DNA from: a virus
Taxonomy: Duplodnaviria; Caudoviricetes
Reading direction: 5' to 3' (one strand)
IMG/VR virus record: IMGVR_UViG_3300023174_000221
Location: 1-53,458 of that record
DNA length: 53,458 nt
A program made the position numbers and the translations under genes. The notes under the pieces are model-generated. The model made no database searches. It worked only from the letters and a program-made list of their open reading frames with translations, and had not been told where the DNA came from. Positions 1 to 53,458 of this stretch are shown here, in pieces (within the stretch, counting starts at the first letter, position 1; each line of letters starts with the position of its first letter).

Positions 1-2
1 GT

Positions 3-1862
3 ACCACAACATCTACACGTATACTGAGCGCGCCCTACATGGTAGTTGTGGATAGTCTGTCATGCTTTCATGCGGCTTTGCATGATCCACGGTTACATAC
101 AACATCAGATACACTAAGTTCTGTAAAGATACAGTTCCAACACAATGGCGACACAAAAACAATCTTTACATATCAAACTAATGCATTAATTTATGAATAC
201 AGAGTCCCAAGAGATTATTTTGGTTTTGATAAACTAGACGGTATTACTGACTCCCCTGTTCTGTACAGTGACGTGGTGACAGTTAATAATGTAGTTCATT
301 ATCCTGGAGATGATACTGGTACAACAGATACAAGTGTGCATACAATAGATTTTAGTAAGACAACAATGTACAAGGTTGAGTATAGCTGGTACGGGGCAGT
401 TGGCGCTTTGTTTCTTGCTTACGTGCCAGTGGGTGTTGGTGATGCTAGATGGGTAAAAATACATCATTTACGCGGCTCCAATCAACTATCAATGCCCACA
501 TTGGGTAATCCTTATTTGCCAGTTTCATATTTTGTTTATAATTCTGCTAGCGATGTCACAGAAGCAGTAGAAAAATATGGTGCCTCATACTACATTGATG
601 GTGCAGAGAAAGGTAGTGTGAAAGTTTTCTCTGCATTTAATGTTACTCCTCGAACTGTTGGAACAGGTATAAAATTTCCTAGTCAAATACGATCGCTAAG
701 TGCAACAAATAGAAATTTATTTCTTGAAACATCAACTGCATCACCATACATTGTGTTGACCGGGCTACCGGATCAAATTTTTACTTCTTACTATCTTGGT
801 GCTTATGTAGATGGCACAATAACATACGTTGATGCTAGTAACGCTTACAGAACTGTTGATGTACCCAGTGGCAAGATTTATATTGCAGATGTAAAGATTC
901 AAAAGCCAAGCAATGGCGTCTACACAGGTACACAGGTCCTAACCAGCTATGCATTTTTAAATGCTGGTGTTCTACCTACCACTGAATGGTCTGCATTATC
1001 TGCTAACTTAAGGCTTTTTATTCCACGTGCAACCCCATTGACTAATTTACGAATGAAGCGCGAATTTGGTATAGCGAATGTTAGTAGCAAGGCAACTGTA
1101 TTTCCATCGCGATTGAATGTTGGTATAGATCTACCTGCTAACGTGGACAGTGGCATCGTTCGTGTAATAAAAAATGCAATTTTTCCAGATACAAGCCTTG
1201 CTTCCGAAGCATGGAACACGAGTGTTGGTAGCTTGCAATATCTATTCAATAGAAATACGTGTGTGAGCTTAAGTGCAGACGTAATCATACCAGCTCAGGT
1301 TTCTAGAATTAAGGTGCCTATAATTGAATCTAACTACATAAACGTTGGACAATTTGTAAGTGGTTATATTCAAGGGATAGCTGGTACACTCACAAGAACA
1401 GCAGATGCGTATTATTTTCAAAGAATTAGAGATGGGGCAGCTGCAATTTGCACTGGTCTAGCAACAGGCGCCATATCTGCTAGCCGCACAACGCGCGGCC
1501 CGGATCAATTTATGCTTGATCCAGGCTATACTCAACTTGGATTATACAGTGGTATAGTGGGCTCATATCAAACAAGTGATATATTTTCTGCAGTACAATA
1601 TAATGTTGATGAAGGCAGACTGCCTCTCTATGGCACAGGAAATGTTATTGCAAGTTTTGCGGTGCCTGCAGGTGGTTCAGATTTTGATTTATCAACATTT
1701 TTTGATTTTAATAGAGAATTTTTAGCTGGTGCTGGTCTTTCTACAGGAACAGTATTACAAGAGCAATTAACAGTGACTGGGCAACTTTTCTACCCAGATG
1801 AAACATTTGAGGGAGGATCAAGTGGAGATGCAGCTGCGTCTATTACCTGGGAGGAACAATAA
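3..1862 (+). CDS. Large virion structural protein, 5'-truncated by the window edge; paralog of 1865-5983 and 8835-11747
   Basis: The frame is open from base 3. It shares DFSKTTMYKVEYSWYGAVG, YGASYYIDG and a C-terminal ITWEEQ motif with the other two proteins. Confidence 0.6.
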   Translation, partial: TTTSTRILSAPYMVVVDSLSCFHAALHDPRLHTTSDTLSSVKIQFQHNGDTKTIFTYQTNALIYEYRVPRDYFGFDKLDGITDSPVLYSDVVTVNNVVHYPGDDTGTTDTSVHTIDFSKTTMYKVEYSWYGAVGALFLAYVPVGVGDARWVKIHHLRGSNQLSMPTLGNPYLPVSYFVYNSASDVTEAVEKYGASYYIDGAEKGSVKVFSAFNVTPRTVGTGIKFPSQIRSLSATNRNLFLETSTASPYIVLTGLPDQIFTSYYLGAYVDGTITYVDASNAYRTVDVPSGKIYIADVKIQKPSNGVYTGTQVLTSYAFLNAGVLPTTEWSALSANLRLFIPRATPLTNLRMKREFGIANVSSKATVFPSRLNVGIDLPANVDSGIVRVIKNAIFPDTSLASEAWNTSVGSLQYLFNRNTCVSLSADVIIPAQVSRIKVPIIESNYINVGQFVSGYIQGIAGTLTRTADAYYFQRIRDGAAAICTGLATGAISASRTTRGPDQFMLDPGYTQLGLYSGIVGSYQTSDIFSAVQYNVDEGRLPLYGTGNVIASFAVPAGGSDFDLSTFFDFNREFLAGAGLSTGTVLQEQLTVTGQLFYPDETFEGGSSGDAAASITWEEQ

Positions 1863-1864
1863 CC

Positions 1865-4800
1865 TTGAGCACCACTGTCTCTGTAAGTGCAACAGTTGCT
1901 ATACCTGGAATACCTAAATTTTATAAATCTAATGTCCAGGGTACTAATAAAAGCATCTCAATCATACCAAATTTTTTAAATGGATTATATTTAGATCAAG
2001 ACGAAAATTCTGGTGAATCGCCTGTAGCCATAACACTCTTGGGAATACCTCGTGCAGAAGGAAGGAGTGTTTTGCTGGAAAATGTATTTCAATATGGAAT
2101 ACCAAACACAGGTTCAAATGCATGGTTTGGAGAATCTTCATTTCGTCCTAATTCAAATTTTAATTCTTATGGTTATTGCTCCATTCTGAATACATCTAAA
2201 ACTGTGCCTGCGGGCAGCAAGCAGTATTTAATTACAGACGTGAGATTGAGAGGTAATCAAATTTTCGCTGGAAGAGATATATACTTGAATGCCAACTGGA
2301 ATCCAGGCAATTTGTCAGCACCATTTCCTCAGTTAACAACATTTTATGAAAATTATATTCATCCTGTAATTTACCATAACAAAGACGAATCATGTGTAAC
2401 TCTTGAAGGCTGGCTTGAACCATATATTACACCATGGTGGAACAATTTTCTTGGTGATTACTGCCAAGCTTTTACCGAAACAACACCCTTTGATGCTACT
2501 TTATTATTTCAAACTCAACGTGCTTTTAGATATGAACCAGGTAAATCTATGACTTTCACCATGGGCATCAGGACTAACACTCAAAGTGGTACTGGTGCTT
2601 TTTTGGGTAGCACAGTTTATTCCAGAGCATCATGGGGATGTCGCAATGAAACTGATACATACCAATTTGTACTGGAAGGAGAGAATAATTTTTATGTAGA
2701 AAGAAAGACACCATGGGGAGAGACTTCATTGCGAGTGTATAGAAAAAATTTTATTGATCCTCTGGATGGCACTGGTAAGTCTGGTTTGAATATAGATTTT
2801 ACTAAAGTAACCATGTATTCTATTGAATTCTCTTGGTATGGTGCTGTTGGTGCAAACTTCTTTGTATATGCACCTGTTGGTATAGGTAGCTCCAAGTGGA
2901 TCAAGGTGGCAAGCTTGTTGTCATCAAACATATACACAAAACCGGCACTGAGTAACCCCAATATGAGATTATTTACGGAATTGTATATTCCCATGGGCTG
3001 TGGAAAACCGCAATTGTTGTCGTTGTATGGATCGAGCGTTTACATGGATGGACATTTTAGGGACACTTTAAAATTTTCAAATGTAGAGAGTATTAGCAAG
3101 AGAATAGAGCAAAGAGATAAGACTCAATTATCACTGCAGCTGCCAAACACTTTGCAAGGCCTTGCTGATAAACCTGTCAATGGCGCTGTTGTGTATCCAA
3201 CAAAACTCACCGGCATTGCTAGTCAGCCAGCCACAATAGACATATACGAAACCAATAATCAAGGTGGTATTGATGTTAATACTGCATATTACCTTGCAGG
3301 TACCACTCTCACCACTGCAACGACAGACACAGTGAAATTAGATACAGATATTAAACGCAATGGCACATCATTTACCATAGATACTGCACCATATACACAG
3401 CAACAAAAATTAAATTTAATGTCTCGGCTAGCAACTTCCACATTCATATATCGTAATCCAAGTGATAGATGGGACAGTTCTATTTGGAGCGGGGCAGGAA
3501 CTTCTAGATTGTCAGGTGCAATTTGCCATCATCCAGGTATAGTTGCTCAATTAAGCTCATCAAATGTTTCCTCAAAAATTAATATAATAGTTGAGCGAGC
3601 TGGTAGTAGTGGAATCCTTCCAGAATTTCTCTGTTATCAAAAAGCAACTTCTTATCCTGTGCCACCAGCTCCCGTCCTGGTACCAGCTATAGCAGATGGA
3701 GATACGCTATTTCCAGCAGGTTCAACATTTGATATAGGTACAAATATTGATAATAATAGCAGTTTTATTATGGTGGATACTGCGGTAAAGTCTGGTCAAA
3801 TAAGTGTTGATACAGATTTACTAGGATTTTATGGTGGTGGTGACAAAAGTAGAATGATGTCCACGGGATTTGGATTTATAGATGATGCCACATACAACAC
3901 ATTAAAAGCTCAGAATTATTTCAAAGACAATGTGATCACATTGAGTACAGGGGTGCAGATAGCATCAGCAAGCCCCAAGAGTGAGCTCATTGCAAACAGT
4001 CAGTTTGCTTATTACACATCATATGGAATGGGCGGAAGCTCCCCAACTGACAGGGATGGGTGGCCGAAACAACCACCTTTCTATGTTAATGGCAAATGGG
4101 TTATAGGCGGTGACGGCTTACCATTTACCAGAGGTTCTTTTGAACTGGATCAGGCTACAACAGTTAATCCATTTGCTAGAGATATAAGAAATAAGTTAGA
4201 TGTACTCACTAGATTTGAAACTACTAATTTTACTTTAAATGCAGATGTTCGACATCATAATTTTGTATTTGATTGTACGGGCGCAGCCGTACAAACCACA
4301 GATGCTACTCACACTTACATAAGAGCAAGCTTCACGCCTGCACAATTATTTTCCTATGCTGACGGTATTTTAACGAATAATCTCTATAATTTCAAATTAT
4401 TGATGTATGGTCATAATGCATTAATGAGAAATATGTTTTATAATAGAATAGCTAAACCTTACAATAGTAACTGGTCAAGTAATGTGAAGATAATGCCCTT
4501 TACTTTGGGTATTGGCACAGATTTTACATTAACAGATTCTGAAATTGATAGTTATGGCAGTTTAATAGCAACGTTAGGTTTTCCAACTTCTGCTACTGCA
4601 GCAATTGCAGCATTCATAGCTAAGCCTTCGTTTCAAATAGAATTTAAAACAATTTTTCTGCGTAACGTTCAGTATAGATCGGAGAGTACAAGTTGGTGGC
4701 AAGATAGAAATACAGGTCTTTTTCATGGTACTTTTTTCCTGGATACTATAGAGCCAGTGCATCTTTTTATTTTGATGGGTTCTAGAACTTCATATACTAA

Positions 4801-5983
4801 TACACCTGGTCAAACCATATTGAGAAGTACTAGCGCCATACCCAGACCAGTTGCAACTAATTTTCAAATTAATGGTGGTAGAGATAGAAATGATATACCT
4901 CTGGAAAATTTAAAGCTATCAACTTTTGGTGTTACACGAAATACACAATTGCAGAGTCAGGATTATGGTATTTTAACGAACTTGCCGGAAACTTCTTTTA
5001 CATTCCGTGAGATACCTGGAAGCAATACACAGTATGATCCAAATACAACAGAATTTTTGAATTTGCAGAATAAAATAAAACAATACTCTTTTAGAGTATT
5101 GGCAAATACACCTTTTGAATATGATTTATCGTCAATTTATAATGCAGATAGAAACATGCTAACTACTAGTGTTCCGAGTATTTTAAATAGAGATTACAAA
5201 CGATTTTTTGTTACTGCAAGAACAACTAAAAACGAATCATTCGGAAATTGGAATTTCACCAATCCTATTAAAAAATTTATTTTTGAAACTGTGGGACCAT
5301 TTGGCGAGCCTGATGGTACACTCTTTACAGTGGATTCAACTTCAGCAAACACTAGATATGTTTACTTGCAGCGCAGGTTACCAGACACAGCACTATCAGA
5401 TAGATATTACATTTCATCTGTTTATGCAAAACCAGGGGTACCAGCACTGAGTGCGGGCAGGTATGTGATTTTTTCCATGAATACAGGAGAATCAAACACT
5501 GATGCAAGAGGGGTTAATATATTCTTTGATATCATTGACAACAAAATAGGTTTTTTGGAGTGTCGTGGATCAGGAGCAACTTCGTGCCAATGGTTTAACA
5601 GATATAACAATCAAACAAGAACTAATTTGTATTGGCCATATATTGATAATACTCGATGGTTTGCTACTACAGGTTATGCAAATTTAAATAATAAGTTCGA
5701 TAGATATGTGGTTGCGGCTCACATACAAGAAGCTGCAGATGGTTGGAAGCGGTTGAGTACATGCATTTATTTCAAGAATAACCATCTGTATCAAACCATA
5801 TTCTTGGGAGATATTACAAACAATCGCATAACACAGGGTAATATATTTTTATATGGTGCTACTGAAGAGATGGTTTCAAGTGATACCACAGTAGATACGG
5901 CAAGTGGGTGGTTTCCTTCTGCATATGTACCAGCCCAAAAGGGTTATATTACAACAAACTTAACTATAGGGGAGCAGCAATAA
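1865..5983 (+). CDS. Large virion structural protein (1372 aa), same paralog family
   Basis: Motifs QTQRAFRYEPGK, DPLDGTGKSG..DFTKVTMYSIEFSWYGAVG, YGSSVYMDG and C-terminal LTIGEQQ. TTG start 2 nt after the upstream stop. Confidence 0.6.
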   Translation: MSTTVSVSATVAIPGIPKFYKSNVQGTNKSISIIPNFLNGLYLDQDENSGESPVAITLLGIPRAEGRSVLLENVFQYGIPNTGSNAWFGESSFRPNSNFNSYGYCSILNTSKTVPAGSKQYLITDVRLRGNQIFAGRDIYLNANWNPGNLSAPFPQLTTFYENYIHPVIYHNKDESCVTLEGWLEPYITPWWNNFLGDYCQAFTETTPFDATLLFQTQRAFRYEPGKSMTFTMGIRTNTQSGTGAFLGSTVYSRASWGCRNETDTYQFVLEGENNFYVERKTPWGETSLRVYRKNFIDPLDGTGKSGLNIDFTKVTMYSIEFSWYGAVGANFFVYAPVGIGSSKWIKVASLLSSNIYTKPALSNPNMRLFTELYIPMGCGKPQLLSLYGSSVYMDGHFRDTLKFSNVESISKRIEQRDKTQLSLQLPNTLQGLADKPVNGAVVYPTKLTGIASQPATIDIYETNNQGGIDVNTAYYLAGTTLTTATTDTVKLDTDIKRNGTSFTIDTAPYTQQQKLNLMSRLATSTFIYRNPSDRWDSSIWSGAGTSRLSGAICHHPGIVAQLSSSNVSSKINIIVERAGSSGILPEFLCYQKATSYPVPPAPVLVPAIADGDTLFPAGSTFDIGTNIDNNSSFIMVDTAVKSGQISVDTDLLGFYGGGDKSRMMSTGFGFIDDATYNTLKAQNYFKDNVITLSTGVQIASASPKSELIANSQFAYYTSYGMGGSSPTDRDGWPKQPPFYVNGKWVIGGDGLPFTRGSFELDQATTVNPFARDIRNKLDVLTRFETTNFTLNADVRHHNFVFDCTGAAVQTTDATHTYIRASFTPAQLFSYADGILTNNLYNFKLLMYGHNALMRNMFYNRIAKPYNSNWSSNVKIMPFTLGIGTDFTLTDSEIDSYGSLIATLGFPTSATAAIAAFIAKPSFQIEFKTIFLRNVQYRSESTSWWQDRNTGLFHGTFFLDTIEPVHLFILMGSRTSYTNTPGQTILRSTSAIPRPVATNFQINGGRDRNDIPLENLKLSTFGVTRNTQLQSQDYGILTNLPETSFTFREIPGSNTQYDPNTTEFLNLQNKIKQYSFRVLANTPFEYDLSSIYNADRNMLTTSVPSILNRDYKRFFVTARTTKNESFGNWNFTNPIKKFIFETVGPFGEPDGTLFTVDSTSANTRYVYLQRRLPDTALSDRYYISSVYAKPGVPALSAGRYVIFSMNTGESNTDARGVNIFFDIIDNKIGFLECRGSGATSCQWFNRYNNQTRTNLYWPYIDNTRWFATTGYANLNNKFDRYVVAAHIQEAADGWKRLSTCIYFKNNHLYQTIFLGDITNNRITQGNIFLYGATEEMVSSDTTVDTASGWFPSAYVPAQKGYITTNLTIGEQQ

Positions 5984-6246
5984 TGTCATTAAGCGCCATA
6001 TACTTTAACTTTACTGATTGCAGAAAACAAGCTCAATATCCAAATATTGTTTATTATGAAGGATGTTTGTACGGGTCAACCTCTGTTGCATCAACTACTA
6101 CAACAGGGCTGTTGTGTGCAGTGAAAACAAACCTGGGTGTGACTCCTAATTATACCACTGTGCCACCTGCAATATTAGAGAATACTGTTGAAAGAGTAGA
6201 ATTGCAAAAAATAAATACAACAATATACGCATATTATGATAATTAA
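5983..6246 (+). CDS. Hypothetical protein (87 aa)
   Basis: ATG overlaps the upstream stop (TAATG), so the start is reassigned from 5908. Confidence 0.55.
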   Translation: MSLSAIYFNFTDCRKQAQYPNIVYYEGCLYGSTSVASTTTTGLLCAVKTNLGVTPNYTTVPPAILENTVERVELQKINTTIYAYYDN

Positions 6247-7759
6247 GAAACATTTTAATGAATTAAGAGAGATAGATCCTTGCAATATAACAGGCATATG
6301 TCTTGGTAAAAAGATAAAAAGAAATACTGTTGTTGACAAATGGTGCATTGTTTTTTATGTGAAACAAAAAAAGATTTTGCACGATTTAGCTGAAGCTAAT
6401 GTTATTCCAAAGACAGTAACAGTAAATCAAAGAAAATTTTATACAGATGTGCAAGTTGTAGATAAGATTGTATACGCTTCATGTGCACCAGGTGCCTATG
6501 ACATATATGATGTTGATCCGCTGAAACCGTATTCTAAGAACCGGGTCTCAGCAAGACCTCTATCTGGTGGCTGCAGTTTGGGCGGTTATTTGAATATGTA
6601 TGGTACATTAGGAGGCTTGTTTCGTGATACTACTGATGGTACAATAGTTGGCTTAACATGCAGACATGTTTGTGATAGAATGACTCCAATTGTAGTGACA
6701 GGACGTACAAATGAAATAACGCCTAGATTTTCCAATCGAACTCTCAATTATCTACCGGTGAGATTTACTTACATACCAGAAAGATATTCTGCTGCATATA
6801 ATATTAATGCAACTGTATTATATCGAGATGAATATTCAGATAATTTCAATAGAGAATATGCAGAAATATTATATGACAGTACCATTAATGACGTGACGTA
6901 CACCTTTACAACGCTCAACAGAACACTTTGTGCGCGGGCTGCTAATACAATTGACATGCCCATGTATCAACCAGGTTTTCCTTTGTTCCGAACATCCACC
7001 TATCAGCAGTTTATATCTGGAGGCACAGTGCCAAGTATTGCTAATTATGAAGAGCGGCCGTTACAGTATACCATAGGATTTGTTAAAAGAGCTGCTCCAT
7101 TGATAACAGATGAAAGATACAGCAATGTAATTGATAGTGCAGTTGTGGCCATCAAACCTAGTGAAACCAGGGATGTTATGCTGGATTCTGGTTCCTGCAA
7201 TTTCATAGGGTTTAACAATACAGGTGGTTCAGTTTTTGCCACAACAGAAGAAATCAACAATTTGAACAACACAACGCCAGTGTTTAGAACTGGTGCAGGC
7301 ATGGGAGCACTGGGCCAGAATACTACTAGTTGTGGGTTGTCTGTTGCAGGGTTTTATAGTTTTATTAACATTGATAATATCAACTACTCAGATGGCATCA
7401 TATTCAGTACAAACACAACACAGGAGCCGGCATCGGCATCCATAGGTGACAGTGGTAGCATGTTGTGGGCGCTGCTCAGTTCCAATAGCCCTGCTGCGTC
7501 AGCATGGAAGATTGTTGGTCAAATTTTTGCCAATTCAGCTGATGGCTTGTATGGCTATGCATGCAGAATAGACCATATTTCCAATTTATTAAAAATTGCA
7601 CCATGGCAAGGTGACAACATAAAGTATTCTGGCAATCCAAAATATTTTAATCTGGCAAGTAATGCCAATGTAAACTATACCAATTTGGACGCTTCAACAC
7701 AATTCAATCGCATATGTTATGCAGTTGGCACAAGCCTCACCACGCTTGTCACTTATTAA
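6236..7759 (+). CDS. Nal1-like trypsin-fold (S1/PA clan) serine protease
   Basis: N-terminal GICLGKK..IVFYVKQKK..L....IP....TDV prodomain, then RPLSGGCS..GTLGG. Catalytic triad motifs are LTCRHV (His), IDSAVV (Asp) and GDSGS (Ser). Confidence 0.8.
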   Translation: MIIKKHFNELREIDPCNITGICLGKKIKRNTVVDKWCIVFYVKQKKILHDLAEANVIPKTVTVNQRKFYTDVQVVDKIVYASCAPGAYDIYDVDPLKPYSKNRVSARPLSGGCSLGGYLNMYGTLGGLFRDTTDGTIVGLTCRHVCDRMTPIVVTGRTNEITPRFSNRTLNYLPVRFTYIPERYSAAYNINATVLYRDEYSDNFNREYAEILYDSTINDVTYTFTTLNRTLCARAANTIDMPMYQPGFPLFRTSTYQQFISGGTVPSIANYEERPLQYTIGFVKRAAPLITDERYSNVIDSAVVAIKPSETRDVMLDSGSCNFIGFNNTGGSVFATTEEINNLNNTTPVFRTGAGMGALGQNTTSCGLSVAGFYSFINIDNINYSDGIIFSTNTTQEPASASIGDSGSMLWALLSSNSPAASAWKIVGQIFANSADGLYGYACRIDHISNLLKIAPWQGDNIKYSGNPKYFNLASNANVNYTNLDASTQFNRICYAVGTSLTTLVTY

Positions 7760-7766
7760 TTAAGTA

Positions 7767-7794
7767 TTGATTTTTATTGCAGGTAAGTTATCAT
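7767..7794 (+). promoter_or_regulatory. sigma70-type promoter TTGATT-N16-TATCAT
   Basis: ATG at 7801 lies 6 nt after the -10 box. Confidence 0.6.
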
Positions 7795-7800
7795 ATGTTT

Positions 7801-7944
7801 ATGGCAGGCAAAGGTGATAAACCACGTCCAATAAAAAAGAAGATGTATGATGCTAATTTTGATGGCATTGCTTGGTCGCCAGTAAATGCAGAAATTAGAA
7901 AATACACCGTTAAAAAAGGTAAAAAGATATACAAATACCCATGA
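7801..7944 (+). CDS. Small basic phage protein (47 aa, MAGKGDKPRP...), not in ORF track
   Basis: Translated by hand. The GKGxKPRP...YxxNFDxIxW pattern is recalled from small phage proteins. It has its own promoter and an ATGA overlap with the next gene. Confidence 0.7.
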   Translation: MAGKGDKPRPIKKKMYDANFDGIAWSPVNAEIRKYTVKKGKKIYKYP

Positions 7945-8222
7945 TGACGGTTGATGCATTGCTTGAGCAATTGGAGATTTTGAACAAAACCTATCTGTGG
8001 ACTGTCAAAGAGAGTGAAAAGATTTTAGCACAAATTGATGAAGCATGGGCTAGTGAAGACATGGAAGCAATAGAACGCATGCGCAATCGATTCATGGAAT
8101 TGCAGAACAGACACAATCTGGATAGAGTGCAATACAATCTATTGATCAACAGTTGCAAAGATTATTTTAACAAGAAATTTGGTATTGATTTGTTGTCTTT
8201 GTTTGAATTGGAAGATATTTGA
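7941..8222 (+). CDS. Hypothetical helical protein
   Basis: ORF track; coupled to the upstream gene by an ATGA overlap. Confidence 0.65.
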   Translation: MMTVDALLEQLEILNKTYLWTVKESEKILAQIDEAWASEDMEAIERMRNRFMELQNRHNLDRVQYNLLINSCKDYFNKKFGIDLLSLFELEDI

Positions 8223-8231
8223 ATCACGCTA

Positions 8232-8831
8232 CTATTTGCTCAAAGCACCAACTGCATATATCTGATCACCGGCTTTGTATGCTGTGCAAGAAGAATAAAG
8301 CCTAACACCGTTTTGTGATCCTGACAGGAAGACGCCAAAACAAATAAGATCTGTTGGTGTCGCGGTATATAGTTGCACATTGTTTAACGATTCATTCAAT
8401 ATTGTCATGTTAAATCCAGGTTGCAGTAGTTTTGGGGTTATGAAGTTTATGGTACAAAGAGCGGTTGTGTCTCGAATGTGCAAAATTCTACCATTGTATA
8501 TGTGCTCAAAGCCAGGTTGAATGAATAGTGCGGTTTGATTACTAGTGATAACCTGCACATTTGTGAAGTACAAATCTACTGCAGCATTGAGTTTGTTGAG
8601 AGTAATTGCTGAGGTAGCAACATGTCGGGTTTGAACACTGGAGTCTGTTATGTGTCTTGTCTCAATGCTGTTGGAACCTATGTTGTATCCGTTTACAGCG
8701 CTCAATACAAGATGACGATTTTCAATGGCACTGGATGATATGTTCAGAGACTGAACATTGTAAGCAGAAATTGAAGCAGTTGTAACTGCATTGTCTGCCA
8801 GCATTCCTTGTAGTATGGTTGTGAGTGCCAT
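8232..8831 (-). CDS. Fibre-like virion protein with ~10-aa (A/S)(V/I)xxxx(I/L) repeats
   Basis: Seven 10-residue repeats (DNAVTTASIS, SSAIENRHLV, SNSIETRHIT, DSSVQTRHVA...) of the kind seen in phage fibres. Confidence 0.6.
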   Translation of the reverse strand: MALTTILQGMLADNAVTTASISAYNVQSLNISSSAIENRHLVLSAVNGYNIGSNSIETRHITDSSVQTRHVATSAITLNKLNAAVDLYFTNVQVITSNQTALFIQPGFEHIYNGRILHIRDTTALCTINFITPKLLQPGFNMTILNESLNNVQLYTATPTDLICFGVFLSGSQNGVRLYSSCTAYKAGDQIYAVGALSK

Positions 8832-8834
8832 ACA

Positions 8835-11747
8835 TTATGCTTGTGCTTCTGTCCAAGAGAGACGAGCATTAATAGTTGGGGTGCCAGTTACTGCACGCCC
8901 GGTGATGTACAAAATGTCCGGACCATCTGGATAAAGATTATTAAAAGTTTGTGGGAGAGCTTGGTTAGTGCCACCACCATTTATGCTGTTACCAAGCTCT
9001 CTTACAGAAGAAAGATCCTGTTGTGATACACCAGTACCGCAGAAAAATGAAAACACATTTTCGCCGCCGGTGAGGAAATTGCCAACTGCTCCTAGGTAAA
9101 CTTGAGCCAAACTTGATCCACCTATGTTAGTGAAGTTTAGCGCAGCACCTACCCGACCGTTGAGAAAACAGGAGACTCTAACGGTGCCGCTTGCAATGGC
9201 ATCTATGCTTCTCAGACGGAGAGACATTCGATTTATAATTTCGCGAACCCCTAGCAGTCCAATTCTCCCGTTATCCACACTTGGTCCCAACCGAATTGCC
9301 AGCAGCACTGTTTCGTTGCTAGCGTTGAGTGTGACAGCAGCGGGGTTGCCAGTGTTAAATACAAAATTAAAATCATCATCAAATCTACCATCCATGATAA
9401 CGCTTGATCCCCAGTGCGACAATGCAAAAGAGGGTGGAATATTTGAAGCACCAACTGCAGTGACCTGTCCAGCAAATTCTACTGGTGTTGGGGCAGTTGT
9501 AGAATATGCAAATGTCTGTGGTGTTGGATTGCCTCCAGGTTGACCGCGAAGCAGATTGGTCAATGTACTGTTGGCAGTATTTACGCCTGTGTAACGAATG
9601 TATTCCACTGGTGCACTGCTGGTATTACCAGGTGCCCTAACAACCACAATTCCTGAGGGCGCTGGAAACACTGAAACGTCTCTAACAGATAAACTTGTCG
9701 TTTCAGTGTTGGACAAGTTGAGAGCCAACAAGGAATACGGATTATAATTGGACTGTTCATACCGAGAAGGCAAATTGCCAGAGCGCATGTATGCCTCTTG
9801 ATTGTTGTTGTTGTTGAGCATTTTGTGGCAATAGTAAACATTTCCATTTTGTGCTCTGAATCCCCAGCGTATAAAACCGGCACCATACCAAGAGTAATCT
9901 ATGTAAAACATTTGCATTTTGGTTGGGTCAAACCTATAACCACTGGCGCCTCTGCCATTCATTGGATCAATATTCCATTGATCTTGACGAACACGGGTAT
10001 CAATGGTTTTGGATATGATAGTGTTGGTTGCATTCACCGTGGGTCTATAATCAGGTGTAATGAACATTCTTGTTTGGGATTCGATGCTAAGAACTTTGTA
10101 GCTCTGACCCTTGATGACCACCCAATCGTTAGGTTCCAGTTGTCTTGCAAATAATGTACCTACGCCATCAACTTGATTGCTATTTGATGCAACAGTAACA
10201 GTACCGGCTAACTGTGCTGTGCTGCTGCGTCTTACTGCGTATGTATACACACCGTCATGTTCAAAGAATATTCCGTTTTGCTGGTCAAACATTCCTAGGC
10301 GCGACACCACACCATAATTTTCACCAGGAGAAATGTTGATTGGAAAACCTGGTGCCTGGGTAACAGAAGGTGCTGATACTGTTCTATAAGTAAAAGTAAC
10401 ATCACTTGGGATAGTCTCCACAATAAAGTTGCCGTTGAATGCACTGTCATCTGAACCGGTGATTACAATTCTAGTACCAGGACGACAGCCATGAGGTACT
10501 TTGGTTGTAACTGTTACAATGGCACCAGGCGTTGTTGTAGCTGCAACAACAGTATTAATCTGAAAAGATGGTCTGAAGATGGATCCTGTGCTGAATTGAA
10601 TTCCTTTGCCAGATTGATATCTAAAATATTTGCGTGTCTGTCTTACTATGGAACAATTGGCACCTCCAACACCACAGCTAAACTGTATGCCTCCATCATA
10701 AGGTCTCTGTATTGAGAAACCGGATGGACGGCCATATAAAATTTCTCTACTTGCAGGATTAGTTATGAGAGCAGAAGGAGTACCATTGGGGTTTGTGAAT
10801 CTAAACTGTGTTGCATTTAACACATCAGTAATAACTTGACTGCCTGTGATGGTTGTTGCGAGCGTTGGTCCAGAGACATTTGCTGCGGCACTATTTGAAC
10901 CTGTGACATAAATTAAATTGCCTGGGTATAAGCCGTGTGCAGTTGAAGTGGTGCATGTTACAACACTGCCAGCAAAGGTAAATGCATTGGCCCCAATAGC
11001 AATACCAGCGCCTGTGTAGAATGTTGCTGGAAATAATAATGTTCTGTTGGTGTCAAGTACAGAACCTGCAGGTATGATGGCACCCTCATCTGTGTTGAAG
11101 GTGATAACACTGGTCCCAGTTGTGTTAACAACAAACCAACCATTTGTATTAGGGTTTAATGTATCCTGCAGAAAAATGGGTAATCCGGGTCTGAAAATAG
11201 CTGGTGTGGTACTACCAAATGTAATGGTTACAGTTCGCGTGCCATCACCAGCTATATTTGAAATGACAGGTGTAGATTGTGTGGTATCATATGGTTCGGA
11301 AGGTATAATAAACGCTGTTGGTTTATTGTTTGTTTGAAATAATGATTCCCATTTGGTTGGCTGCACACTGTATTCAAAATCTGTATCAATTAATGATTGT
11401 GGTGCGGAAATGCGTGATTTATTGACTGGATCATAATATTCCTCAGCTGGGGAAATGTGCATGGTAGGTGCATCATAAACCACTTGAATGGAGTCAGTTG
11501 CTGCATGCCCTGTGGTGTCTACACCCAAGGTCAGAATGTTTGTGTTTGGATTCCAATTTGACCAACCCAAATTTGGTTGGCCTTCGGCAAAAATAACTTT
11601 ATTTCTAGTTTGGTTAATAATTGCCATTAACCTGTTGATAGAGAACGGATATACGTTATAAACTTGAGAGAAATTGACTGTGCCGACACCCGCAGCACCT
11701 GGTATAAAAACTAATGTGGCAGAGGTTGTAGTAAGTACTGTCTTCAC
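8835..11747 (-). CDS. Large virion structural protein (970 aa) of cyanophage-like type, third paralog
   Basis: Motifs PQSLIDTDFEY, RQTRKYFRYQSGKG, MQMFYIDYSWYGAG, SHWGSSVIMDG and C-terminal LSWTEAQA. Contains repeated beta modules (TTSTAHGL, TTKVPHG). Confidence 0.7.
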   Translation of the reverse strand: MKTVLTTTSATLVFIPGAAGVGTVNFSQVYNVYPFSINRLMAIINQTRNKVIFAEGQPNLGWSNWNPNTNILTLGVDTTGHAATDSIQVVYDAPTMHISPAEEYYDPVNKSRISAPQSLIDTDFEYSVQPTKWESLFQTNNKPTAFIIPSEPYDTTQSTPVISNIAGDGTRTVTITFGSTTPAIFRPGLPIFLQDTLNPNTNGWFVVNTTGTSVITFNTDEGAIIPAGSVLDTNRTLLFPATFYTGAGIAIGANAFTFAGSVVTCTTSTAHGLYPGNLIYVTGSNSAAANVSGPTLATTITGSQVITDVLNATQFRFTNPNGTPSALITNPASREILYGRPSGFSIQRPYDGGIQFSCGVGGANCSIVRQTRKYFRYQSGKGIQFSTGSIFRPSFQINTVVAATTTPGAIVTVTTKVPHGCRPGTRIVITGSDDSAFNGNFIVETIPSDVTFTYRTVSAPSVTQAPGFPINISPGENYGVVSRLGMFDQQNGIFFEHDGVYTYAVRRSSTAQLAGTVTVASNSNQVDGVGTLFARQLEPNDWVVIKGQSYKVLSIESQTRMFITPDYRPTVNATNTIISKTIDTRVRQDQWNIDPMNGRGASGYRFDPTKMQMFYIDYSWYGAGFIRWGFRAQNGNVYYCHKMLNNNNNQEAYMRSGNLPSRYEQSNYNPYSLLALNLSNTETTSLSVRDVSVFPAPSGIVVVRAPGNTSSAPVEYIRYTGVNTANSTLTNLLRGQPGGNPTPQTFAYSTTAPTPVEFAGQVTAVGASNIPPSFALSHWGSSVIMDGRFDDDFNFVFNTGNPAAVTLNASNETVLLAIRLGPSVDNGRIGLLGVREIINRMSLRLRSIDAIASGTVRVSCFLNGRVGAALNFTNIGGSSLAQVYLGAVGNFLTGGENVFSFFCGTGVSQQDLSSVRELGNSINGGGTNQALPQTFNNLYPDGPDILYITGRAVTGTPTINARLSWTEAQA

Positions 11748-11751
11748 TCTT

Positions 11752-11759
11752 TATTTATA
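11752..11759 (-). promoter_or_regulatory. T4-type late promoter TATAAATA
   Basis: TATAAATA-aaga-GTG. The same context occurs at 26433, and TAAATA-aaga-GTG at 17006. Confidence 0.65.
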
Positions 11760-11774
11760 TTTATGTATAAGGTA

Positions 11775-13700
11775 TTAGCTAAAAATAAAGGTATTAGTTA
11801 CAATTGTTTCCAACAGAGATGTCGAAACTATATTGCCACTTGCGCTAATATTACCAACAACAGTTAATTCATTATTGGGGTTGTTTGTGTTGATACCTAC
11901 CTTGGATAGAGTGTTGCCAGGTGTGCTATTACCCACATATACAGTAATATCAGATGACGTGTTTATTACGCTGAGTGTACTTAATGTTGTTGTGTTTGTT
12001 CCTGTGAGATTGGTTATTGTTGGACCAGATAAAGTGCCTGTTGCATTTATTAATACAGGGGCATTAATTGCCGCACCAGTTACAATTTTATCACCAGTTA
12101 TGGCACCAGCGCTTATGTTTCGAGTATTGACTGCATTGCTTGCGATTTTTTCTGTTGTGACTGCATTATTACCAATACTAGAAGTGAGTACGCTGTTTTG
12201 CGAAGGATACATTGAAACTGCTGGAAACGGCCTGTGATAGATAACTTCAACAATATTGAGTCCCACCGGGGGCGTTTGAGTGACACTCAAGGTGTACTGA
12301 TCGGGTAAATTAAGAGTACCTTTGTTCTGATAAACTCCGGAAATATAGACACTAATATCATTAAGAGAGGCCACTGCACAAAGAAGACTAAATGTTGTCT
12401 GACCAGGTGCCACATCAAAGGTTTGATATGGAATAAAGGAATTAGTAAGAACATAATTGCCAGCAGAGAGTGTACCTACAACAGACAAGCTGCCAAAAAT
12501 TGTTAGGTTTTCTGCTAGTTTCGCTGTTGTAACAGATCTGTTGGCAATCTTTTGTGTTGTTATGCTTCCATCGGCAACTGTACCAATTTGCAGAGGATTG
12601 GCTTGCAGGTATACAATTTCAATATTGGGCTCTGCAACCATGTCTGGTGCAGGTGGGGCTTGTGTGAATGTAATTGTGGAGGGCGGTCCTTCAACAATGG
12701 TATAGGTTATTTTGTCTTGATATACACCACCAATGTACACAAGAAGATTGTTGGCACTGGCAACAATCTGTGTAAGATTGAAGATTTGTGTTACACCATC
12801 ACCGGTGAATGTATCAACAATATTATTTTGAAGTGTACCAAAGATTCTATCTGCACTCAACCCACCCTTGACACTTAATCCTGTTGTAACAGTTAAATTT
12901 TTAATTAAAACATTATTGGTGGAAAGATAGTTTGTTACTGTGGGTAAAATTTCAGCAGATTCTTCCCAACTATTAGAAAGAGACCTCACTGTGGAGTACA
13001 CAGTATCCCAATTTGCAGAAGTTGTTCTTGTGGAAACATATGTACTGGCAAATTGATCGCTATTGTAATTTTGTGTGTAGAAAATACTGTTGGTACTGAT
13101 GCTACCATTCACAGTTAATTCAGTATTTGGGTAACTTGTGTTGATTCCAATCTTGCCTCTGCCAGTGCCTGTGGCATCGTTGATGTAAAGAACGTCAACG
13201 TTGTAATCTGTGTCTCTAAATTTTGCAAGGTAAAAATTACCGCCAAAAGATCCAACAAACAGAGCAGGTTCATATCCAAGTGACTGTACACTCAGCGCTG
13301 TTAAGCCAGTTAATGTTGTAATGAAATATTGCGCGCTAACTGCCGACAAACCACCAGTAGCAAATATGCCACCCTTTACAAAAAGGTCGCCTTCTATTGT
13401 GCCTCCAGTTAATTTTAAATAGCGAGTATCAGCTGTTTGAATGGTGAGCCAACTAGCACTGTTTGCTTGCAGGGTAGTATATGAACTATCCCATAGAGTG
13501 GTTTTTAAAATGAATCGCTCACCAATGGAATTTGTTGCTAAAACAAAAGTATTGAAAGCGCTAGAAGCTGCAGGTGCAGGTACTCCGAAATTAGGTTCTG
13601 CGTTTTGTAAGTTTAGATACTGGTATCTAAGTGTGTCGGCGCTTAACGGTGGATTTACCATCACCCGTTGGCTTATAAAACTCGGGCGTGTTGTGTTCAT
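11775..13700 (-). CDS. Tail fibre / virion protein
   Basis: Two GINTxxPNxELTVxGxIS modules, two FxGDGxTxxFxL...VYIxGVYQ-type modules, and ADGSITTQKI-type repeats. Confidence 0.7.
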   Translation of the reverse strand: MNTTRPSFISQRVMVNPPLSADTLRYQYLNLQNAEPNFGVPAPAASSAFNTFVLATNSIGERFILKTTLWDSSYTTLQANSASWLTIQTADTRYLKLTGGTIEGDLFVKGGIFATGGLSAVSAQYFITTLTGLTALSVQSLGYEPALFVGSFGGNFYLAKFRDTDYNVDVLYINDATGTGRGKIGINTSYPNTELTVNGSISTNSIFYTQNYNSDQFASTYVSTRTTSANWDTVYSTVRSLSNSWEESAEILPTVTNYLSTNNVLIKNLTVTTGLSVKGGLSADRIFGTLQNNIVDTFTGDGVTQIFNLTQIVASANNLLVYIGGVYQDKITYTIVEGPPSTITFTQAPPAPDMVAEPNIEIVYLQANPLQIGTVADGSITTQKIANRSVTTAKLAENLTIFGSLSVVGTLSAGNYVLTNSFIPYQTFDVAPGQTTFSLLCAVASLNDISVYISGVYQNKGTLNLPDQYTLSVTQTPPVGLNIVEVIYHRPFPAVSMYPSQNSVLTSSIGNNAVTTEKIASNAVNTRNISAGAITGDKIVTGAAINAPVLINATGTLSGPTITNLTGTNTTTLSTLSVINTSSDITVYVGNSTPGNTLSKVGINTNNPNNELTVVGNISASGNIVSTSLLETIVTNTFIFS

Positions 13701-14053
13701 TATGCGGGTGTATTGATAGTTTCAAGAATAGAAAGAGTCAAGTGAACACTATCATTCCGACTGCAATACACAATAAGCTTATCACCCTCAGTTAATACAA
13801 TTTTTCCAAGAATGATGTTTGCAGCATCGTAAGGTGGTATGGCAAATCCGCTGACCAAGAAGGTTAACGAACTATAAGTTGTGCTTGATATTGAAGCTGT
13901 TACTGTTTGATAGCTATCAGTAATATTTGTGGTTTGAGCGGTCAGAATAATAGCAGCACGCTGTGATGGTGCAGTGTATAGACTGGGTACTGTCCCTATT
14001 GTAGATAAAGGGGTTACAAGGCTTCTGAAAAAATTAAGAGGTACTGTTGCCAT
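13700..14053 (-). CDS. Small virion-associated protein (T4-like cyanophage type)
   Basis: LYTAP..AAIIL.AQ.TN...KIVL.EGD...LSILET pattern; preceded by TAAATA-N4-ATG. Confidence 0.6.
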   Translation of the reverse strand: MATVPLNFFRSLVTPLSTIGTVPSLYTAPSQRAAIILTAQTTNITDSYQTVTASISSTTYSSLTFLVSGFAIPPYDAANIILGKIVLTEGDKLIVYCSRNDSVHLTLSILETINTPA

Positions 14054-14064
14054 ATTTTATTTAT

Positions 14065-15507
14065 TCATTCAATAGCTAGTACGAAGGGTGTAACCAGTGA
14101 AAAGATGGATCTCTGGAAAGTCTGACCTTCAATAGTTCCAGTTGCTTGTTTGATAGTGAATTCAGTACCCACTCTAAAATCGCCACTCTGATTTGTAGCG
14201 GTAAAGAATACAGCACCTCCACCACTTGATACCACTTCATTGTCTGGGTTGGTTTGCCCGCCAAGAATGGGCAAAGCAGAAACAAGTGTTGTACCAGTGC
14301 CAACGTATTCAAATGTAATTGCACTGGCAAGAATGCTGCTTCTAATATAAAAATAAACTTTTCTACCATAGAAATTTTGTGCACCAATTGTTGTGGGTGG
14401 TTCAATATAAACATCAAATGTATTTGTTCCAACACGAGCAGCAGAAGAAACTATGTATTGTGTGCTTGAACTGTCTCCCTGTATTTCAAACAGCATTCCC
14501 AGTGAGGGTGTTGTTGCTAACAAAGCAGGAGAAACATTGTTTACTGTAATAACACCCTCACCACCGGAAAGATTGGTTGTCAGAGTACCAGTGAGAGCTG
14601 CAACAGGAGATTTACCAAAAGCTGCCAGGCCATAATTTCCAAAAGAACAATTGGATGTATTCACATCACAACTACCACCGTCAGTACAAAGCACACCATA
14701 GGTAGCGGCAATTGTGAAGATACTGACCAATTGCGCATAACCATTGTTGGTAATGTGTATACCAACTCCACCTTCATTAAATTGTGTATAAGAATCCATT
14801 ACCATGCTTCTGATATAACCACCCACAAGGTTTCCATCTATTCTGCAACCTGCACCAGCGTTTTCTGCCCCTGCAGGAGATGATTGTGTGATGGAGCTAC
14901 AACCTTGAATATAAGGGCTAGTTCTAATATAAAGCGGACTGGTGGGTATATTTTTGTTTGTGGGTGGTGTACTGGACAAGCTCGGATAATTGAAAGCAAT
15001 ATTGTATTGTGGTTGCAGAGGGTCTGTGTTTGGAAATGCTACAGCAGCACCAGGAGATCGGTGCCCTCTAAAAGTCATGCCCCACAAGTAATCACCATTT
15101 GTTACCCAAAAGATATCATATGCTGGATTAACAGGATAAACATTAACTCGTCTTAAATTGTCCCCAATAATGGAACAATTGGGTGGGACATAGATAGGAT
15201 TCTGTTCGTAATAATCGCCAGAGCGTACAAAAATAGTATATTTGTTTAATGGGTTTGCAGCTGCAACTTGACACCCTCTTTTGATTGTTCTGAATGGTTC
15301 ATTTTCACCAAGTCCACGAAACTCAAAATCATTGCCGCTTATGGTAACATATAGATTGTTTGGGGTTGTCGTCAACCCACCAGATATGATCTTGGAGATT
15401 GTGTAGAAATTTACCTTAAATTCACCAACTAGCGGCCTGAATCCAACAAGATAGTCTGTTGGTATAGGTTCAATTGGACTAAAGTCATTAAACGACCGAA
15501 ATGGCAT
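14065..15507 (-). CDS. Virion structural protein with pectin-lyase-like beta-helix
   Basis: YVTISGND..PFRTIK, GDYYEQNPI.VP..SIIGDNLR, SPYIQ, SMVMDSYTQ, NNGYAQLVS and GDFRVG..FTI.Q.TG motifs of T4-like fibre/structural proteins. Confidence 0.7.
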   Translation of the reverse strand: MPFRSFNDFSPIEPIPTDYLVGFRPLVGEFKVNFYTISKIISGGLTTTPNNLYVTISGNDFEFRGLGENEPFRTIKRGCQVAAANPLNKYTIFVRSGDYYEQNPIYVPPNCSIIGDNLRRVNVYPVNPAYDIFWVTNGDYLWGMTFRGHRSPGAAVAFPNTDPLQPQYNIAFNYPSLSSTPPTNKNIPTSPLYIRTSPYIQGCSSITQSSPAGAENAGAGCRIDGNLVGGYIRSMVMDSYTQFNEGGVGIHITNNGYAQLVSIFTIAATYGVLCTDGGSCDVNTSNCSFGNYGLAAFGKSPVAALTGTLTTNLSGGEGVITVNNVSPALLATTPSLGMLFEIQGDSSSTQYIVSSAARVGTNTFDVYIEPPTTIGAQNFYGRKVYFYIRSSILASAITFEYVGTGTTLVSALPILGGQTNPDNEVVSSGGGAVFFTATNQSGDFRVGTEFTIKQATGTIEGQTFQRSIFSLVTPFVLAIE

Positions 15508-15547
15508 AGGATTATTTAGTTCTATGCTCTACGGAATAAACAAGCAA

Positions 15548-15712
15548 TTAGGCTTTATTATCGGTCTTCTTTAATGCATCAGTCGAAACGATATCCACAC
15601 GGCTCATAACCCTGTCCCCACTAATAAGCGTTACTGGGACAAGTGCTGCCTGATATTCAGTGAGCAGTTGTTCAATTTTCGTTTTAACCTCGAGAAGCTT
15701 ATTTTCGTCCAT
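15548..15712 (-). CDS. Small hypothetical protein (54 aa), paralog of 27792-28001; not in ORF track
   Basis: MDENKLLEVKTKIEQLLTEYQAALVPVTLISGDRVMSRVDIVSTDALKKTDNKA aligns ungapped with the core of 27792-28001. Confidence 0.75.
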   Translation of the reverse strand: MDENKLLEVKTKIEQLLTEYQAALVPVTLISGDRVMSRVDIVSTDALKKTDNKA

Positions 15713-15749
15713 ATACGTTAATTTATATGGTTATTATTAAAATCAACTA

Positions 15750-16166
15750 CTAATGAAGAGTGGCCAGGAGTACTATCTGATTATTCCCAGGTGCTGGTGG
15801 TACTAAGCTTTCAGCAATTTGAATACATGAGAAACGTTTACCAGAGGATGCCAACTTGTAGCCTGCTGGGTTTGCATATATTATATCAAGCCGCTGCGGA
15901 TAGCTAAAGGCGGACAATCTGAAGCTCAATGTATTGTTTGTATGTACATTGAAATAATCCACAGGGTAGGCACTAAAGGGTGGGTTTGCCGCACTTACAC
16001 TTCTTGTATTGCTGTACAGGTTGAATAGCTTTTCATTTCCATTAAATTTATTGGAACTTAAGTAGAGTCCGTTGGCCGTTTGGTATTTGAACATGTTGCC
16101 CTCCAAAACGATTGTTACATCGTTGGTACTCACAGGTATTGTAAAGGATGGAATAATTTTACTCAT
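15750..16166 (-). CDS. Hypothetical protein, possibly Ig/IPT-like
   Basis: Start reassigned to the ATG overlapping the gp15 stop. Beta-rich, with LDIIYANPAGY. Confidence 0.55.
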   Translation of the reverse strand: MSKIIPSFTIPVSTNDVTIVLEGNMFKYQTANGLYLSSNKFNGNEKLFNLYSNTRSVSAANPPFSAYPVDYFNVHTNNTLSFRLSAFSYPQRLDIIYANPAGYKLASSGKRFSCIQIAESLVPPAPGNNQIVLLATLH

Positions 16167-17001
16167 TAGGTGCGTTGTAGGGATTTGCTGGTGTGGTGTA
16201 CAACTGCACACCGGTTATGACGGGTCGACCTGAAACAGAGAATGTATCTGTATTATAGAAAGCTGAGAGTGAGTCTTGATCTGTAATAACCTGGGATTTT
16301 AAAGTATTATATGCACCATATTCGAGCGGTGTACCAGCACTCACAGCTGTCATGCTCACATCAATGCGGAATATATTATTAACAGGATCTTGAGGATCCG
16401 GGAATAAGAAGCCTTTGATAGTAAAGCCTGTGTTTGCAATAATTTGAGCTTTTTGTTGTCCGTTTATGTCTGTTGGGTATTCGAGATTAATATTACCACT
16501 CCAGGCAACTTCAGTCCTGATTTCTTGAGTGTATGGAAGATTAAATTCTTTGGGTATAGTCCAGCTAAGAATAATGTAGGGATTATTAAAAGGTACGAAA
16601 TTACTGAGAATTTGATCCATGTCAGATTGATATCGAGCAATAATGCTCATGGAAATATCGATGTTAACTGGAACAGGGGCTTTATAGTAGTATGATTGAC
16701 CACCGGGGGCGCGTTCAGTTGGAGTACCATGGGCATAGAAGCCAGCATTTTTATTGAAAACACGATTATTATCGCGGGAGATACTATTAATAGTAATGCT
16801 GATACAAGGAAGAGTTACATTTTGCGCTGGGTTAACAAGATCAAAGAGAACACGTTGTTTTGGTGCATAAACATATCTTACTTGTTGTGTTGTAAGTGGA
16901 TTACGATTTTTATCGTATCTTTTAATTACTACATTATCAAAAGCAGCAAGAAATTGAAGGACGAGATCCTTAACTTCGAAATAATAGCTATACTGCTTCA
17001 C
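16159..17001 (-). CDS. T4 gp15-like tail completion / sheath stabiliser protein
   Basis: F...FDNVVIKR, YVYAPKQR, TLPCISI, RD..R.FNK, PVPVNI..SMSIIARYQSDMDQI...F.P. Confidence 0.85.
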   Translation of the reverse strand: MKQYSYYFEVKDLVLQFLAAFDNVVIKRYDKNRNPLTTQQVRYVYAPKQRVLFDLVNPAQNVTLPCISITINSISRDNNRVFNKNAGFYAHGTPTERAPGGQSYYYKAPVPVNIDISMSIIARYQSDMDQILSNFVPFNNPYIILSWTIPKEFNLPYTQEIRTEVAWSGNINLEYPTDINGQQKAQIIANTGFTIKGFLFPDPQDPVNNIFRIDVSMTAVSAGTPLEYGAYNTLKSQVITDQDSLSAFYNTDTFSVSGRPVITGVQLYTTPANPYNAPNE

Positions 17002-17022
17002 TCTTTATTTATGTATAAAGAG
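17001..17022 (-). promoter_or_regulatory. Late promoter TAAATA (17006-17011) embedded in an 8-bp hairpin that includes the first base of the gp15 GTG
   Basis: Minus strand reads CTCTTTAT-ACATAA-ATAAAGAG-TG. Confidence 0.55.
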
Positions 17023-17034
17023 GTATCCGGACGA

Positions 17035-17238
17035 TCAATAATACTTCCACTTTGCGGCAGATATTTCCCTAGAAAGTCTCTTTCGTTTGGAGGGTTTCAT
17101 GTAGTATCGGTGAAGCTTGAGGACCTCAATGACACCACTTCGCTTGAATTCGTTTGAAAACTGCTTGAGCTTTTTGTCAAAATAAAGCTTATTTGAAGCT
17201 TTGCTCTTCTCTAGCTTTACCTCGCAATTAATTCCCAT
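17035..17238 (-). CDS. rpsU: Phage-encoded 30S ribosomal protein bS21
   Basis: 67 aa and highly basic. FDKKLKQF...KRSGVI.VLK.HRYYMKPSKRKR matches the bS21 (L)xRFKR..GI..E.R.R..YEKPS pattern. TAAATA-N4-ATG upstream. Confidence 0.8.
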   Translation of the reverse strand: MGINCEVKLEKSKASNKLYFDKKLKQFSNEFKRSGVIEVLKLHRYYMKPSKRKRLSREISAAKWKYY

Positions 17239-17253
17239 AATCTATTTACTTTC

Positions 17254-17601
17254 TCAAGCCCCATCTTCTACTGTAATAATTTCAGCATATGAATTAAAAT
17301 ACTTGTTGGGTTTCTTGGGTGTCAAGAGCTTCACATAGCTATCTATGCTTTGCATGTTTGATGAAAAGGATTTCAATGTATAGTCCAGGGTAATCCCTTT
17401 GTCCTTGATTGTGAAATTATAAGGGTAGGGAATTTCAAATATTTTCTTGGAATGAGCAATGCTGAGAGTGAACACCAGGTAAAAGTCTTTGATGCAAAAA
17501 AGAATTAGCTTACCTGTCTTCACAGTTTTGTTGTTGATGTTGATGGAGATCTTCTGTTGAAGAAAGTGATTGATCTCTTTTTCTAGTCTTTCAGCTTTCA
17601 T
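17254..17601 (-). CDS. Hypothetical protein
   Basis: ORF track; TAATG coupling to the upstream gene. Confidence 0.65.
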   Translation of the reverse strand: MKAERLEKEINHFLQQKISININNKTVKTGKLILFCIKDFYLVFTLSIAHSKKIFEIPYPYNFTIKDKGITLDYTLKSFSSNMQSIDSYVKLLTPKKPNKYFNSYAEIITVEDGA

Positions 17602-17978
17602 TATGAATCCATGAACATGGTTTTCTGTGAAGACGAGAGCTTCATTAGATTGTCTTTGAAATATTTCCAGAATGCTTCACCTGCAGGTATGGTGGTTATC
17701 AATTCACAGCTATTGCAATTCACACAGCGATAATCTTGCATAAGAATGTCCCACACTATGGCAAGATTTTTTTGGTTGGGGTCATATTTGGGGGTGCCTT
17801 TGGATGGTCTGTAGTTTAATGTGATTCTACCATCGATGCTGTTGAGAATAGTGTTGGAATTTGTGCACAACATTCTTCTGAATGCAGGACGCCCCAACAC
17901 CGGTCTGCGGCGTGGGAACTTGATCTCACAAGCGGCGTTTTGAAGTATTGGCTTTAGGCTGGTCAGGGATACTATCAT
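17601..17978 (-). CDS. SH3/WYL-like beta-barrel protein (DUF2693-like)
   Basis: CEIKF.RR....R.MLCT...IVWDI..QDYRCV pattern. Confidence 0.5.
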   Translation of the reverse strand: MIVSLTSLKPILQNAACEIKFPRRRPVLGRPAFRRMLCTNSNTILNSIDGRITLNYRPSKGTPKYDPNQKNLAIVWDILMQDYRCVNCNSCELITTIPAGEAFWKYFKDNLMKLSSSQKTMFMDS

Positions 17979-18384
17979 TATGCTCCCGGGGCTTCACCAC
18001 CCCGAATATTCTTTGTTCATTCAAAAAGATGCCATATCGAACTGTTCCATGTCCAACCACTTCAATGTTAGAAATGGGCACCCCCATGTTGTTAGGAAAC
18101 ATGACATGATCACCTTGCTTCACAAGCTTGCAACTGCTTCCTTGCAAGATCACCTTGCCAATGCGCCATGCATTAGTTTCAGCATTCACTGGAACAACAA
18201 TGCCACCTCTCACAATGGTGTTGGATGAACCACCATCATCCACAAACTCCACCAACATCACATCATCAAGCAAATCACATAAATCATATCCTATGAAAAC
18301 ACTGTTGAAAGTGTTCTTTGAATGCGAACTCAAATCAATGTGACTCTTCTTGGTTGCTAATTGATCAATGGCAGGTCTGCTCAT
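17926..18384 (-). CDS. groES: GroES/Cpn10-like co-chaperonin
   Basis: LDDVMLVE...RGGIVVP.....GKVILQG....VKQGDHVMF....FLNEQRIFGVV. Confidence 0.8.
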   Translation of the reverse strand: MSRPAIDQLATKKSHIDLSSHSKNTFNSVFIGYDLCDLLDDVMLVEFVDDGGSSNTIVRGGIVVPVNAETNAWRIGKVILQGSSCKLVKQGDHVMFPNNMGVPISNIEVVGHGTVRYGIFLNEQRIFGVVKPREHNDSIPDQPKANTSKRRL

Positions 18385-18414
18385 AATGACACTTATAATG
18401 GTAATGCTTGGAAA

Positions 18415-18687
18415 TCAAGCATCCGTCTTGGGTTTCTTGATGTAATTGATTCTCTGTCGCTTGTACTGTGGCAGAACATTGACAAGAAACTTGTATTGTT
18501 CTGCAGGTGTGAAGACCTGTCCAAATCGATTCAACGTCTCATTGACGATTCTGGCTGCAGAACCATCAAGCATGGACAGCCATCTGTTCACAAGATATGG
18601 TGCATATGCCTTCTCATCTTCCGTTTGACCCAGAAGATTGGCCTTCTTGTCAAAAGCCACACCATTGATGATATCAAATATGTTCAA
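18415..18687 (-). CDS. Clamp loader small subunit, T4 gp62-like
   Basis: IFDIIN.V...K....EKAY.PYLVNRWLS....IVNE.N....QYKFL.N.LP...R..YIK. Confidence 0.75.
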   Translation of the reverse strand: MNIFDIINGVAFDKKANLLGQTEDEKAYAPYLVNRWLSMLDGSAARIVNETLNRFGQVFTPAEQYKFLVNVLPQYKRQRINYIKKPKTDA

Positions 18688-19277
18688 TGACTAATGATCT
18701 TTGTTGTGGCAATGAAGATATCATCATTAATTTGGTAGAAGGAATTGATGACATCACTCATGAAGTTGTGCACATCAGGAACTGACAGTTGTGTACTAAA
18801 AGCAAATGCAGGGGCTTTCTTGCCAGCCTGAATGTTGATGCCAGTATGACCCAGCGCAGCATTGTCCTTGACATGTACAATACTCACACTGCACTTGCCC
18901 TTTTGTTGTGTGATACCACCTTGAGTAAATTCCTTATGCACCATGAGATCGTCACCATCCACCTCAATGGGTGCTTTGAGATACTTGGAGCTGAGAATAT
19001 TTGCTATATTGGTATTGAACAGCCTCTGAAAGCAAATGGCGCCAAATGCTTCTGTGATTAAAGGAATTTCATATAGAAAATGAATCATATCTTCACTGTA
19101 GATGAAGTCTTGACTCAATGCATCTTCCTGATCAATGAGACCTTCTGTCTCCACTTTGGCAGGAGCTCTGAAAGCAATTATGTTGCCAATGGGCAAGCAT
19201 TTCTTACGAAAGTATTTGTAAGCAAAGCGATGATGCAAAAGGGTTCCGTCATAACAAGAGATATTTTCTAGAATCAT
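18684..19277 (-). CDS. DUF366-family protein (biotin/lipoate-ligase-like fold)
   Basis: YDG..L...FAY, IIAFR.P..V, IDQED, IYSEDMIHF..E, FQRLF, GDDL, K.SVSI and H.GINI motifs. Start reassigned to ATG 19277 behind a promoter. Confidence 0.75.
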   Translation of the reverse strand: MILENISCYDGTLLHHRFAYKYFRKKCLPIGNIIAFRAPAKVETEGLIDQEDALSQDFIYSEDMIHFLYEIPLITEAFGAICFQRLFNTNIANILSSKYLKAPIEVDGDDLMVHKEFTQGGITQQKGKCSVSIVHVKDNAALGHTGINIQAGKKAPAFAFSTQLSVPDVHNFMSDVINSFYQINDDIFIATTKIISH

Positions 19278-19286
19278 ATATAAAGC

Positions 19287-19314
19287 ATTATACAGTGAAA
19301 AAACCAAGTATCAA
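19287..19314 (-). promoter_or_regulatory. sigma70-type promoter TTGATA-N16-TATAAT
   Basis: ATG 9 nt downstream; T-tract just upstream of the -35 box. Confidence 0.65.
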
Positions 19315-19316
19315 GT

Positions 19317-19388
19317 AAAAAAACCCTTCGAGCAAAATTCCTTTCCTCCTATTATCCATGTTTATAAGGAACCGTCTTTATCAACCAC
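19317..19388 (-). ncRNA. Candidate small RNA or leader containing an orphan Shine-Dalgarno (TAGGAGG)
   Basis: Lies downstream of the promoter at 19394-19421. GTTCCTT/AAGGAAT stem potential, only an 8-codon GTG ORF, ends in T7. No strong terminator hairpin. Confidence 0.3.
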
Positions 19389-19393
19389 AATTT

Positions 19394-19421
19394 ATTATAA
19401 TCGAATTTTATAAAAAATCAA
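19394..19421 (-). promoter_or_regulatory. sigma70-type promoter TTGATT-N16-TATAAT with no sizeable ORF directly downstream
   Basis: Exact match to the recurrent promoter pattern in this window. Confidence 0.6.
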
Positions 19422-19466
19422 CTATGTTTACCGCATTATTTTCAATTGAACCTTAGTTTTTTCTCA

Positions 19467-19472
19467 TAAATA
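19467..19472 (+). promoter_or_regulatory. Late promoter TAAATA of portal gene
   Basis: TAAATA-actgat-ATG. Confidence 0.6.
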
Positions 19473-19478
19473 ACTGAT

Positions 19479-21281
19479 ATGGCTGATAATGCTGATACAG
19501 GACGTGGTAATACAGTTGGTCGTTCTTTAATGAATTATGTTAACTCCAAGTTACCATATCAGAGCTACACTGTCATAGATACTCTCAACAAGCTTAATCC
19601 CAAATATAAAGTCTTCCAAGATACAGGAAGCAAGCGAACTGAAGCACTGTCTCGTCAAAGTATTAGCTCCAATACAGATTTCAATAGTATTGATCCTGCT
19701 GGTATTGTGGGTTTGGACAACAATTTCACACAATACATGTATGCAAACATACAACATGATAAGATCACCCGTTTACGTGATTACAGAGTCATGGCTGCTT
19801 TCTCTGAAGTTGCAGATGCTATTGATGAAATTTGTGATGAAGCAATCAACAAAGATAAAAATGGCAAGGTAGTCTATCTCAGAACACCAGATGTGGATCT
19901 GGAGATTGACGATCAAGAGACTCTGGAGAAAGAATTTCAAAAATATGTTAACTACTTTGATCTGCAGAACAGAGGGTGGGATTACTTCAGAAGTTTGTTA
20001 ACTGATGGTGAAGTGTATTTTGAACACATTGTTCATAAGCAATATGAAGAAGAGGGTATTCTTGGTGTAGTTACTATTCCAACAGAATTTATTGATCCTA
20101 TTTTTGGCAATGTACAGAACATGATGGTTAAAGGCTTCTTATTACGTAAACCTGTATTCGATAAGACGAACCCATCGAAGATACTGGACTATGAACTGGT
20201 ACCCTTGGATAAAAACCAAGTTACATATATTAACTCTGGTATATGGAACGAAAACAAGACAATCAGATTGCCCTTCATTGAGAATGCTCGTCGTGCATAC
20301 AGACAATTGAGTTTAATTGAAGATGCTATTGTTATATACAGATTAGCTCGAGCACCAGAGAGACTCGTATTTAACGTGGACGTAGGCAATATGCCCCCAC
20401 CCAAGGCTGAGGCGTATCTCAAGAAACTAATGAACCAGTATTGGTCTTCAAAAACATATGACAATACTCAAGGTAGTAGCGCTGTTAAGAAATTTAACCC
20501 TCAAAGCATTCTTGATAATTTCTGGTTTGCAAAAAGAGCCGGTAGTGAAGGAACAAAGATTGATAGACTCGCTGGAGGTGAAAATCTTGGAAAATTAGAA
20601 GATCTAGAATATTTCTTAAAGAAGCTTTATAAGAGTTTGAAGGTTCCTGTGTCGCGTCTTAATTCTGATGATGGGTACAAGGATGATATGAACATTCTCC
20701 GTGAAGAACTAAAATTTGCAAAATTCATTGTTCGCATGCAGCAACAATTCTCCGAAGGACTTAAGAATGGCTTCATTACCCATCTCAAGCTTCGACAGAT
20801 ATGGGACAAGCTTGATCTAAAGGAAAATAATATTGACATTGAATTCAATGTGCCTGTTAATTTCTTTGAAATGCGTGAAGCACAGAAACAGGAGCTAAAG
20901 ACAACATCTTTCAACAACATCACACAATCTGATGCAGTCAGCAAGACCTATGCATTGAAAAAATATATGGGTTGGAGCGATATTGAGGTGCTTGCTAACA
21001 GGGAATTCATGCGCAAGGATATAGGCTTCTTGTGGGAGCTAGAGCAAATTAAATCAGGTGGCCCTAATTGGAGAGACAACATGCAAGCTGCTGCACCAGC
21101 TGCAGGTGGTGAATTAACTGCCGGCGGCGGCGGTGGAGGGGCACCTGCAGGAACACCTCCAGCCTTTGGACCTGCACCAGCGGCAGGCGGTGAAGCACCT
21201 GCTCCAGCTCCTGGACCTGAGGCCGCACCTGGTGCTGCAGCGCCATCACCCGAAGTACCCCCTGTTACTCCAGCCGCTTGA
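19479..21281 (+). CDS. Portal vertex protein, T4 gp20-like
   Basis: YRxMA..SEV.DAIDEI.DEAI, QLSLIEDAIVIYRLARAPERLVFNVDVGNMP..KAEAY, LAGGENLG, LYKSLKVPVSRL and REELKFAKFI.R; Pro/Ala-rich tail. Confidence 0.95.
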   Translation: MADNADTGRGNTVGRSLMNYVNSKLPYQSYTVIDTLNKLNPKYKVFQDTGSKRTEALSRQSISSNTDFNSIDPAGIVGLDNNFTQYMYANIQHDKITRLRDYRVMAAFSEVADAIDEICDEAINKDKNGKVVYLRTPDVDLEIDDQETLEKEFQKYVNYFDLQNRGWDYFRSLLTDGEVYFEHIVHKQYEEEGILGVVTIPTEFIDPIFGNVQNMMVKGFLLRKPVFDKTNPSKILDYELVPLDKNQVTYINSGIWNENKTIRLPFIENARRAYRQLSLIEDAIVIYRLARAPERLVFNVDVGNMPPPKAEAYLKKLMNQYWSSKTYDNTQGSSAVKKFNPQSILDNFWFAKRAGSEGTKIDRLAGGENLGKLEDLEYFLKKLYKSLKVPVSRLNSDDGYKDDMNILREELKFAKFIVRMQQQFSEGLKNGFITHLKLRQIWDKLDLKENNIDIEFNVPVNFFEMREAQKQELKTTSFNNITQSDAVSKTYALKKYMGWSDIEVLANREFMRKDIGFLWELEQIKSGGPNWRDNMQAAAPAAGGELTAGGGGGGAPAGTPPAFGPAPAAGGEAPAPAPGPEAAPGAAAPSPEVPPVTPAA

Positions 21282-21705
21282 TAGCTTTATAGGTTGAATT
21301 TAACTTCTGTCTCTCGTATTTGCGTGCATCTATTTCATCTGGATCATTCCAGTAGCGAGAGTTGTTTAATGCTGCATCACGGTAAGTGTAGGTGAGTGCA
21401 AAAGGTTTGTTCTGTATTCGAAATTGAATGAAGTGACGAAGTTCATGCAACAAATTGCGCAACATTCTCTTGATCTTCAGATATCTTGGATCAGAGCTTT
21501 TTGATTGCACCGCAACATTGAGAGTGTTCGTGTAGTAATCATAATTGCTGTCTATGGCTCTTGGCATAATATGAACACGCAGTCTCTTGACTCTGGTGCG
21601 TCCCTCTTTCTTGCAAAGTTTATGAATAATTGTATCCATGGATTTTGAGGATAATCTATTTTTACCCAGCCATCTTAATGATTGTCTACTGAAATTTATC
21701 TTCAT
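21265..21705 (-). CDS. HExxH zinc metallopeptidase-like protein
   Basis: LLHELRHFIQ ... YWNDPDEIDAR. Confidence 0.6.
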   Translation of the reverse strand: MKINFSRQSLRWLGKNRLSSKSMDTIIHKLCKKEGRTRVKRLRVHIMPRAIDSNYDYYTNTLNVAVQSKSSDPRYLKIKRMLRNLLHELRHFIQFRIQNKPFALTYTYRDAALNNSRYWNDPDEIDARKYERQKLNSTYKAIKRLE

Positions 21706-22304
21706 TTAAGCCAAACAGTTGTTGGATCGAACACCGTAGTATTTAGGAAGTTCCACACACGATACTCCGGCTTGGATTCAATACCTGCTGCTTTAATTAA
21801 ATTATGTAGAAGTGTTTCAAGATCTTCAATATGCCAAACATCATCTAGCAATCTTTTGCTTGATGTTCTAGATTTGTGTGCAACGTGATCTGCATATGAA
21901 TATGCAAAACCTGCAAATGGAGGTATCATGCAACCAAGGCTAACAAGATTACCCAGAATCCTAGAACACACTTCTTTACCACCCACAGAGTGCATTGTTA
22001 CAATTGCACATGCTGGTTTCCCCAGAAGATAATCTGACCCTTCAAGAATTGTCATTTTTTCAAAAAGCTGTTGCATTGGTGAGCCCCAACTATCCCAATA
22101 AGTTCCAGTTGAAAATATCAAACAATCTGCCTTCTTAATGTTGCGCTTAACACTATTCCAACAAAACGTAGGATACAATTGTATGATCCTCACCCTCACG
22201 CTATCATGTTGCTTGAGAATAGTCTTCTTGATCTTCTTAAGCAGCATGGAAGTATTACCGGTGCGGCCGCCAATAGCACCATTGATAATTAAGACATTCT
22301 TCAC
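21702..22304 (-). CDS. NAD(P)H-dependent FMN reductase / flavodoxin-like protein
   Basis: VLIING......GNT..L, IKKAD.LIFST.TYW.S.GS.M..LFE, GKPA..IVT.HS.GG. Confidence 0.8.
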   Translation of the reverse strand: MKNVLIINGAIGGRTGNTSMLLKKIKKTILKQHDSVRVRIIQLYPTFCWNSVKRNIKKADCLIFSTGTYWDSWGSPMQQLFEKMTILEGSDYLLGKPACAIVTMHSVGGKEVCSRILGNLVSLGCMIPPFAGFAYSYADHVAHKSRTSSKRLLDDVWHIEDLETLLHNLIKAAGIESKPEYRVWNFLNTTVFDPTTVWLK

Positions 22305-22311
22305 TTATATG

Positions 22312-22340
22312 AGTATACATGATAAGTACAATCAAATCAA
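22312..22340 (-). promoter_or_regulatory. sigma70-type promoter TTGATT-N17-TATACT
   Basis: GTG 7 nt downstream. Confidence 0.55.
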
Positions 22341-22376
22341 ATTATTATTTTTCTTTGTCGACTTAAAAAAAATATC

Positions 22377-22404
22377 TTGACTTAGCACAACTATCAATTA
22401 TTAT
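22377..22404 (+). promoter_or_regulatory. sigma70-type promoter TTGACT-N16-TATTAT
   Basis: ATG 6 nt downstream. Confidence 0.6.
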
Positions 22405-22410
22405 AGATAA

Positions 22411-22614
22411 ATGGAAACGTTCACAGTAGTAATAAAAAGTGTTCATAACGCTGATAGAACCCGTACCGTAAAAATTAAAGCGGAAGATACATGGCTTGCC
22501 CATAAAGAGGCTCTTTCTAAATATAATGAATTTCGTGAAATTATTGCCACCATCAAAGATAGTAAGGGCAATGAAGTCTTTAACCTGGAAAAAGGCTTCC
22601 TCTTTGAATCTTAA
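22411..22614 (+). CDS. Hypothetical protein
   Basis: ORF track; has its own promoter. Confidence 0.65.
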   Translation: METFTVVIKSVHNADRTRTVKIKAEDTWLAHKEALSKYNEFREIIATIKDSKGNEVFNLEKGFLFES

Positions 22615-22676
22615 TACCAGATACTATCATCAGAGCAAATAAATAATCGACACATCATGCAACAATCTCTCGTTCG

Positions 22677-22892
22677 ATGAATAGTATTTCCCTGATAGTT
22701 ACAGATCAGTCAGGAAGTGGGTCGTATCACGTGAAGATGGTTGTTGATGAAAAAGAATCTGGCATACTTTATTTGACACCCGAGCAGTTTGCTTTTATCT
22801 CCAAGTCACTCTGGAGGTCTTGCACCCAAGATGGTATCACCTTTAATGCCGAAAACCCTTTTGACTGTGAAGATTTAGAAGACGACGAGTAG
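22677..22892 (+). CDS. Hypothetical acidic protein
   Basis: ORF track. Confidence 0.6.
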   Translation: MNSISLIVTDQSGSGSYHVKMVVDEKESGILYLTPEQFAFISKSLWRSCTQDGITFNAENPFDCEDLEDDE

Positions 22893-22909
22893 CGAGAATA
22901 AATATTTGA

Positions 22910-23116
22910 GTGAAATACACTCAGTCAGTTGGGAAATTCTTCTGCGAAGAATTCAGCTCACACGTCTACGAAGACAGTAGACGGCACAGTATTCTTGTTA
23001 ATATTGATCATGAGTGGTTCAGTCAGCTTGTAACTGGTATGGAGAAGCGAAGATACAAGCTTGTGCATGTGACGGAAATGCCAAAAACCATTACATGTGT
23101 GTTCACAAAGCCTTGA
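22910..23116 (+). CDS. Hypothetical protein
   Basis: TAAATA-N5-GTG start. Confidence 0.6.
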   Translation: MKYTQSVGKFFCEEFSSHVYEDSRRHSILVNIDHEWFSQLVTGMEKRRYKLVHVTEMPKTITCVFTKP

Positions 23117-23140
23117 CTTTTTATTTTTTTCCGTTATAAT
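23113..23140 (+). promoter_or_regulatory. sigma70-type promoter TTGACT-N16-TATAAT
   Basis: Near-consensus; ATG 9 nt downstream. Confidence 0.7.
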
Positions 23141-23149
23141 TACGTAATA

Positions 23150-23872
23150 ATGCCTAAGGATAAAGTGCCTATCTTTGATAGTCCGTCTCATACATATACG
23201 GACCCAGATGATAATTTTAAATATACCAGTGTAACCAGGTTTCTGGATAGATTTAAACCTCATTTTGATGAACAGACGATGGCCAAGAGAATTGCACAGC
23301 GTGAGGGAATATCTGTTGAGTGTATTCTTGAAATGTGGGAAGAGAAGAGGGAGAAGAGCAAAGTGTTTGGCACACGTGTGCATAAAATTCTTGAACTGTA
23401 TCATACAACAGGAAAAAATTCCGATAAAGAATATGCAACCATATTAAACAAATTCAAAGAGCTTGATATAAAGCTCGACAAGAAAAATACTTTTTTTGAG
23501 AAACTTGTATACAATCGCAAATTTGGTATTGCAGGAATGTCAGATGTGATCATGCATAATGCAGATAAGAAAACGTTTAATGTGTATGATTTTAAGACTA
23601 ATAAAAAACTTCGATACCACTCCCCATTCAATGACCAGCTACTAGGACCAGTATCAAAATTTCCTTGTTCAGAATATTTTAGTTATTCCCTGCAGCTTAG
23701 CATGTATGCATACCTGTACAAGCTTATGACTGGATTAGAGCCTCTGCGTTTAAAGATTTTTTGGTATTCTCGTGAAAAACCTGAAGATTACACCAATTTA
23801 AATGGCGAATGGCAAACCATTGGTGTGCCATATCTAGAAGAAGATGTTATAAAGTGCTTGCAGCATGAGTAG
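23150..23872 (+). CDS. PD-(D/E)xK exonuclease
   Basis: H.Y....YTSVT, GT.VH..LE, E..VY....IAG.SD, YDFKT and Y.LQLS.YA motifs. Confidence 0.85.
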   Translation: MPKDKVPIFDSPSHTYTDPDDNFKYTSVTRFLDRFKPHFDEQTMAKRIAQREGISVECILEMWEEKREKSKVFGTRVHKILELYHTTGKNSDKEYATILNKFKELDIKLDKKNTFFEKLVYNRKFGIAGMSDVIMHNADKKTFNVYDFKTNKKLRYHSPFNDQLLGPVSKFPCSEYFSYSLQLSMYAYLYKLMTGLEPLRLKIFWYSREKPEDYTNLNGEWQTIGVPYLEEDVIKCLQHE

Positions 23873-24278
23873 AAGAAGCTGGGAGCAACACGCGTTAGCA
23901 CTTGCAGTGGAAGCTTCAAAGAGAAGTGAAGATCCCTACATTAAAGTAGGTGCATGCGCACTTGACTATAGTAATCGAGTACTTGGTGTTGCATACAATG
24001 GATTGGCCAGCGGTAAAGTTGTCAATACTAATTTCTGGAAGAACAGAGACAAAAGAAGACCTTACATGATTCATGCAGAGCAGAATCTACTAAGTTTGTT
24101 TGGCAGAGGTGAAGCTAGACTTGTTGCATGCACTTTATTGCCATGTTCAGATTGTGCCCGTCTAATAGGCTGCTGGGGTATCCCCATGGTTTGCTATCTT
24201 GATGATTATAAACGCGATTATGGAGCCATGGATATCTTTAAATTCTACGGAATTCAGCTTAAAAAAATTAAAATGTAA
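23865..24278 (+). CDS. dCMP deaminase
   Basis: RS.DP..KVGA, YNG, HAEQN and PCSDC zinc motifs. Confidence 0.9.
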   Translation: MSRRSWEQHALALAVEASKRSEDPYIKVGACALDYSNRVLGVAYNGLASGKVVNTNFWKNRDKRRPYMIHAEQNLLSLFGRGEARLVACTLLPCSDCARLIGCWGIPMVCYLDDYKRDYGAMDIFKFYGIQLKKIKM

Positions 24279-24313
24279 TACAGAATTATAACAGACTGGC
24301 ATAAATAACGTAT

Positions 24314-25018
24314 ATGGCCGTAGCTACAATTTCCGTTAATTTTGCCAGCCTTGCTGAAATCCAAGCTGGCACAAGCCCTGTACAGAGCATTAGCCCTTTG
24401 AATCTCAAAAATGCACTAACCAGCGGCACTAGTTTGTATGGCTTAAATGTCAATGGTGCCACATTCAACAATAACGTTACAATTGCTGCCGGTAATCTCA
24501 GTGTTGCCGGTAGTATTACTGCCATTGGTGCAGGATCCAGTTTTAATGGAATCAGTTCTTCTGCAGGCTTAACTGTTACTACAGGTGTTGCCACACTGCA
24601 AGCTGGTCTCACAGTAACTGCTGGTGCAGTCAACCTGCAATCAGGCATAGTATCTTCAGGATATACAACAGGTGCATTGGTTGTCACAGGTGGTGTGGGC
24701 ATCAGTGGCGATGTTAACACTGGACCCGGTGGTGATATAGTTGCCGGTGGTATTGTTATGTCGGCACTCGATGGCGTGCTGAGGAACATGGCTTCCTTTG
24801 CCGCACCGCGTATTAATGTTGGCACAGGTATTCCACTGTTTAGAACTACACACACCATACAGCTGACAACTTCTATAAACGGCTTAGGGAGCATTGTGCT
24901 TAATGTACCTACCACCGCCGGTACCATCATAACTGGTGGTACACTTGTGACTATGACTGTTCCAGGTCCTACAGCGCCAACAAATGTTTGCATTTCCTTT
25001 GGATATAAGTACACTTAA
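24314..25018 (+). CDS. Fibre-like virion protein (G/T/V/A-rich)
   Basis: TGALVVTGGVGISGD fibre motif; TAAATA-N6-ATG. Confidence 0.6.
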   Translation: MAVATISVNFASLAEIQAGTSPVQSISPLNLKNALTSGTSLYGLNVNGATFNNNVTIAAGNLSVAGSITAIGAGSSFNGISSSAGLTVTTGVATLQAGLTVTAGAVNLQSGIVSSGYTTGALVVTGGVGISGDVNTGPGGDIVAGGIVMSALDGVLRNMASFAAPRINVGTGIPLFRTTHTIQLTTSINGLGSIVLNVPTTAGTIITGGTLVTMTVPGPTAPTNVCISFGYKYT

Positions 25019-25033
25019 GCATAAATTAATTAT

Positions 25034-25744
25034 ATGCTCGGCGGATTAATAGGAGAAGGCGAATTCAGAGTAAATTTTGGTTCTTCAGGCAATTGGCTCA
25101 CATCAGTTAATTTGAAGGATATTTTTACTGCTGCATTCCCTGGTGTTACTGGGCCTGTTAGAGTTGTATTTACGCAAGCCGGAAATGTAGGGTCAAATCG
25201 TAGCATAGGATATGCCCTTACCACTGGTACTTGGGACGCAGGATCAGAAATTGTGTTAAATGTACCGACAACAGCTGGCCAAACTGAAGGAGCGACAGAT
25301 GGTTTAATTCTGGGTCAAGGTGGTGGTGCCAATGGCAATGCACCTGGTGCAGCAATAAGCTTGGGTTACAATCTTACCTTGGTTAATGCTGGAATCATTG
25401 GTGGTGGTGGTGGCAATGGAGCCGATCGAGGCGGCCCCCGGGGCAATGGTGGTGGTGGTGGCGGGTTTCCTTCTGGTGGACCTTCAGAAGGATCTGGCCC
25501 GGGCTCACTCTTTAGTGGTGGTGGTGGATCTGGTGGTTCTGGATTCGGAGGTGGTCTAGGCAAATTAGGCGGCTGTGCCTCATATTGTCCTAGCGCAGTT
25601 GCACCTGCAATTTATAGAAACGGTTGGACGTATACCTTTGATCCAGCCAGTATCAACCCTTGGTTTGCAGGTAATCCCGGTGAGAGAAGTTCCGCTTGCG
25701 ATCCCATAAACGTGGCTGGTGATCGCAACGGTGGTGTTAGTTAA
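25034..25744 (+). CDS. Glycine-rich tail-fibre adhesin, T-even gp38-like
   Basis: GLILGQGGG, N.GIIGGGGG and GGGGGFPSGG polyglycine motifs preceded by a PVRVVF beta region. Confidence 0.6.
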   Translation: MLGGLIGEGEFRVNFGSSGNWLTSVNLKDIFTAAFPGVTGPVRVVFTQAGNVGSNRSIGYALTTGTWDAGSEIVLNVPTTAGQTEGATDGLILGQGGGANGNAPGAAISLGYNLTLVNAGIIGGGGGNGADRGGPRGNGGGGGGFPSGGPSEGSGPGSLFSGGGGSGGSGFGGGLGKLGGCASYCPSAVAPAIYRNGWTYTFDPASINPWFAGNPGERSSACDPINVAGDRNGGVS

Positions 25745-25747
25745 TAA

Positions 25748-26374
25748 CTATTTTAAAATCAATCCAGTGGTAGGGTGGCGATTAATTATGCCGCGCAAGT
25801 ATGTATTGAACGCAAGAGATATTCTTGTAATATTTGATTCATTTGGCTCAACCTTATGAACAACATGTGAGGGAAACAGGTATAACTCATAGGGTTTAGG
25901 TGTAAACTTCCATGCATTTGAATTGAATATATTATAGTCCTTTTTTTCATATTCTAAAGGAGTGTATCTATTATCTGAACACACAAATTGACCAGTCCTG
26001 TTGTCAGCTTGATAGTAGAATGTGCCACTTACAAAAGAATTTGGATGTGTATGACCATGATGAAAATCACCTGGATCGTTTCTATTTAACCATGATTGAG
26101 TAATATAGATCTCGATGTCATCAGAGGCCATCAAAATATTATGAAAATAAATGTTAAGATGCTTTTTGATGGTCTTTGCCAACACACTCTCTTCATATCT
26201 CTTTAAGAAATATTGCTCTACTGTATGCCTGTTACCAGTATTAATCTCTAATTTTTCTTTTTGATTGATATCTGACTCATTCATCATTGCCACTAATTCT
26301 GCCATATTCAACTCTGATTCAATATTAGTATGATATATTGCGCAGCCAAATAACGGGGTAATCTCAGTACTCAT
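25748..26374 (-). CDS. 2OG-Fe(II) oxygenase (TIGR02466-like)
   Basis: ITQSWLN, HTHPNSFVSGTFY, LFPSHVVHKV and RISLAFN. Start reassigned to ATG 26374, 6 nt after TTGTTT-N16-TATAAT. Confidence 0.85.
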   Translation of the reverse strand: MSTEITPLFGCAIYHTNIESELNMAELVAMMNESDINQKEKLEINTGNRHTVEQYFLKRYEESVLAKTIKKHLNIYFHNILMASDDIEIYITQSWLNRNDPGDFHHGHTHPNSFVSGTFYYQADNRTGQFVCSDNRYTPLEYEKKDYNIFNSNAWKFTPKPYELYLFPSHVVHKVEPNESNITRISLAFNTYLRGIINRHPTTGLILK

Positions 26375-26444
26375 GTTAATATTATAATACACATTTATGA
26401 TAAAACAAGCATTGATTAAAACCAATGTAAAATATAAATAAAGA

Positions 26445-27203
26445 GTGATTACATATTGGCAATTGCCCACAAATAAGTCGTACGTCCGCATTGATCGTAA
26501 TGGCCTCAACACAGCTATCGGTGAAGCCATCTTGAAATCGTTCTACCGTGGCAATCTCATGGATTACAACAAGCCGGCTGAAGACAGAGATAATTTCAAA
26601 GCCATAGAGAAACAGACTGGCAAGAAATTAGTCAAAGGTACACCACCGGGTGGCCACTTTGATATTATAAGACCAGAACTTGAATATTATAATGTTGAAG
26701 GGACTAATATTTGGCATCCTTTTAACAAGAGACAATCACCGCATAGGTTCATCCCACTTGCAACAGAAGAAAACAAAGGCACAGTGCATGCATTAATACG
26801 ACACCCTGTGCAGCGGTTTGTTAGTTTTATAAACAGATACACACCACAGCTGCATACATACGACGAGGGGTTTGATATCACCAAGTGTGTGGATGATGCT
26901 GTGTTGCAGCTTGAAAATACCCCTCAAACAGAGATATTCCTATACAATAACAAGCAGCTAATACCACAAGCAATATTTTTGGATAATAATTTTAAAGATA
27001 TTAAGTTTTATCAATATCCAAACCACATAAGCGAGTTAATTGCTGATTTGGAATTGAGTAAGCCACCCCAAAAAGAGCAATCTACTCTTCTGCAATCAAT
27101 CACTCTCACAAAAGCGCACGAGGATATTATAACGGACAAGTTTAAAGCAGACTTAGAATTATTTGACCGCATTAAAACACCAGGTATCATGCTGGAAGGA
27201 TGA
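26445..27203 (+). CDS. Sulfotransferase family 2-like protein (degenerate)
   Basis: YVRIDRNGLNT (cf. FIHIPKxGxT), ALIRHPVQRFVSF, LIPQ..FL and F.ADLELF. TATAAATA-N4-GTG. Confidence 0.55.
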   Translation: MITYWQLPTNKSYVRIDRNGLNTAIGEAILKSFYRGNLMDYNKPAEDRDNFKAIEKQTGKKLVKGTPPGGHFDIIRPELEYYNVEGTNIWHPFNKRQSPHRFIPLATEENKGTVHALIRHPVQRFVSFINRYTPQLHTYDEGFDITKCVDDAVLQLENTPQTEIFLYNNKQLIPQAIFLDNNFKDIKFYQYPNHISELIADLELSKPPQKEQSTLLQSITLTKAHEDIITDKFKADLELFDRIKTPGIMLEG

Positions 27204-27805
27204 TGTCTTTTTTAGAAAATAAATATTGTGTAGTCAAGAAGGCTCTTTCAGAAGAAACTTGCACTATAGCAACAAAGTATGCTCTACTCAAGAAACAGGT
27301 AGAGTTCGCTCCAGAAAATATTGAAAATAGAGAGAAGACACACGCAGTTTATAGCGACAGTCTCATGGAAAGTATTCTGTGGGCTCTTCATCCCAAGATA
27401 GAGTCAGTGACAAATTTAACTCTGTTTCCCACATATTCTTTTTATCGAGTCTATAATCCAGGTGACAGTCTGGAGATACACACAGATAGACAAGAATGTG
27501 AAATTAGCGCAACACTGTGCGTTGGGGCAAAATATATTACACAAACACCTGATTATAATTGGAGCATGTATGTAAAATCTCCTGCGGGGCAGATAGAGCA
27601 ACCACGGTGTTTACCTGGTGATATGGTTGTTTATAGAGGCATAGACATAGAGCATTGGAGAGAGCCGTTTGTTGCTGAGGAAGGATCATACCAAGTGCAA
27701 GTGTTCTTGCACTATGTTGATGCAAACGGCAGTCTCAAGCATCTTAAATATGATCGCAGACCTGGCTTAGGACTACCCATTACAAGCAGAATTAACCCAC
27801 AGTAG
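27200..27805 (+). CDS. 2OG-Fe(II) oxygenase (cyanophage-type)
   Basis: PTYSFYRVY..GD.L..HTDR..CEISATL, PGDMVVYRG..EHWR and QVFLHYVD. Confidence 0.85.
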   Translation: MMSFLENKYCVVKKALSEETCTIATKYALLKKQVEFAPENIENREKTHAVYSDSLMESILWALHPKIESVTNLTLFPTYSFYRVYNPGDSLEIHTDRQECEISATLCVGAKYITQTPDYNWSMYVKSPAGQIEQPRCLPGDMVVYRGIDIEHWREPFVAEEGSYQVQVFLHYVDANGSLKHLKYDRRPGLGLPITSRINPQ

Positions 27806-28001
27806 GCTTATCATCCAAGCTTATAACATCAATTCTACTGACTACCTTATCACCAGATATAGTTACAATTGGTGCAAGCGCCATTCGATTTTCTACTAGA
27901 ATTTTTTCTATCTTATCCTTGATCTCACGAACCTTTTCTACTGCCGATGGTGATGTTGCATAGGGTTGCGGTGTCTTAGTTTTCTTACGCTTTGTTGCCA
28001 T
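27792..28001 (-). CDS. Small hypothetical protein, paralog of 15548-15712
   Basis: KIEKIL....AL.PI..ISGD.V.SR.D core; TTGCCT-N16-TATAAT promoter upstream. Confidence 0.7.
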   Translation of the reverse strand: MATKRKKTKTPQPYATSPSAVEKVREIKDKIEKILVENRMALAPIVTISGDKVVSRIDVISLDDKPTVG

Positions 28002-28037
28002 ATTGAAATATTATATTATAATTATACTAAAAGGCAA
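27995..28037. promoter_or_regulatory. Overlapping divergent sigma70-type promoters
   Basis: Plus strand: TTGCCA(27995)-N16-TATAAT(28017). Minus strand: TTGCCT(28037)-N16-TATAAT(28015). Confidence 0.5.
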
Positions 28038-28040
28038 TAC

Positions 28041-28604
28041 ATGAAAGATAAATTACCACTTTATATTTGTTCGAGCAGATATGATATATCGATAAAAAAA
28101 GATGTGATTGATCATATCATTAATCAATACAAAACCATTGATTTTGAAAATAAAGAAAGCAATTTTCCGTTAATGGATACTCCAAATTACGACTTGCTGC
28201 ATCTATATGAAGATTTTGTCTACCAGGCGCAACAGTTGTTTGGACCGTTTACGATACTACCGGAAAACTCTACACAATGCTGGGGCGTGGTCACAGACGA
28301 TACAAGCACCGATTTTAGATCTATACACAGCCATAAAAAGACTTCAACAATTAATAGCGTTTATTATGCAAACATCCCAACAACACCATCTTATGAAGAT
28401 GGTTCTATTAGTTTTTACTGGCCAGATGCTGATATAGCCAATCCACATGATGTTTTTTGCTACAAACCTAGAAACAACGATCTTATTATAATGCCTAATT
28501 ACTTAAAGCATGATAGAAACTACTGCAGTTCTAATGAATACAGAATAGCCATTAACATGGAAATAAAGTGTGATAAGGATTGGCCGGAGAGCATATTCAA
28601 ATAA
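28041..28604 (+). CDS. 2OG-Fe(II) oxygenase-like protein
   Basis: CW, HSH...TINSVYY, DLIIMPNYLKH and RIAIN. Start reassigned to ATG 28041. Confidence 0.75.
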   Translation: MKDKLPLYICSSRYDISIKKDVIDHIINQYKTIDFENKESNFPLMDTPNYDLLHLYEDFVYQAQQLFGPFTILPENSTQCWGVVTDDTSTDFRSIHSHKKTSTINSVYYANIPTTPSYEDGSISFYWPDADIANPHDVFCYKPRNNDLIIMPNYLKHDRNYCSSNEYRIAINMEIKCDKDWPESIFK

Positions 28605-28605
28605 T

Positions 28606-29028
28606 ATGCTTCCCAATCCAAAGATAACTTACGGTAGTTATGACTGGACACGAAAGGGATATAGTGATGGTGTGGGGCCTCTTGTTCGCCATGGATTTAT
28701 GGGTGCAATGTCTGGTGAGGATATTCATGGCCAGTGGTTCTGCGACATTACCCAAGCCACGCACGGGGATATCGGGCACACAGCATCCAGTGTGCGGTTC
28801 AGATATTTACCGTACTATAAAAATGGTACTATAGTGTGGACAGACAAAGATGATGCTGTAGGGAAAAATGTAATTAACGTTTCTGCATTTATTAATGGTC
28901 GAGGATGGCCCTTGGAAGGTGGGGTTTATGAAGAAGTTAGGGTTGTTGATGAACTAATTCTCGAAAAATATGGAATACAACCAAAATATAGTCATGGTGA
29001 CATTCCAAATATTCCGAAAAGAGCCTAG
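28606..29028 (+). CDS. Hypothetical protein
   Basis: ATG 1 nt after the upstream stop. Confidence 0.6.
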   Translation: MLPNPKITYGSYDWTRKGYSDGVGPLVRHGFMGAMSGEDIHGQWFCDITQATHGDIGHTASSVRFRYLPYYKNGTIVWTDKDDAVGKNVINVSAFINGRGWPLEGGVYEEVRVVDELILEKYGIQPKYSHGDIPNIPKRA

Positions 29029-29059
29029 ATTTACGCCATAGTTAGTTTAATATTACATT

Positions 29060-29692
29060 ATGGGTGAGTTTAATTTAATGTTTTCTCCTTTTTACTGGAA
29101 AGCATATGTTGAAGAAACACCTCAAATCATTGACAAGTGTCTTGGTAGAATAGAAAAAAATGTCGATCAAGCCCCTGTAGCTATACCACCAGGCTGGGAG
29201 TGCGTACTACACAGTAGCTATCAGAGCAATAACCCAGACATGATTTTAGATTCCAAATATCTGCATTCCATATACTCAAATTATGTTGTCTCTTTTTTAA
29301 CAGAATACAGATTAAAACCTGGTCAATATAATATTCATGATCCCTGGTACAATGTTTTCTCGAAAAGCCATTTTCAAGAATTTCATTCACATTTACCATG
29401 TGATTTCTCTGTTGTACACTATGCAGTATTTGATGAAGAGGTCCACAATGCAACAACATTTATAAATCCCAATATCTTATTAGCCCAAGCCACAAAAGCT
29501 TATCGTCCAAGCTTATCCAATAAACTCGACGGCAAGCTATTAGAGCATTCCTGTTTTATGGAGTACTATACACCGCAAAAAATTAAACAGGGTGATCTTA
29601 TTATTTTTCCTTCCTATTTAAATCACTTCGTTAAACCAAATTCTTCAGATAAGAAGCGAATCACAATTACCTTCAATATTGAGATGATATAG
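29060..29692 (+). CDS. 2OG-Fe(II) oxygenase
   Basis: WYNVF....FQEFHSH, FS.VHY, GDLIIFPSYLNHFV and RITITFN. Confidence 0.85.
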   Translation: MGEFNLMFSPFYWKAYVEETPQIIDKCLGRIEKNVDQAPVAIPPGWECVLHSSYQSNNPDMILDSKYLHSIYSNYVVSFLTEYRLKPGQYNIHDPWYNVFSKSHFQEFHSHLPCDFSVVHYAVFDEEVHNATTFINPNILLAQATKAYRPSLSNKLDGKLLEHSCFMEYYTPQKIKQGDLIIFPSYLNHFVKPNSSDKKRITITFNIEMI

Positions 29693-29704
29693 AATAAATA
29701 ATAG

Positions 29705-30073
29705 GTGAAGTTCGGCTGGCAACCACCTATTGATCAATGGATTCCTGAGAGTTATGCAGGAAATACTGAGCGCATGCAGCAACCATATGATTATGCCCCA
29801 CCCATTAGTGATTATGTAGGCACTACAAGCTATGCACCCGGTGAAGGTGAAGAAATGAAAATGAATATCACTGGATTCGGACATATGACCACAAAGCAAG
29901 CAAAAGAGAAAATTTTAGATATTTTAAAAGACATAACCATTGCCGCAGAGAGCGACAATATATCCAGCATCGAACAATTGGAGCACAAGCTTTTCTCTTC
30001 ACCTGAGCTTAATAATCTTGTCAAAGAATACGTTAAGAATATTAAATTGTTGAGAGCAAAAGCTTCAAATTGA
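29705..30073 (+). CDS. Hypothetical late protein
   Basis: TAAATA-N4-GTG. Confidence 0.6.
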   Translation: MKFGWQPPIDQWIPESYAGNTERMQQPYDYAPPISDYVGTTSYAPGEGEEMKMNITGFGHMTTKQAKEKILDILKDITIAAESDNISSIEQLEHKLFSSPELNNLVKEYVKNIKLLRAKASN

Positions 30074-30097
30074 TTTACCGCTTAAGTGGTATATAAT
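30070..30097 (+). promoter_or_regulatory. sigma70-type promoter TTGATT-N16-TATAAT
   Basis: ATG 7 nt downstream. Confidence 0.65.
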
Positions 30098-30104
30098 ATT
30101 CGAT

Positions 30105-30287
30105 ATGACGGGGAAAGCAAAGCAAAAAATCACCGCAGACTACGTTCTCGATGTCTATGCGGAAAGTAAAAAGAAAAAGGGCAAAGAAGCCACAATTCTT
30201 TTGAATGCAGCAAAAGAATTAAGCAAACACCTCAACGAATGGCTTGTTGTGCCTGAAGAAATTGCCAAATTAAAAAAGAAATCTTGA
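30105..30287 (+). CDS. Small basic hypothetical protein
   Basis: ORF track; has its own promoter. Confidence 0.6.
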   Translation: MTGKAKQKITADYVLDVYAESKKKKGKEATILLNAAKELSKHLNEWLVVPEEIAKLKKKS

Positions 30288-30318
30288 TATAAAGCAAAAA
30301 GCATTTATATTAAGAACA

Positions 30319-30774
30319 ATGGTAATTGACAAAATTCACTTTGATTGGAACACAGTTAAGAGTCTTGTTTCCGAAATTCATGAAAAGACTTCTTCTTACG
30401 ATACAGGCAATATCGGCATCATTGGTATAAGTCGAGGCGGCCTGGTACCTGCGGTTCTCTTATCACACTACAAAGAAAACTCACACTTTTTCACCGTTGG
30501 TGTAAAAAGCTATTCTGGTCAAAATCGGGGCAAAGAATCTATCTACCAAGTACCTTCGATAGACGTACTCACAGATCTAGACACAATTTATCTTGTTGAT
30601 GATATTTGTGATACTGGCATGACGTTTAAACAATTAATTAATAAAACTTTTAATGGCTTAAAAGTACACACCATCTCTTTAACCTACAGATCGAACAGTT
30701 TATATCAACCCGATTTCTATGGCAAAGAAATTGTTGACGACTCTTGGGTTGTTTTTCCATGGGAAAAAGAATAA
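30319..30774 (+). CDS. Type I purine phosphoribosyltransferase (Gpt/Hpt-like)
   Basis: IIGISRGGLVPA, PRPP motif LVDDICDTGMT, and WVVFPWE. Confidence 0.9.
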   Translation: MVIDKIHFDWNTVKSLVSEIHEKTSSYDTGNIGIIGISRGGLVPAVLLSHYKENSHFFTVGVKSYSGQNRGKESIYQVPSIDVLTDLDTIYLVDDICDTGMTFKQLINKTFNGLKVHTISLTYRSNSLYQPDFYGKEIVDDSWVVFPWEKE

Positions 30775-30814
30775 ATATATATGAGCAATTCGTCAAAAAC
30801 AGGCTCACTTTTTA

Positions 30815-30846
30815 ATAGCTAAACTAGCTATCTTTTCTTCTCTTTT
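30815..30846 (+). terminator. Possible terminator or attenuator hairpin in the leader of the 3D-domain gene
   Basis: ATAGCTA-AAC-TAGCTAT followed by CTTTTCTTCTCTTTT. Confidence 0.35.
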
Positions 30847-31416
30847 ATGAAAACAAACAAAAAAATACACAAGCTAATTGGTTTGATCGCAGTGCTTGCA
30901 GTATCTACTGCACCTCTATGTTGCAACGATCATACCCTTAAAAAGGAAAAAAATATCAAGGATTTAAAAGCTGATCTTACAACTACACGCCCCACAGAAG
31001 AAAAGCAGATAGCCAAAAACATTGCCATTAAGAATGATGGTATCAAGTATAACGAAACATTTATACCTAAGACTAATGATAGTGGATTCCGCGTTTTAAC
31101 TGTTAGACTCACTGTATATTGGGCTAAAGGTGGAGATACAGATGCAGATAGTAGAAGACTACGTAGCTCTACTGGATATACTCTCAAACAAGGGGATTCT
31201 ATTGCTGTAGACCCAAGAATTATACCCTACGAGAAAGAAGTAATCATACCTAATATTGGTCTTGTAAGAGCTGTTGATACTGGTACAGCAGTACGCGAGA
31301 AGACAGCTTCTAACGGTAAACTACCAGTAATTGATGTCTTTTTTACATACAAAAAAGATGCTATAGCATTTGCTAATGCATATCCGAAGATAGTCAAAGT
31401 AGCCGTTTTAAACTAA
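30847..31416 (+). CDS. 3D-domain (MltA-like) lytic transglycosylase with N-terminal signal/anchor
   Basis: Basic-hydrophobic N-terminus; LTVYW, IAVDPRIIPY, AVDTGTAV and IDVFF give the three Asp residues. Confidence 0.85.
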   Translation: MKTNKKIHKLIGLIAVLAVSTAPLCCNDHTLKKEKNIKDLKADLTTTRPTEEKQIAKNIAIKNDGIKYNETFIPKTNDSGFRVLTVRLTVYWAKGGDTDADSRRLRSSTGYTLKQGDSIAVDPRIIPYEKEVIIPNIGLVRAVDTGTAVREKTASNGKLPVIDVFFTYKKDAIAFANAYPKIVKVAVLN

Positions 31417-31423
31417 ATACTAA

Positions 31424-31927
31424 ATGAGGTTCAATAACCTTGTTGAGAGTATTCTTGAGGCTGTAACTATGCCACCACCGCCACCTGCTTATGTGCAGCA
31501 GGTAGATATTTCTGAGCGGGATAAGGATATTCTTGCCACTCTCCTTGTAAAAGAAGCTGGTGGTGAGGCAGATTATATTGCCGGTATGGCTGCAGTCATG
31601 AATGTAATTGCAAATAGAGCAAAAAATAATCCAAGAATGTTTGTTAAAGAAGCCATTCGAAAATATCAATTCAGCGCTTTCAATGGCATTAAAACACCTC
31701 AACAAATGAGTCAGCTAATAGCTGCAACCAAGCAGCACAAGGCTTACAATGCAGCAAAATCCATAGTTCAAAGTGCTGCTCAAGGCAAGCTTACTGATAT
31801 CACAGGCAAAGCGACCCATTATTACGCAGCATCTGGACCAGGCAAAATAGCTCCGCCAAAATGGGCTGCACCAACCAAAACTACAAATAAAATTGGGCAT
31901 CACCAGTATTATACTGGTATTAAATAG
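31424..31927 (+). CDS. SleB/Hydrolase_2 cell wall hydrolase
   Basis: LA..L..EAGGE...GM.AV.NVI.NR, YQFS.FN, DIT.KATHYY, P.WA and IG.H.YY. Confidence 0.9.
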   Translation: MRFNNLVESILEAVTMPPPPPAYVQQVDISERDKDILATLLVKEAGGEADYIAGMAAVMNVIANRAKNNPRMFVKEAIRKYQFSAFNGIKTPQQMSQLIAATKQHKAYNAAKSIVQSAAQGKLTDITGKATHYYAASGPGKIAPPKWAAPTKTTNKIGHHQYYTGIK

Positions 31928-32141
31928 TTTTTTTCTTTTTTTTCTTTTTAGATAGCTTGAGCAAAACCATCTCTTGTTGACCAGGTGCTATACCTGGCAA
32001 TCCCGCACCTTTGAATCCAGCTGGTAATGAACCCTGAGGAGTCATATCCTTACCTATAAAAGTATTAGGTCCTTTTGCCCTAGGAAAAACGTTAAAATCT
32101 TCTAAAAGTCTCGATACTAAACTGTCGAAATTAGAATTCAT
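31920..32141 (-). CDS. Small hypothetical protein, possible internal head protein
   Basis: N-terminal FDSLVSRLLE; poly-Lys C-terminus. Confidence 0.5.
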   Translation of the reverse strand: MNSNFDSLVSRLLEDFNVFPRAKGPNTFIGKDMTPQGSLPAGFKGAGLPGIAPGQQEMVLLKLSKKKKKKKTI

Positions 32142-32592
32142 AACGCTTTTTAACTAATTCTTTATCGTGCTCCTCAGAATAATATGCAAATGCTTTGCTA
32201 TTTTTATATGATTCCATCTGCAGGTTGGCCCTCTCACGCATGGGTCTCAAGATGTCAAGCATCTGATTAAATTCTGACGTTTTCTCGATATTAGATTTTT
32301 CAAGCATATCGATAATAATATTGAGTTGCTTATGATAGGGATAGTGCCCCAGAATATCTGCAGAAGCATAGAAACGAATATCCTTCTCACTAATATAAGG
32401 TTTCTCATCCGTACTAACAACCTGACCTGTTGCATAGTCTCCAAAATAATATTCGTTTGCACCCATTTCAACAGCTTTAGTGCAGAACTTATCCTTATCA
32501 ATAGTAGCTAAATCAAGATTAGGGTCGATCTTACCAATTAGTGTGCCGTTCTTCCTGTTAAAGAGGAGTATGTATTTGATCTTAGTACTCAT
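32131..32592 (-). CDS. Hypothetical late protein
   Basis: TAAATA-N4-ATG. Confidence 0.65.
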   Translation of the reverse strand: MSTKIKYILLFNRKNGTLIGKIDPNLDLATIDKDKFCTKAVEMGANEYYFGDYATGQVVSTDEKPYISEKDIRFYASADILGHYPYHKQLNIIIDMLEKSNIEKTSEFNQMLDILRPMRERANLQMESYKNSKAFAYYSEEHDKELVKKRYEF

Positions 32593-32604
32593 ATGTTATT
32601 TATC

Positions 32605-33105
32605 CTATCGCATTCCCCATGCCATGACTAGACTATACTTAGGTTTTTCATCGTGTCCAATTTCTGTTACTTCGTGCATAATATCTATAGGCATTACAGC
32701 CAACGCTCCTGGTTTTTCTTCGATAAGCCATTCTGTACCATCCTCTTCAAAAACCTTTAAATGTGGTTTGTCACAAGTCAGAAAAATTAAATGAAACTTC
32801 CAGTAAGAACCTGCTGAATCTCTATGCTTGGGCAGATAGGCACCTGGTAGATATTTGTTTATTGTAAAACTACTCGGTGGAAGCGTCATGTCTTTCTTGG
32901 GTATAGTTTTAAAAATAGCTTCTTTGAGCTGCTCACTCATCTTAAAATCAAATAAACTATGCATGTTACTCTCACCGTGTATGTTCTTAAATTCATACTC
33001 TTCACCTGATTTACGTGACACAAAACTACTATCCTCTTTGTAGATAAGATCTAAGATCTCGTCTACATTTGTAATATAATTTTCTCTTAATGTCACTGGG
33101 CACAT
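32605..33105 (-). CDS. 2OG-Fe(II) oxygenase (prolyl-hydroxylase-like)
   Basis: INKYLPGAYLPKHRD, HEV and KYSLV. Confidence 0.8.
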   Translation of the reverse strand: MCPVTLRENYITNVDEILDLIYKEDSSFVSRKSGEEYEFKNIHGESNMHSLFDFKMSEQLKEAIFKTIPKKDMTLPPSSFTINKYLPGAYLPKHRDSAGSYWKFHLIFLTCDKPHLKVFEEDGTEWLIEEKPGALAVMPIDIMHEVTEIGHDEKPKYSLVMAWGMR

Positions 33106-33114
33106 ATGTGTTGT

Positions 33115-34209
33115 TTATCCAGATACATATTCCCACGAGGTGCGAGCTGTATTTACACGGTAGCGTAGGTTATTATTTCTTGTTGGGTCAGCCAACCCCT
33201 CAGGTGTCACTAGTACAGTAACAGTTCGGCTGATCTGACGATAACTTGTATATACTGCAGGTTGGTAGTTTTGTACTGTGGACGCTATGTGCGCTTCAAG
33301 ACCTGCGGGAAAATTTCCCGGGGGCGCAAGTTCATTGAGTAGTGCAGCAACTGTACCGGAACCAGATCCAGTTGTATTTAATCCGCGCACATCAAGTGAG
33401 AAGTAAAGATCTTGGTATTTTAGAATTGACGCAATCGGAATATCTTCTGGTGTACCAGCTGTGGTCAACCTACCCTTTACAGTGGCACCAGCCATGGATG
33501 CCAACTTTGCATTTGTAATACCAGCATCCTTAACTTGTAATACACCGCCAACTTTTTGGATGGTAATGTCATCAACAGGCACAACTTGATCAAGGGTTAT
33601 ATCTTGAGGTGTACCAGCAATTGAGAGTACCCCTTTAACAGTATTTGGCGGCATGACTGCAAGCTTAGCGTTAGTAACCCCTGCCGGTGTAATTTGCAGT
33701 GAGCCTAGGGCAGTAAAACTTAATTCTGCTTGTGGAGCAATCACTTGCACAGTCTGACTACTATTGATTCTCTCTAGACCTCTTCCTATTGCTGTGGATG
33801 TTAGGTATGTGCAATCTAGCGATTCACGCCTGACTGAAAGTGATATGCCTGTTTTTTCAATTGTAACATTATCACCCTGTATATTAATTCCAATGGGGCG
33901 ATAATTCTGTACCAAAGAATAATCTGCAGCTGTAAGAGCATACAAGATGTTAGAAGTATTATCAAAAACTATATCATTTACTGCAGGTGCATTGGTTGCT
34001 GGTACATTAGACGCAATTGCACCAAACGCTATAAACCCTAAGAACTTCGTCCCAATCGGAATACCACCATAAGTTGTGCCATCACCAATATAGAGTCTTT
34101 TGGAATCTACTGCAAAACCTGGCTCACTCTGCAACAATAGAACCCCAGATCTCTCTGTTTCGGTACCTCTTCTAATTATGATTCGCGTAATAGGTTCTGG
34201 TGTGGGCAT
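33115..34209 (-). CDS. Tail fibre protein with Mtd-N/hyaluronidase-N-like N-terminus
   Basis: IIIRRGT..ER.......EPGF..D.KRLYIGDG.T.GG; internal duplication LQ....G.TNAKLA.M...TVKG.L..AGTP.DI. Confidence 0.7.
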   Translation of the reverse strand: MPTPEPITRIIIRRGTETERSGVLLLQSEPGFAVDSKRLYIGDGTTYGGIPIGTKFLGFIAFGAIASNVPATNAPAVNDIVFDNTSNILYALTAADYSLVQNYRPIGINIQGDNVTIEKTGISLSVRRESLDCTYLTSTAIGRGLERINSSQTVQVIAPQAELSFTALGSLQITPAGVTNAKLAVMPPNTVKGVLSIAGTPQDITLDQVVPVDDITIQKVGGVLQVKDAGITNAKLASMAGATVKGRLTTAGTPEDIPIASILKYQDLYFSLDVRGLNTTGSGSGTVAALLNELAPPGNFPAGLEAHIASTVQNYQPAVYTSYRQISRTVTVLVTPEGLADPTRNNNLRYRVNTARTSWEYVSG

Positions 34210-34230
34210 ATTGTTATATATTTATTGAAT

Positions 34231-34258
34231 TTGATTTATTTAGATGTGTATTTATAAT
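34231..34258 (+). promoter_or_regulatory. sigma70-type promoter TTGATT-N16-TATAAT
   Basis: ATG 11 nt downstream. Confidence 0.6.
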
Positions 34259-34269
34259 AGCAATAATAT

Positions 34270-34800
34270 ATGAAAGGTTTTAACGTATCTTGTATTGTTA
34301 CAGGTGAAGAGAAGTACATAGGCGGGGCTAGTCTGCAGAATAGGTTGAAGAAATTTGGCACACAAGAGATATTTGAAAAATACTATGTTTCACGGCCTGC
34401 AGCTAAATTGCTCAAGACGGGGTTATCTGTTGATGAAGTTCGGCAGAAATTAGGCAGTAAGCTCACAAAAAGTGTTGATTATGAAGTTCTCTTCAAGCTA
34501 AAATTACTTAAAAAGAAGAAATCTCGCGGTAAGATTCTCTCCAAGGAAGAGCGTATTAAAGCAGAAGCAGAGAGTCAGGCCAATCAACATCGCTATGAAT
34601 CACATGTTGAATTGATCAAATCAGATAAAAAAGCATATGTTGAATGGGCCACAGGCGGTCCAAACAAGTGCCAAGTGCCTTACGGTGGAACATGCATTCG
34701 ACCTGACATATACTATAACAACGAATATAATAAAGCAGGCAGATGCAGCACTTGCCCCTATAGCGAGCATTGTCTTTGCACAAGCAAAGAGGTAGTATGA
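34270..34800 (+). CDS. Hypothetical protein with C-terminal Cys cluster; paralog of the next gene
   Basis: CIVTG N-terminal domain; C-x6-C...CxxC-x5-CxC tail. Confidence 0.7.
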   Translation: MKGFNVSCIVTGEEKYIGGASLQNRLKKFGTQEIFEKYYVSRPAAKLLKTGLSVDEVRQKLGSKLTKSVDYEVLFKLKLLKKKKSRGKILSKEERIKAEAESQANQHRYESHVELIKSDKKAYVEWATGGPNKCQVPYGGTCIRPDIYYNNEYNKAGRCSTCPYSEHCLCTSKEVV

Positions 34801-35138
34801 AGACACGCAAGTTAAAATGCATTATTACAGGACGGGTATTAACAGCAACTGCTGATTACTACAGCAAAAAACTGGAAAAAGCTGGCTCCGAAGAAGAGTT
34901 ACACAGAACATATATTTGCAAAGAGGCCAAAGATCTGCTTGTTAAAGGGTTTAATATTGAACAAATACAGAAAGAATTGGGTACTGAAGGTACTTTGGCT
35001 ACTGTACCAACGGATGTCATTGACAAAATTACACTGAATGAGTATGGATTGAAGAGAAATACAATGTTTACTGAATTAACATCTTTCACACATCAAGAAA
35101 CGGATCCAGAGGTGCGCGCTTTCATAAATAACCTGTGA
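34797..35138 (+). CDS. Hypothetical protein, tandem paralog of 34270-34800
   Basis: ATGA overlap; CIITG...K.G.EE....Y....A..LL..G.....I...LG. Confidence 0.7.
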   Translation: MKTRKLKCIITGRVLTATADYYSKKLEKAGSEEELHRTYICKEAKDLLVKGFNIEQIQKELGTEGTLATVPTDVIDKITLNEYGLKRNTMFTELTSFTHQETDPEVRAFINNL

Positions 35139-35365
35139 TACCAGTACAGAAGAATTACACAGTAACTAGCACTAATAATTCCCTCCGATGCATTGACGCT
35201 AATACCGGGACTCAATACAATGAGTATCGCTTCACCGGTATGCTTGTTTCTGGTCCTATTGTCACAGGGGATCGTGCAACAATCGTGGTTCGTCGCGGCA
35301 ACACCAATTTCGGTATAGTACTCAAGCTGCCCTCCTTCGTTCTCACATCAACTTTCCGTGGTTAA
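35135..35365 (+). CDS. Small beta-rich hypothetical protein
   Basis: GTGA overlap with the upstream stop. Confidence 0.55.
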   Translation: MIPVQKNYTVTSTNNSLRCIDANTGTQYNEYRFTGMLVSGPIVTGDRATIVVRRGNTNFGIVLKLPSFVLTSTFRG

Positions 35366-35404
35366 ACTACTTGCATTACATGATTTACATCTTATCATGT
35401 GTGC

Positions 35405-35896
35405 ATGGAAACGTTAATTGATCACCAGCTTGTTGAACAAGCACCTACAAAGAGCTACAATCTTCTTGGGGAAGATTTTGAAAGTGGTTATTTTGCAGGT
35501 TATATTATTAAAAATCATTATGACGAGCAACGTTTTTCCATAAACAAAAAATATAACCCTGAGAGAATTTGTTTTAAAACTAACAACAGCACATACAACT
35601 TGTATGGGGTCTTAAAACAATCAGAAATTACCGATTTGTTTATCAACCACTTAACGGTGACACCCCCGGAAAATATTGGCGAGTACTGTTCTGCTCTTAC
35701 CCTTAACGGCATGTCTTGCTATACTTGCTTTCTGCATTTCAGCCCCGGTGTGTATCCTATTGATTCAAACTATATGAAAAGAATTTTTCCAAGCTTAGAA
35801 ATAGAAGATTTTAATACGAAAAAAAATATTCCAACCTTTCAACGGATTGGTCATATTTATCTTTTTGCTCTTGTAAATCATGTCTATTCTTCTTAA
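35405..35896 (+). CDS. Hypothetical protein
   Basis: ATG 6 nt after TTGCAT-N16-TATCAT (35371-35398). Confidence 0.65.
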   Translation: METLIDHQLVEQAPTKSYNLLGEDFESGYFAGYIIKNHYDEQRFSINKKYNPERICFKTNNSTYNLYGVLKQSEITDLFINHLTVTPPENIGEYCSALTLNGMSCYTCFLHFSPGVYPIDSNYMKRIFPSLEIEDFNTKKNIPTFQRIGHIYLFALVNHVYSS

Positions 35897-35975
35897 AAAG
35901 AAATATATTTCTTAAAAAGAATAAACTAGGATTTATTATTCATAAATATAAAATAATTTTCACAAATTAAGCTTA

Positions 35976-38231
35976 ATGAGCACGCAAATTTTAGTTAAAA
36001 AAAGAGGTGGGGATTTAGAAAAATTTAATATAGATAAGATCCACAAAGTCATCTCTTGGGCAATTGAAGGCTTTGACGGAGTAAGTTTATCTGATATTGA
36101 GATAAACGCTAAATTAAACATGGTTGAAAATATTACAACCAGAGAAATTCATCAGAGTATTATTGAGGCAGCAGCAAATTTAATTTCAATTGAGAATCCA
36201 AACTATCAACATGTTGCAGGTCGCCTGTTAAACTATCAATTGCGCAAGGATGTGTGGGGTGGTAAACATCCACCGCGCCTAATTGACATGGTTAAAAACG
36301 GAATTCAAAAAAAGATTTATGACGCCACGCTTTTAGAGCAATACTCTGATGATGAACTCAATAAGCTTGGGGAATTTATTGACCATGAGAGAGATTTTTT
36401 ATTCACATACGCAGGCATAAAGCAGCTTTGTGACAAATATCTAATCAAAAATCGCATCAGCGGCATCATTTATGAGACGCCACAGTTTGCTTATATTTTG
36501 ATTGCCGCATATGCCTTTGCCAACTATTCCAAGGACATCAGATTGAATTATGTTAGACGCTTTTATGATGCCATTTCAAAGCATAAGATCAATCTACCCA
36601 CACCCATCATGGCTGGGGTACGTACACTGTCTCGTGGTTATGCTAGCTGCTGTTTGATTGGTGTTGATGATACCAAAGAGTCTATCACTGCTTCAGGTAC
36701 TGCTGTGTCACTTGCTACTGCTAGTCGTTGCGGCATTGGGATTGATGTGTCCAGAATACGTGCAATTGGTGCTGCAGTAAATGGTGGGTCTGTTGTACAC
36801 ACAGGAGTTATTCCGTTTCTGAAAATATATGAAGCATCTGTAAAAGCATGGCAACAAAATTCAATTCGTGGTGGTTCGGCCACAGTCAATGTTCAATGGT
36901 GGCATTATGAGATAGAAGATATTGTTGTTCTTAAAAACAATGCAGGGACCGATGATAATAGAGTGAGAAAACTTGATTATACTGTGGGTATGTCGAAGCT
37001 ATTCTATGATAGAGTACTAAAAAATGAGAACATTACATTATTTTCACCTCATGAAGTCCCGCAGCTGTGGGAAGCTTGGGGCACATCAAGATTTGACAAA
37101 ATGTATGAGGAGTGCGAAGGTGACAGGAAGATTAAATTTAAGAAGAAAATTTCTGCTCGAAAGTTATTCTCCCTCATTGTAAAAGAGCGCGTGGAGACAG
37201 GTCGAATCTATATTCTCAATGTGGACAGTGCTAATGAGCACGGTGCTTGGCTTGACCAGGTTACAATGTCAAATCTTTGCACAGAAATCATACACCCCTA
37301 CATACCACTGAAAGATTTCCACGACCCAGAAGCTGAGATTGGCATGTGCATTCTCTCTGCTGTCAACATGCTTGAGGTGAAGAATTGGTCCGATCTTGAA
37401 AAAGTATGTGACCTCATCGTTAGATTTTTGGATGAAATTGTAGACATTCAAGACTACTTCAACAAAGCAGCAGAAAATTTTGCTAAAAAACGTAGAAGCT
37501 TGGGTATCGGCATCACCAACCTCGCTGCATTCCTGGCCAAGCACGAATTGAGTTATTCTTCTCCAAAGACACTTCCTGTTGTTGATGAATGGATGGAGCA
37601 CTTTCAATACTATCTCCTCAAATCAAGTGTTCAGCTGGCCAAAGAAAAAGGAAAGTGTGAAAAATTTAACAGAACAAAATATTCCAAAGGGATACTTCCA
37701 ATTGACACATACAAAAAGAAAGTCAATGAGCTTGTGAAGCGTAAATTATCACTAGATTGGGAAGCACTACGCGAAGAAATTAAGGAGCACGGCATGAGAC
37801 ACAGCACAATGTCTGCAATTATGCCTTGTGAATCGAGTTCTGTGATACAAAACTCTACAAATGGTGTTGAACCAATCAGATCCCTCATAACCTACAAGAT
37901 GTCCAAAATGGGTAAGCTGCCAGTTCTTGTGCCTGGCATTGGCAAGTATCATGAAAATTATGAACTCGCTTTTAATCTTGCCGATAATACAGGGTTAATC
38001 AATGTCAATGCAGTGTTGCAGAAGTATATCGACATGGCGATTTCAACGAACATATATTACAATTACAATCATTACCCCAACCATGTTCTACCTGATGCCA
38101 AGGTAATGAAAGAACTCATGTATGCTTACAGCACAGGTTTAATTAGTTTGTATTACAATAATACCGATGATGGTGATAAGGAACAGTCTATGAAAGAAGA
38201 TTCATGTAGCAGTGGAGCCTGCAAGCTGTAA
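35976..38231 (+). CDS. nrdA: Ribonucleotide reductase class Ia alpha subunit
   Basis: ATP cone VKKRGG..E.FNIDKI, LPTPIMAG, ASCCL, SNLCTEI, SLYY and C-terminal CSSGACKL. Confidence 0.97.
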   Translation: MSTQILVKKRGGDLEKFNIDKIHKVISWAIEGFDGVSLSDIEINAKLNMVENITTREIHQSIIEAAANLISIENPNYQHVAGRLLNYQLRKDVWGGKHPPRLIDMVKNGIQKKIYDATLLEQYSDDELNKLGEFIDHERDFLFTYAGIKQLCDKYLIKNRISGIIYETPQFAYILIAAYAFANYSKDIRLNYVRRFYDAISKHKINLPTPIMAGVRTLSRGYASCCLIGVDDTKESITASGTAVSLATASRCGIGIDVSRIRAIGAAVNGGSVVHTGVIPFLKIYEASVKAWQQNSIRGGSATVNVQWWHYEIEDIVVLKNNAGTDDNRVRKLDYTVGMSKLFYDRVLKNENITLFSPHEVPQLWEAWGTSRFDKMYEECEGDRKIKFKKKISARKLFSLIVKERVETGRIYILNVDSANEHGAWLDQVTMSNLCTEIIHPYIPLKDFHDPEAEIGMCILSAVNMLEVKNWSDLEKVCDLIVRFLDEIVDIQDYFNKAAENFAKKRRSLGIGITNLAAFLAKHELSYSSPKTLPVVDEWMEHFQYYLLKSSVQLAKEKGKCEKFNRTKYSKGILPIDTYKKKVNELVKRKLSLDWEALREEIKEHGMRHSTMSAIMPCESSSVIQNSTNGVEPIRSLITYKMSKMGKLPVLVPGIGKYHENYELAFNLADNTGLINVNAVLQKYIDMAISTNIYYNYNHYPNHVLPDAKVMKELMYAYSTGLISLYYNNTDDGDKEQSMKEDSCSSGACKL

Positions 38232-38251
38232 CGTTATAATAAATAATACAC

Positions 38252-39316
38252 ATGAAGTCTGTTTTAAATATAAAGAATATTGATCATACCAAACAACCAT
38301 TGTTTTTTGGTGAAGATTTAAATTTGCAGCGTTATGATAAGTTCAAGTACCCTGTGTTTTTCGAGTTATTCAAAAAACAGGAAGAGTTCTTCTGGTGGCC
38401 CCATGAAATATCTCTGCAAAAAGATAGGCACGATTATCGTGGGTTAAAAGGTGAAGAACGGTTTGTGTTTGATAATAATTTAAAATTTCAAACTCTAGGA
38501 GACAGCATGCTGTCTCGTTCAATCCATTCTCTCAAGGACTATGTCTCTAATCCAGAACTGGAAATATGCATGAATACATGGCAGCGGTTTGAAGGCATTC
38601 ACAGCTACAGCTATTCTTATCTTCTTAACAATGTGCACCCACATGCTTCAGCATTTTTTGATAGCATCATGGAAGATGAAGAAATTGTTAGCAGGGCCAA
38701 TCTCATTCGCAATAACTTCGATAAAATCTTAGGTGATGATTCCAAGAAAGATATTAAAGAGAAAATCTTAGATTGTGTGTTAGCTGTCAATGTCATGGAG
38801 GGCCTAGTATTCTATGTCAGCTTTGCATGTTCCTTTTATTTTGGATACCGTGGAAAAATGGAAGGCAATGCAAAAATTATTAAATTTATTCAGCGTGATG
38901 AATCTCAACATTATGCAATTACTCAGAATCTTTTAAAGATCATGCGCGATGAGGACTGTGAGGGCTTCACACAAGTGGTAAAAAAGAATGAAGATAAGAT
39001 ATATGCTTATTATGAGCAAGCTGCCAAGAATGAGATCGAGTGGGCACAGTATCTCTTTAGCAAAGGTTCTCTGCTGGGATTAAATGCTGAGGTACTTGGT
39101 GGTTACACCAAGTGGCTGTGTGATAATCGGTTGCGCTCCCTAGGTTATAAAAAGATCTTTAATCAAAAAGGTAATCCCATATCTGGCTGGCTAGATAGTT
39201 ACTTGGATAGTAGCAAGGTACAAGTTGCGCCACAAGAAGCTGAAATAGGTGCATACAAGATAGCCGCCAGAGACACGACAATCTCAGAAGAATCATTTGC
39301 TGACATCAAATTGTAA
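38252..39316 (+). CDS. nrdB: Ribonucleotide reductase class Ia beta subunit
   Basis: FFWWP.EI, FQTLGDS, EGIHSYSY (radical Tyr), MEGLVFYVSF, RDESQH and QVAPQE.E...Y. Confidence 0.97.
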   Translation: MKSVLNIKNIDHTKQPLFFGEDLNLQRYDKFKYPVFFELFKKQEEFFWWPHEISLQKDRHDYRGLKGEERFVFDNNLKFQTLGDSMLSRSIHSLKDYVSNPELEICMNTWQRFEGIHSYSYSYLLNNVHPHASAFFDSIMEDEEIVSRANLIRNNFDKILGDDSKKDIKEKILDCVLAVNVMEGLVFYVSFACSFYFGYRGKMEGNAKIIKFIQRDESQHYAITQNLLKIMRDEDCEGFTQVVKKNEDKIYAYYEQAAKNEIEWAQYLFSKGSLLGLNAEVLGGYTKWLCDNRLRSLGYKKIFNQKGNPISGWLDSYLDSSKVQVAPQEAEIGAYKIAARDTTISEESFADIKL

Positions 39317-39332
39317 TAAATATACTATTACA

Positions 39333-40538
39333 ATGATACCTGTACTCGACACAAAGAGGTTGGCGGCCAACCATTTATACCCTACTTTATTTGGTTTTTC
39401 AACCAAAAATAAAGTACCAGCCCAACTTTTAAACTACGTTTATGGTGTTGTGATGGTTGTGGCCATGGCTTTTGCATATCATGCTCTTGGATTAATTCTT
39501 TCGGACTGGAATAAGCTCTTTGTTTTTCTGGCCAGCTTATCTGTTGTTGGTCTTCCATATTGTATTAAGATAGTATTGTTCGGTAATGAAAGGTTTGAAG
39601 CTAAACATGCCTATCTTTGCTTGGCTATTAGTATTCTCCCAGCTATTTTTGACTTTGTTGGATTTTATAGTGAGACAAGCATCAAGCAAACATTAACACA
39701 AACAAAATTTCAAATTGTAGAAAAAATTAGTTACTTCAATACTGAAGCTAGAGAGAAGCTTGAGACAGAGAAGATAGATATTATTAAAAAGCGTGACAAT
39801 GAAATATCTAAGCTAAAAGCTGACGCCGCGCAAAGAACCTCCAATCTTGAAAATGCATTAACTGATGTGAAGCAGGTTTATATTGATGAGACCGAAGGGG
39901 TGCGCAGTCAGAGTACTTCAGGCAAACCTGGTTCTGGCCCGCGGGCTAAAGAATATCAAGCCGAGATCCGCAAGACCCAAGCAAAGAATGACTTGGAAGT
40001 TAGAAAAATCAATCAAGAGCAACAGATTGAAGAAGAAAGAATAAAGAATCAATATCAACAAACAATTGATCAATGTGATGCTGGGTTAAAGGAGATTGAT
40101 ACCCTTGTTTCAAGTGATGCAAAAGCAAAAGGTCTACTATTTCAAGTAAACAACGCGCAAAACTTCTCTGAATTATCAAAGATTGTAATCATTGTGAACA
40201 ACAGCATTTCAACTATCAGCTCAAAGATGAGCCTGGAGCCAAAGTTTGTGTCTTACACAACAGACGACGTCATACAGCTTTCCTTTAGCGCTCTACTGAG
40301 AGGCGAAATAACTGCGCTCATTTGCTGTCTCTTGGCATTCTTGCTTGAGATGGTGGATATTATTATAGTATACATGATTAGAGGAACCAAGAAGCAAGAC
40401 GATGATGAAGATAATAAAAAAGACAAAGAAAAAGAAAAGATTTTCTTCAAAAAATACGATACAAATATCATGCCTGAGAAGAACCAAGAGATGATAGACA
40501 GCTTCTTTTATCCATATAAAAATTACACAAAAAATTAA
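39333..40538 (+). CDS. Membrane protein with coiled coil, DUF4407-like
   Basis: Three N-terminal hydrophobic segments, a long coiled coil with E.EG....SGKPG.GP, and a C-terminal TM segment (LLEM). Start reassigned to ATG 39333. Confidence 0.65.
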   Translation: MIPVLDTKRLAANHLYPTLFGFSTKNKVPAQLLNYVYGVVMVVAMAFAYHALGLILSDWNKLFVFLASLSVVGLPYCIKIVLFGNERFEAKHAYLCLAISILPAIFDFVGFYSETSIKQTLTQTKFQIVEKISYFNTEAREKLETEKIDIIKKRDNEISKLKADAAQRTSNLENALTDVKQVYIDETEGVRSQSTSGKPGSGPRAKEYQAEIRKTQAKNDLEVRKINQEQQIEEERIKNQYQQTIDQCDAGLKEIDTLVSSDAKAKGLLFQVNNAQNFSELSKIVIIVNNSISTISSKMSLEPKFVSYTTDDVIQLSFSALLRGEITALICCLLAFLLEMVDIIIVYMIRGTKKQDDDEDNKKDKEKEKIFFKKYDTNIMPEKNQEMIDSFFYPYKNYTKN

Positions 40539-40568
40539 CTCCTTGCGAACTAAGTAAGTATGAAGGTG

Positions 40569-40623
40569 TATTCAAATAGGGGTGGGAGGTGGGCTCGAAA
40601 GTGTTTTCGAGACTATTTGAATA
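40569..40623 (+). ncRNA. Structured intergenic element: 11-bp stem, G-rich SD-containing bulge and 7-bp inner hairpin
   Basis: TATTCAAATAG / CTATTTGAATA perfect inverted repeat; bulge GGGTGGGAGGTGGG; inner CTCGAAA-GTGT-TTTCGAG. TAAGTA boxes at 40551 and 40555. Confidence 0.45.
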
Positions 40624-40632
40624 AATATTACT

Positions 40633-40830
40633 ATGGTCAGCGCAGAAGTGCCATCACTTTCTACTACCGATCTCTACAGGTATTTTACAGCAATGAGAGA
40701 AGAGATTTTGAAACACAAGTGGTATGAAAGCGAGAGAGCTGGCAAGGATGTGGGGTTTGAATACGCGCTAGTTAACTGGACAATGAGATTTCGCAATGCT
40801 TGGCAACCCAAAACTAAGGCCCCTTCTTAG
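40633..40830 (+). CDS. Small DUF4032-like protein
   Basis: LYR.F.A.REEILKHKWYESERAGKDVGFE.AL..W...R..W; TAAATA-N5-ATG. Confidence 0.75.
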   Translation: MVSAEVPSLSTTDLYRYFTAMREEILKHKWYESERAGKDVGFEYALVNWTMRFRNAWQPKTKAPS

Positions 40831-43132
40831 CATTATTTTGTGATGTTGCCACGTTACGCTCCACCCCGTTAGTGCCAGCAGCAGCATCTCTTACATCAGA
40901 ATTGCTTGCAACAAGCGTTAAGGGTAGATTGCGGAAATGATGACTGTGTGGATATGTAAACAAGCAATTGGGTGAAGGTCTGCCGTTTCCACTTGGTGTG
41001 CGTGCATATACACGAAGCCAATTGCCACATGAATCACTCACATAGTCGCCCGGGCATGCGGTCACATATCCAATCACTGGATATTCAGAAAGTGAAAACA
41101 CCTCATCATTAGTTTGACCATATATCTTGGTGTCTTCGGTTTCCTGAATCTCAACTGGAGCAGTAATATGATTAATGGTGAGTTCACCTTCTATATGTGC
41201 CCCGCCGCCAACAATTAGATTTCTACTAACACCCAGACTGCTGTCCACCAGCACTTGTTTCATTTGTCTCTGCTTAAACACCATTATATCTGCTGTTACA
41301 GTCAAGCGCTTGCCACCATCAATATTAGTTTCACTGCTACTGGCTAAATTCATTTGCTCACCGCTCATGTTAATAACTGTTCCACCAATCTGTACAGGTC
41401 CAAAGGACTTCATGCTTATGCCACCTGCTCCAACTTGCACAGTATATCTATTGCATACATTTAGTGTATAGTTACCACCAGGAAGATCATCCACATGAAC
41501 ATATTCAATAAGAGGGCTAGCTTCTTGGTTTTCAAATACACCAAGGGTACCAATTGTAACAGCAGAATTATAAATTTTTCCCTGACTATCAACACGAATA
41601 CTACCAAAATCATTCATTATTGTTCCAATAGTCTCAATCTTATGCTTGGTGATATCCACAATCTCATGTCCGCCAAGACCTAAATCTGCTTCTGCTTTGG
41701 CTATACTAGATATCTTTGAATTGAGCAATGCCTGCAATTGCTGCTTCGCAGGATCAGGCGACCATTCACCGCCCATGCTACTAACACTCTTGCCTGTGCC
41801 ACCACAACTTGGACATTTTCCTGTGGGTGGAAAGGTCAGATCCTGAGGCTTACCAGGTTGCTGCAGTCCAATTGCATCCACAGTATCATACAGACTCACA
41901 CCGTCTCTGGCTTGATAACCGCCACCACCTGCAGTAATACTTGGAATTCCAACAGCCGCAAAAGGATTGTTTTTGAGCGTACTATATTTTCTATTCTGCT
42001 GGCACACAGGGCACTTACCGTAACTACCTGATTGCTTTTGTTCTACACTATTAAATAACTCTTTATTCTTTACTCGCTGTGTTTCAAATCGCTGTTTAAC
42101 ATCAGCTACTCCTTGCATGATGTCTTTCCACTTCTGAACAGCACCAGAATCAAGACTACCAATTTTGCGATACACATCTCCACGAATTGTTATATCTTTG
42201 TCACCATCCACATAGAAGTTATCTGATCCTCTCACTGTTTCAAACTTATCTCCCTGTATCAAATGCTGTTCATTTGCTGTGGCTAAGTATATTGTTGTTG
42301 GATTGGTAAAAATAATGGAACTGCCACTGTAGTGACTAAGTTTCAAAGCCTCTTTGTTATCTGTGTTTGTAAATTCTAACGTTCCACCCTTCTGATTAAT
42401 GAGATATTTGTTGCGATATATCTCCACATTATGATCTGTTTCGCCACCAGGCTTTTTGTTTTCATAAGAATCTGGATAATCTGTAAACTCATACACACCT
42501 TGCCACTCTTCTGCACCATGACTAGCAGCAAAGTAAATTGGATACATAGGATTACCATCAGTAAAGAACACCCACAAATGTGACCCTACAGGTGGTATTG
42601 AGAAAGATCCTTTTGCTTTATTACTATAGGAAGCTGGGCGATAGCTCTGACCATATACATTAGCTTTATTTGTACCGGAGGCGCCTGACGATACAAATGC
42701 ATCTTTTAAAGCAAAATCCCCTTTCTCGAGAATATTAGCCGGCTTTTCACCTGTACCATCAGGGTTTTGACTATATTTGGTTGGTTGAAAATTATCCTTA
42801 GGCACAGAAGAATCATAGTCATTGCTATCACTAATTGTAGATTTGCGATTGGAACTATTATACCTGCCTGAAGAAACCTCGCCTGCTAGGGGCGAAGCAC
42901 AGTCTGCCCATGGTAGAACATCCTTCAATTCATCCACAACATCATCTATTGGACTATCTATATTCTTACCTAAAAATTTAAATTTCTTATCTTTAAATGT
43001 GGCATTCCAATTTTTATATACACTGGGTGACAAATGTGGTATAAAGATCTTTACACGCCCTTTCTTTAGCGGATCATTATTCGCTACAACTATGCCAAGG
43101 TAATTTCCGTAAAGTTTGTTTTGATCTGTCAT
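40814..43132 (-). CDS. Baseplate central spike, T4 gp5/VgrG-like (no recognisable lysozyme domain)
   Basis: OB-fold Y.GIVV.NNDP.K.GRVK, PWA and PPVGS..WVFF..G.P.YP; beta-helix repeats (IQGDKFETVRGSDNFYVDGD); C-terminal HSHH. Confidence 0.8.
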   Translation of the reverse strand: MTDQNKLYGNYLGIVVANNDPLKKGRVKIFIPHLSPSVYKNWNATFKDKKFKFLGKNIDSPIDDVVDELKDVLPWADCASPLAGEVSSGRYNSSNRKSTISDSNDYDSSVPKDNFQPTKYSQNPDGTGEKPANILEKGDFALKDAFVSSGASGTNKANVYGQSYRPASYSNKAKGSFSIPPVGSHLWVFFTDGNPMYPIYFAASHGAEEWQGVYEFTDYPDSYENKKPGGETDHNVEIYRNKYLINQKGGTLEFTNTDNKEALKLSHYSGSSIIFTNPTTIYLATANEQHLIQGDKFETVRGSDNFYVDGDKDITIRGDVYRKIGSLDSGAVQKWKDIMQGVADVKQRFETQRVKNKELFNSVEQKQSGSYGKCPVCQQNRKYSTLKNNPFAAVGIPSITAGGGGYQARDGVSLYDTVDAIGLQQPGKPQDLTFPPTGKCPSCGGTGKSVSSMGGEWSPDPAKQQLQALLNSKISSIAKAEADLGLGGHEIVDITKHKIETIGTIMNDFGSIRVDSQGKIYNSAVTIGTLGVFENQEASPLIEYVHVDDLPGGNYTLNVCNRYTVQVGAGGISMKSFGPVQIGGTVINMSGEQMNLASSSETNIDGGKRLTVTADIMVFKQRQMKQVLVDSSLGVSRNLIVGGGAHIEGELTINHITAPVEIQETEDTKIYGQTNDEVFSLSEYPVIGYVTACPGDYVSDSCGNWLRVYARTPSGNGRPSPNCLFTYPHSHHFRNLPLTLVASNSDVRDAAAGTNGVERNVATSQNNAKKGP

Positions 43133-44205
43133 GCTATACCATATAGTGGGGGAGTATTTTTAGCGTATTTATACTTGCTTGTTGGAGGATAAACTCTTAC
43201 TGTTACTTCCGATTTTAGTCTGTCTGCTGCAGCAAGAGCAGCTTCTTTCTTTTCATAATACACATCAATAATTGGTCGCCGGCCACCACTTGCCGTTCTG
43301 GCCTTGACTGCACCACCAGTGTCTGTTGCAAATCTAGTTCCAACGCCAGGTATATCGATTCGACTCAAGTAAGGTATAATATTTGGATCAACAGCAACAC
43401 TCACACCTTCTGCTAATTGACGTCCTGTTGAACTACGCTTTGCAGCGGAATCGGCATCAGTACCAGATCCTTGTGACCAATATACAGTCAGCCGCACAGC
43501 AAGATCGAACCCATTTTTGTTATCACCACTAAATTTTGGTGAACTAAGTTGCTGCAACGGAGCTTGACCTGTTTGACCAAATACAGGGTTATTTGCTTCA
43601 CTTGAAGCCATTTGCGTAGATATTTTTGAAACGTTCTGTGTTGAATTATTCACTGCGCCACCAACAGCTTGATTGAATTTATCTGGATACTTCAAATCTC
43701 TGATGCCTTTTGGTGTAAGATTTGAAGCTTTATCTATGCCACTTTGCACAGCTTGACTAATATTACCAAATTGACTGCCTTGCGATTCATTCTGAAATAC
43801 ACCCAGCATCTGTTGTGCAGATTGAGTGGAAAAACTATCTGCTGCTTTCTGCAATTGTGATGTCAGGCTTTGAAAACCACCACCTGATACAAGGTTATTA
43901 ACACCGGGAAAAGATTTACCAGCCAGCGCCTCTAGCTGCGATGTGGCTTGATCTGTGATTGACGGCAATACATTATTTAACCCTTTTGTCAATTGATTTT
44001 TAAACCCTGTAGGATTCAGCAGACTGCGCACCCCATCTGGTGCTGTATTGATAAAATTACCTGGCAATAGACCTGCCGCTTGATCGCTAAACTGATCAAA
44101 CCCTGGGATGGATACTAAACTCTGCAGATCTTGCTGTGTGATACCGTTGAGCTTATCTTCTAAAGTCTGCACCGAATTTACTATATCTGGAGCGTTGTAA
44201 TACAC
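43129..44205 (-). CDS. Virion-associated protein with C-terminal 3D lytic transglycosylase domain
   Basis: Q/S/G-rich N-terminal region; LTVYW, VAVDPNIIPY, ATDTGGAV and IDVYY. ATGA-coupled to the gp5-like gene. Confidence 0.8.
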   Translation of the reverse strand: MYYNAPDIVNSVQTLEDKLNGITQQDLQSLVSIPGFDQFSDQAAGLLPGNFINTAPDGVRSLLNPTGFKNQLTKGLNNVLPSITDQATSQLEALAGKSFPGVNNLVSGGGFQSLTSQLQKAADSFSTQSAQQMLGVFQNESQGSQFGNISQAVQSGIDKASNLTPKGIRDLKYPDKFNQAVGGAVNNSTQNVSKISTQMASSEANNPVFGQTGQAPLQQLSSPKFSGDNKNGFDLAVRLTVYWSQGSGTDADSAAKRSSTGRQLAEGVSVAVDPNIIPYLSRIDIPGVGTRFATDTGGAVKARTASGGRRPIIDVYYEKKEAALAAADRLKSEVTVRVYPPTSKYKYAKNTPPLYGIA

Positions 44206-44226
44206 ATTATTATTTAAGAAATATCC

Positions 44227-44254
44227 TTGATTTGAAAGGGGGTTATTATATCAT
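44227..44254 (+). promoter_or_regulatory. sigma70-type promoter TTGATT-N16-TATCAT of the deazaguanine operon
   Basis: ATG 44262 is 7 nt downstream. Confidence 0.65.
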
Positions 44255-44261
44255 AAACTGT

Positions 44262-45068
44262 ATGAAGGTATCACATGAGTCTCCCATTTCTATCTTAGAC
44301 TCATCCAGAAAATACAACGATTTTGACTACTGTCTGGTACATCTTCTGGATCAATACCCTACATATAATGATTTCTTTAAATTTGCCAGAATTACTTACA
44401 ATAGAGAAGTATTACTTGACAATTCTATTTTTGAACTGGGCAAAGCTTTTGATAGTCACAAGTTCTGGGTAAAGGTTAAAGAAATTAAACCCAACATGTT
44501 TATTGTACCGGATGTACTTGAAGATACTCAAGATACAATACAAAGCTTTAAAGCATTTGAAAATTACACACTTAATATTAAGGAGAGCTTTTTAACAAAA
44601 GCTATAGGCGCTGTGCAGGGTAAAAATTGGCATGAATTAAAGGAGTGTTACAAATTTATGTCTGACAACGCAGATATGATTGCAATAAGTTTTGATTTTA
44701 GTTATTATCAAGCTATCGGTGAAGGTAAAACCTATCTTGAAAAGTGGTGCACTGGTCGCCAGCGCTTTATAACCGATTTAATAAGTAATGGGATATGGAA
44801 TTGGAGCAAACCTCATCATTTACTTGGTTGTTCTTTGGCTAAGGAGTTTAGATTTTATGTTGATAGAAATATTCACAATATTGTTAGTTGCGATACCAGC
44901 AATCCCGTTGTTGCTGCTATACATGGATTAAAATACGATGCGGATTACGGCTTACAAAGCAAGCCGAATACTAAGTTAGCAGATCTAATAGAGTATGAAT
45001 TTACTAACGATCAACTAGATCTTGTGGATTATAATACTTCTATGTTTAAGAAAATCATACGCAGATGA
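44262..45068 (+). CDS. dpdA: TGT-fold 7-deazaguanine insertion/synthesis enzyme (DpdA family, possibly DpdA3-like)
   Basis: LLDNSIFE (cf. TGT/DpdA DSGxF), PDVL, AVQG, HLLG and SCDTS motifs in TGT order; same operon as queF. Confidence 0.65.
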   Translation: MKVSHESPISILDSSRKYNDFDYCLVHLLDQYPTYNDFFKFARITYNREVLLDNSIFELGKAFDSHKFWVKVKEIKPNMFIVPDVLEDTQDTIQSFKAFENYTLNIKESFLTKAIGAVQGKNWHELKECYKFMSDNADMIAISFDFSYYQAIGEGKTYLEKWCTGRQRFITDLISNGIWNWSKPHHLLGCSLAKEFRFYVDRNIHNIVSCDTSNPVVAAIHGLKYDADYGLQSKPNTKLADLIEYEFTNDQLDLVDYNTSMFKKIIRR

Positions 45069-45640
45069 GACCTTGGATTACTTTTTTTTCGCAAACAGGA
45101 ACTGAAATACATAACCTATCCAATGGACTGGGTATATATCCAGATTTGATAGTAACAAATAAATCAGATTTAAAGGGTATTAATGAGGGATTACTACACA
45201 CAACACAATTTAGGGAACAAAAACTGAATAAAACTATCTTAACATTTCTGCCAAGTAAACCCGTTACTGGTAACTACATAAAGATTTTAAACAATTTTAA
45301 AAACCCTCTGATAACACTGCATGGTTATCTGAGAATTATTCCAAAAGAAATATGTGAACGATATGAAATATACAATCTGCATCCAGGTCTAATCAACAAA
45401 TATCCCAGCTTAAAAGGGTTCAATCCACAGGAACGTGCATTTACAAGTGGCCACAAGGATGCAGGGTGTGTTATACATAAAGTAACCCCAGGCGTTGACG
45501 AAGGAGAGATTGTTGCTTCAGGTGAAATTAGTATTGAGGATCTTACCCTAGCAGAAGTATACACCGAGCTTCATGGTTGTGCATTTAATGTGTGGAAAAA
45601 CTTCCTAACAGAGTATAATATAATTCAAAGTGAATCCTGA
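45065..45640 (+). CDS. PurN-like N10-formyl-THF formyltransferase (DpdN-like preQ1 formyltransferase)
   Basis: FSQTGT, LHGYLRII, YNLHPGL and GCVIHKV..GVDEG.IV motifs. Confidence 0.85.
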   Translation: MRPWITFFSQTGTEIHNLSNGLGIYPDLIVTNKSDLKGINEGLLHTTQFREQKLNKTILTFLPSKPVTGNYIKILNNFKNPLITLHGYLRIIPKEICERYEIYNLHPGLINKYPSLKGFNPQERAFTSGHKDAGCVIHKVTPGVDEGEIVASGEISIEDLTLAEVYTELHGCAFNVWKNFLTEYNIIQSES

Positions 45641-45977
45641 AGAACTCATCAAGCTAGTTGAAGCCACGTATCCTGAAACGTGCAGAGAATTTAAGAAAAT
45701 TCAGAGTGAACAATACAATACTTTCTGTAAAAAACAAAATGATTACGGGCCGCACAATATTAGCCTAGGATCTGACCTACATAGAGAAGAGGATATTGTT
45801 GCATCCATTTCTGCTATCGTAGTGCGACTCAATGATAAGATTCAGAGATTAATCAACATGGTATTGAGAAAGAAGACGTTTGAAACGGCCAATGAACCTA
45901 TTTTTGATGCTTTTAGCGACACTGCAGTGTACTGTATTATTGCCGAAATAGTCAAGAGAAAGAAATGGTGCAAATGA
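45630..45977 (+). CDS. DUF1599 / nucleotide-modification-associated domain 1 (all-alpha, MazG-like)
   Basis: KKQNDYG..NI, VRLNDK..RL.N and E...D.F.D..VY.II. Confidence 0.8.
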   Translation: MNPEELIKLVEATYPETCREFKKIQSEQYNTFCKKQNDYGPHNISLGSDLHREEDIVASISAIVVRLNDKIQRLINMVLRKKTFETANEPIFDAFSDTAVYCIIAEIVKRKKWCK

Positions 45978-46117
45978 AGCAACTCCGCACCAAGCATACC
46001 TGGGTAGATGATGACAATCATCCGCTCAAGGGATATCCTATTGATGAGCTAGACTTTATCGAAGAGACCTGGCTACAGATTATCAAGAGAAAAATTAGTG
46101 AGATTTTTAGAAAATAG
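45974..46117 (+). CDS. Small hypothetical protein (47 aa), not in ORF track
   Basis: MKQLRTKHTWVDDDNHPLKGYPIDELDFIEETWLQIIKRKISEIFRK; ATGA overlap; fills the gap in the operon. Confidence 0.55.
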   Translation: MKQLRTKHTWVDDDNHPLKGYPIDELDFIEETWLQIIKRKISEIFRK

Positions 46118-46118
46118 C

Positions 46119-46146
46119 TTTACTTCTTTAATTTGTCCAGTATAAT
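46119..46146 (+). promoter_or_regulatory. sigma70-type promoter TTTACT-N16-TATAAT
   Basis: ATG 6 nt downstream. Confidence 0.55.
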
Positions 46147-46152
46147 TGTGTT

Positions 46153-46731
46153 ATGATTTTTACTTTTACAGGTCCTCAGTGTTCGGGTAAGACTACTCTT
46201 TTAAAGAAGTGCAAGGAGTATTATGGTTCTAAGCTATGCTATATTGATGAAGTAACTAGGCTAATTAAACGTTGGCATAATTGTGATATAAATGAAGAAG
46301 GTGCTAATGATGTAACGCAGACATTAATTTTAAATAAAGAGTTTGAGAATTTATTTTACAATTATAAAGGATTTAATTTTCAAGGCATATTGCATGATCG
46401 CTGCTTGATGGATGGAATGGTTTATACAAGTTATTTTGCCGGTAGTAGACTAAATGATTTTCCTGTATCTAATAGTTTAGGTTTGTTATACTATACAAAT
46501 TATATTAAAAAGTATGATCATATCTTTTATCCGAGTCCTCATGATGTTCCGCTGGTTGATGATGGTGAGAGAAGTATTAATAAAGAATTTAGAGATGCAA
46601 TTATTGATAAATATGAGAATTTTTGGTTGTCAGATGAAAGGTTAAAAGGAAAGGTAACTATTTTAAAAGGAACAGTGGAAGAACGCATGGAAGCAATTAA
46701 AATAAAACTTAATGAATACGGAATTAGATAA
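46153..46731 (+). CDS. P-loop nucleoside/nucleotide kinase (AAA_28 / dNMP-kinase-like)
   Basis: GPQCSGKTT Walker A, DRCLMD, and YD.IFY....LVDDGER. Confidence 0.8.
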   Translation: MIFTFTGPQCSGKTTLLKKCKEYYGSKLCYIDEVTRLIKRWHNCDINEEGANDVTQTLILNKEFENLFYNYKGFNFQGILHDRCLMDGMVYTSYFAGSRLNDFPVSNSLGLLYYTNYIKKYDHIFYPSPHDVPLVDDGERSINKEFRDAIIDKYENFWLSDERLKGKVTILKGTVEERMEAIKIKLNEYGIR

Positions 46732-47632
46732 TAGTAATATATCAAAGCATCTTGGTAAAATAACCGGGTATAAGTGCACCTATGACCCCTCACTCTTAGT
46801 TCGTGAGCCTAGAGCTAATAACAGGAAGCATCTAGGTATTAGTGATGAGAATCCTCCTTTTTGTGGTTATGATGTTTGGAATGCTTACGAGGTATCATGC
46901 CTAACAAGTGAGGGGATGCCAATTGCGGCTATAGCCAAAGTTGTCTACCCTGCTACAAACAAATATATTGTTGAGTCCAAGTCCATCAAGCTCTACATGA
47001 ATTCGTTCAATATGGAGAAATATCAAGGCAATATTATTAATATATTACAACAGCTTGAGGCCGTGATGGAGAATGATCTTTCTAAATTGCTTGAAACAGA
47101 TGTTAAGGTATGTGTCAGGCTTACAAAAGCAATTGACGATGCCATGCATTACCCGCCCCTATTTCCTACCGCGCTATATCCCACGCTTGAAAATAATATT
47201 GATGTAACGACTATTAAGTCCCGCGGCTACAAAGAGGATCCTAAGCTACTTGGCTGGTTGGAAGGTGACTCGAATAAAGTACAGCGCTTTCATTCAGCGC
47301 TATTAAAGAGTAATTGCAGGGTCACATCTCAACCGGATTGGGGGGATGTTTATATTCATTACAAAGGACCTTACGAACTCAATCAAACCTCTTTATTGCA
47401 GTACATTGTTTCGTTCAGAGATGAATGTCACTTCCATGAGGAGATTTGCGAGACAATTTATAAGCGGCTGTATGATCTGGTCAAGCCAAAAGAATTGATG
47501 GTATCGTGTCTGTATGTGAGACGCGGTGGCATTGATATTAACCCTATCAGAGCCAATAGCCCAGAACTCTTGAAGCAGAACGGTGCCATGTGGGATAAGT
47601 GGAAGTATTTTACTAAGACTGTTAGGCAGTAA
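46712..47632 (+). CDS. queF: NADPH-dependent 7-cyano-7-deazaguanine (preQ0) reductase, bimodular type
   Basis: YDPSLL, D.WNAYE.S.L, ESKSIKLYMNS QueF motif, catalytic SNC..T.QPDWG, FHEE.CE and RRGGIDINP.R. Confidence 0.95.
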   Translation: MNTELDNSNISKHLGKITGYKCTYDPSLLVREPRANNRKHLGISDENPPFCGYDVWNAYEVSCLTSEGMPIAAIAKVVYPATNKYIVESKSIKLYMNSFNMEKYQGNIINILQQLEAVMENDLSKLLETDVKVCVRLTKAIDDAMHYPPLFPTALYPTLENNIDVTTIKSRGYKEDPKLLGWLEGDSNKVQRFHSALLKSNCRVTSQPDWGDVYIHYKGPYELNQTSLLQYIVSFRDECHFHEEICETIYKRLYDLVKPKELMVSCLYVRRGGIDINPIRANSPELLKQNGAMWDKWKYFTKTVRQ

Positions 47633-47998
47633 TTAAGATAATCTTAACAAGTAACAGGTTTGGTTCAACAAACCAAGCATTTCATCACGTATATTGAGCA
47701 AATCAGAATCAATCTCTGCATTGAGCTTGTGGTTGATATCCGAGAGAAACGCTTTATAAGTGTCAAAAGCAGTACAAACTTCAAGCTCTTTAATATCAAA
47801 AAGCTTTATATCGATATTGCCATTAGAAAAGCAAGCCTCTTTTCTTCCAAGAGCTGTCTCCACGAAAGTATCAATAAGACCATCCAACCCCTCATATGCT
47901 TTGCCAAGAGCTTTGTGAGCAGCATAACTCTTTGTTTGCCAATGAAAAATTCTTAATTGATTCTGCATTTGCAGCATATCTCTGACCACATCGTGCAT
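47633..47998 (-). CDS. Ferritin/Dps-like protein (DUF5856-like)
   Basis: HWQT.SYA.HKAL...YE.L..LID.FVE...G and L.NIRDEM....NQ..YLL.L; TATAAATA-N5-ATG. Confidence 0.75.
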   Translation of the reverse strand: MHDVVRDMLQMQNQLRIFHWQTKSYAAHKALGKAYEGLDGLIDTFVETALGRKEACFSNGNIDIKLFDIKELEVCTAFDTYKAFLSDINHKLNAEIDSDLLNIRDEMLGLLNQTCYLLRLS

Positions 47999-48064
47999 AC
48001 TGTTATTTATATGTACTATATCAAGTTATTCGTGGATCCGTTATTACTTTCAATTAAATAACAT

Positions 48065-51000
48065 GTGAATCTATACAATGTGCTTCTAAACAATAGAATT
48101 CCTTTTGTTTTGCATGAAAGCAGTGATTCAGAGAATGTTATATATTGTAAGTCATTTTCTGATTATCTGTTCAATGTGGGTACGTTTACCACCAGAACCA
48201 AAGAAGTTATACTTGAATATGTTGTAGATAATGCTGAAAAATATGTAGTTGCTGATGTAACTTTTGACAATGGTGAGTGTTACAAGGATGTAAGATTCAA
48301 AGTGGTTGTTAATGAAAATACTGAAACACCATACTCCACCATCAACTTAAATCTTCTTAGCAACAAGACACAGGTAGCTGCACCCCAACAATCACAGCAA
48401 ATAGTTGAAGATGTTGAGGAGATAGTTGAAGAGCCCGTATCTACTCATATATCAGCTCCCATTATTGAAACTCCAGATTATACGGAAACCATTAATGAGA
48501 CTTTAAAACTACAAAAGAAACTTAATGTAGAGAAAGAAGAAATTAGAAAACAGAAAATTATTCTAGAAAAACAAGATCTTTTAAATAAAAAATTACAAGA
48601 ATATAAGCAAGAACTATTAGAAGAATATGTAACTGCTGTTGATAAGCAAAAGCAGCTGCTTGGTGCACATTTAAAGGAAACCTTGACAATAGCCGAACAC
48701 GATCTTAGTGAACGCATAACCAACACATTTAATGAATATAGCAATCAACTAGAAACTTATCAAAACAAGTCTAAAGTAGATCAACTTGAATTTATTATTG
48801 AAAAAATTAACGATTCTATTGTTGATATTAAAGTTGATCTGAACAGCTTGGTATCAAATAAATTTAATCAAGAGCAAGACATCTTACTAGAAGCGCTACA
48901 TGCAAAGTCTCAACTGTTACAAGAAAAATATGAGCAAAAATTATTATTGGAGCTTGAGAAATACAAAGAAACATTATTTGAAGAATTTCGCTTGTCATCA
49001 CAAGAAGCTATATTACAAACTCTAGCTCAAAAGAAAGATTTAACTGAACAGCAAATTATTATAGCTTTTGATAATAAAGAAAAAGAATTTAATTCGCACT
49101 TTGAAACAAGACTTAAAAATACTACCTTGGAGCTGGACAGCATTGTACAAGAATTTTCAAATAAGCTTCCAGCCATCAGCGATGATATGTCTTTATTGGA
49201 AGCCAAGCTTAAAGACCTACTGGAAGAAAGAAAGAAATCTGATGAAACAGGTAAGTTTAATACCTCGCAGCAGAAATATATTGCTGATACCGCACAATAT
49301 TGGGCTCGACGCATACTAGATTTGGGTGGTGGTGGAGGATCTGTTGCAGTTCAATATGCCAATGGTGGTACTATGAATGGTAATTTGAATGTAAATGGTA
49401 GCTACTTGTCTGGTGGTGTTGATTTGTTAAATATATTTAGCGGTGGCGGTCTGACGGATAGATTAATCAATGGTTCTTATCAAGTGGTACTGAGTAGCAA
49501 CAGTACGCTAATTTTCCCTGGCAGCGGTACCTTAACAGATACCGCTTCAGTTGCTCAAGTAGGTTTTGAAATTAACGGTTTATTTAATTATGCAGGGCAA
49601 ACTTCAGTTGGTCTTAATACTTTTAATGCAGGATTAGGCAACCCTGCCTGGGGACCAGCAATCCAGGCAAACCCCACAGACTATGAAATTGTATTCAATG
49701 GTGGTTTGGTCGCCACTATTGCCAGTGCGGCAGGCACAGCTTCTCCTGGGGCACGATGGGATTTTACAGGCTCTTGGCCTGCAAATCCCACTGGAGCTCC
49801 AGTCACCATTCGTGCAAAAAATTATACCCCTGGTGTGCAAGGAACAGATGGCATAAGACTTGCCTCAAATAATAATTCTTGGACATTTGGCACAGATGGC
49901 AATCTAACATTTCCAACTGGTAGTAAAATATCCAAAGGCTATCCAGGACAGACTCAAGATGGCAGCAGTTGGTTTGTAGCACCTGCAGGGGATTGGGGAG
50001 GACTTGCCAGCGCAGATGGTGAACAGTATGTACAGATAGGCAATAACAGTCCTATCCTTATTGGTACAAATTGGCCGGATAGTGCTCATGAATGGACATT
50101 TGGCACAGATGGTACCACATTATTTCCAAATCAGGCCATTGATGGCGGCACAGCACCAATTGAATTAAAGAGTCGTAGTTGGAGTCAACTGACATATAAC
50201 AATAACGATATGACCCCAGCACCCAACAAAAATCACAGCACTACATTTTTTGTAGAAGGTGGTGATGCGTTGTTGGAAATATTCCGTTGGGATAATGATG
50301 GTGTTCTGCAGCATCGTCAATGGACATTCTCAAGTGATGGTAGTTTAACATTCCCAGACAACACCATACAAGCAACAGCATTCACAGGCATACCGGCTAA
50401 CATTGCTTATACCAACCAAGACACTATATTTGAAAAAAATGTAACCATACAAGGCAATCTAACAGCATTAGGTACCAGCACATTTCAGAATACTATCTTC
50501 ACAACCACCAGTGCGTTGAGTGTTTATAATACAGGACCAGGACCTGCGTTATATGTATTTCAGGCTGCTGGTCCCTATGATGTAGCCAGCTTTTATGATG
50601 GTGACGGTGTCGAGGTATTGCATGTGGGCAATGCACAGGGTGGAGGCAATCCCTTAGGTCAAGTAGGTATAAACACAAGCTTCCCATCAGCTGAATTAAC
50701 TGTAAATGGTGCCATTAGTAGTAATGGTAATATAAAAGCTGGTGGGCAATTTTCATTCCAGAATGGTGATTATGTCTCATCAACTGATGGGACTGGTAAT
50801 TTTGTAGACTTAAGGAATGCTAATTACTATCAACTTAATTTTGTTAATACAGGTGTAAATGGCGCAGGTGATTGGCATGTGGGTAATTATCTTCCATTTG
50901 GAGCGTTCGGTTGGTATAATACTTATTTAGGTAGAAGCATGATGGATTTAATAGATGGCACCCAGGGAGGTCATGACAAGGGTGTGTATTTTTATGATAA

Positions 51001-53458
51001 TGTTAGTATTGGTGCAGGTTCGCTCACAGTTGATGGTGCCATTAATAGCAATAGTACAATTGCCGCTGAAGGTGGCAACAGCAATAATTGGAATAGTAAT
51101 TATACCACTACACAATCAAACAGTGCCAATTGGATATTGGATGGTGGCAATGCCAAGGGTGCAAATTTGACAATCGGGACTAATGATAATAATAGCTTAA
51201 TACTTAAAGCTAGTAACATACCTCTTGTTAATATTACACCAGAAAACAATGTAGGCATAGGGTATACAAGCAGCTCCCCTGCAGTTAATCTTGTGGGATA
51301 TAATTTTAATAATGCAAGAAGCACAATCACCACCACAGTTAGCGTTTATTCACAGTACCCAGGTGTGAGTGCAGGTAGCATGGATGCTGCAACTGGTATA
51401 GCGGGAGTAGCTAATTATACTCTGGGTTGGGGCACCTCATCTTACTCACCTGCTGCTACAACCCCTGCTTTGGCCATAGCTGCAAATGAATATATAAGAA
51501 TTCCTATATATCCTCTGGCTAGCGGTGATTATAATATCGCTATAAATGGTGTATCTGCTCCTTTCTTCGTTAATAGATCTGCTAGTGGTGCACAAAGATT
51601 TGCTTTATTATACAGCACTCTGCCCACACCAGTGTCTTACACAACAATCCTAGATACTGCTATACCTGCTACTGCAACCGACCTAGCGCCAGCGATCAAT
51701 GCTGTATTAAATGCATCCAACATTACAATTACATCTGCTACAACAGGATATTTTTATCTAGTACCCTACAATGCAACATCAACTGGGGGTCAATTTCGCT
51801 TACCAAACACCAGTGCAGTTAGTCGAGACATTCAGTTTACAGGGTATGTGGAAATACCTGAACCTGTTATTCCTAGTGAGAGGCTCACTGTTGTTGGCAA
51901 TATAAGCAGCAGCAATATTGTTTATGGTTCCAGATTATCAGTCAGCGGTCCATTTGCAAATGGTGCTGTGTATGTTGCAAATTCGAACTTACAAATTGGA
52001 ACTAATGATGCATTTAATTTAAATTTAGAAACAAATAATACCAACAGAATTACTATATTGAGTTCAGGTGAAATAACTTTAAACCCAGTAACTATCACAC
52101 CTGCATTGAGCTCCATGCAAAATGTTCTGAATGTGAGAGGCACAGCAGTGGTATGCAGCGACATATCCACCCTTATTAGCACACCAGCACTGGACCCATC
52201 CAGTCCAGGTCAATTCTCTGCAGGAGGCATGCTCATGGGTCAAAATGAAGGAGGTGCATACATGGGCCGGATAGGAGTAAGAGAGAGCAGCTGGCAGGTG
52301 ATATCAGGCACAGAAGGAACAAATTGGGTTGATAGAACAGGATCAGGCAGTAGAAATTGGATCAGTGTGGCCATGTCTTCTGATGGTAGAATACAGACGG
52401 CTGTTGCAGGTTATGGCTTTATCTACACATCTTATGATTATGGTGTGACCTGGACTGAAAGAACAGGAGCAGGCGGTAACAATTGGTTTAGAGTGGCCAT
52501 GTCTTCGGATGGCAGAATACAGACGGCTGTTGCAGGACCAGCTGACTTCATCTACACATCTTATGATTATGGTGCAACCTGGACTGCAAGGACACAAGCA
52601 GGCAGCAGACCGTGGATTAATGTGGCTATGTCTTCTGATGGCGAAATACAGACCGCTGTCACAAATGGAGGCTTTATATACACATCTTATGATTATGGTG
52701 TGACCTGGACGGAAAGAACAGGGGCAGGCAGTAAAAATTGGTTTGGAGTGGCCATGTCTTCAGATGGCAGAATACAGACAGCTGCAGGACCCACACCAGG
52801 CAACATCTACACCTCTTATGATTATGGTGCAACCTGGATTGTTAGAGATACCAGCAGACCGTGGTACCATATAGCCATGTCTTCAGATGGCAGAATACAA
52901 ACAGCTGTTACGACAGGTTACATATATAGTTCTTATGATTATGGTGCAACCTGGACTGCAAGGACACAAGCAGGCAGCAGAGTATGGTCCGCAGTGGCCA
53001 TGTCTTCAGATGGCAGAGTACAAACAGCTGCTGAAGGAGGAGGTTACATATACACTTCCTATGATTATGGCATAACGTGGTTTATAGGAACATCAAATTT
53101 TATTAGTTGCAAAGATGTGGCCATGTCTTCTGATGGCAGAATACAGACAGCTGCCGGTACGTCGGGGTCTTATATTCGCACCTCTTATGCAACCATAGTA
53201 ACACCTGGTCCTGTTACAGTATTAAACTCTATTAGTTCTACTGGGGCAATATATGCATTAAACGGAAACAGCAACAATTGGTCTAGTGTTTACAATTCTT
53301 ATAACAGCATTAGTAGCAGATACACTACATTAGATTACCTGTCCTCTAATTTTATACGTCTTGGTGGGTTGTATGCAGGTCCTAATCCTGGCAGCATAAC
53401 TGCTACAACGCCTGTATCTGCTATGTATGGCATATATGTTGAACCAGTATCTGGGTAT
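48065..53458 (+). CDS. Giant fibre/virion protein (>1798 aa), 3'-truncated; not in ORF track
   Basis: TAAATA-acat-GTG start. Frame is open wherever checked through to the window end, and the track lists no stop-terminated ORF in this frame. Architecture: E/K/Q coiled coil, LGGGGGSVAVQYANGG hinge, fibre modules, 7-repeat propeller. Confidence 0.85.
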   Translation, partial: MNLYNVLLNNRIPFVLHESSDSENVIYCKSFSDYLFNVGTFTTRTKEVILEYVVDNAEKYVVADVTFDNGECYKDVRFKVVVNENTETPYSTINLNLLSNKTQVAAPQQSQQIVEDVEEIVEEPVSTHISAPIIETPDYTETINETLKLQKKLNVEKEEIRKQKIILEKQDLLNKKLQEYKQELLEEYVTAVDKQKQLLGAHLKETLTIAEHDLSERITNTFNEYSNQLETYQNKSKVDQLEFIIEKINDSIVDIKVDLNSLVSNKFNQEQDILLEALHAKSQLLQEKYEQKLLLELEKYKETLFEEFRLSSQEAILQTLAQKKDLTEQQIIIAFDNKEKEFNSHFETRLKNTTLELDSIVQEFSNKLPAISDDMSLLEAKLKDLLEERKKSDETGKFNTSQQKYIADTAQYWARRILDLGGGGGSVAVQYANGGTMNGNLNVNGSYLSGGVDLLNIFSGGGLTDRLINGSYQVVLSSNSTLIFPGSGTLTDTASVAQVGFEINGLFNYAGQTSVGLNTFNAGLGNPAWGPAIQANPTDYEIVFNGGLVATIASAAGTASPGARWDFTGSWPANPTGAPVTIRAKNYTPGVQGTDGIRLASNNNSWTFGTDGNLTFPTGSKISKGYPGQTQDGSSWFVAPAGDWGGLASADGEQYVQIGNNSPILIGTNWPDSAHEWTFGTDGTTLFPNQAIDGGTAPIELKSRSWSQLTYNNNDMTPAPNKNHSTTFFVEGGDALLEIFRWDNDGVLQHRQWTFSSDGSLTFPDNTIQATAFTGIPANIAYTNQDTIFEKNVTIQGNLTALGTSTFQNTIFTTTSALSVYNTGPGPALYVFQAAGPYDVASFYDGDGVEVLHVGNAQGGGNPLGQVGINTSFPSAELTVNGAISSNGNIKAGGQFSFQNGDYVSSTDGTGNFVDLRNANYYQLNFVNTGVNGAGDWHVGNYLPFGAFGWYNTYLGRSMMDLIDGTQGGHDKGVYFYDNVSIGAGSLTVDGAINSNSTIAAEGGNSNNWNSNYTTTQSNSANWILDGGNAKGANLTIGTNDNNSLILKASNIPLVNITPENNVGIGYTSSSPAVNLVGYNFNNARSTITTTVSVYSQYPGVSAGSMDAATGIAGVANYTLGWGTSSYSPAATTPALAIAANEYIRIPIYPLASGDYNIAINGVSAPFFVNRSASGAQRFALLYSTLPTPVSYTTILDTAIPATATDLAPAINAVLNASNITITSATTGYFYLVPYNATSTGGQFRLPNTSAVSRDIQFTGYVEIPEPVIPSERLTVVGNISSSNIVYGSRLSVSGPFANGAVYVANSNLQIGTNDAFNLNLETNNTNRITILSSGEITLNPVTITPALSSMQNVLNVRGTAVVCSDISTLISTPALDPSSPGQFSAGGMLMGQNEGGAYMGRIGVRESSWQVISGTEGTNWVDRTGSGSRNWISVAMSSDGRIQTAVAGYGFIYTSYDYGVTWTERTGAGGNNWFRVAMSSDGRIQTAVAGPADFIYTSYDYGATWTARTQAGSRPWINVAMSSDGEIQTAVTNGGFIYTSYDYGVTWTERTGAGSKNWFGVAMSSDGRIQTAAGPTPGNIYTSYDYGATWIVRDTSRPWYHIAMSSDGRIQTAVTTGYIYSSYDYGATWTARTQAGSRVWSAVAMSSDGRVQTAAEGGGYIYTSYDYGITWFIGTSNFISCKDVAMSSDGRIQTAAGTSGSYIRTSYATIVTPGPVTVLNSISSTGAIYALNGNSNNWSSVYNSYNSISSRYTTLDYLSSNFIRLGGLYAGPNPGSITATTPVSAMYGIYVEPVSGY
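49880..50358 (+). repeat. Three WTF(G/S)(T/S)DGxxxFP fibre motifs
   Basis: At 49880, 50093 and 50321; the first two share TGGACATTTGGCACAGATGG. Confidence 0.7.
52367..53190 (+). repeat. Seven tandem 123-129-bp coding repeats (VAMSSDGRIQTA...IYTSYDYGxTW), Asp-box beta-propeller
   Basis: Units start at 52367, 52493, 52622, 52748, 52871, 52994 and 53117, with near-identical GC(C/T)ATGTCTTCNGATGG and TATGATTATGG. Confidence 0.9.

Follow-up and report, generated by a model that had tools for sequence, protein, structure and literature searches.

In phages that carry the transglycosylase DpdA3, 100% of G is reported to be replaced, whereas phages with other DpdA groups replace 30% or less (Cui et al., 2023, NAR, PMC10516641). 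In the DNA of Flavobacterium phage immuto_2-6A, fdPreQ1 stands in place of all G according to the same study; in CP220 the end product is dADG, its pathway being said to stop at CDG, and in Cellulophaga phage phiST it is 7-deazaguanine (dDG), each again replacing all G. That paper states that DpdA3 on its own produced no DNA modification in E. coli and could not be made to work, that the ADG nucleoside was observed in infected cells, and that all cases are post-replicative, with the presence of DpdA3 read as proof. The bacterial counterpart, DpdA, is reported to exchange G in DNA and to be inactive without ATP and the ATPase DpdB, a ParB-like, DNA-encircling NTPase (PMC10164549).

The window analysed here (53,458 nucleotides) was the entire record IMGVR_UViG_3300023174_000221, about 25% of a genome. 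It carried six closely spaced genes in an operon-like arrangement on the + strand, overlapping at four of the five junctions (sole gap 46118-46152), with NrdA and NrdB encoded approximately 5 kb upstream in a region partly devoted to nucleotide metabolism. Judged by its sequence, the operon is a relative of the system already described in immuto_2-6A (Cui et al., 2023), since the order DpdA3-(small ORF)-DpdN-kinase-QueF is retained, with identities of 45%, 48%, 29%, and 46% for the four named proteins; a homologous purine phosphoribosyltransferase (PRT) is also shared. In the window, DpdN and the kinase are separated by a DUF1599-like gene and a 50-aa ORF; immuto_2-6A lacks the DUF1599-like gene, and a hydrolase of the PRA-PH family lies upstream of its DpdA3, with one small ORF in between. 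The preQ0 genes of immuto_2-6A lie directly upstream, compared to 17–50 kb away in the window lineage, and its DNA modification was measured, while that of the window phage is a prediction. New here are the constancy of the kinase beside DpdA3, the phosphohydrolases and kinases beside DpdA3 across lineages, and the GMP reductase, HIT, and dATP/dGTP diphosphohydrolase genes added in relatives. The original prediction had named a TGT/DpdA-fold protein, a PurN-like formyltransferase, a P-loop kinase, and QueF in one gene cluster, and all of these assignments were borne out, as was its statement that DpdN is linked to formylated preQ1 replacing G in a Flavobacterium myophage (PMC10516641).

The operon very probably encodes the second half of a pathway that puts a 7-deazaguanine in place of guanine in the DNA of a T4-like phage of roughly 200 kb, so that the virion carries fdPreQ1 instead of G. 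The formyl-preQ1 DNA foreseen originally thus follows, as a prediction, from homology and synteny with the immuto_2-6A operon. FolE, QueD, QueE, and QueC, encoded outside the fragment, would supply preQ0, QueF would reduce it to preQ1, DpdA3 would exchange guanine for the deazapurine, and the PurN-like DpdN would formylate its aminomethyl group. We give about an even chance to the exchange taking place on a free deoxyguanine nucleotide before replication, and not on DNA. In such a nucleotide-level route, dGTP would be converted to dGMP by a (d)NTP phosphohydrolase (here the DUF1599-like protein is the candidate; in relatives, MazG/PRA-PH, HD, or dGTP-diphosphohydrolase proteins), DpdA3 would swap G for preQ1 on that nucleotide, DpdN would formylate it, a dedicated kinase would phosphorylate it, and the phage polymerase would incorporate it. 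The purine PRT could salvage the freed guanine, which GMP reductase would drain in relatives. Gene identities, folds, and conserved neighbourhoods are observed, whereas we infer all substrates and the sequence of the reactions. Pre-replicative replacement is established for hydroxymethyl-C in T4 (dCTPase, dCMP hydroxymethylase, and dNMP kinase) and for Z-genome phages (MazZ, PurZ, and DatZ). Their logic would recur in the triad envisaged here: an NTP pyrophosphatase eliminates the competing nucleotide and so provides the monophosphate, the base of which is changed by a second enzyme before a kinase brings the product back to the pool. The central enzyme is not homologous, and the base would be exchanged by a transglycosylase, a step that is not known at the nucleotide level for this superfamily. 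The idea, offered originally as unassigned, is not new: Hutinet et al. (2019; PMC6884629) cite an earlier proposal of a pre-replicative route in Campylobacter phages, which Cui et al. (2023) set aside. The comparative data favour the nucleotide-level route without proving it.

Gene 1 (44262..45068, +, 268 aa) aligned by tblastn with the 'DNA guanine transglycosylase' of immuto_2-6A (44.9% identity) and with CP220 gp056 (44.7%), and matched phrog_19058 (3.9e-57); Pfam gave no significant match, only DUF6610 (E 0.0045) below the cut-off. A longer TTG frame opens at 44232, but homologues begin at the ATG at 44262. Solved TGT or DpdA proteins were not matched at the sequence level; the AlphaFold2 model (pLDDT 91.4), searched against the PDB with Foldseek, retrieved TGT throughout the best 50 matches listed (best E 6.7e-9, TMq about 0.68). 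On this modelled fold and the homology, gene 1 is a DpdA3-type transglycosylase. DpdA3 was the single gene common to all lineages, the gene 1 profile (A2) also detecting phiST CGPG_00065 (8.9e-14), and DpdA3-QueF fusion proteins (P0001, P0002) support the assignment of the pathway. D53, F57, D84, Q119, and D211 were invariant across 21 sequences. The TIM barrel is common to bacterial DpdA and TGT, and the invariant D53/F57, D84, and D211 resemble the D95/F99, D130, and D256 described for DpdA, in both cases with Phe at position +4 from the first Asp (PMC10164549). DpdA3 is, however, about 100 residues shorter, without the C-terminal Zn subdomain and without the Zn-binding Cys or His tail (no Cys beyond residue 211 in gene 1), and its median pI is 5.76.

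These features bear on the published model, in which DpdA3 flips G from newly replicated DNA and inserts preQ1 or DpdN-made fpreQ1, or, as a variant, dPreQ1 is formylated in DNA by DpdN. The kinase, the DUF1599-like protein, the PRT, and GMP reductase would then be general nucleotide-metabolism or guanine-salvage genes travelling with the module. We regard post-replicative exchange as possible but somewhat doubtful. It agrees with the TGT/DpdA-like spacing of the three Asp, and to our knowledge no enzyme of this family acts on mononucleotides, all characterised ones using polynucleotides. It also agrees with the DNA-level exchange by bacterial DpdA (PMC10164549) and with the nearby NrdAB genes, and is the account given for all 7-deazaguanine DNA by Cui et al. 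(2023). The missing Zn and C-terminal parts, the median pI, the complete replacement of G, the failure of DpdA3 alone in E. coli, and the ADG nucleoside (PMC10516641) point instead to exchange on nucleotides.

Gene 2 (45065..45640, +) matched Formyl_trans_N (1.6e-17, Pfam) and was closest among phage proteins to immuto_2-6A DpdN (YP_010114479; 47.8% identity, E 1e-47), the next phage match having E 3e-10. N104, H106, and D145, invariant in 17 sequences, aligned with the NxH...D triad of solved GAR transformylases, and the N-terminal FSQTGTE with ISGTGSN of human GART. By sequence, the protein is a DpdN orthologue and a predicted (d)preQ1 formyltransferase, although the DpdN activity in the literature is itself a prediction. 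At 191 aa it is PurN-sized and keeps the phosphate-loop motif; its lack of a polynucleotide-binding extension counts against the post-replicative model.

Gene 6 (46712..47632, +, 306 aa) contained QueF_N (7.9e-34) and QueF (3e-23) domains (Pfam), matched Vibrio cholerae QueF (3bp1; 5.7e-48) with the LLKSNC..TxQPDWG stretch aligned, and was 46% identical to immuto_2-6A QueF; against TIGR03138 it scored 261 bits, under the cut-off of 293. On these matches it is a bimodular QueF, predicted to reduce preQ0 to preQ1 with NADPH. Searches of the window found no FolE, QueD, QueE, or QueC, as stated originally. Elsewhere, FolE, QueD, and QueC were present in all five long relatives, 17–50 kb past QueF and so beyond the 3' end of the window, which supports the pathway assignment; a QueE-like gene was confirmed solely in the complete relative (G001).

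Gene 5 (46153..46731, +, 192 aa) matched AAA_28 (1.6e-12, Pfam) and phrog_2107 (2.3e-21). Foldseek matches of its AF2 model (pLDDT 89.7) were led by deoxyadenosine kinases, thymidylate kinases, and NadR (from E 1.7e-6), in line with profile matches to thymidylate kinase 2pbr (5.4e-5) and NadR 6gye (7e-5). From model and sequence, it is a P-loop small-molecule kinase of the deoxynucleoside-kinase/thymidylate-kinase/NadR-RNK fold, with DRC and DDGxRS-type motifs aligned with kinase substrate and lid regions and no extra domain. The kinase followed DpdA3 in 46 of 49 metagenomic loci, the other three being cut contigs (46/46 informative), and also in immuto_2-6A and CP220; in the 10 loci without DpdN, DpdA3 and kinase abutted or overlapped. 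In the reverse direction, DpdA3 accompanied the kinase in 60 of 61 informative loci, the one miss being cut. Among 50,697 phage records the kinase matched 21, of which 18 were the DpdA3 records and two another contig of one such phage. Firehammervirus CC_R7, with a kinase match and none for DpdA3, counts against the route. A second paralogue lay near QueE/QueD in all five long relatives. The constancy in both search directions, this paralogue, and the nucleoside/nucleotide kinase fold favour the nucleotide-level route, and post-replicative exchange offers no role for a kinase that shows translational coupling to DpdA3 wherever a locus is informative, three cultured lineages included. On the other side, the second paralogue of CP220 sits next to dUTPase among replication genes, as suits general nucleotide metabolism. 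The P-loop protein could also be an ATP-hydrolysing helper of DNA transglycosylation standing in for DpdB. Its constant place beside DpdA3, the failure of DpdA3 alone in E. coli (PMC10516641), and the need of bacterial DpdA for DpdB and ATP would fit, but we consider this very unlikely: DpdB is ParB-like (PMC10164549), gene 5 has a small-molecule kinase fold and nothing more, and the paralogue beside QueE has no adjoining DpdA.

For the nucleotide-level route, the neighbours of DpdA3 in cultured phages are similarly favourable. CP220 has DpdA3 followed immediately by an AAA_28 kinase (34% identity) amid structural genes, with an HD+AAA_33 fusion upstream (order HD+kinase fusion, DpdA3, kinase); unlike the window it has no DpdN, no match to the window PRT, and no QueF annotated near DpdA3. 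The distant DpdA3 of phiST lies in a cluster with MazG-like, FolE, QueE, and QueD genes (order MazG, a 115-aa ORF without Pfam match, an AAA_18 kinase-like gene, DpdA3), in which neither QueF nor DpdN is annotated. Thus a small P-loop kinase adjoined DpdA3 in every DpdA3 lineage examined, and a recognisable (d)NTP phosphohydrolase did so in those other than the window's; the window-family kinase was not found in phiST, whose AAA_18 neighbour shares the P-loop alone with gene 5. Post-replicative exchange requires that G be incorporated first, yet the polymerase would run short of it if the operon encodes a dATP/dGTP diphosphohydrolase, MazG, PRA-PH, or HD protein. Kinases and MazG-type genes are, however, common in large phages, and the four lineages may owe their gene order to shared descent.

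Insertions in relatives comprised GMP reductase (20 of 49 loci) and HIT (two loci), while L045 had gained a LOG-like gene and the dATP/dGTP diphosphohydrolase. These genes favour the nucleotide-level route, although GMP reductase would also deplete the GTP needed for preQ0, and together with the PRT it would equally suit disposal of guanine freed from DNA. The window PRT (30319..30774, +; Pribosyltran 7e-11), 13.5 kb from the operon, is of xanthine/guanine type (nearest NCBIfam model xanthine PRT, 4.4e-16, under its cut-off) and a possible accessory for guanine salvage or base-to-nucleotide conversion. It was 31% identical to the immuto_2-6A PRT, located between QueE and FolE, and its phage tblastn matches were confined to 11 records (four immuto, five of the phiST group, two Brevundimonas). 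Such an XGPRT-like enzyme might itself make the deazapurine ribonucleotide, which two kinases and NrdAB would carry to the dNTP, leaving DpdA3 to mop up residual G in DNA or edit tRNA. A PRT within the immuto_2-6A preQ0 cluster and in the phiST group, the nearby NrdA and NrdB, and two kinase paralogues are compatible with this, yet we hold it highly improbable: Campylobacter phages replace all G but gave no PRT match in the tblastn search, the window PRT is remote from the operon, and DpdA3, shared by all lineages and in some phages fused to QueF, appears to be the main user of preQ1.

Gene 3 (45630..45977, +, 115 aa, GTG start) encodes a small helical protein whose original assignment to DUF1599 is weak: Pfam scored below cut-off (E 0.087; 13.6 bits against 25), while phrog_1485 matched (1.5e-13) and language-model similarity to DUF1599 clusters was 0.96 (24 of 30 matches). 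At least 7662 related 90% clusters occurred in metagenomes. The 'MazG-like' reading was not supported, as comparison with MazG, PRA-PH, and dGTP_diPhyd_N proteins and solved structures gave no similarity; with no such link to hydrolases, the protein counts against the nucleotide-level route, of which the kinase part gained comparative support. The gene was found in 36 of 37 DpdN-positive IMG/VR loci and was absent from the 10 DpdN-less loci, L045, and immuto_2-6A; it thus does not always accompany DpdA3. Because the DpdN-less clade is one branch of the tree, the co-variation of gene 3 with DpdN rests on about one event. Gene 4 (45965..46117, +), reported originally as a 47-aa ORF, exists but encodes 50 aa from the first ATG, 47 aa being obtained from the second Met codon in the same frame. 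It matched no family in Pfam or PHROGs, but is a conserved ORF that tblastn detected in both sets of loci, four out of 49 in the first (L003, L008, L014, and L028; 45–88% identity) and seven out of 77 in the second.

The window is an entire IMG/VR viral record of 53,458 bases, with an estimated completeness of approximately 25% of the genome. Six open reading frames (ORFs), encoding 268, 191, 115, 50, 192, and 306 aa in this order, occupy positions 44262–47632 (+) and overlap at four of their five junctions, the sole gap being 46118–46152. The fourth ORF (45965–46117) was read in the originally predicted frame, but translation gave 50 aa instead of 47 aa, the latter being the reading from the second Met codon. 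A blastn search with the operon against 50,697 phage records returned zero matches, and its relatives were detectable at the protein level only. Scanning for promoter and terminator consensus sequences gave results at chance level (22 promoter-like sites vs. 18.6 expected); within this chance-level scan, the top sigma-70-like match of the region (46119–46146 (+), TTTACT-16-TATAAT, 10/12) lay in the operon's only gap, just 5′ of the kinase gene.

The first gene (44262–45068) encodes a TGT-fold protein of the DpdA3 type and is a predicted 7-deazaguanine transglycosylase. Nothing significant was obtained with Pfam, the sole match being DUF6610 under the cut-off (E 0.0045), and phrog_19058 was matched at 3.9e-57. 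By tblastn against the 50,697 phage records, relatives were found in 18 (14 from CP220-like Campylobacter phages and 4 from Flavobacterium phage immuto), with 43–45% identity and at least 95% of the protein covered, and the immuto match carries a DpdA annotation. The family profile also detected CGPG_00065, the DpdA3 of Cellulophaga phage phiST, at 8.9e-14. With 21 relatives as input, AlphaFold2 gave a model (pLDDT 91.4, pTM 0.88) that was searched against the PDB with Foldseek, and TGT accounted for all 50 of the top matches listed (best E 6.7e-9, TMq 0.61–0.70). A profile search against PDB sequences matched no solved structure, so that the fold search alone succeeded there. The TGT/DpdA fold originally proposed for this gene was thus recovered by structure, and its DpdA3 kinship by tblastn and profile. 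The TGT/DpdA active site comprises three Asp residues, serving as acid/base, in base recognition, and as nucleophile, in the description drawn on here (PMC10164549). In our alignment of 21 sequences, D53, D84, and D211 do not vary, and F57 follows D53 by four residues, a spacing compatible with TGT/DpdA; by spacing and invariance, these Asp residues are candidates for the three of the active site. Searches for longer forms of DpdA3 gave four proteins, namely two QueF fusions, one with a NUMOD3 homing-endonuclease tail, and one with an unidentified N-terminus; a DpdA3–kinase fusion was not among these four. In the metagenomic proteins P0001 (566 aa) and P0002 (531 aa), the DpdA3 domain is joined to a bimodular QueF.

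The second gene (45065–45640), located between those for DpdA3 and QueF, matched Formyl_trans_N (PF00551; 64.2 bits, cut-off 26.1). It shares 47.8% identity (E 1e-47) with the immuto protein named DpdN by Cui et al., which bears out the link drawn earlier between a PurN paralogue (DpdN) and formylated preQ1 in a Flavobacterium myophage. Its best matches by phage tblastn were the four immuto records (94% coverage), all others being at E 3e-10 or weaker and of partial coverage. N104, H106, and D145 were invariant and aligned with NIHPSL...D of solved PurN/GART proteins, whose Asn-His-Asp we take to be the catalytic residues. Near the N-terminus, FSQTGTE aligned with the ISGTGSN loop of human GART, which presumably holds the phosphate of GAR. 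The product is a predicted formyltransferase of the DpdN group, which is co-encoded with DpdA and QueF, unlike other phage formyltransferase groups. The last product of the operon (46712–47632) is, by its domains, a bimodular QueF, as had been expected: QueF_N and QueF were both matched, and the Vibrio cholerae QueF structure 3bp1 aligned at 5.7e-48, including LLKSNC..TxQPDWG, presumably the stretch with the catalytic Cys. Against the TIGR03138 equivalog model it scored 261 bits, under the cut-off of 293.

DpdA3 was defined and DpdN predicted by Cui et al. (2023; PMC10516641), whose text shows fdPreQ1 in place of all G in the DNA of Flavobacterium phage immuto_2-6A. The gene order in immuto is DpdA3, a 50-aa ORF, DpdN, a “thymidylate kinase”, and QueF, with QueD, QueE, a phosphoribosyltransferase (PRT), and FolE just upstream. 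Since the window keeps the immuto gene order, its operon belongs to this published system (Cui et al., 2023), and fdPreQ1-containing DNA is the natural prediction. Immuto additionally carries a PRA-PH-family (MazG-type) hydrolase one small ORF 5′ of DpdA3. In the Campylobacter Firehammervirus CP220, DpdA3 lies between an HD+AAA_33 fusion and an AAA_28 kinase. The order in phiST is QueD, QueE, FolE, a MazG-like gene, a 115-aa ORF (no Pfam match), an AAA_18 kinase-like gene, and DpdA3; this kinase-like gene falls outside the kinase family of the window. The comparison shows DpdA3 packaged with a small-molecule kinase and a candidate (d)NTP phosphohydrolase in each lineage examined, the candidate in the window's lineage being the DUF1599-like gene or, in the related locus L045, a dGTP diphosphohydrolase.

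The fifth gene (46153–46731) matched AAA_28 with 48.4 bits (cut-off 27), and the Walker A residues G12, K13, and T15 were invariant in its family. Its model (pLDDT 89.7) resembled deoxyadenosine/deoxyguanosine kinases, thymidylate kinases, and the NadR ribosylnicotinamide kinase, and its profile matched TMPK and NadR over the full length. The protein is accordingly assigned, from model and profile, as a P-loop protein with a predicted nucleoside/nucleotide-kinase fold; its gene neighbourhood suggests a deazaguanine nucleoside or nucleotide as substrate. The hallmarks of a DpdB-type ATPase, a ParB-like NTPase fold and a DNA-encircling C-terminal domain, were not found in it, its fold being dNK/TMPK-like with no additional domain. 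Because of this fold, a role of the P-loop protein as a DpdB-like helper is also unlikely. Complex prediction for DpdA3 with the kinase scored 0.00 in two runs without controls and is therefore no argument about binding in either direction. A search for fusions that lengthen the kinase found none, which is weak evidence.

The third gene (45630–45977) is weakly DUF1599-like. Its match to Pfam DUF1599 (PF07659) reached 13.6 bits, under the gathering score of 25, while its Atlas likeness was 0.96 to clusters in which 30–59% of members carry PF07659, which is a lead only. The name “MazG-like” found no support in homology: hhalign of the gene 3 profile against single dGTP_diPhyd_N, PRA-PH, and MazG proteins gave probabilities of 0.7%, 0.1%, and 0.1%, a comparison of low power given single-sequence targets and an Neff of 1.7, and no match was found in the PDB. 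A profile search in metagenomes retrieved close, unnamed relatives only, with no bridge to typical DUF1599 members; the DUF1599-like protein forms at least 7662 clusters there. The closest relative in a cultured phage was found in Microcystis phage Mel-JY01 (78440–78781; 42.6% identity, full length), a phage in which DpdA3 and the kinase had no match. Literature searches found no published function for the kinase or DUF1599 in the deazaguanine pathway. Both “kinase” and “DUF1599” occur 0 times in the main text of Cui et al. (PMC10516641), whose Supplementary Data S1 may name neighbours.

Conservation of the operon was followed by tblastn of neighbours in 49 IMG/VR loci carrying a relative of the window's DpdA3 (56–91% identity), which are non-independent samples. 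The kinase was present in 46 of the 49, the misses (L013, L048, and L049) being contigs that end before it; QueF was present in 45 (all four misses on cut contigs) and DpdN in 37 (two misses on cut contigs). In the ten DpdN-less loci, the kinase comes immediately after DpdA3, and QueF after the kinase. A DUF1599-like gene accompanied DpdN in 36/37 loci and was found in 0/10 DpdN-less loci; DpdN occurs without it in L045 and in immuto. As the DpdN-less loci form one clade in the DpdA3 tree (9 rows, support 96/96), this co-variation amounts to about one event and is not independent evidence. At the place of the DUF1599-like gene, L045 has a LOG/PpnN-like protein and a dATP/dGTP diphosphohydrolase (PF18909, 5.3e-22), a single case. 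The 50-aa ORF was found in 4 of the 49 loci, and a HIT protein was inserted in two. GMP reductase was encoded in 20/49, with its gene placed between those for DpdN and the DUF1599-like protein in 19; this GMP-reductase-like gene (NF003966, 4.1e-100, just under the cut-off) lies at 9375–10334 in L002 and upstream in L028. The window operon is without it, although L002 is its nearest relative. A radical-SAM/SPASM protein (439 aa) is encoded between kinase and QueF in L007 (11440–12759), and also in L070 and L084–L086.

A second set, started from the kinase, comprised at least 534 IMG/VR stretches with a relative; the system published in 2023 gains in this operon one more member, and one that is very abundant in the environment. 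Seventy-seven new loci were kept, many sharing contigs with the first set. DpdA3 was found in 60 of the 61 that reach far enough upstream, the miss (L108) being cut. Among cultured phages, the kinase matched 21 records: the 18 DpdA3 records, two from another contig of phage IBB_35, and CC_R7, a Firehammervirus with no DpdA3 match.

These arrangements reopen a question between two opposed published proposals. A 2019 proposal, cited by Hutinet et al. (PMC6884629) as made for Campylobacter phages, has modified dGTP used by the polymerase, whereas Cui et al. (2023; PMC10516641) state that the presence of DpdA3 makes all cases post-replicative. The latter text also reports replacement of 100% for DpdA3 phages only, and failed attempts to obtain a working DpdA3 in E. 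coli. The operon neighbours point to free nucleotides. We favour the nucleotide-level route, to which we give an even chance with all substrates inferred, because a small-molecule kinase is a constant partner, (d)NTP phosphohydrolases recur, DpdN has the size of PurN and retains the phosphate-loop motif, and DpdA3 is short and lacks the Zn subdomain. Of the original idea of such a route, the kinase part gained comparative support, while the MazG-like reading of gene 3 did not. Every known member of the TGT superfamily acts on polynucleotides, and post-replicative exchange of G within the DNA is for this reason kept as a serious reading, albeit the less likely of the two. In its specific form, the nucleotide-level route is proposed tentatively and at somewhat less than even confidence: DpdA3 would not be a DNA enzyme but the first TGT-superfamily transglycosylase to swap the base on a free deoxyguanine nucleotide. 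It would form a T4-like pre-replicative triad with a (d)GTP phosphohydrolase and the constant kinase, and DpdN would act on the nucleotide as PurN acts on GAR. Such a triad would account for 100% G replacement in DpdA3 phages alone, and for the failure of DpdA3 on its own in E. coli. If true, the nucleotide-level route would add a reaction to the repertoire of the TGT superfamily, make 7-deaza-dGTP analogues available by enzymatic means, and supply a rule predicting full vs. partial genome modification from sequence.

FolE, QueD, QueC, and QueE were not found in searches of the window, in line with the original reading; since the window ends 5.8 kb past QueF, this absence is uninformative. The suggested look-up of these preQ0 genes elsewhere, run in relatives, located FolE, QueD, and QueC in all five long records (those of L007, L002, L016, L019, and L023), and a QueE-like radical-SAM gene was confirmed only in G001, a record of 217 kb and 100% completeness in which the preQ0 genes lie 17–41 kb downstream of QueF. 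A second kinase paralogue (AAA_28 7.9e-15; hhalign 98.5% to the kinase family) adjoins QueE/QueD in 5/5 long relatives. In G001 (C1:60354–61097, equal to L136:352–1098 (−)) it is directly beside the QueE-like gene and within approximately 3 kb of QueD and FolE, and likewise in G002–G005.

The large and small subunits of ribonucleotide reductase, NrdA (35976–38231, +) and NrdB (38252–39316, +), are encoded 5 kb 5′ of the operon, and these genes are conserved upstream neighbours in 29 related loci. The only phage relatives of the XGPRT-like PRT of the window (30319–30774) were in immuto, the phiST group, and two Brevundimonas phages. Shortly 5′ of this purine PRT are two 2OG-Fe(II) oxygenase (2OG-FeII_Oxy_5) genes (27966–28604 and 29060–29692, +). 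No tRNA genes were found in the window. An N-terminal Mtd_N domain (major tropism determinant, 1.3e-10) in the protein encoded at 33115–34209 (−) could mark a target of a diversity-generating retroelement. A C-terminal 3D domain of the cell-wall-lytic type was present in the proteins encoded at 30847–31416 (+) and 43129–44205 (−), the latter gene adjoining a baseplate hub/tail lysozyme-like gene at 40814–43132. Downstream of QueF, a giant ORF (48065–53458, +; at least 1798 aa) runs past the window end, with only a BNR-Asp-box repeat matched in Pfam and no match in PHROG; at this place, relatives have a T4-type capsid module (Gp23, protease, and scaffold).
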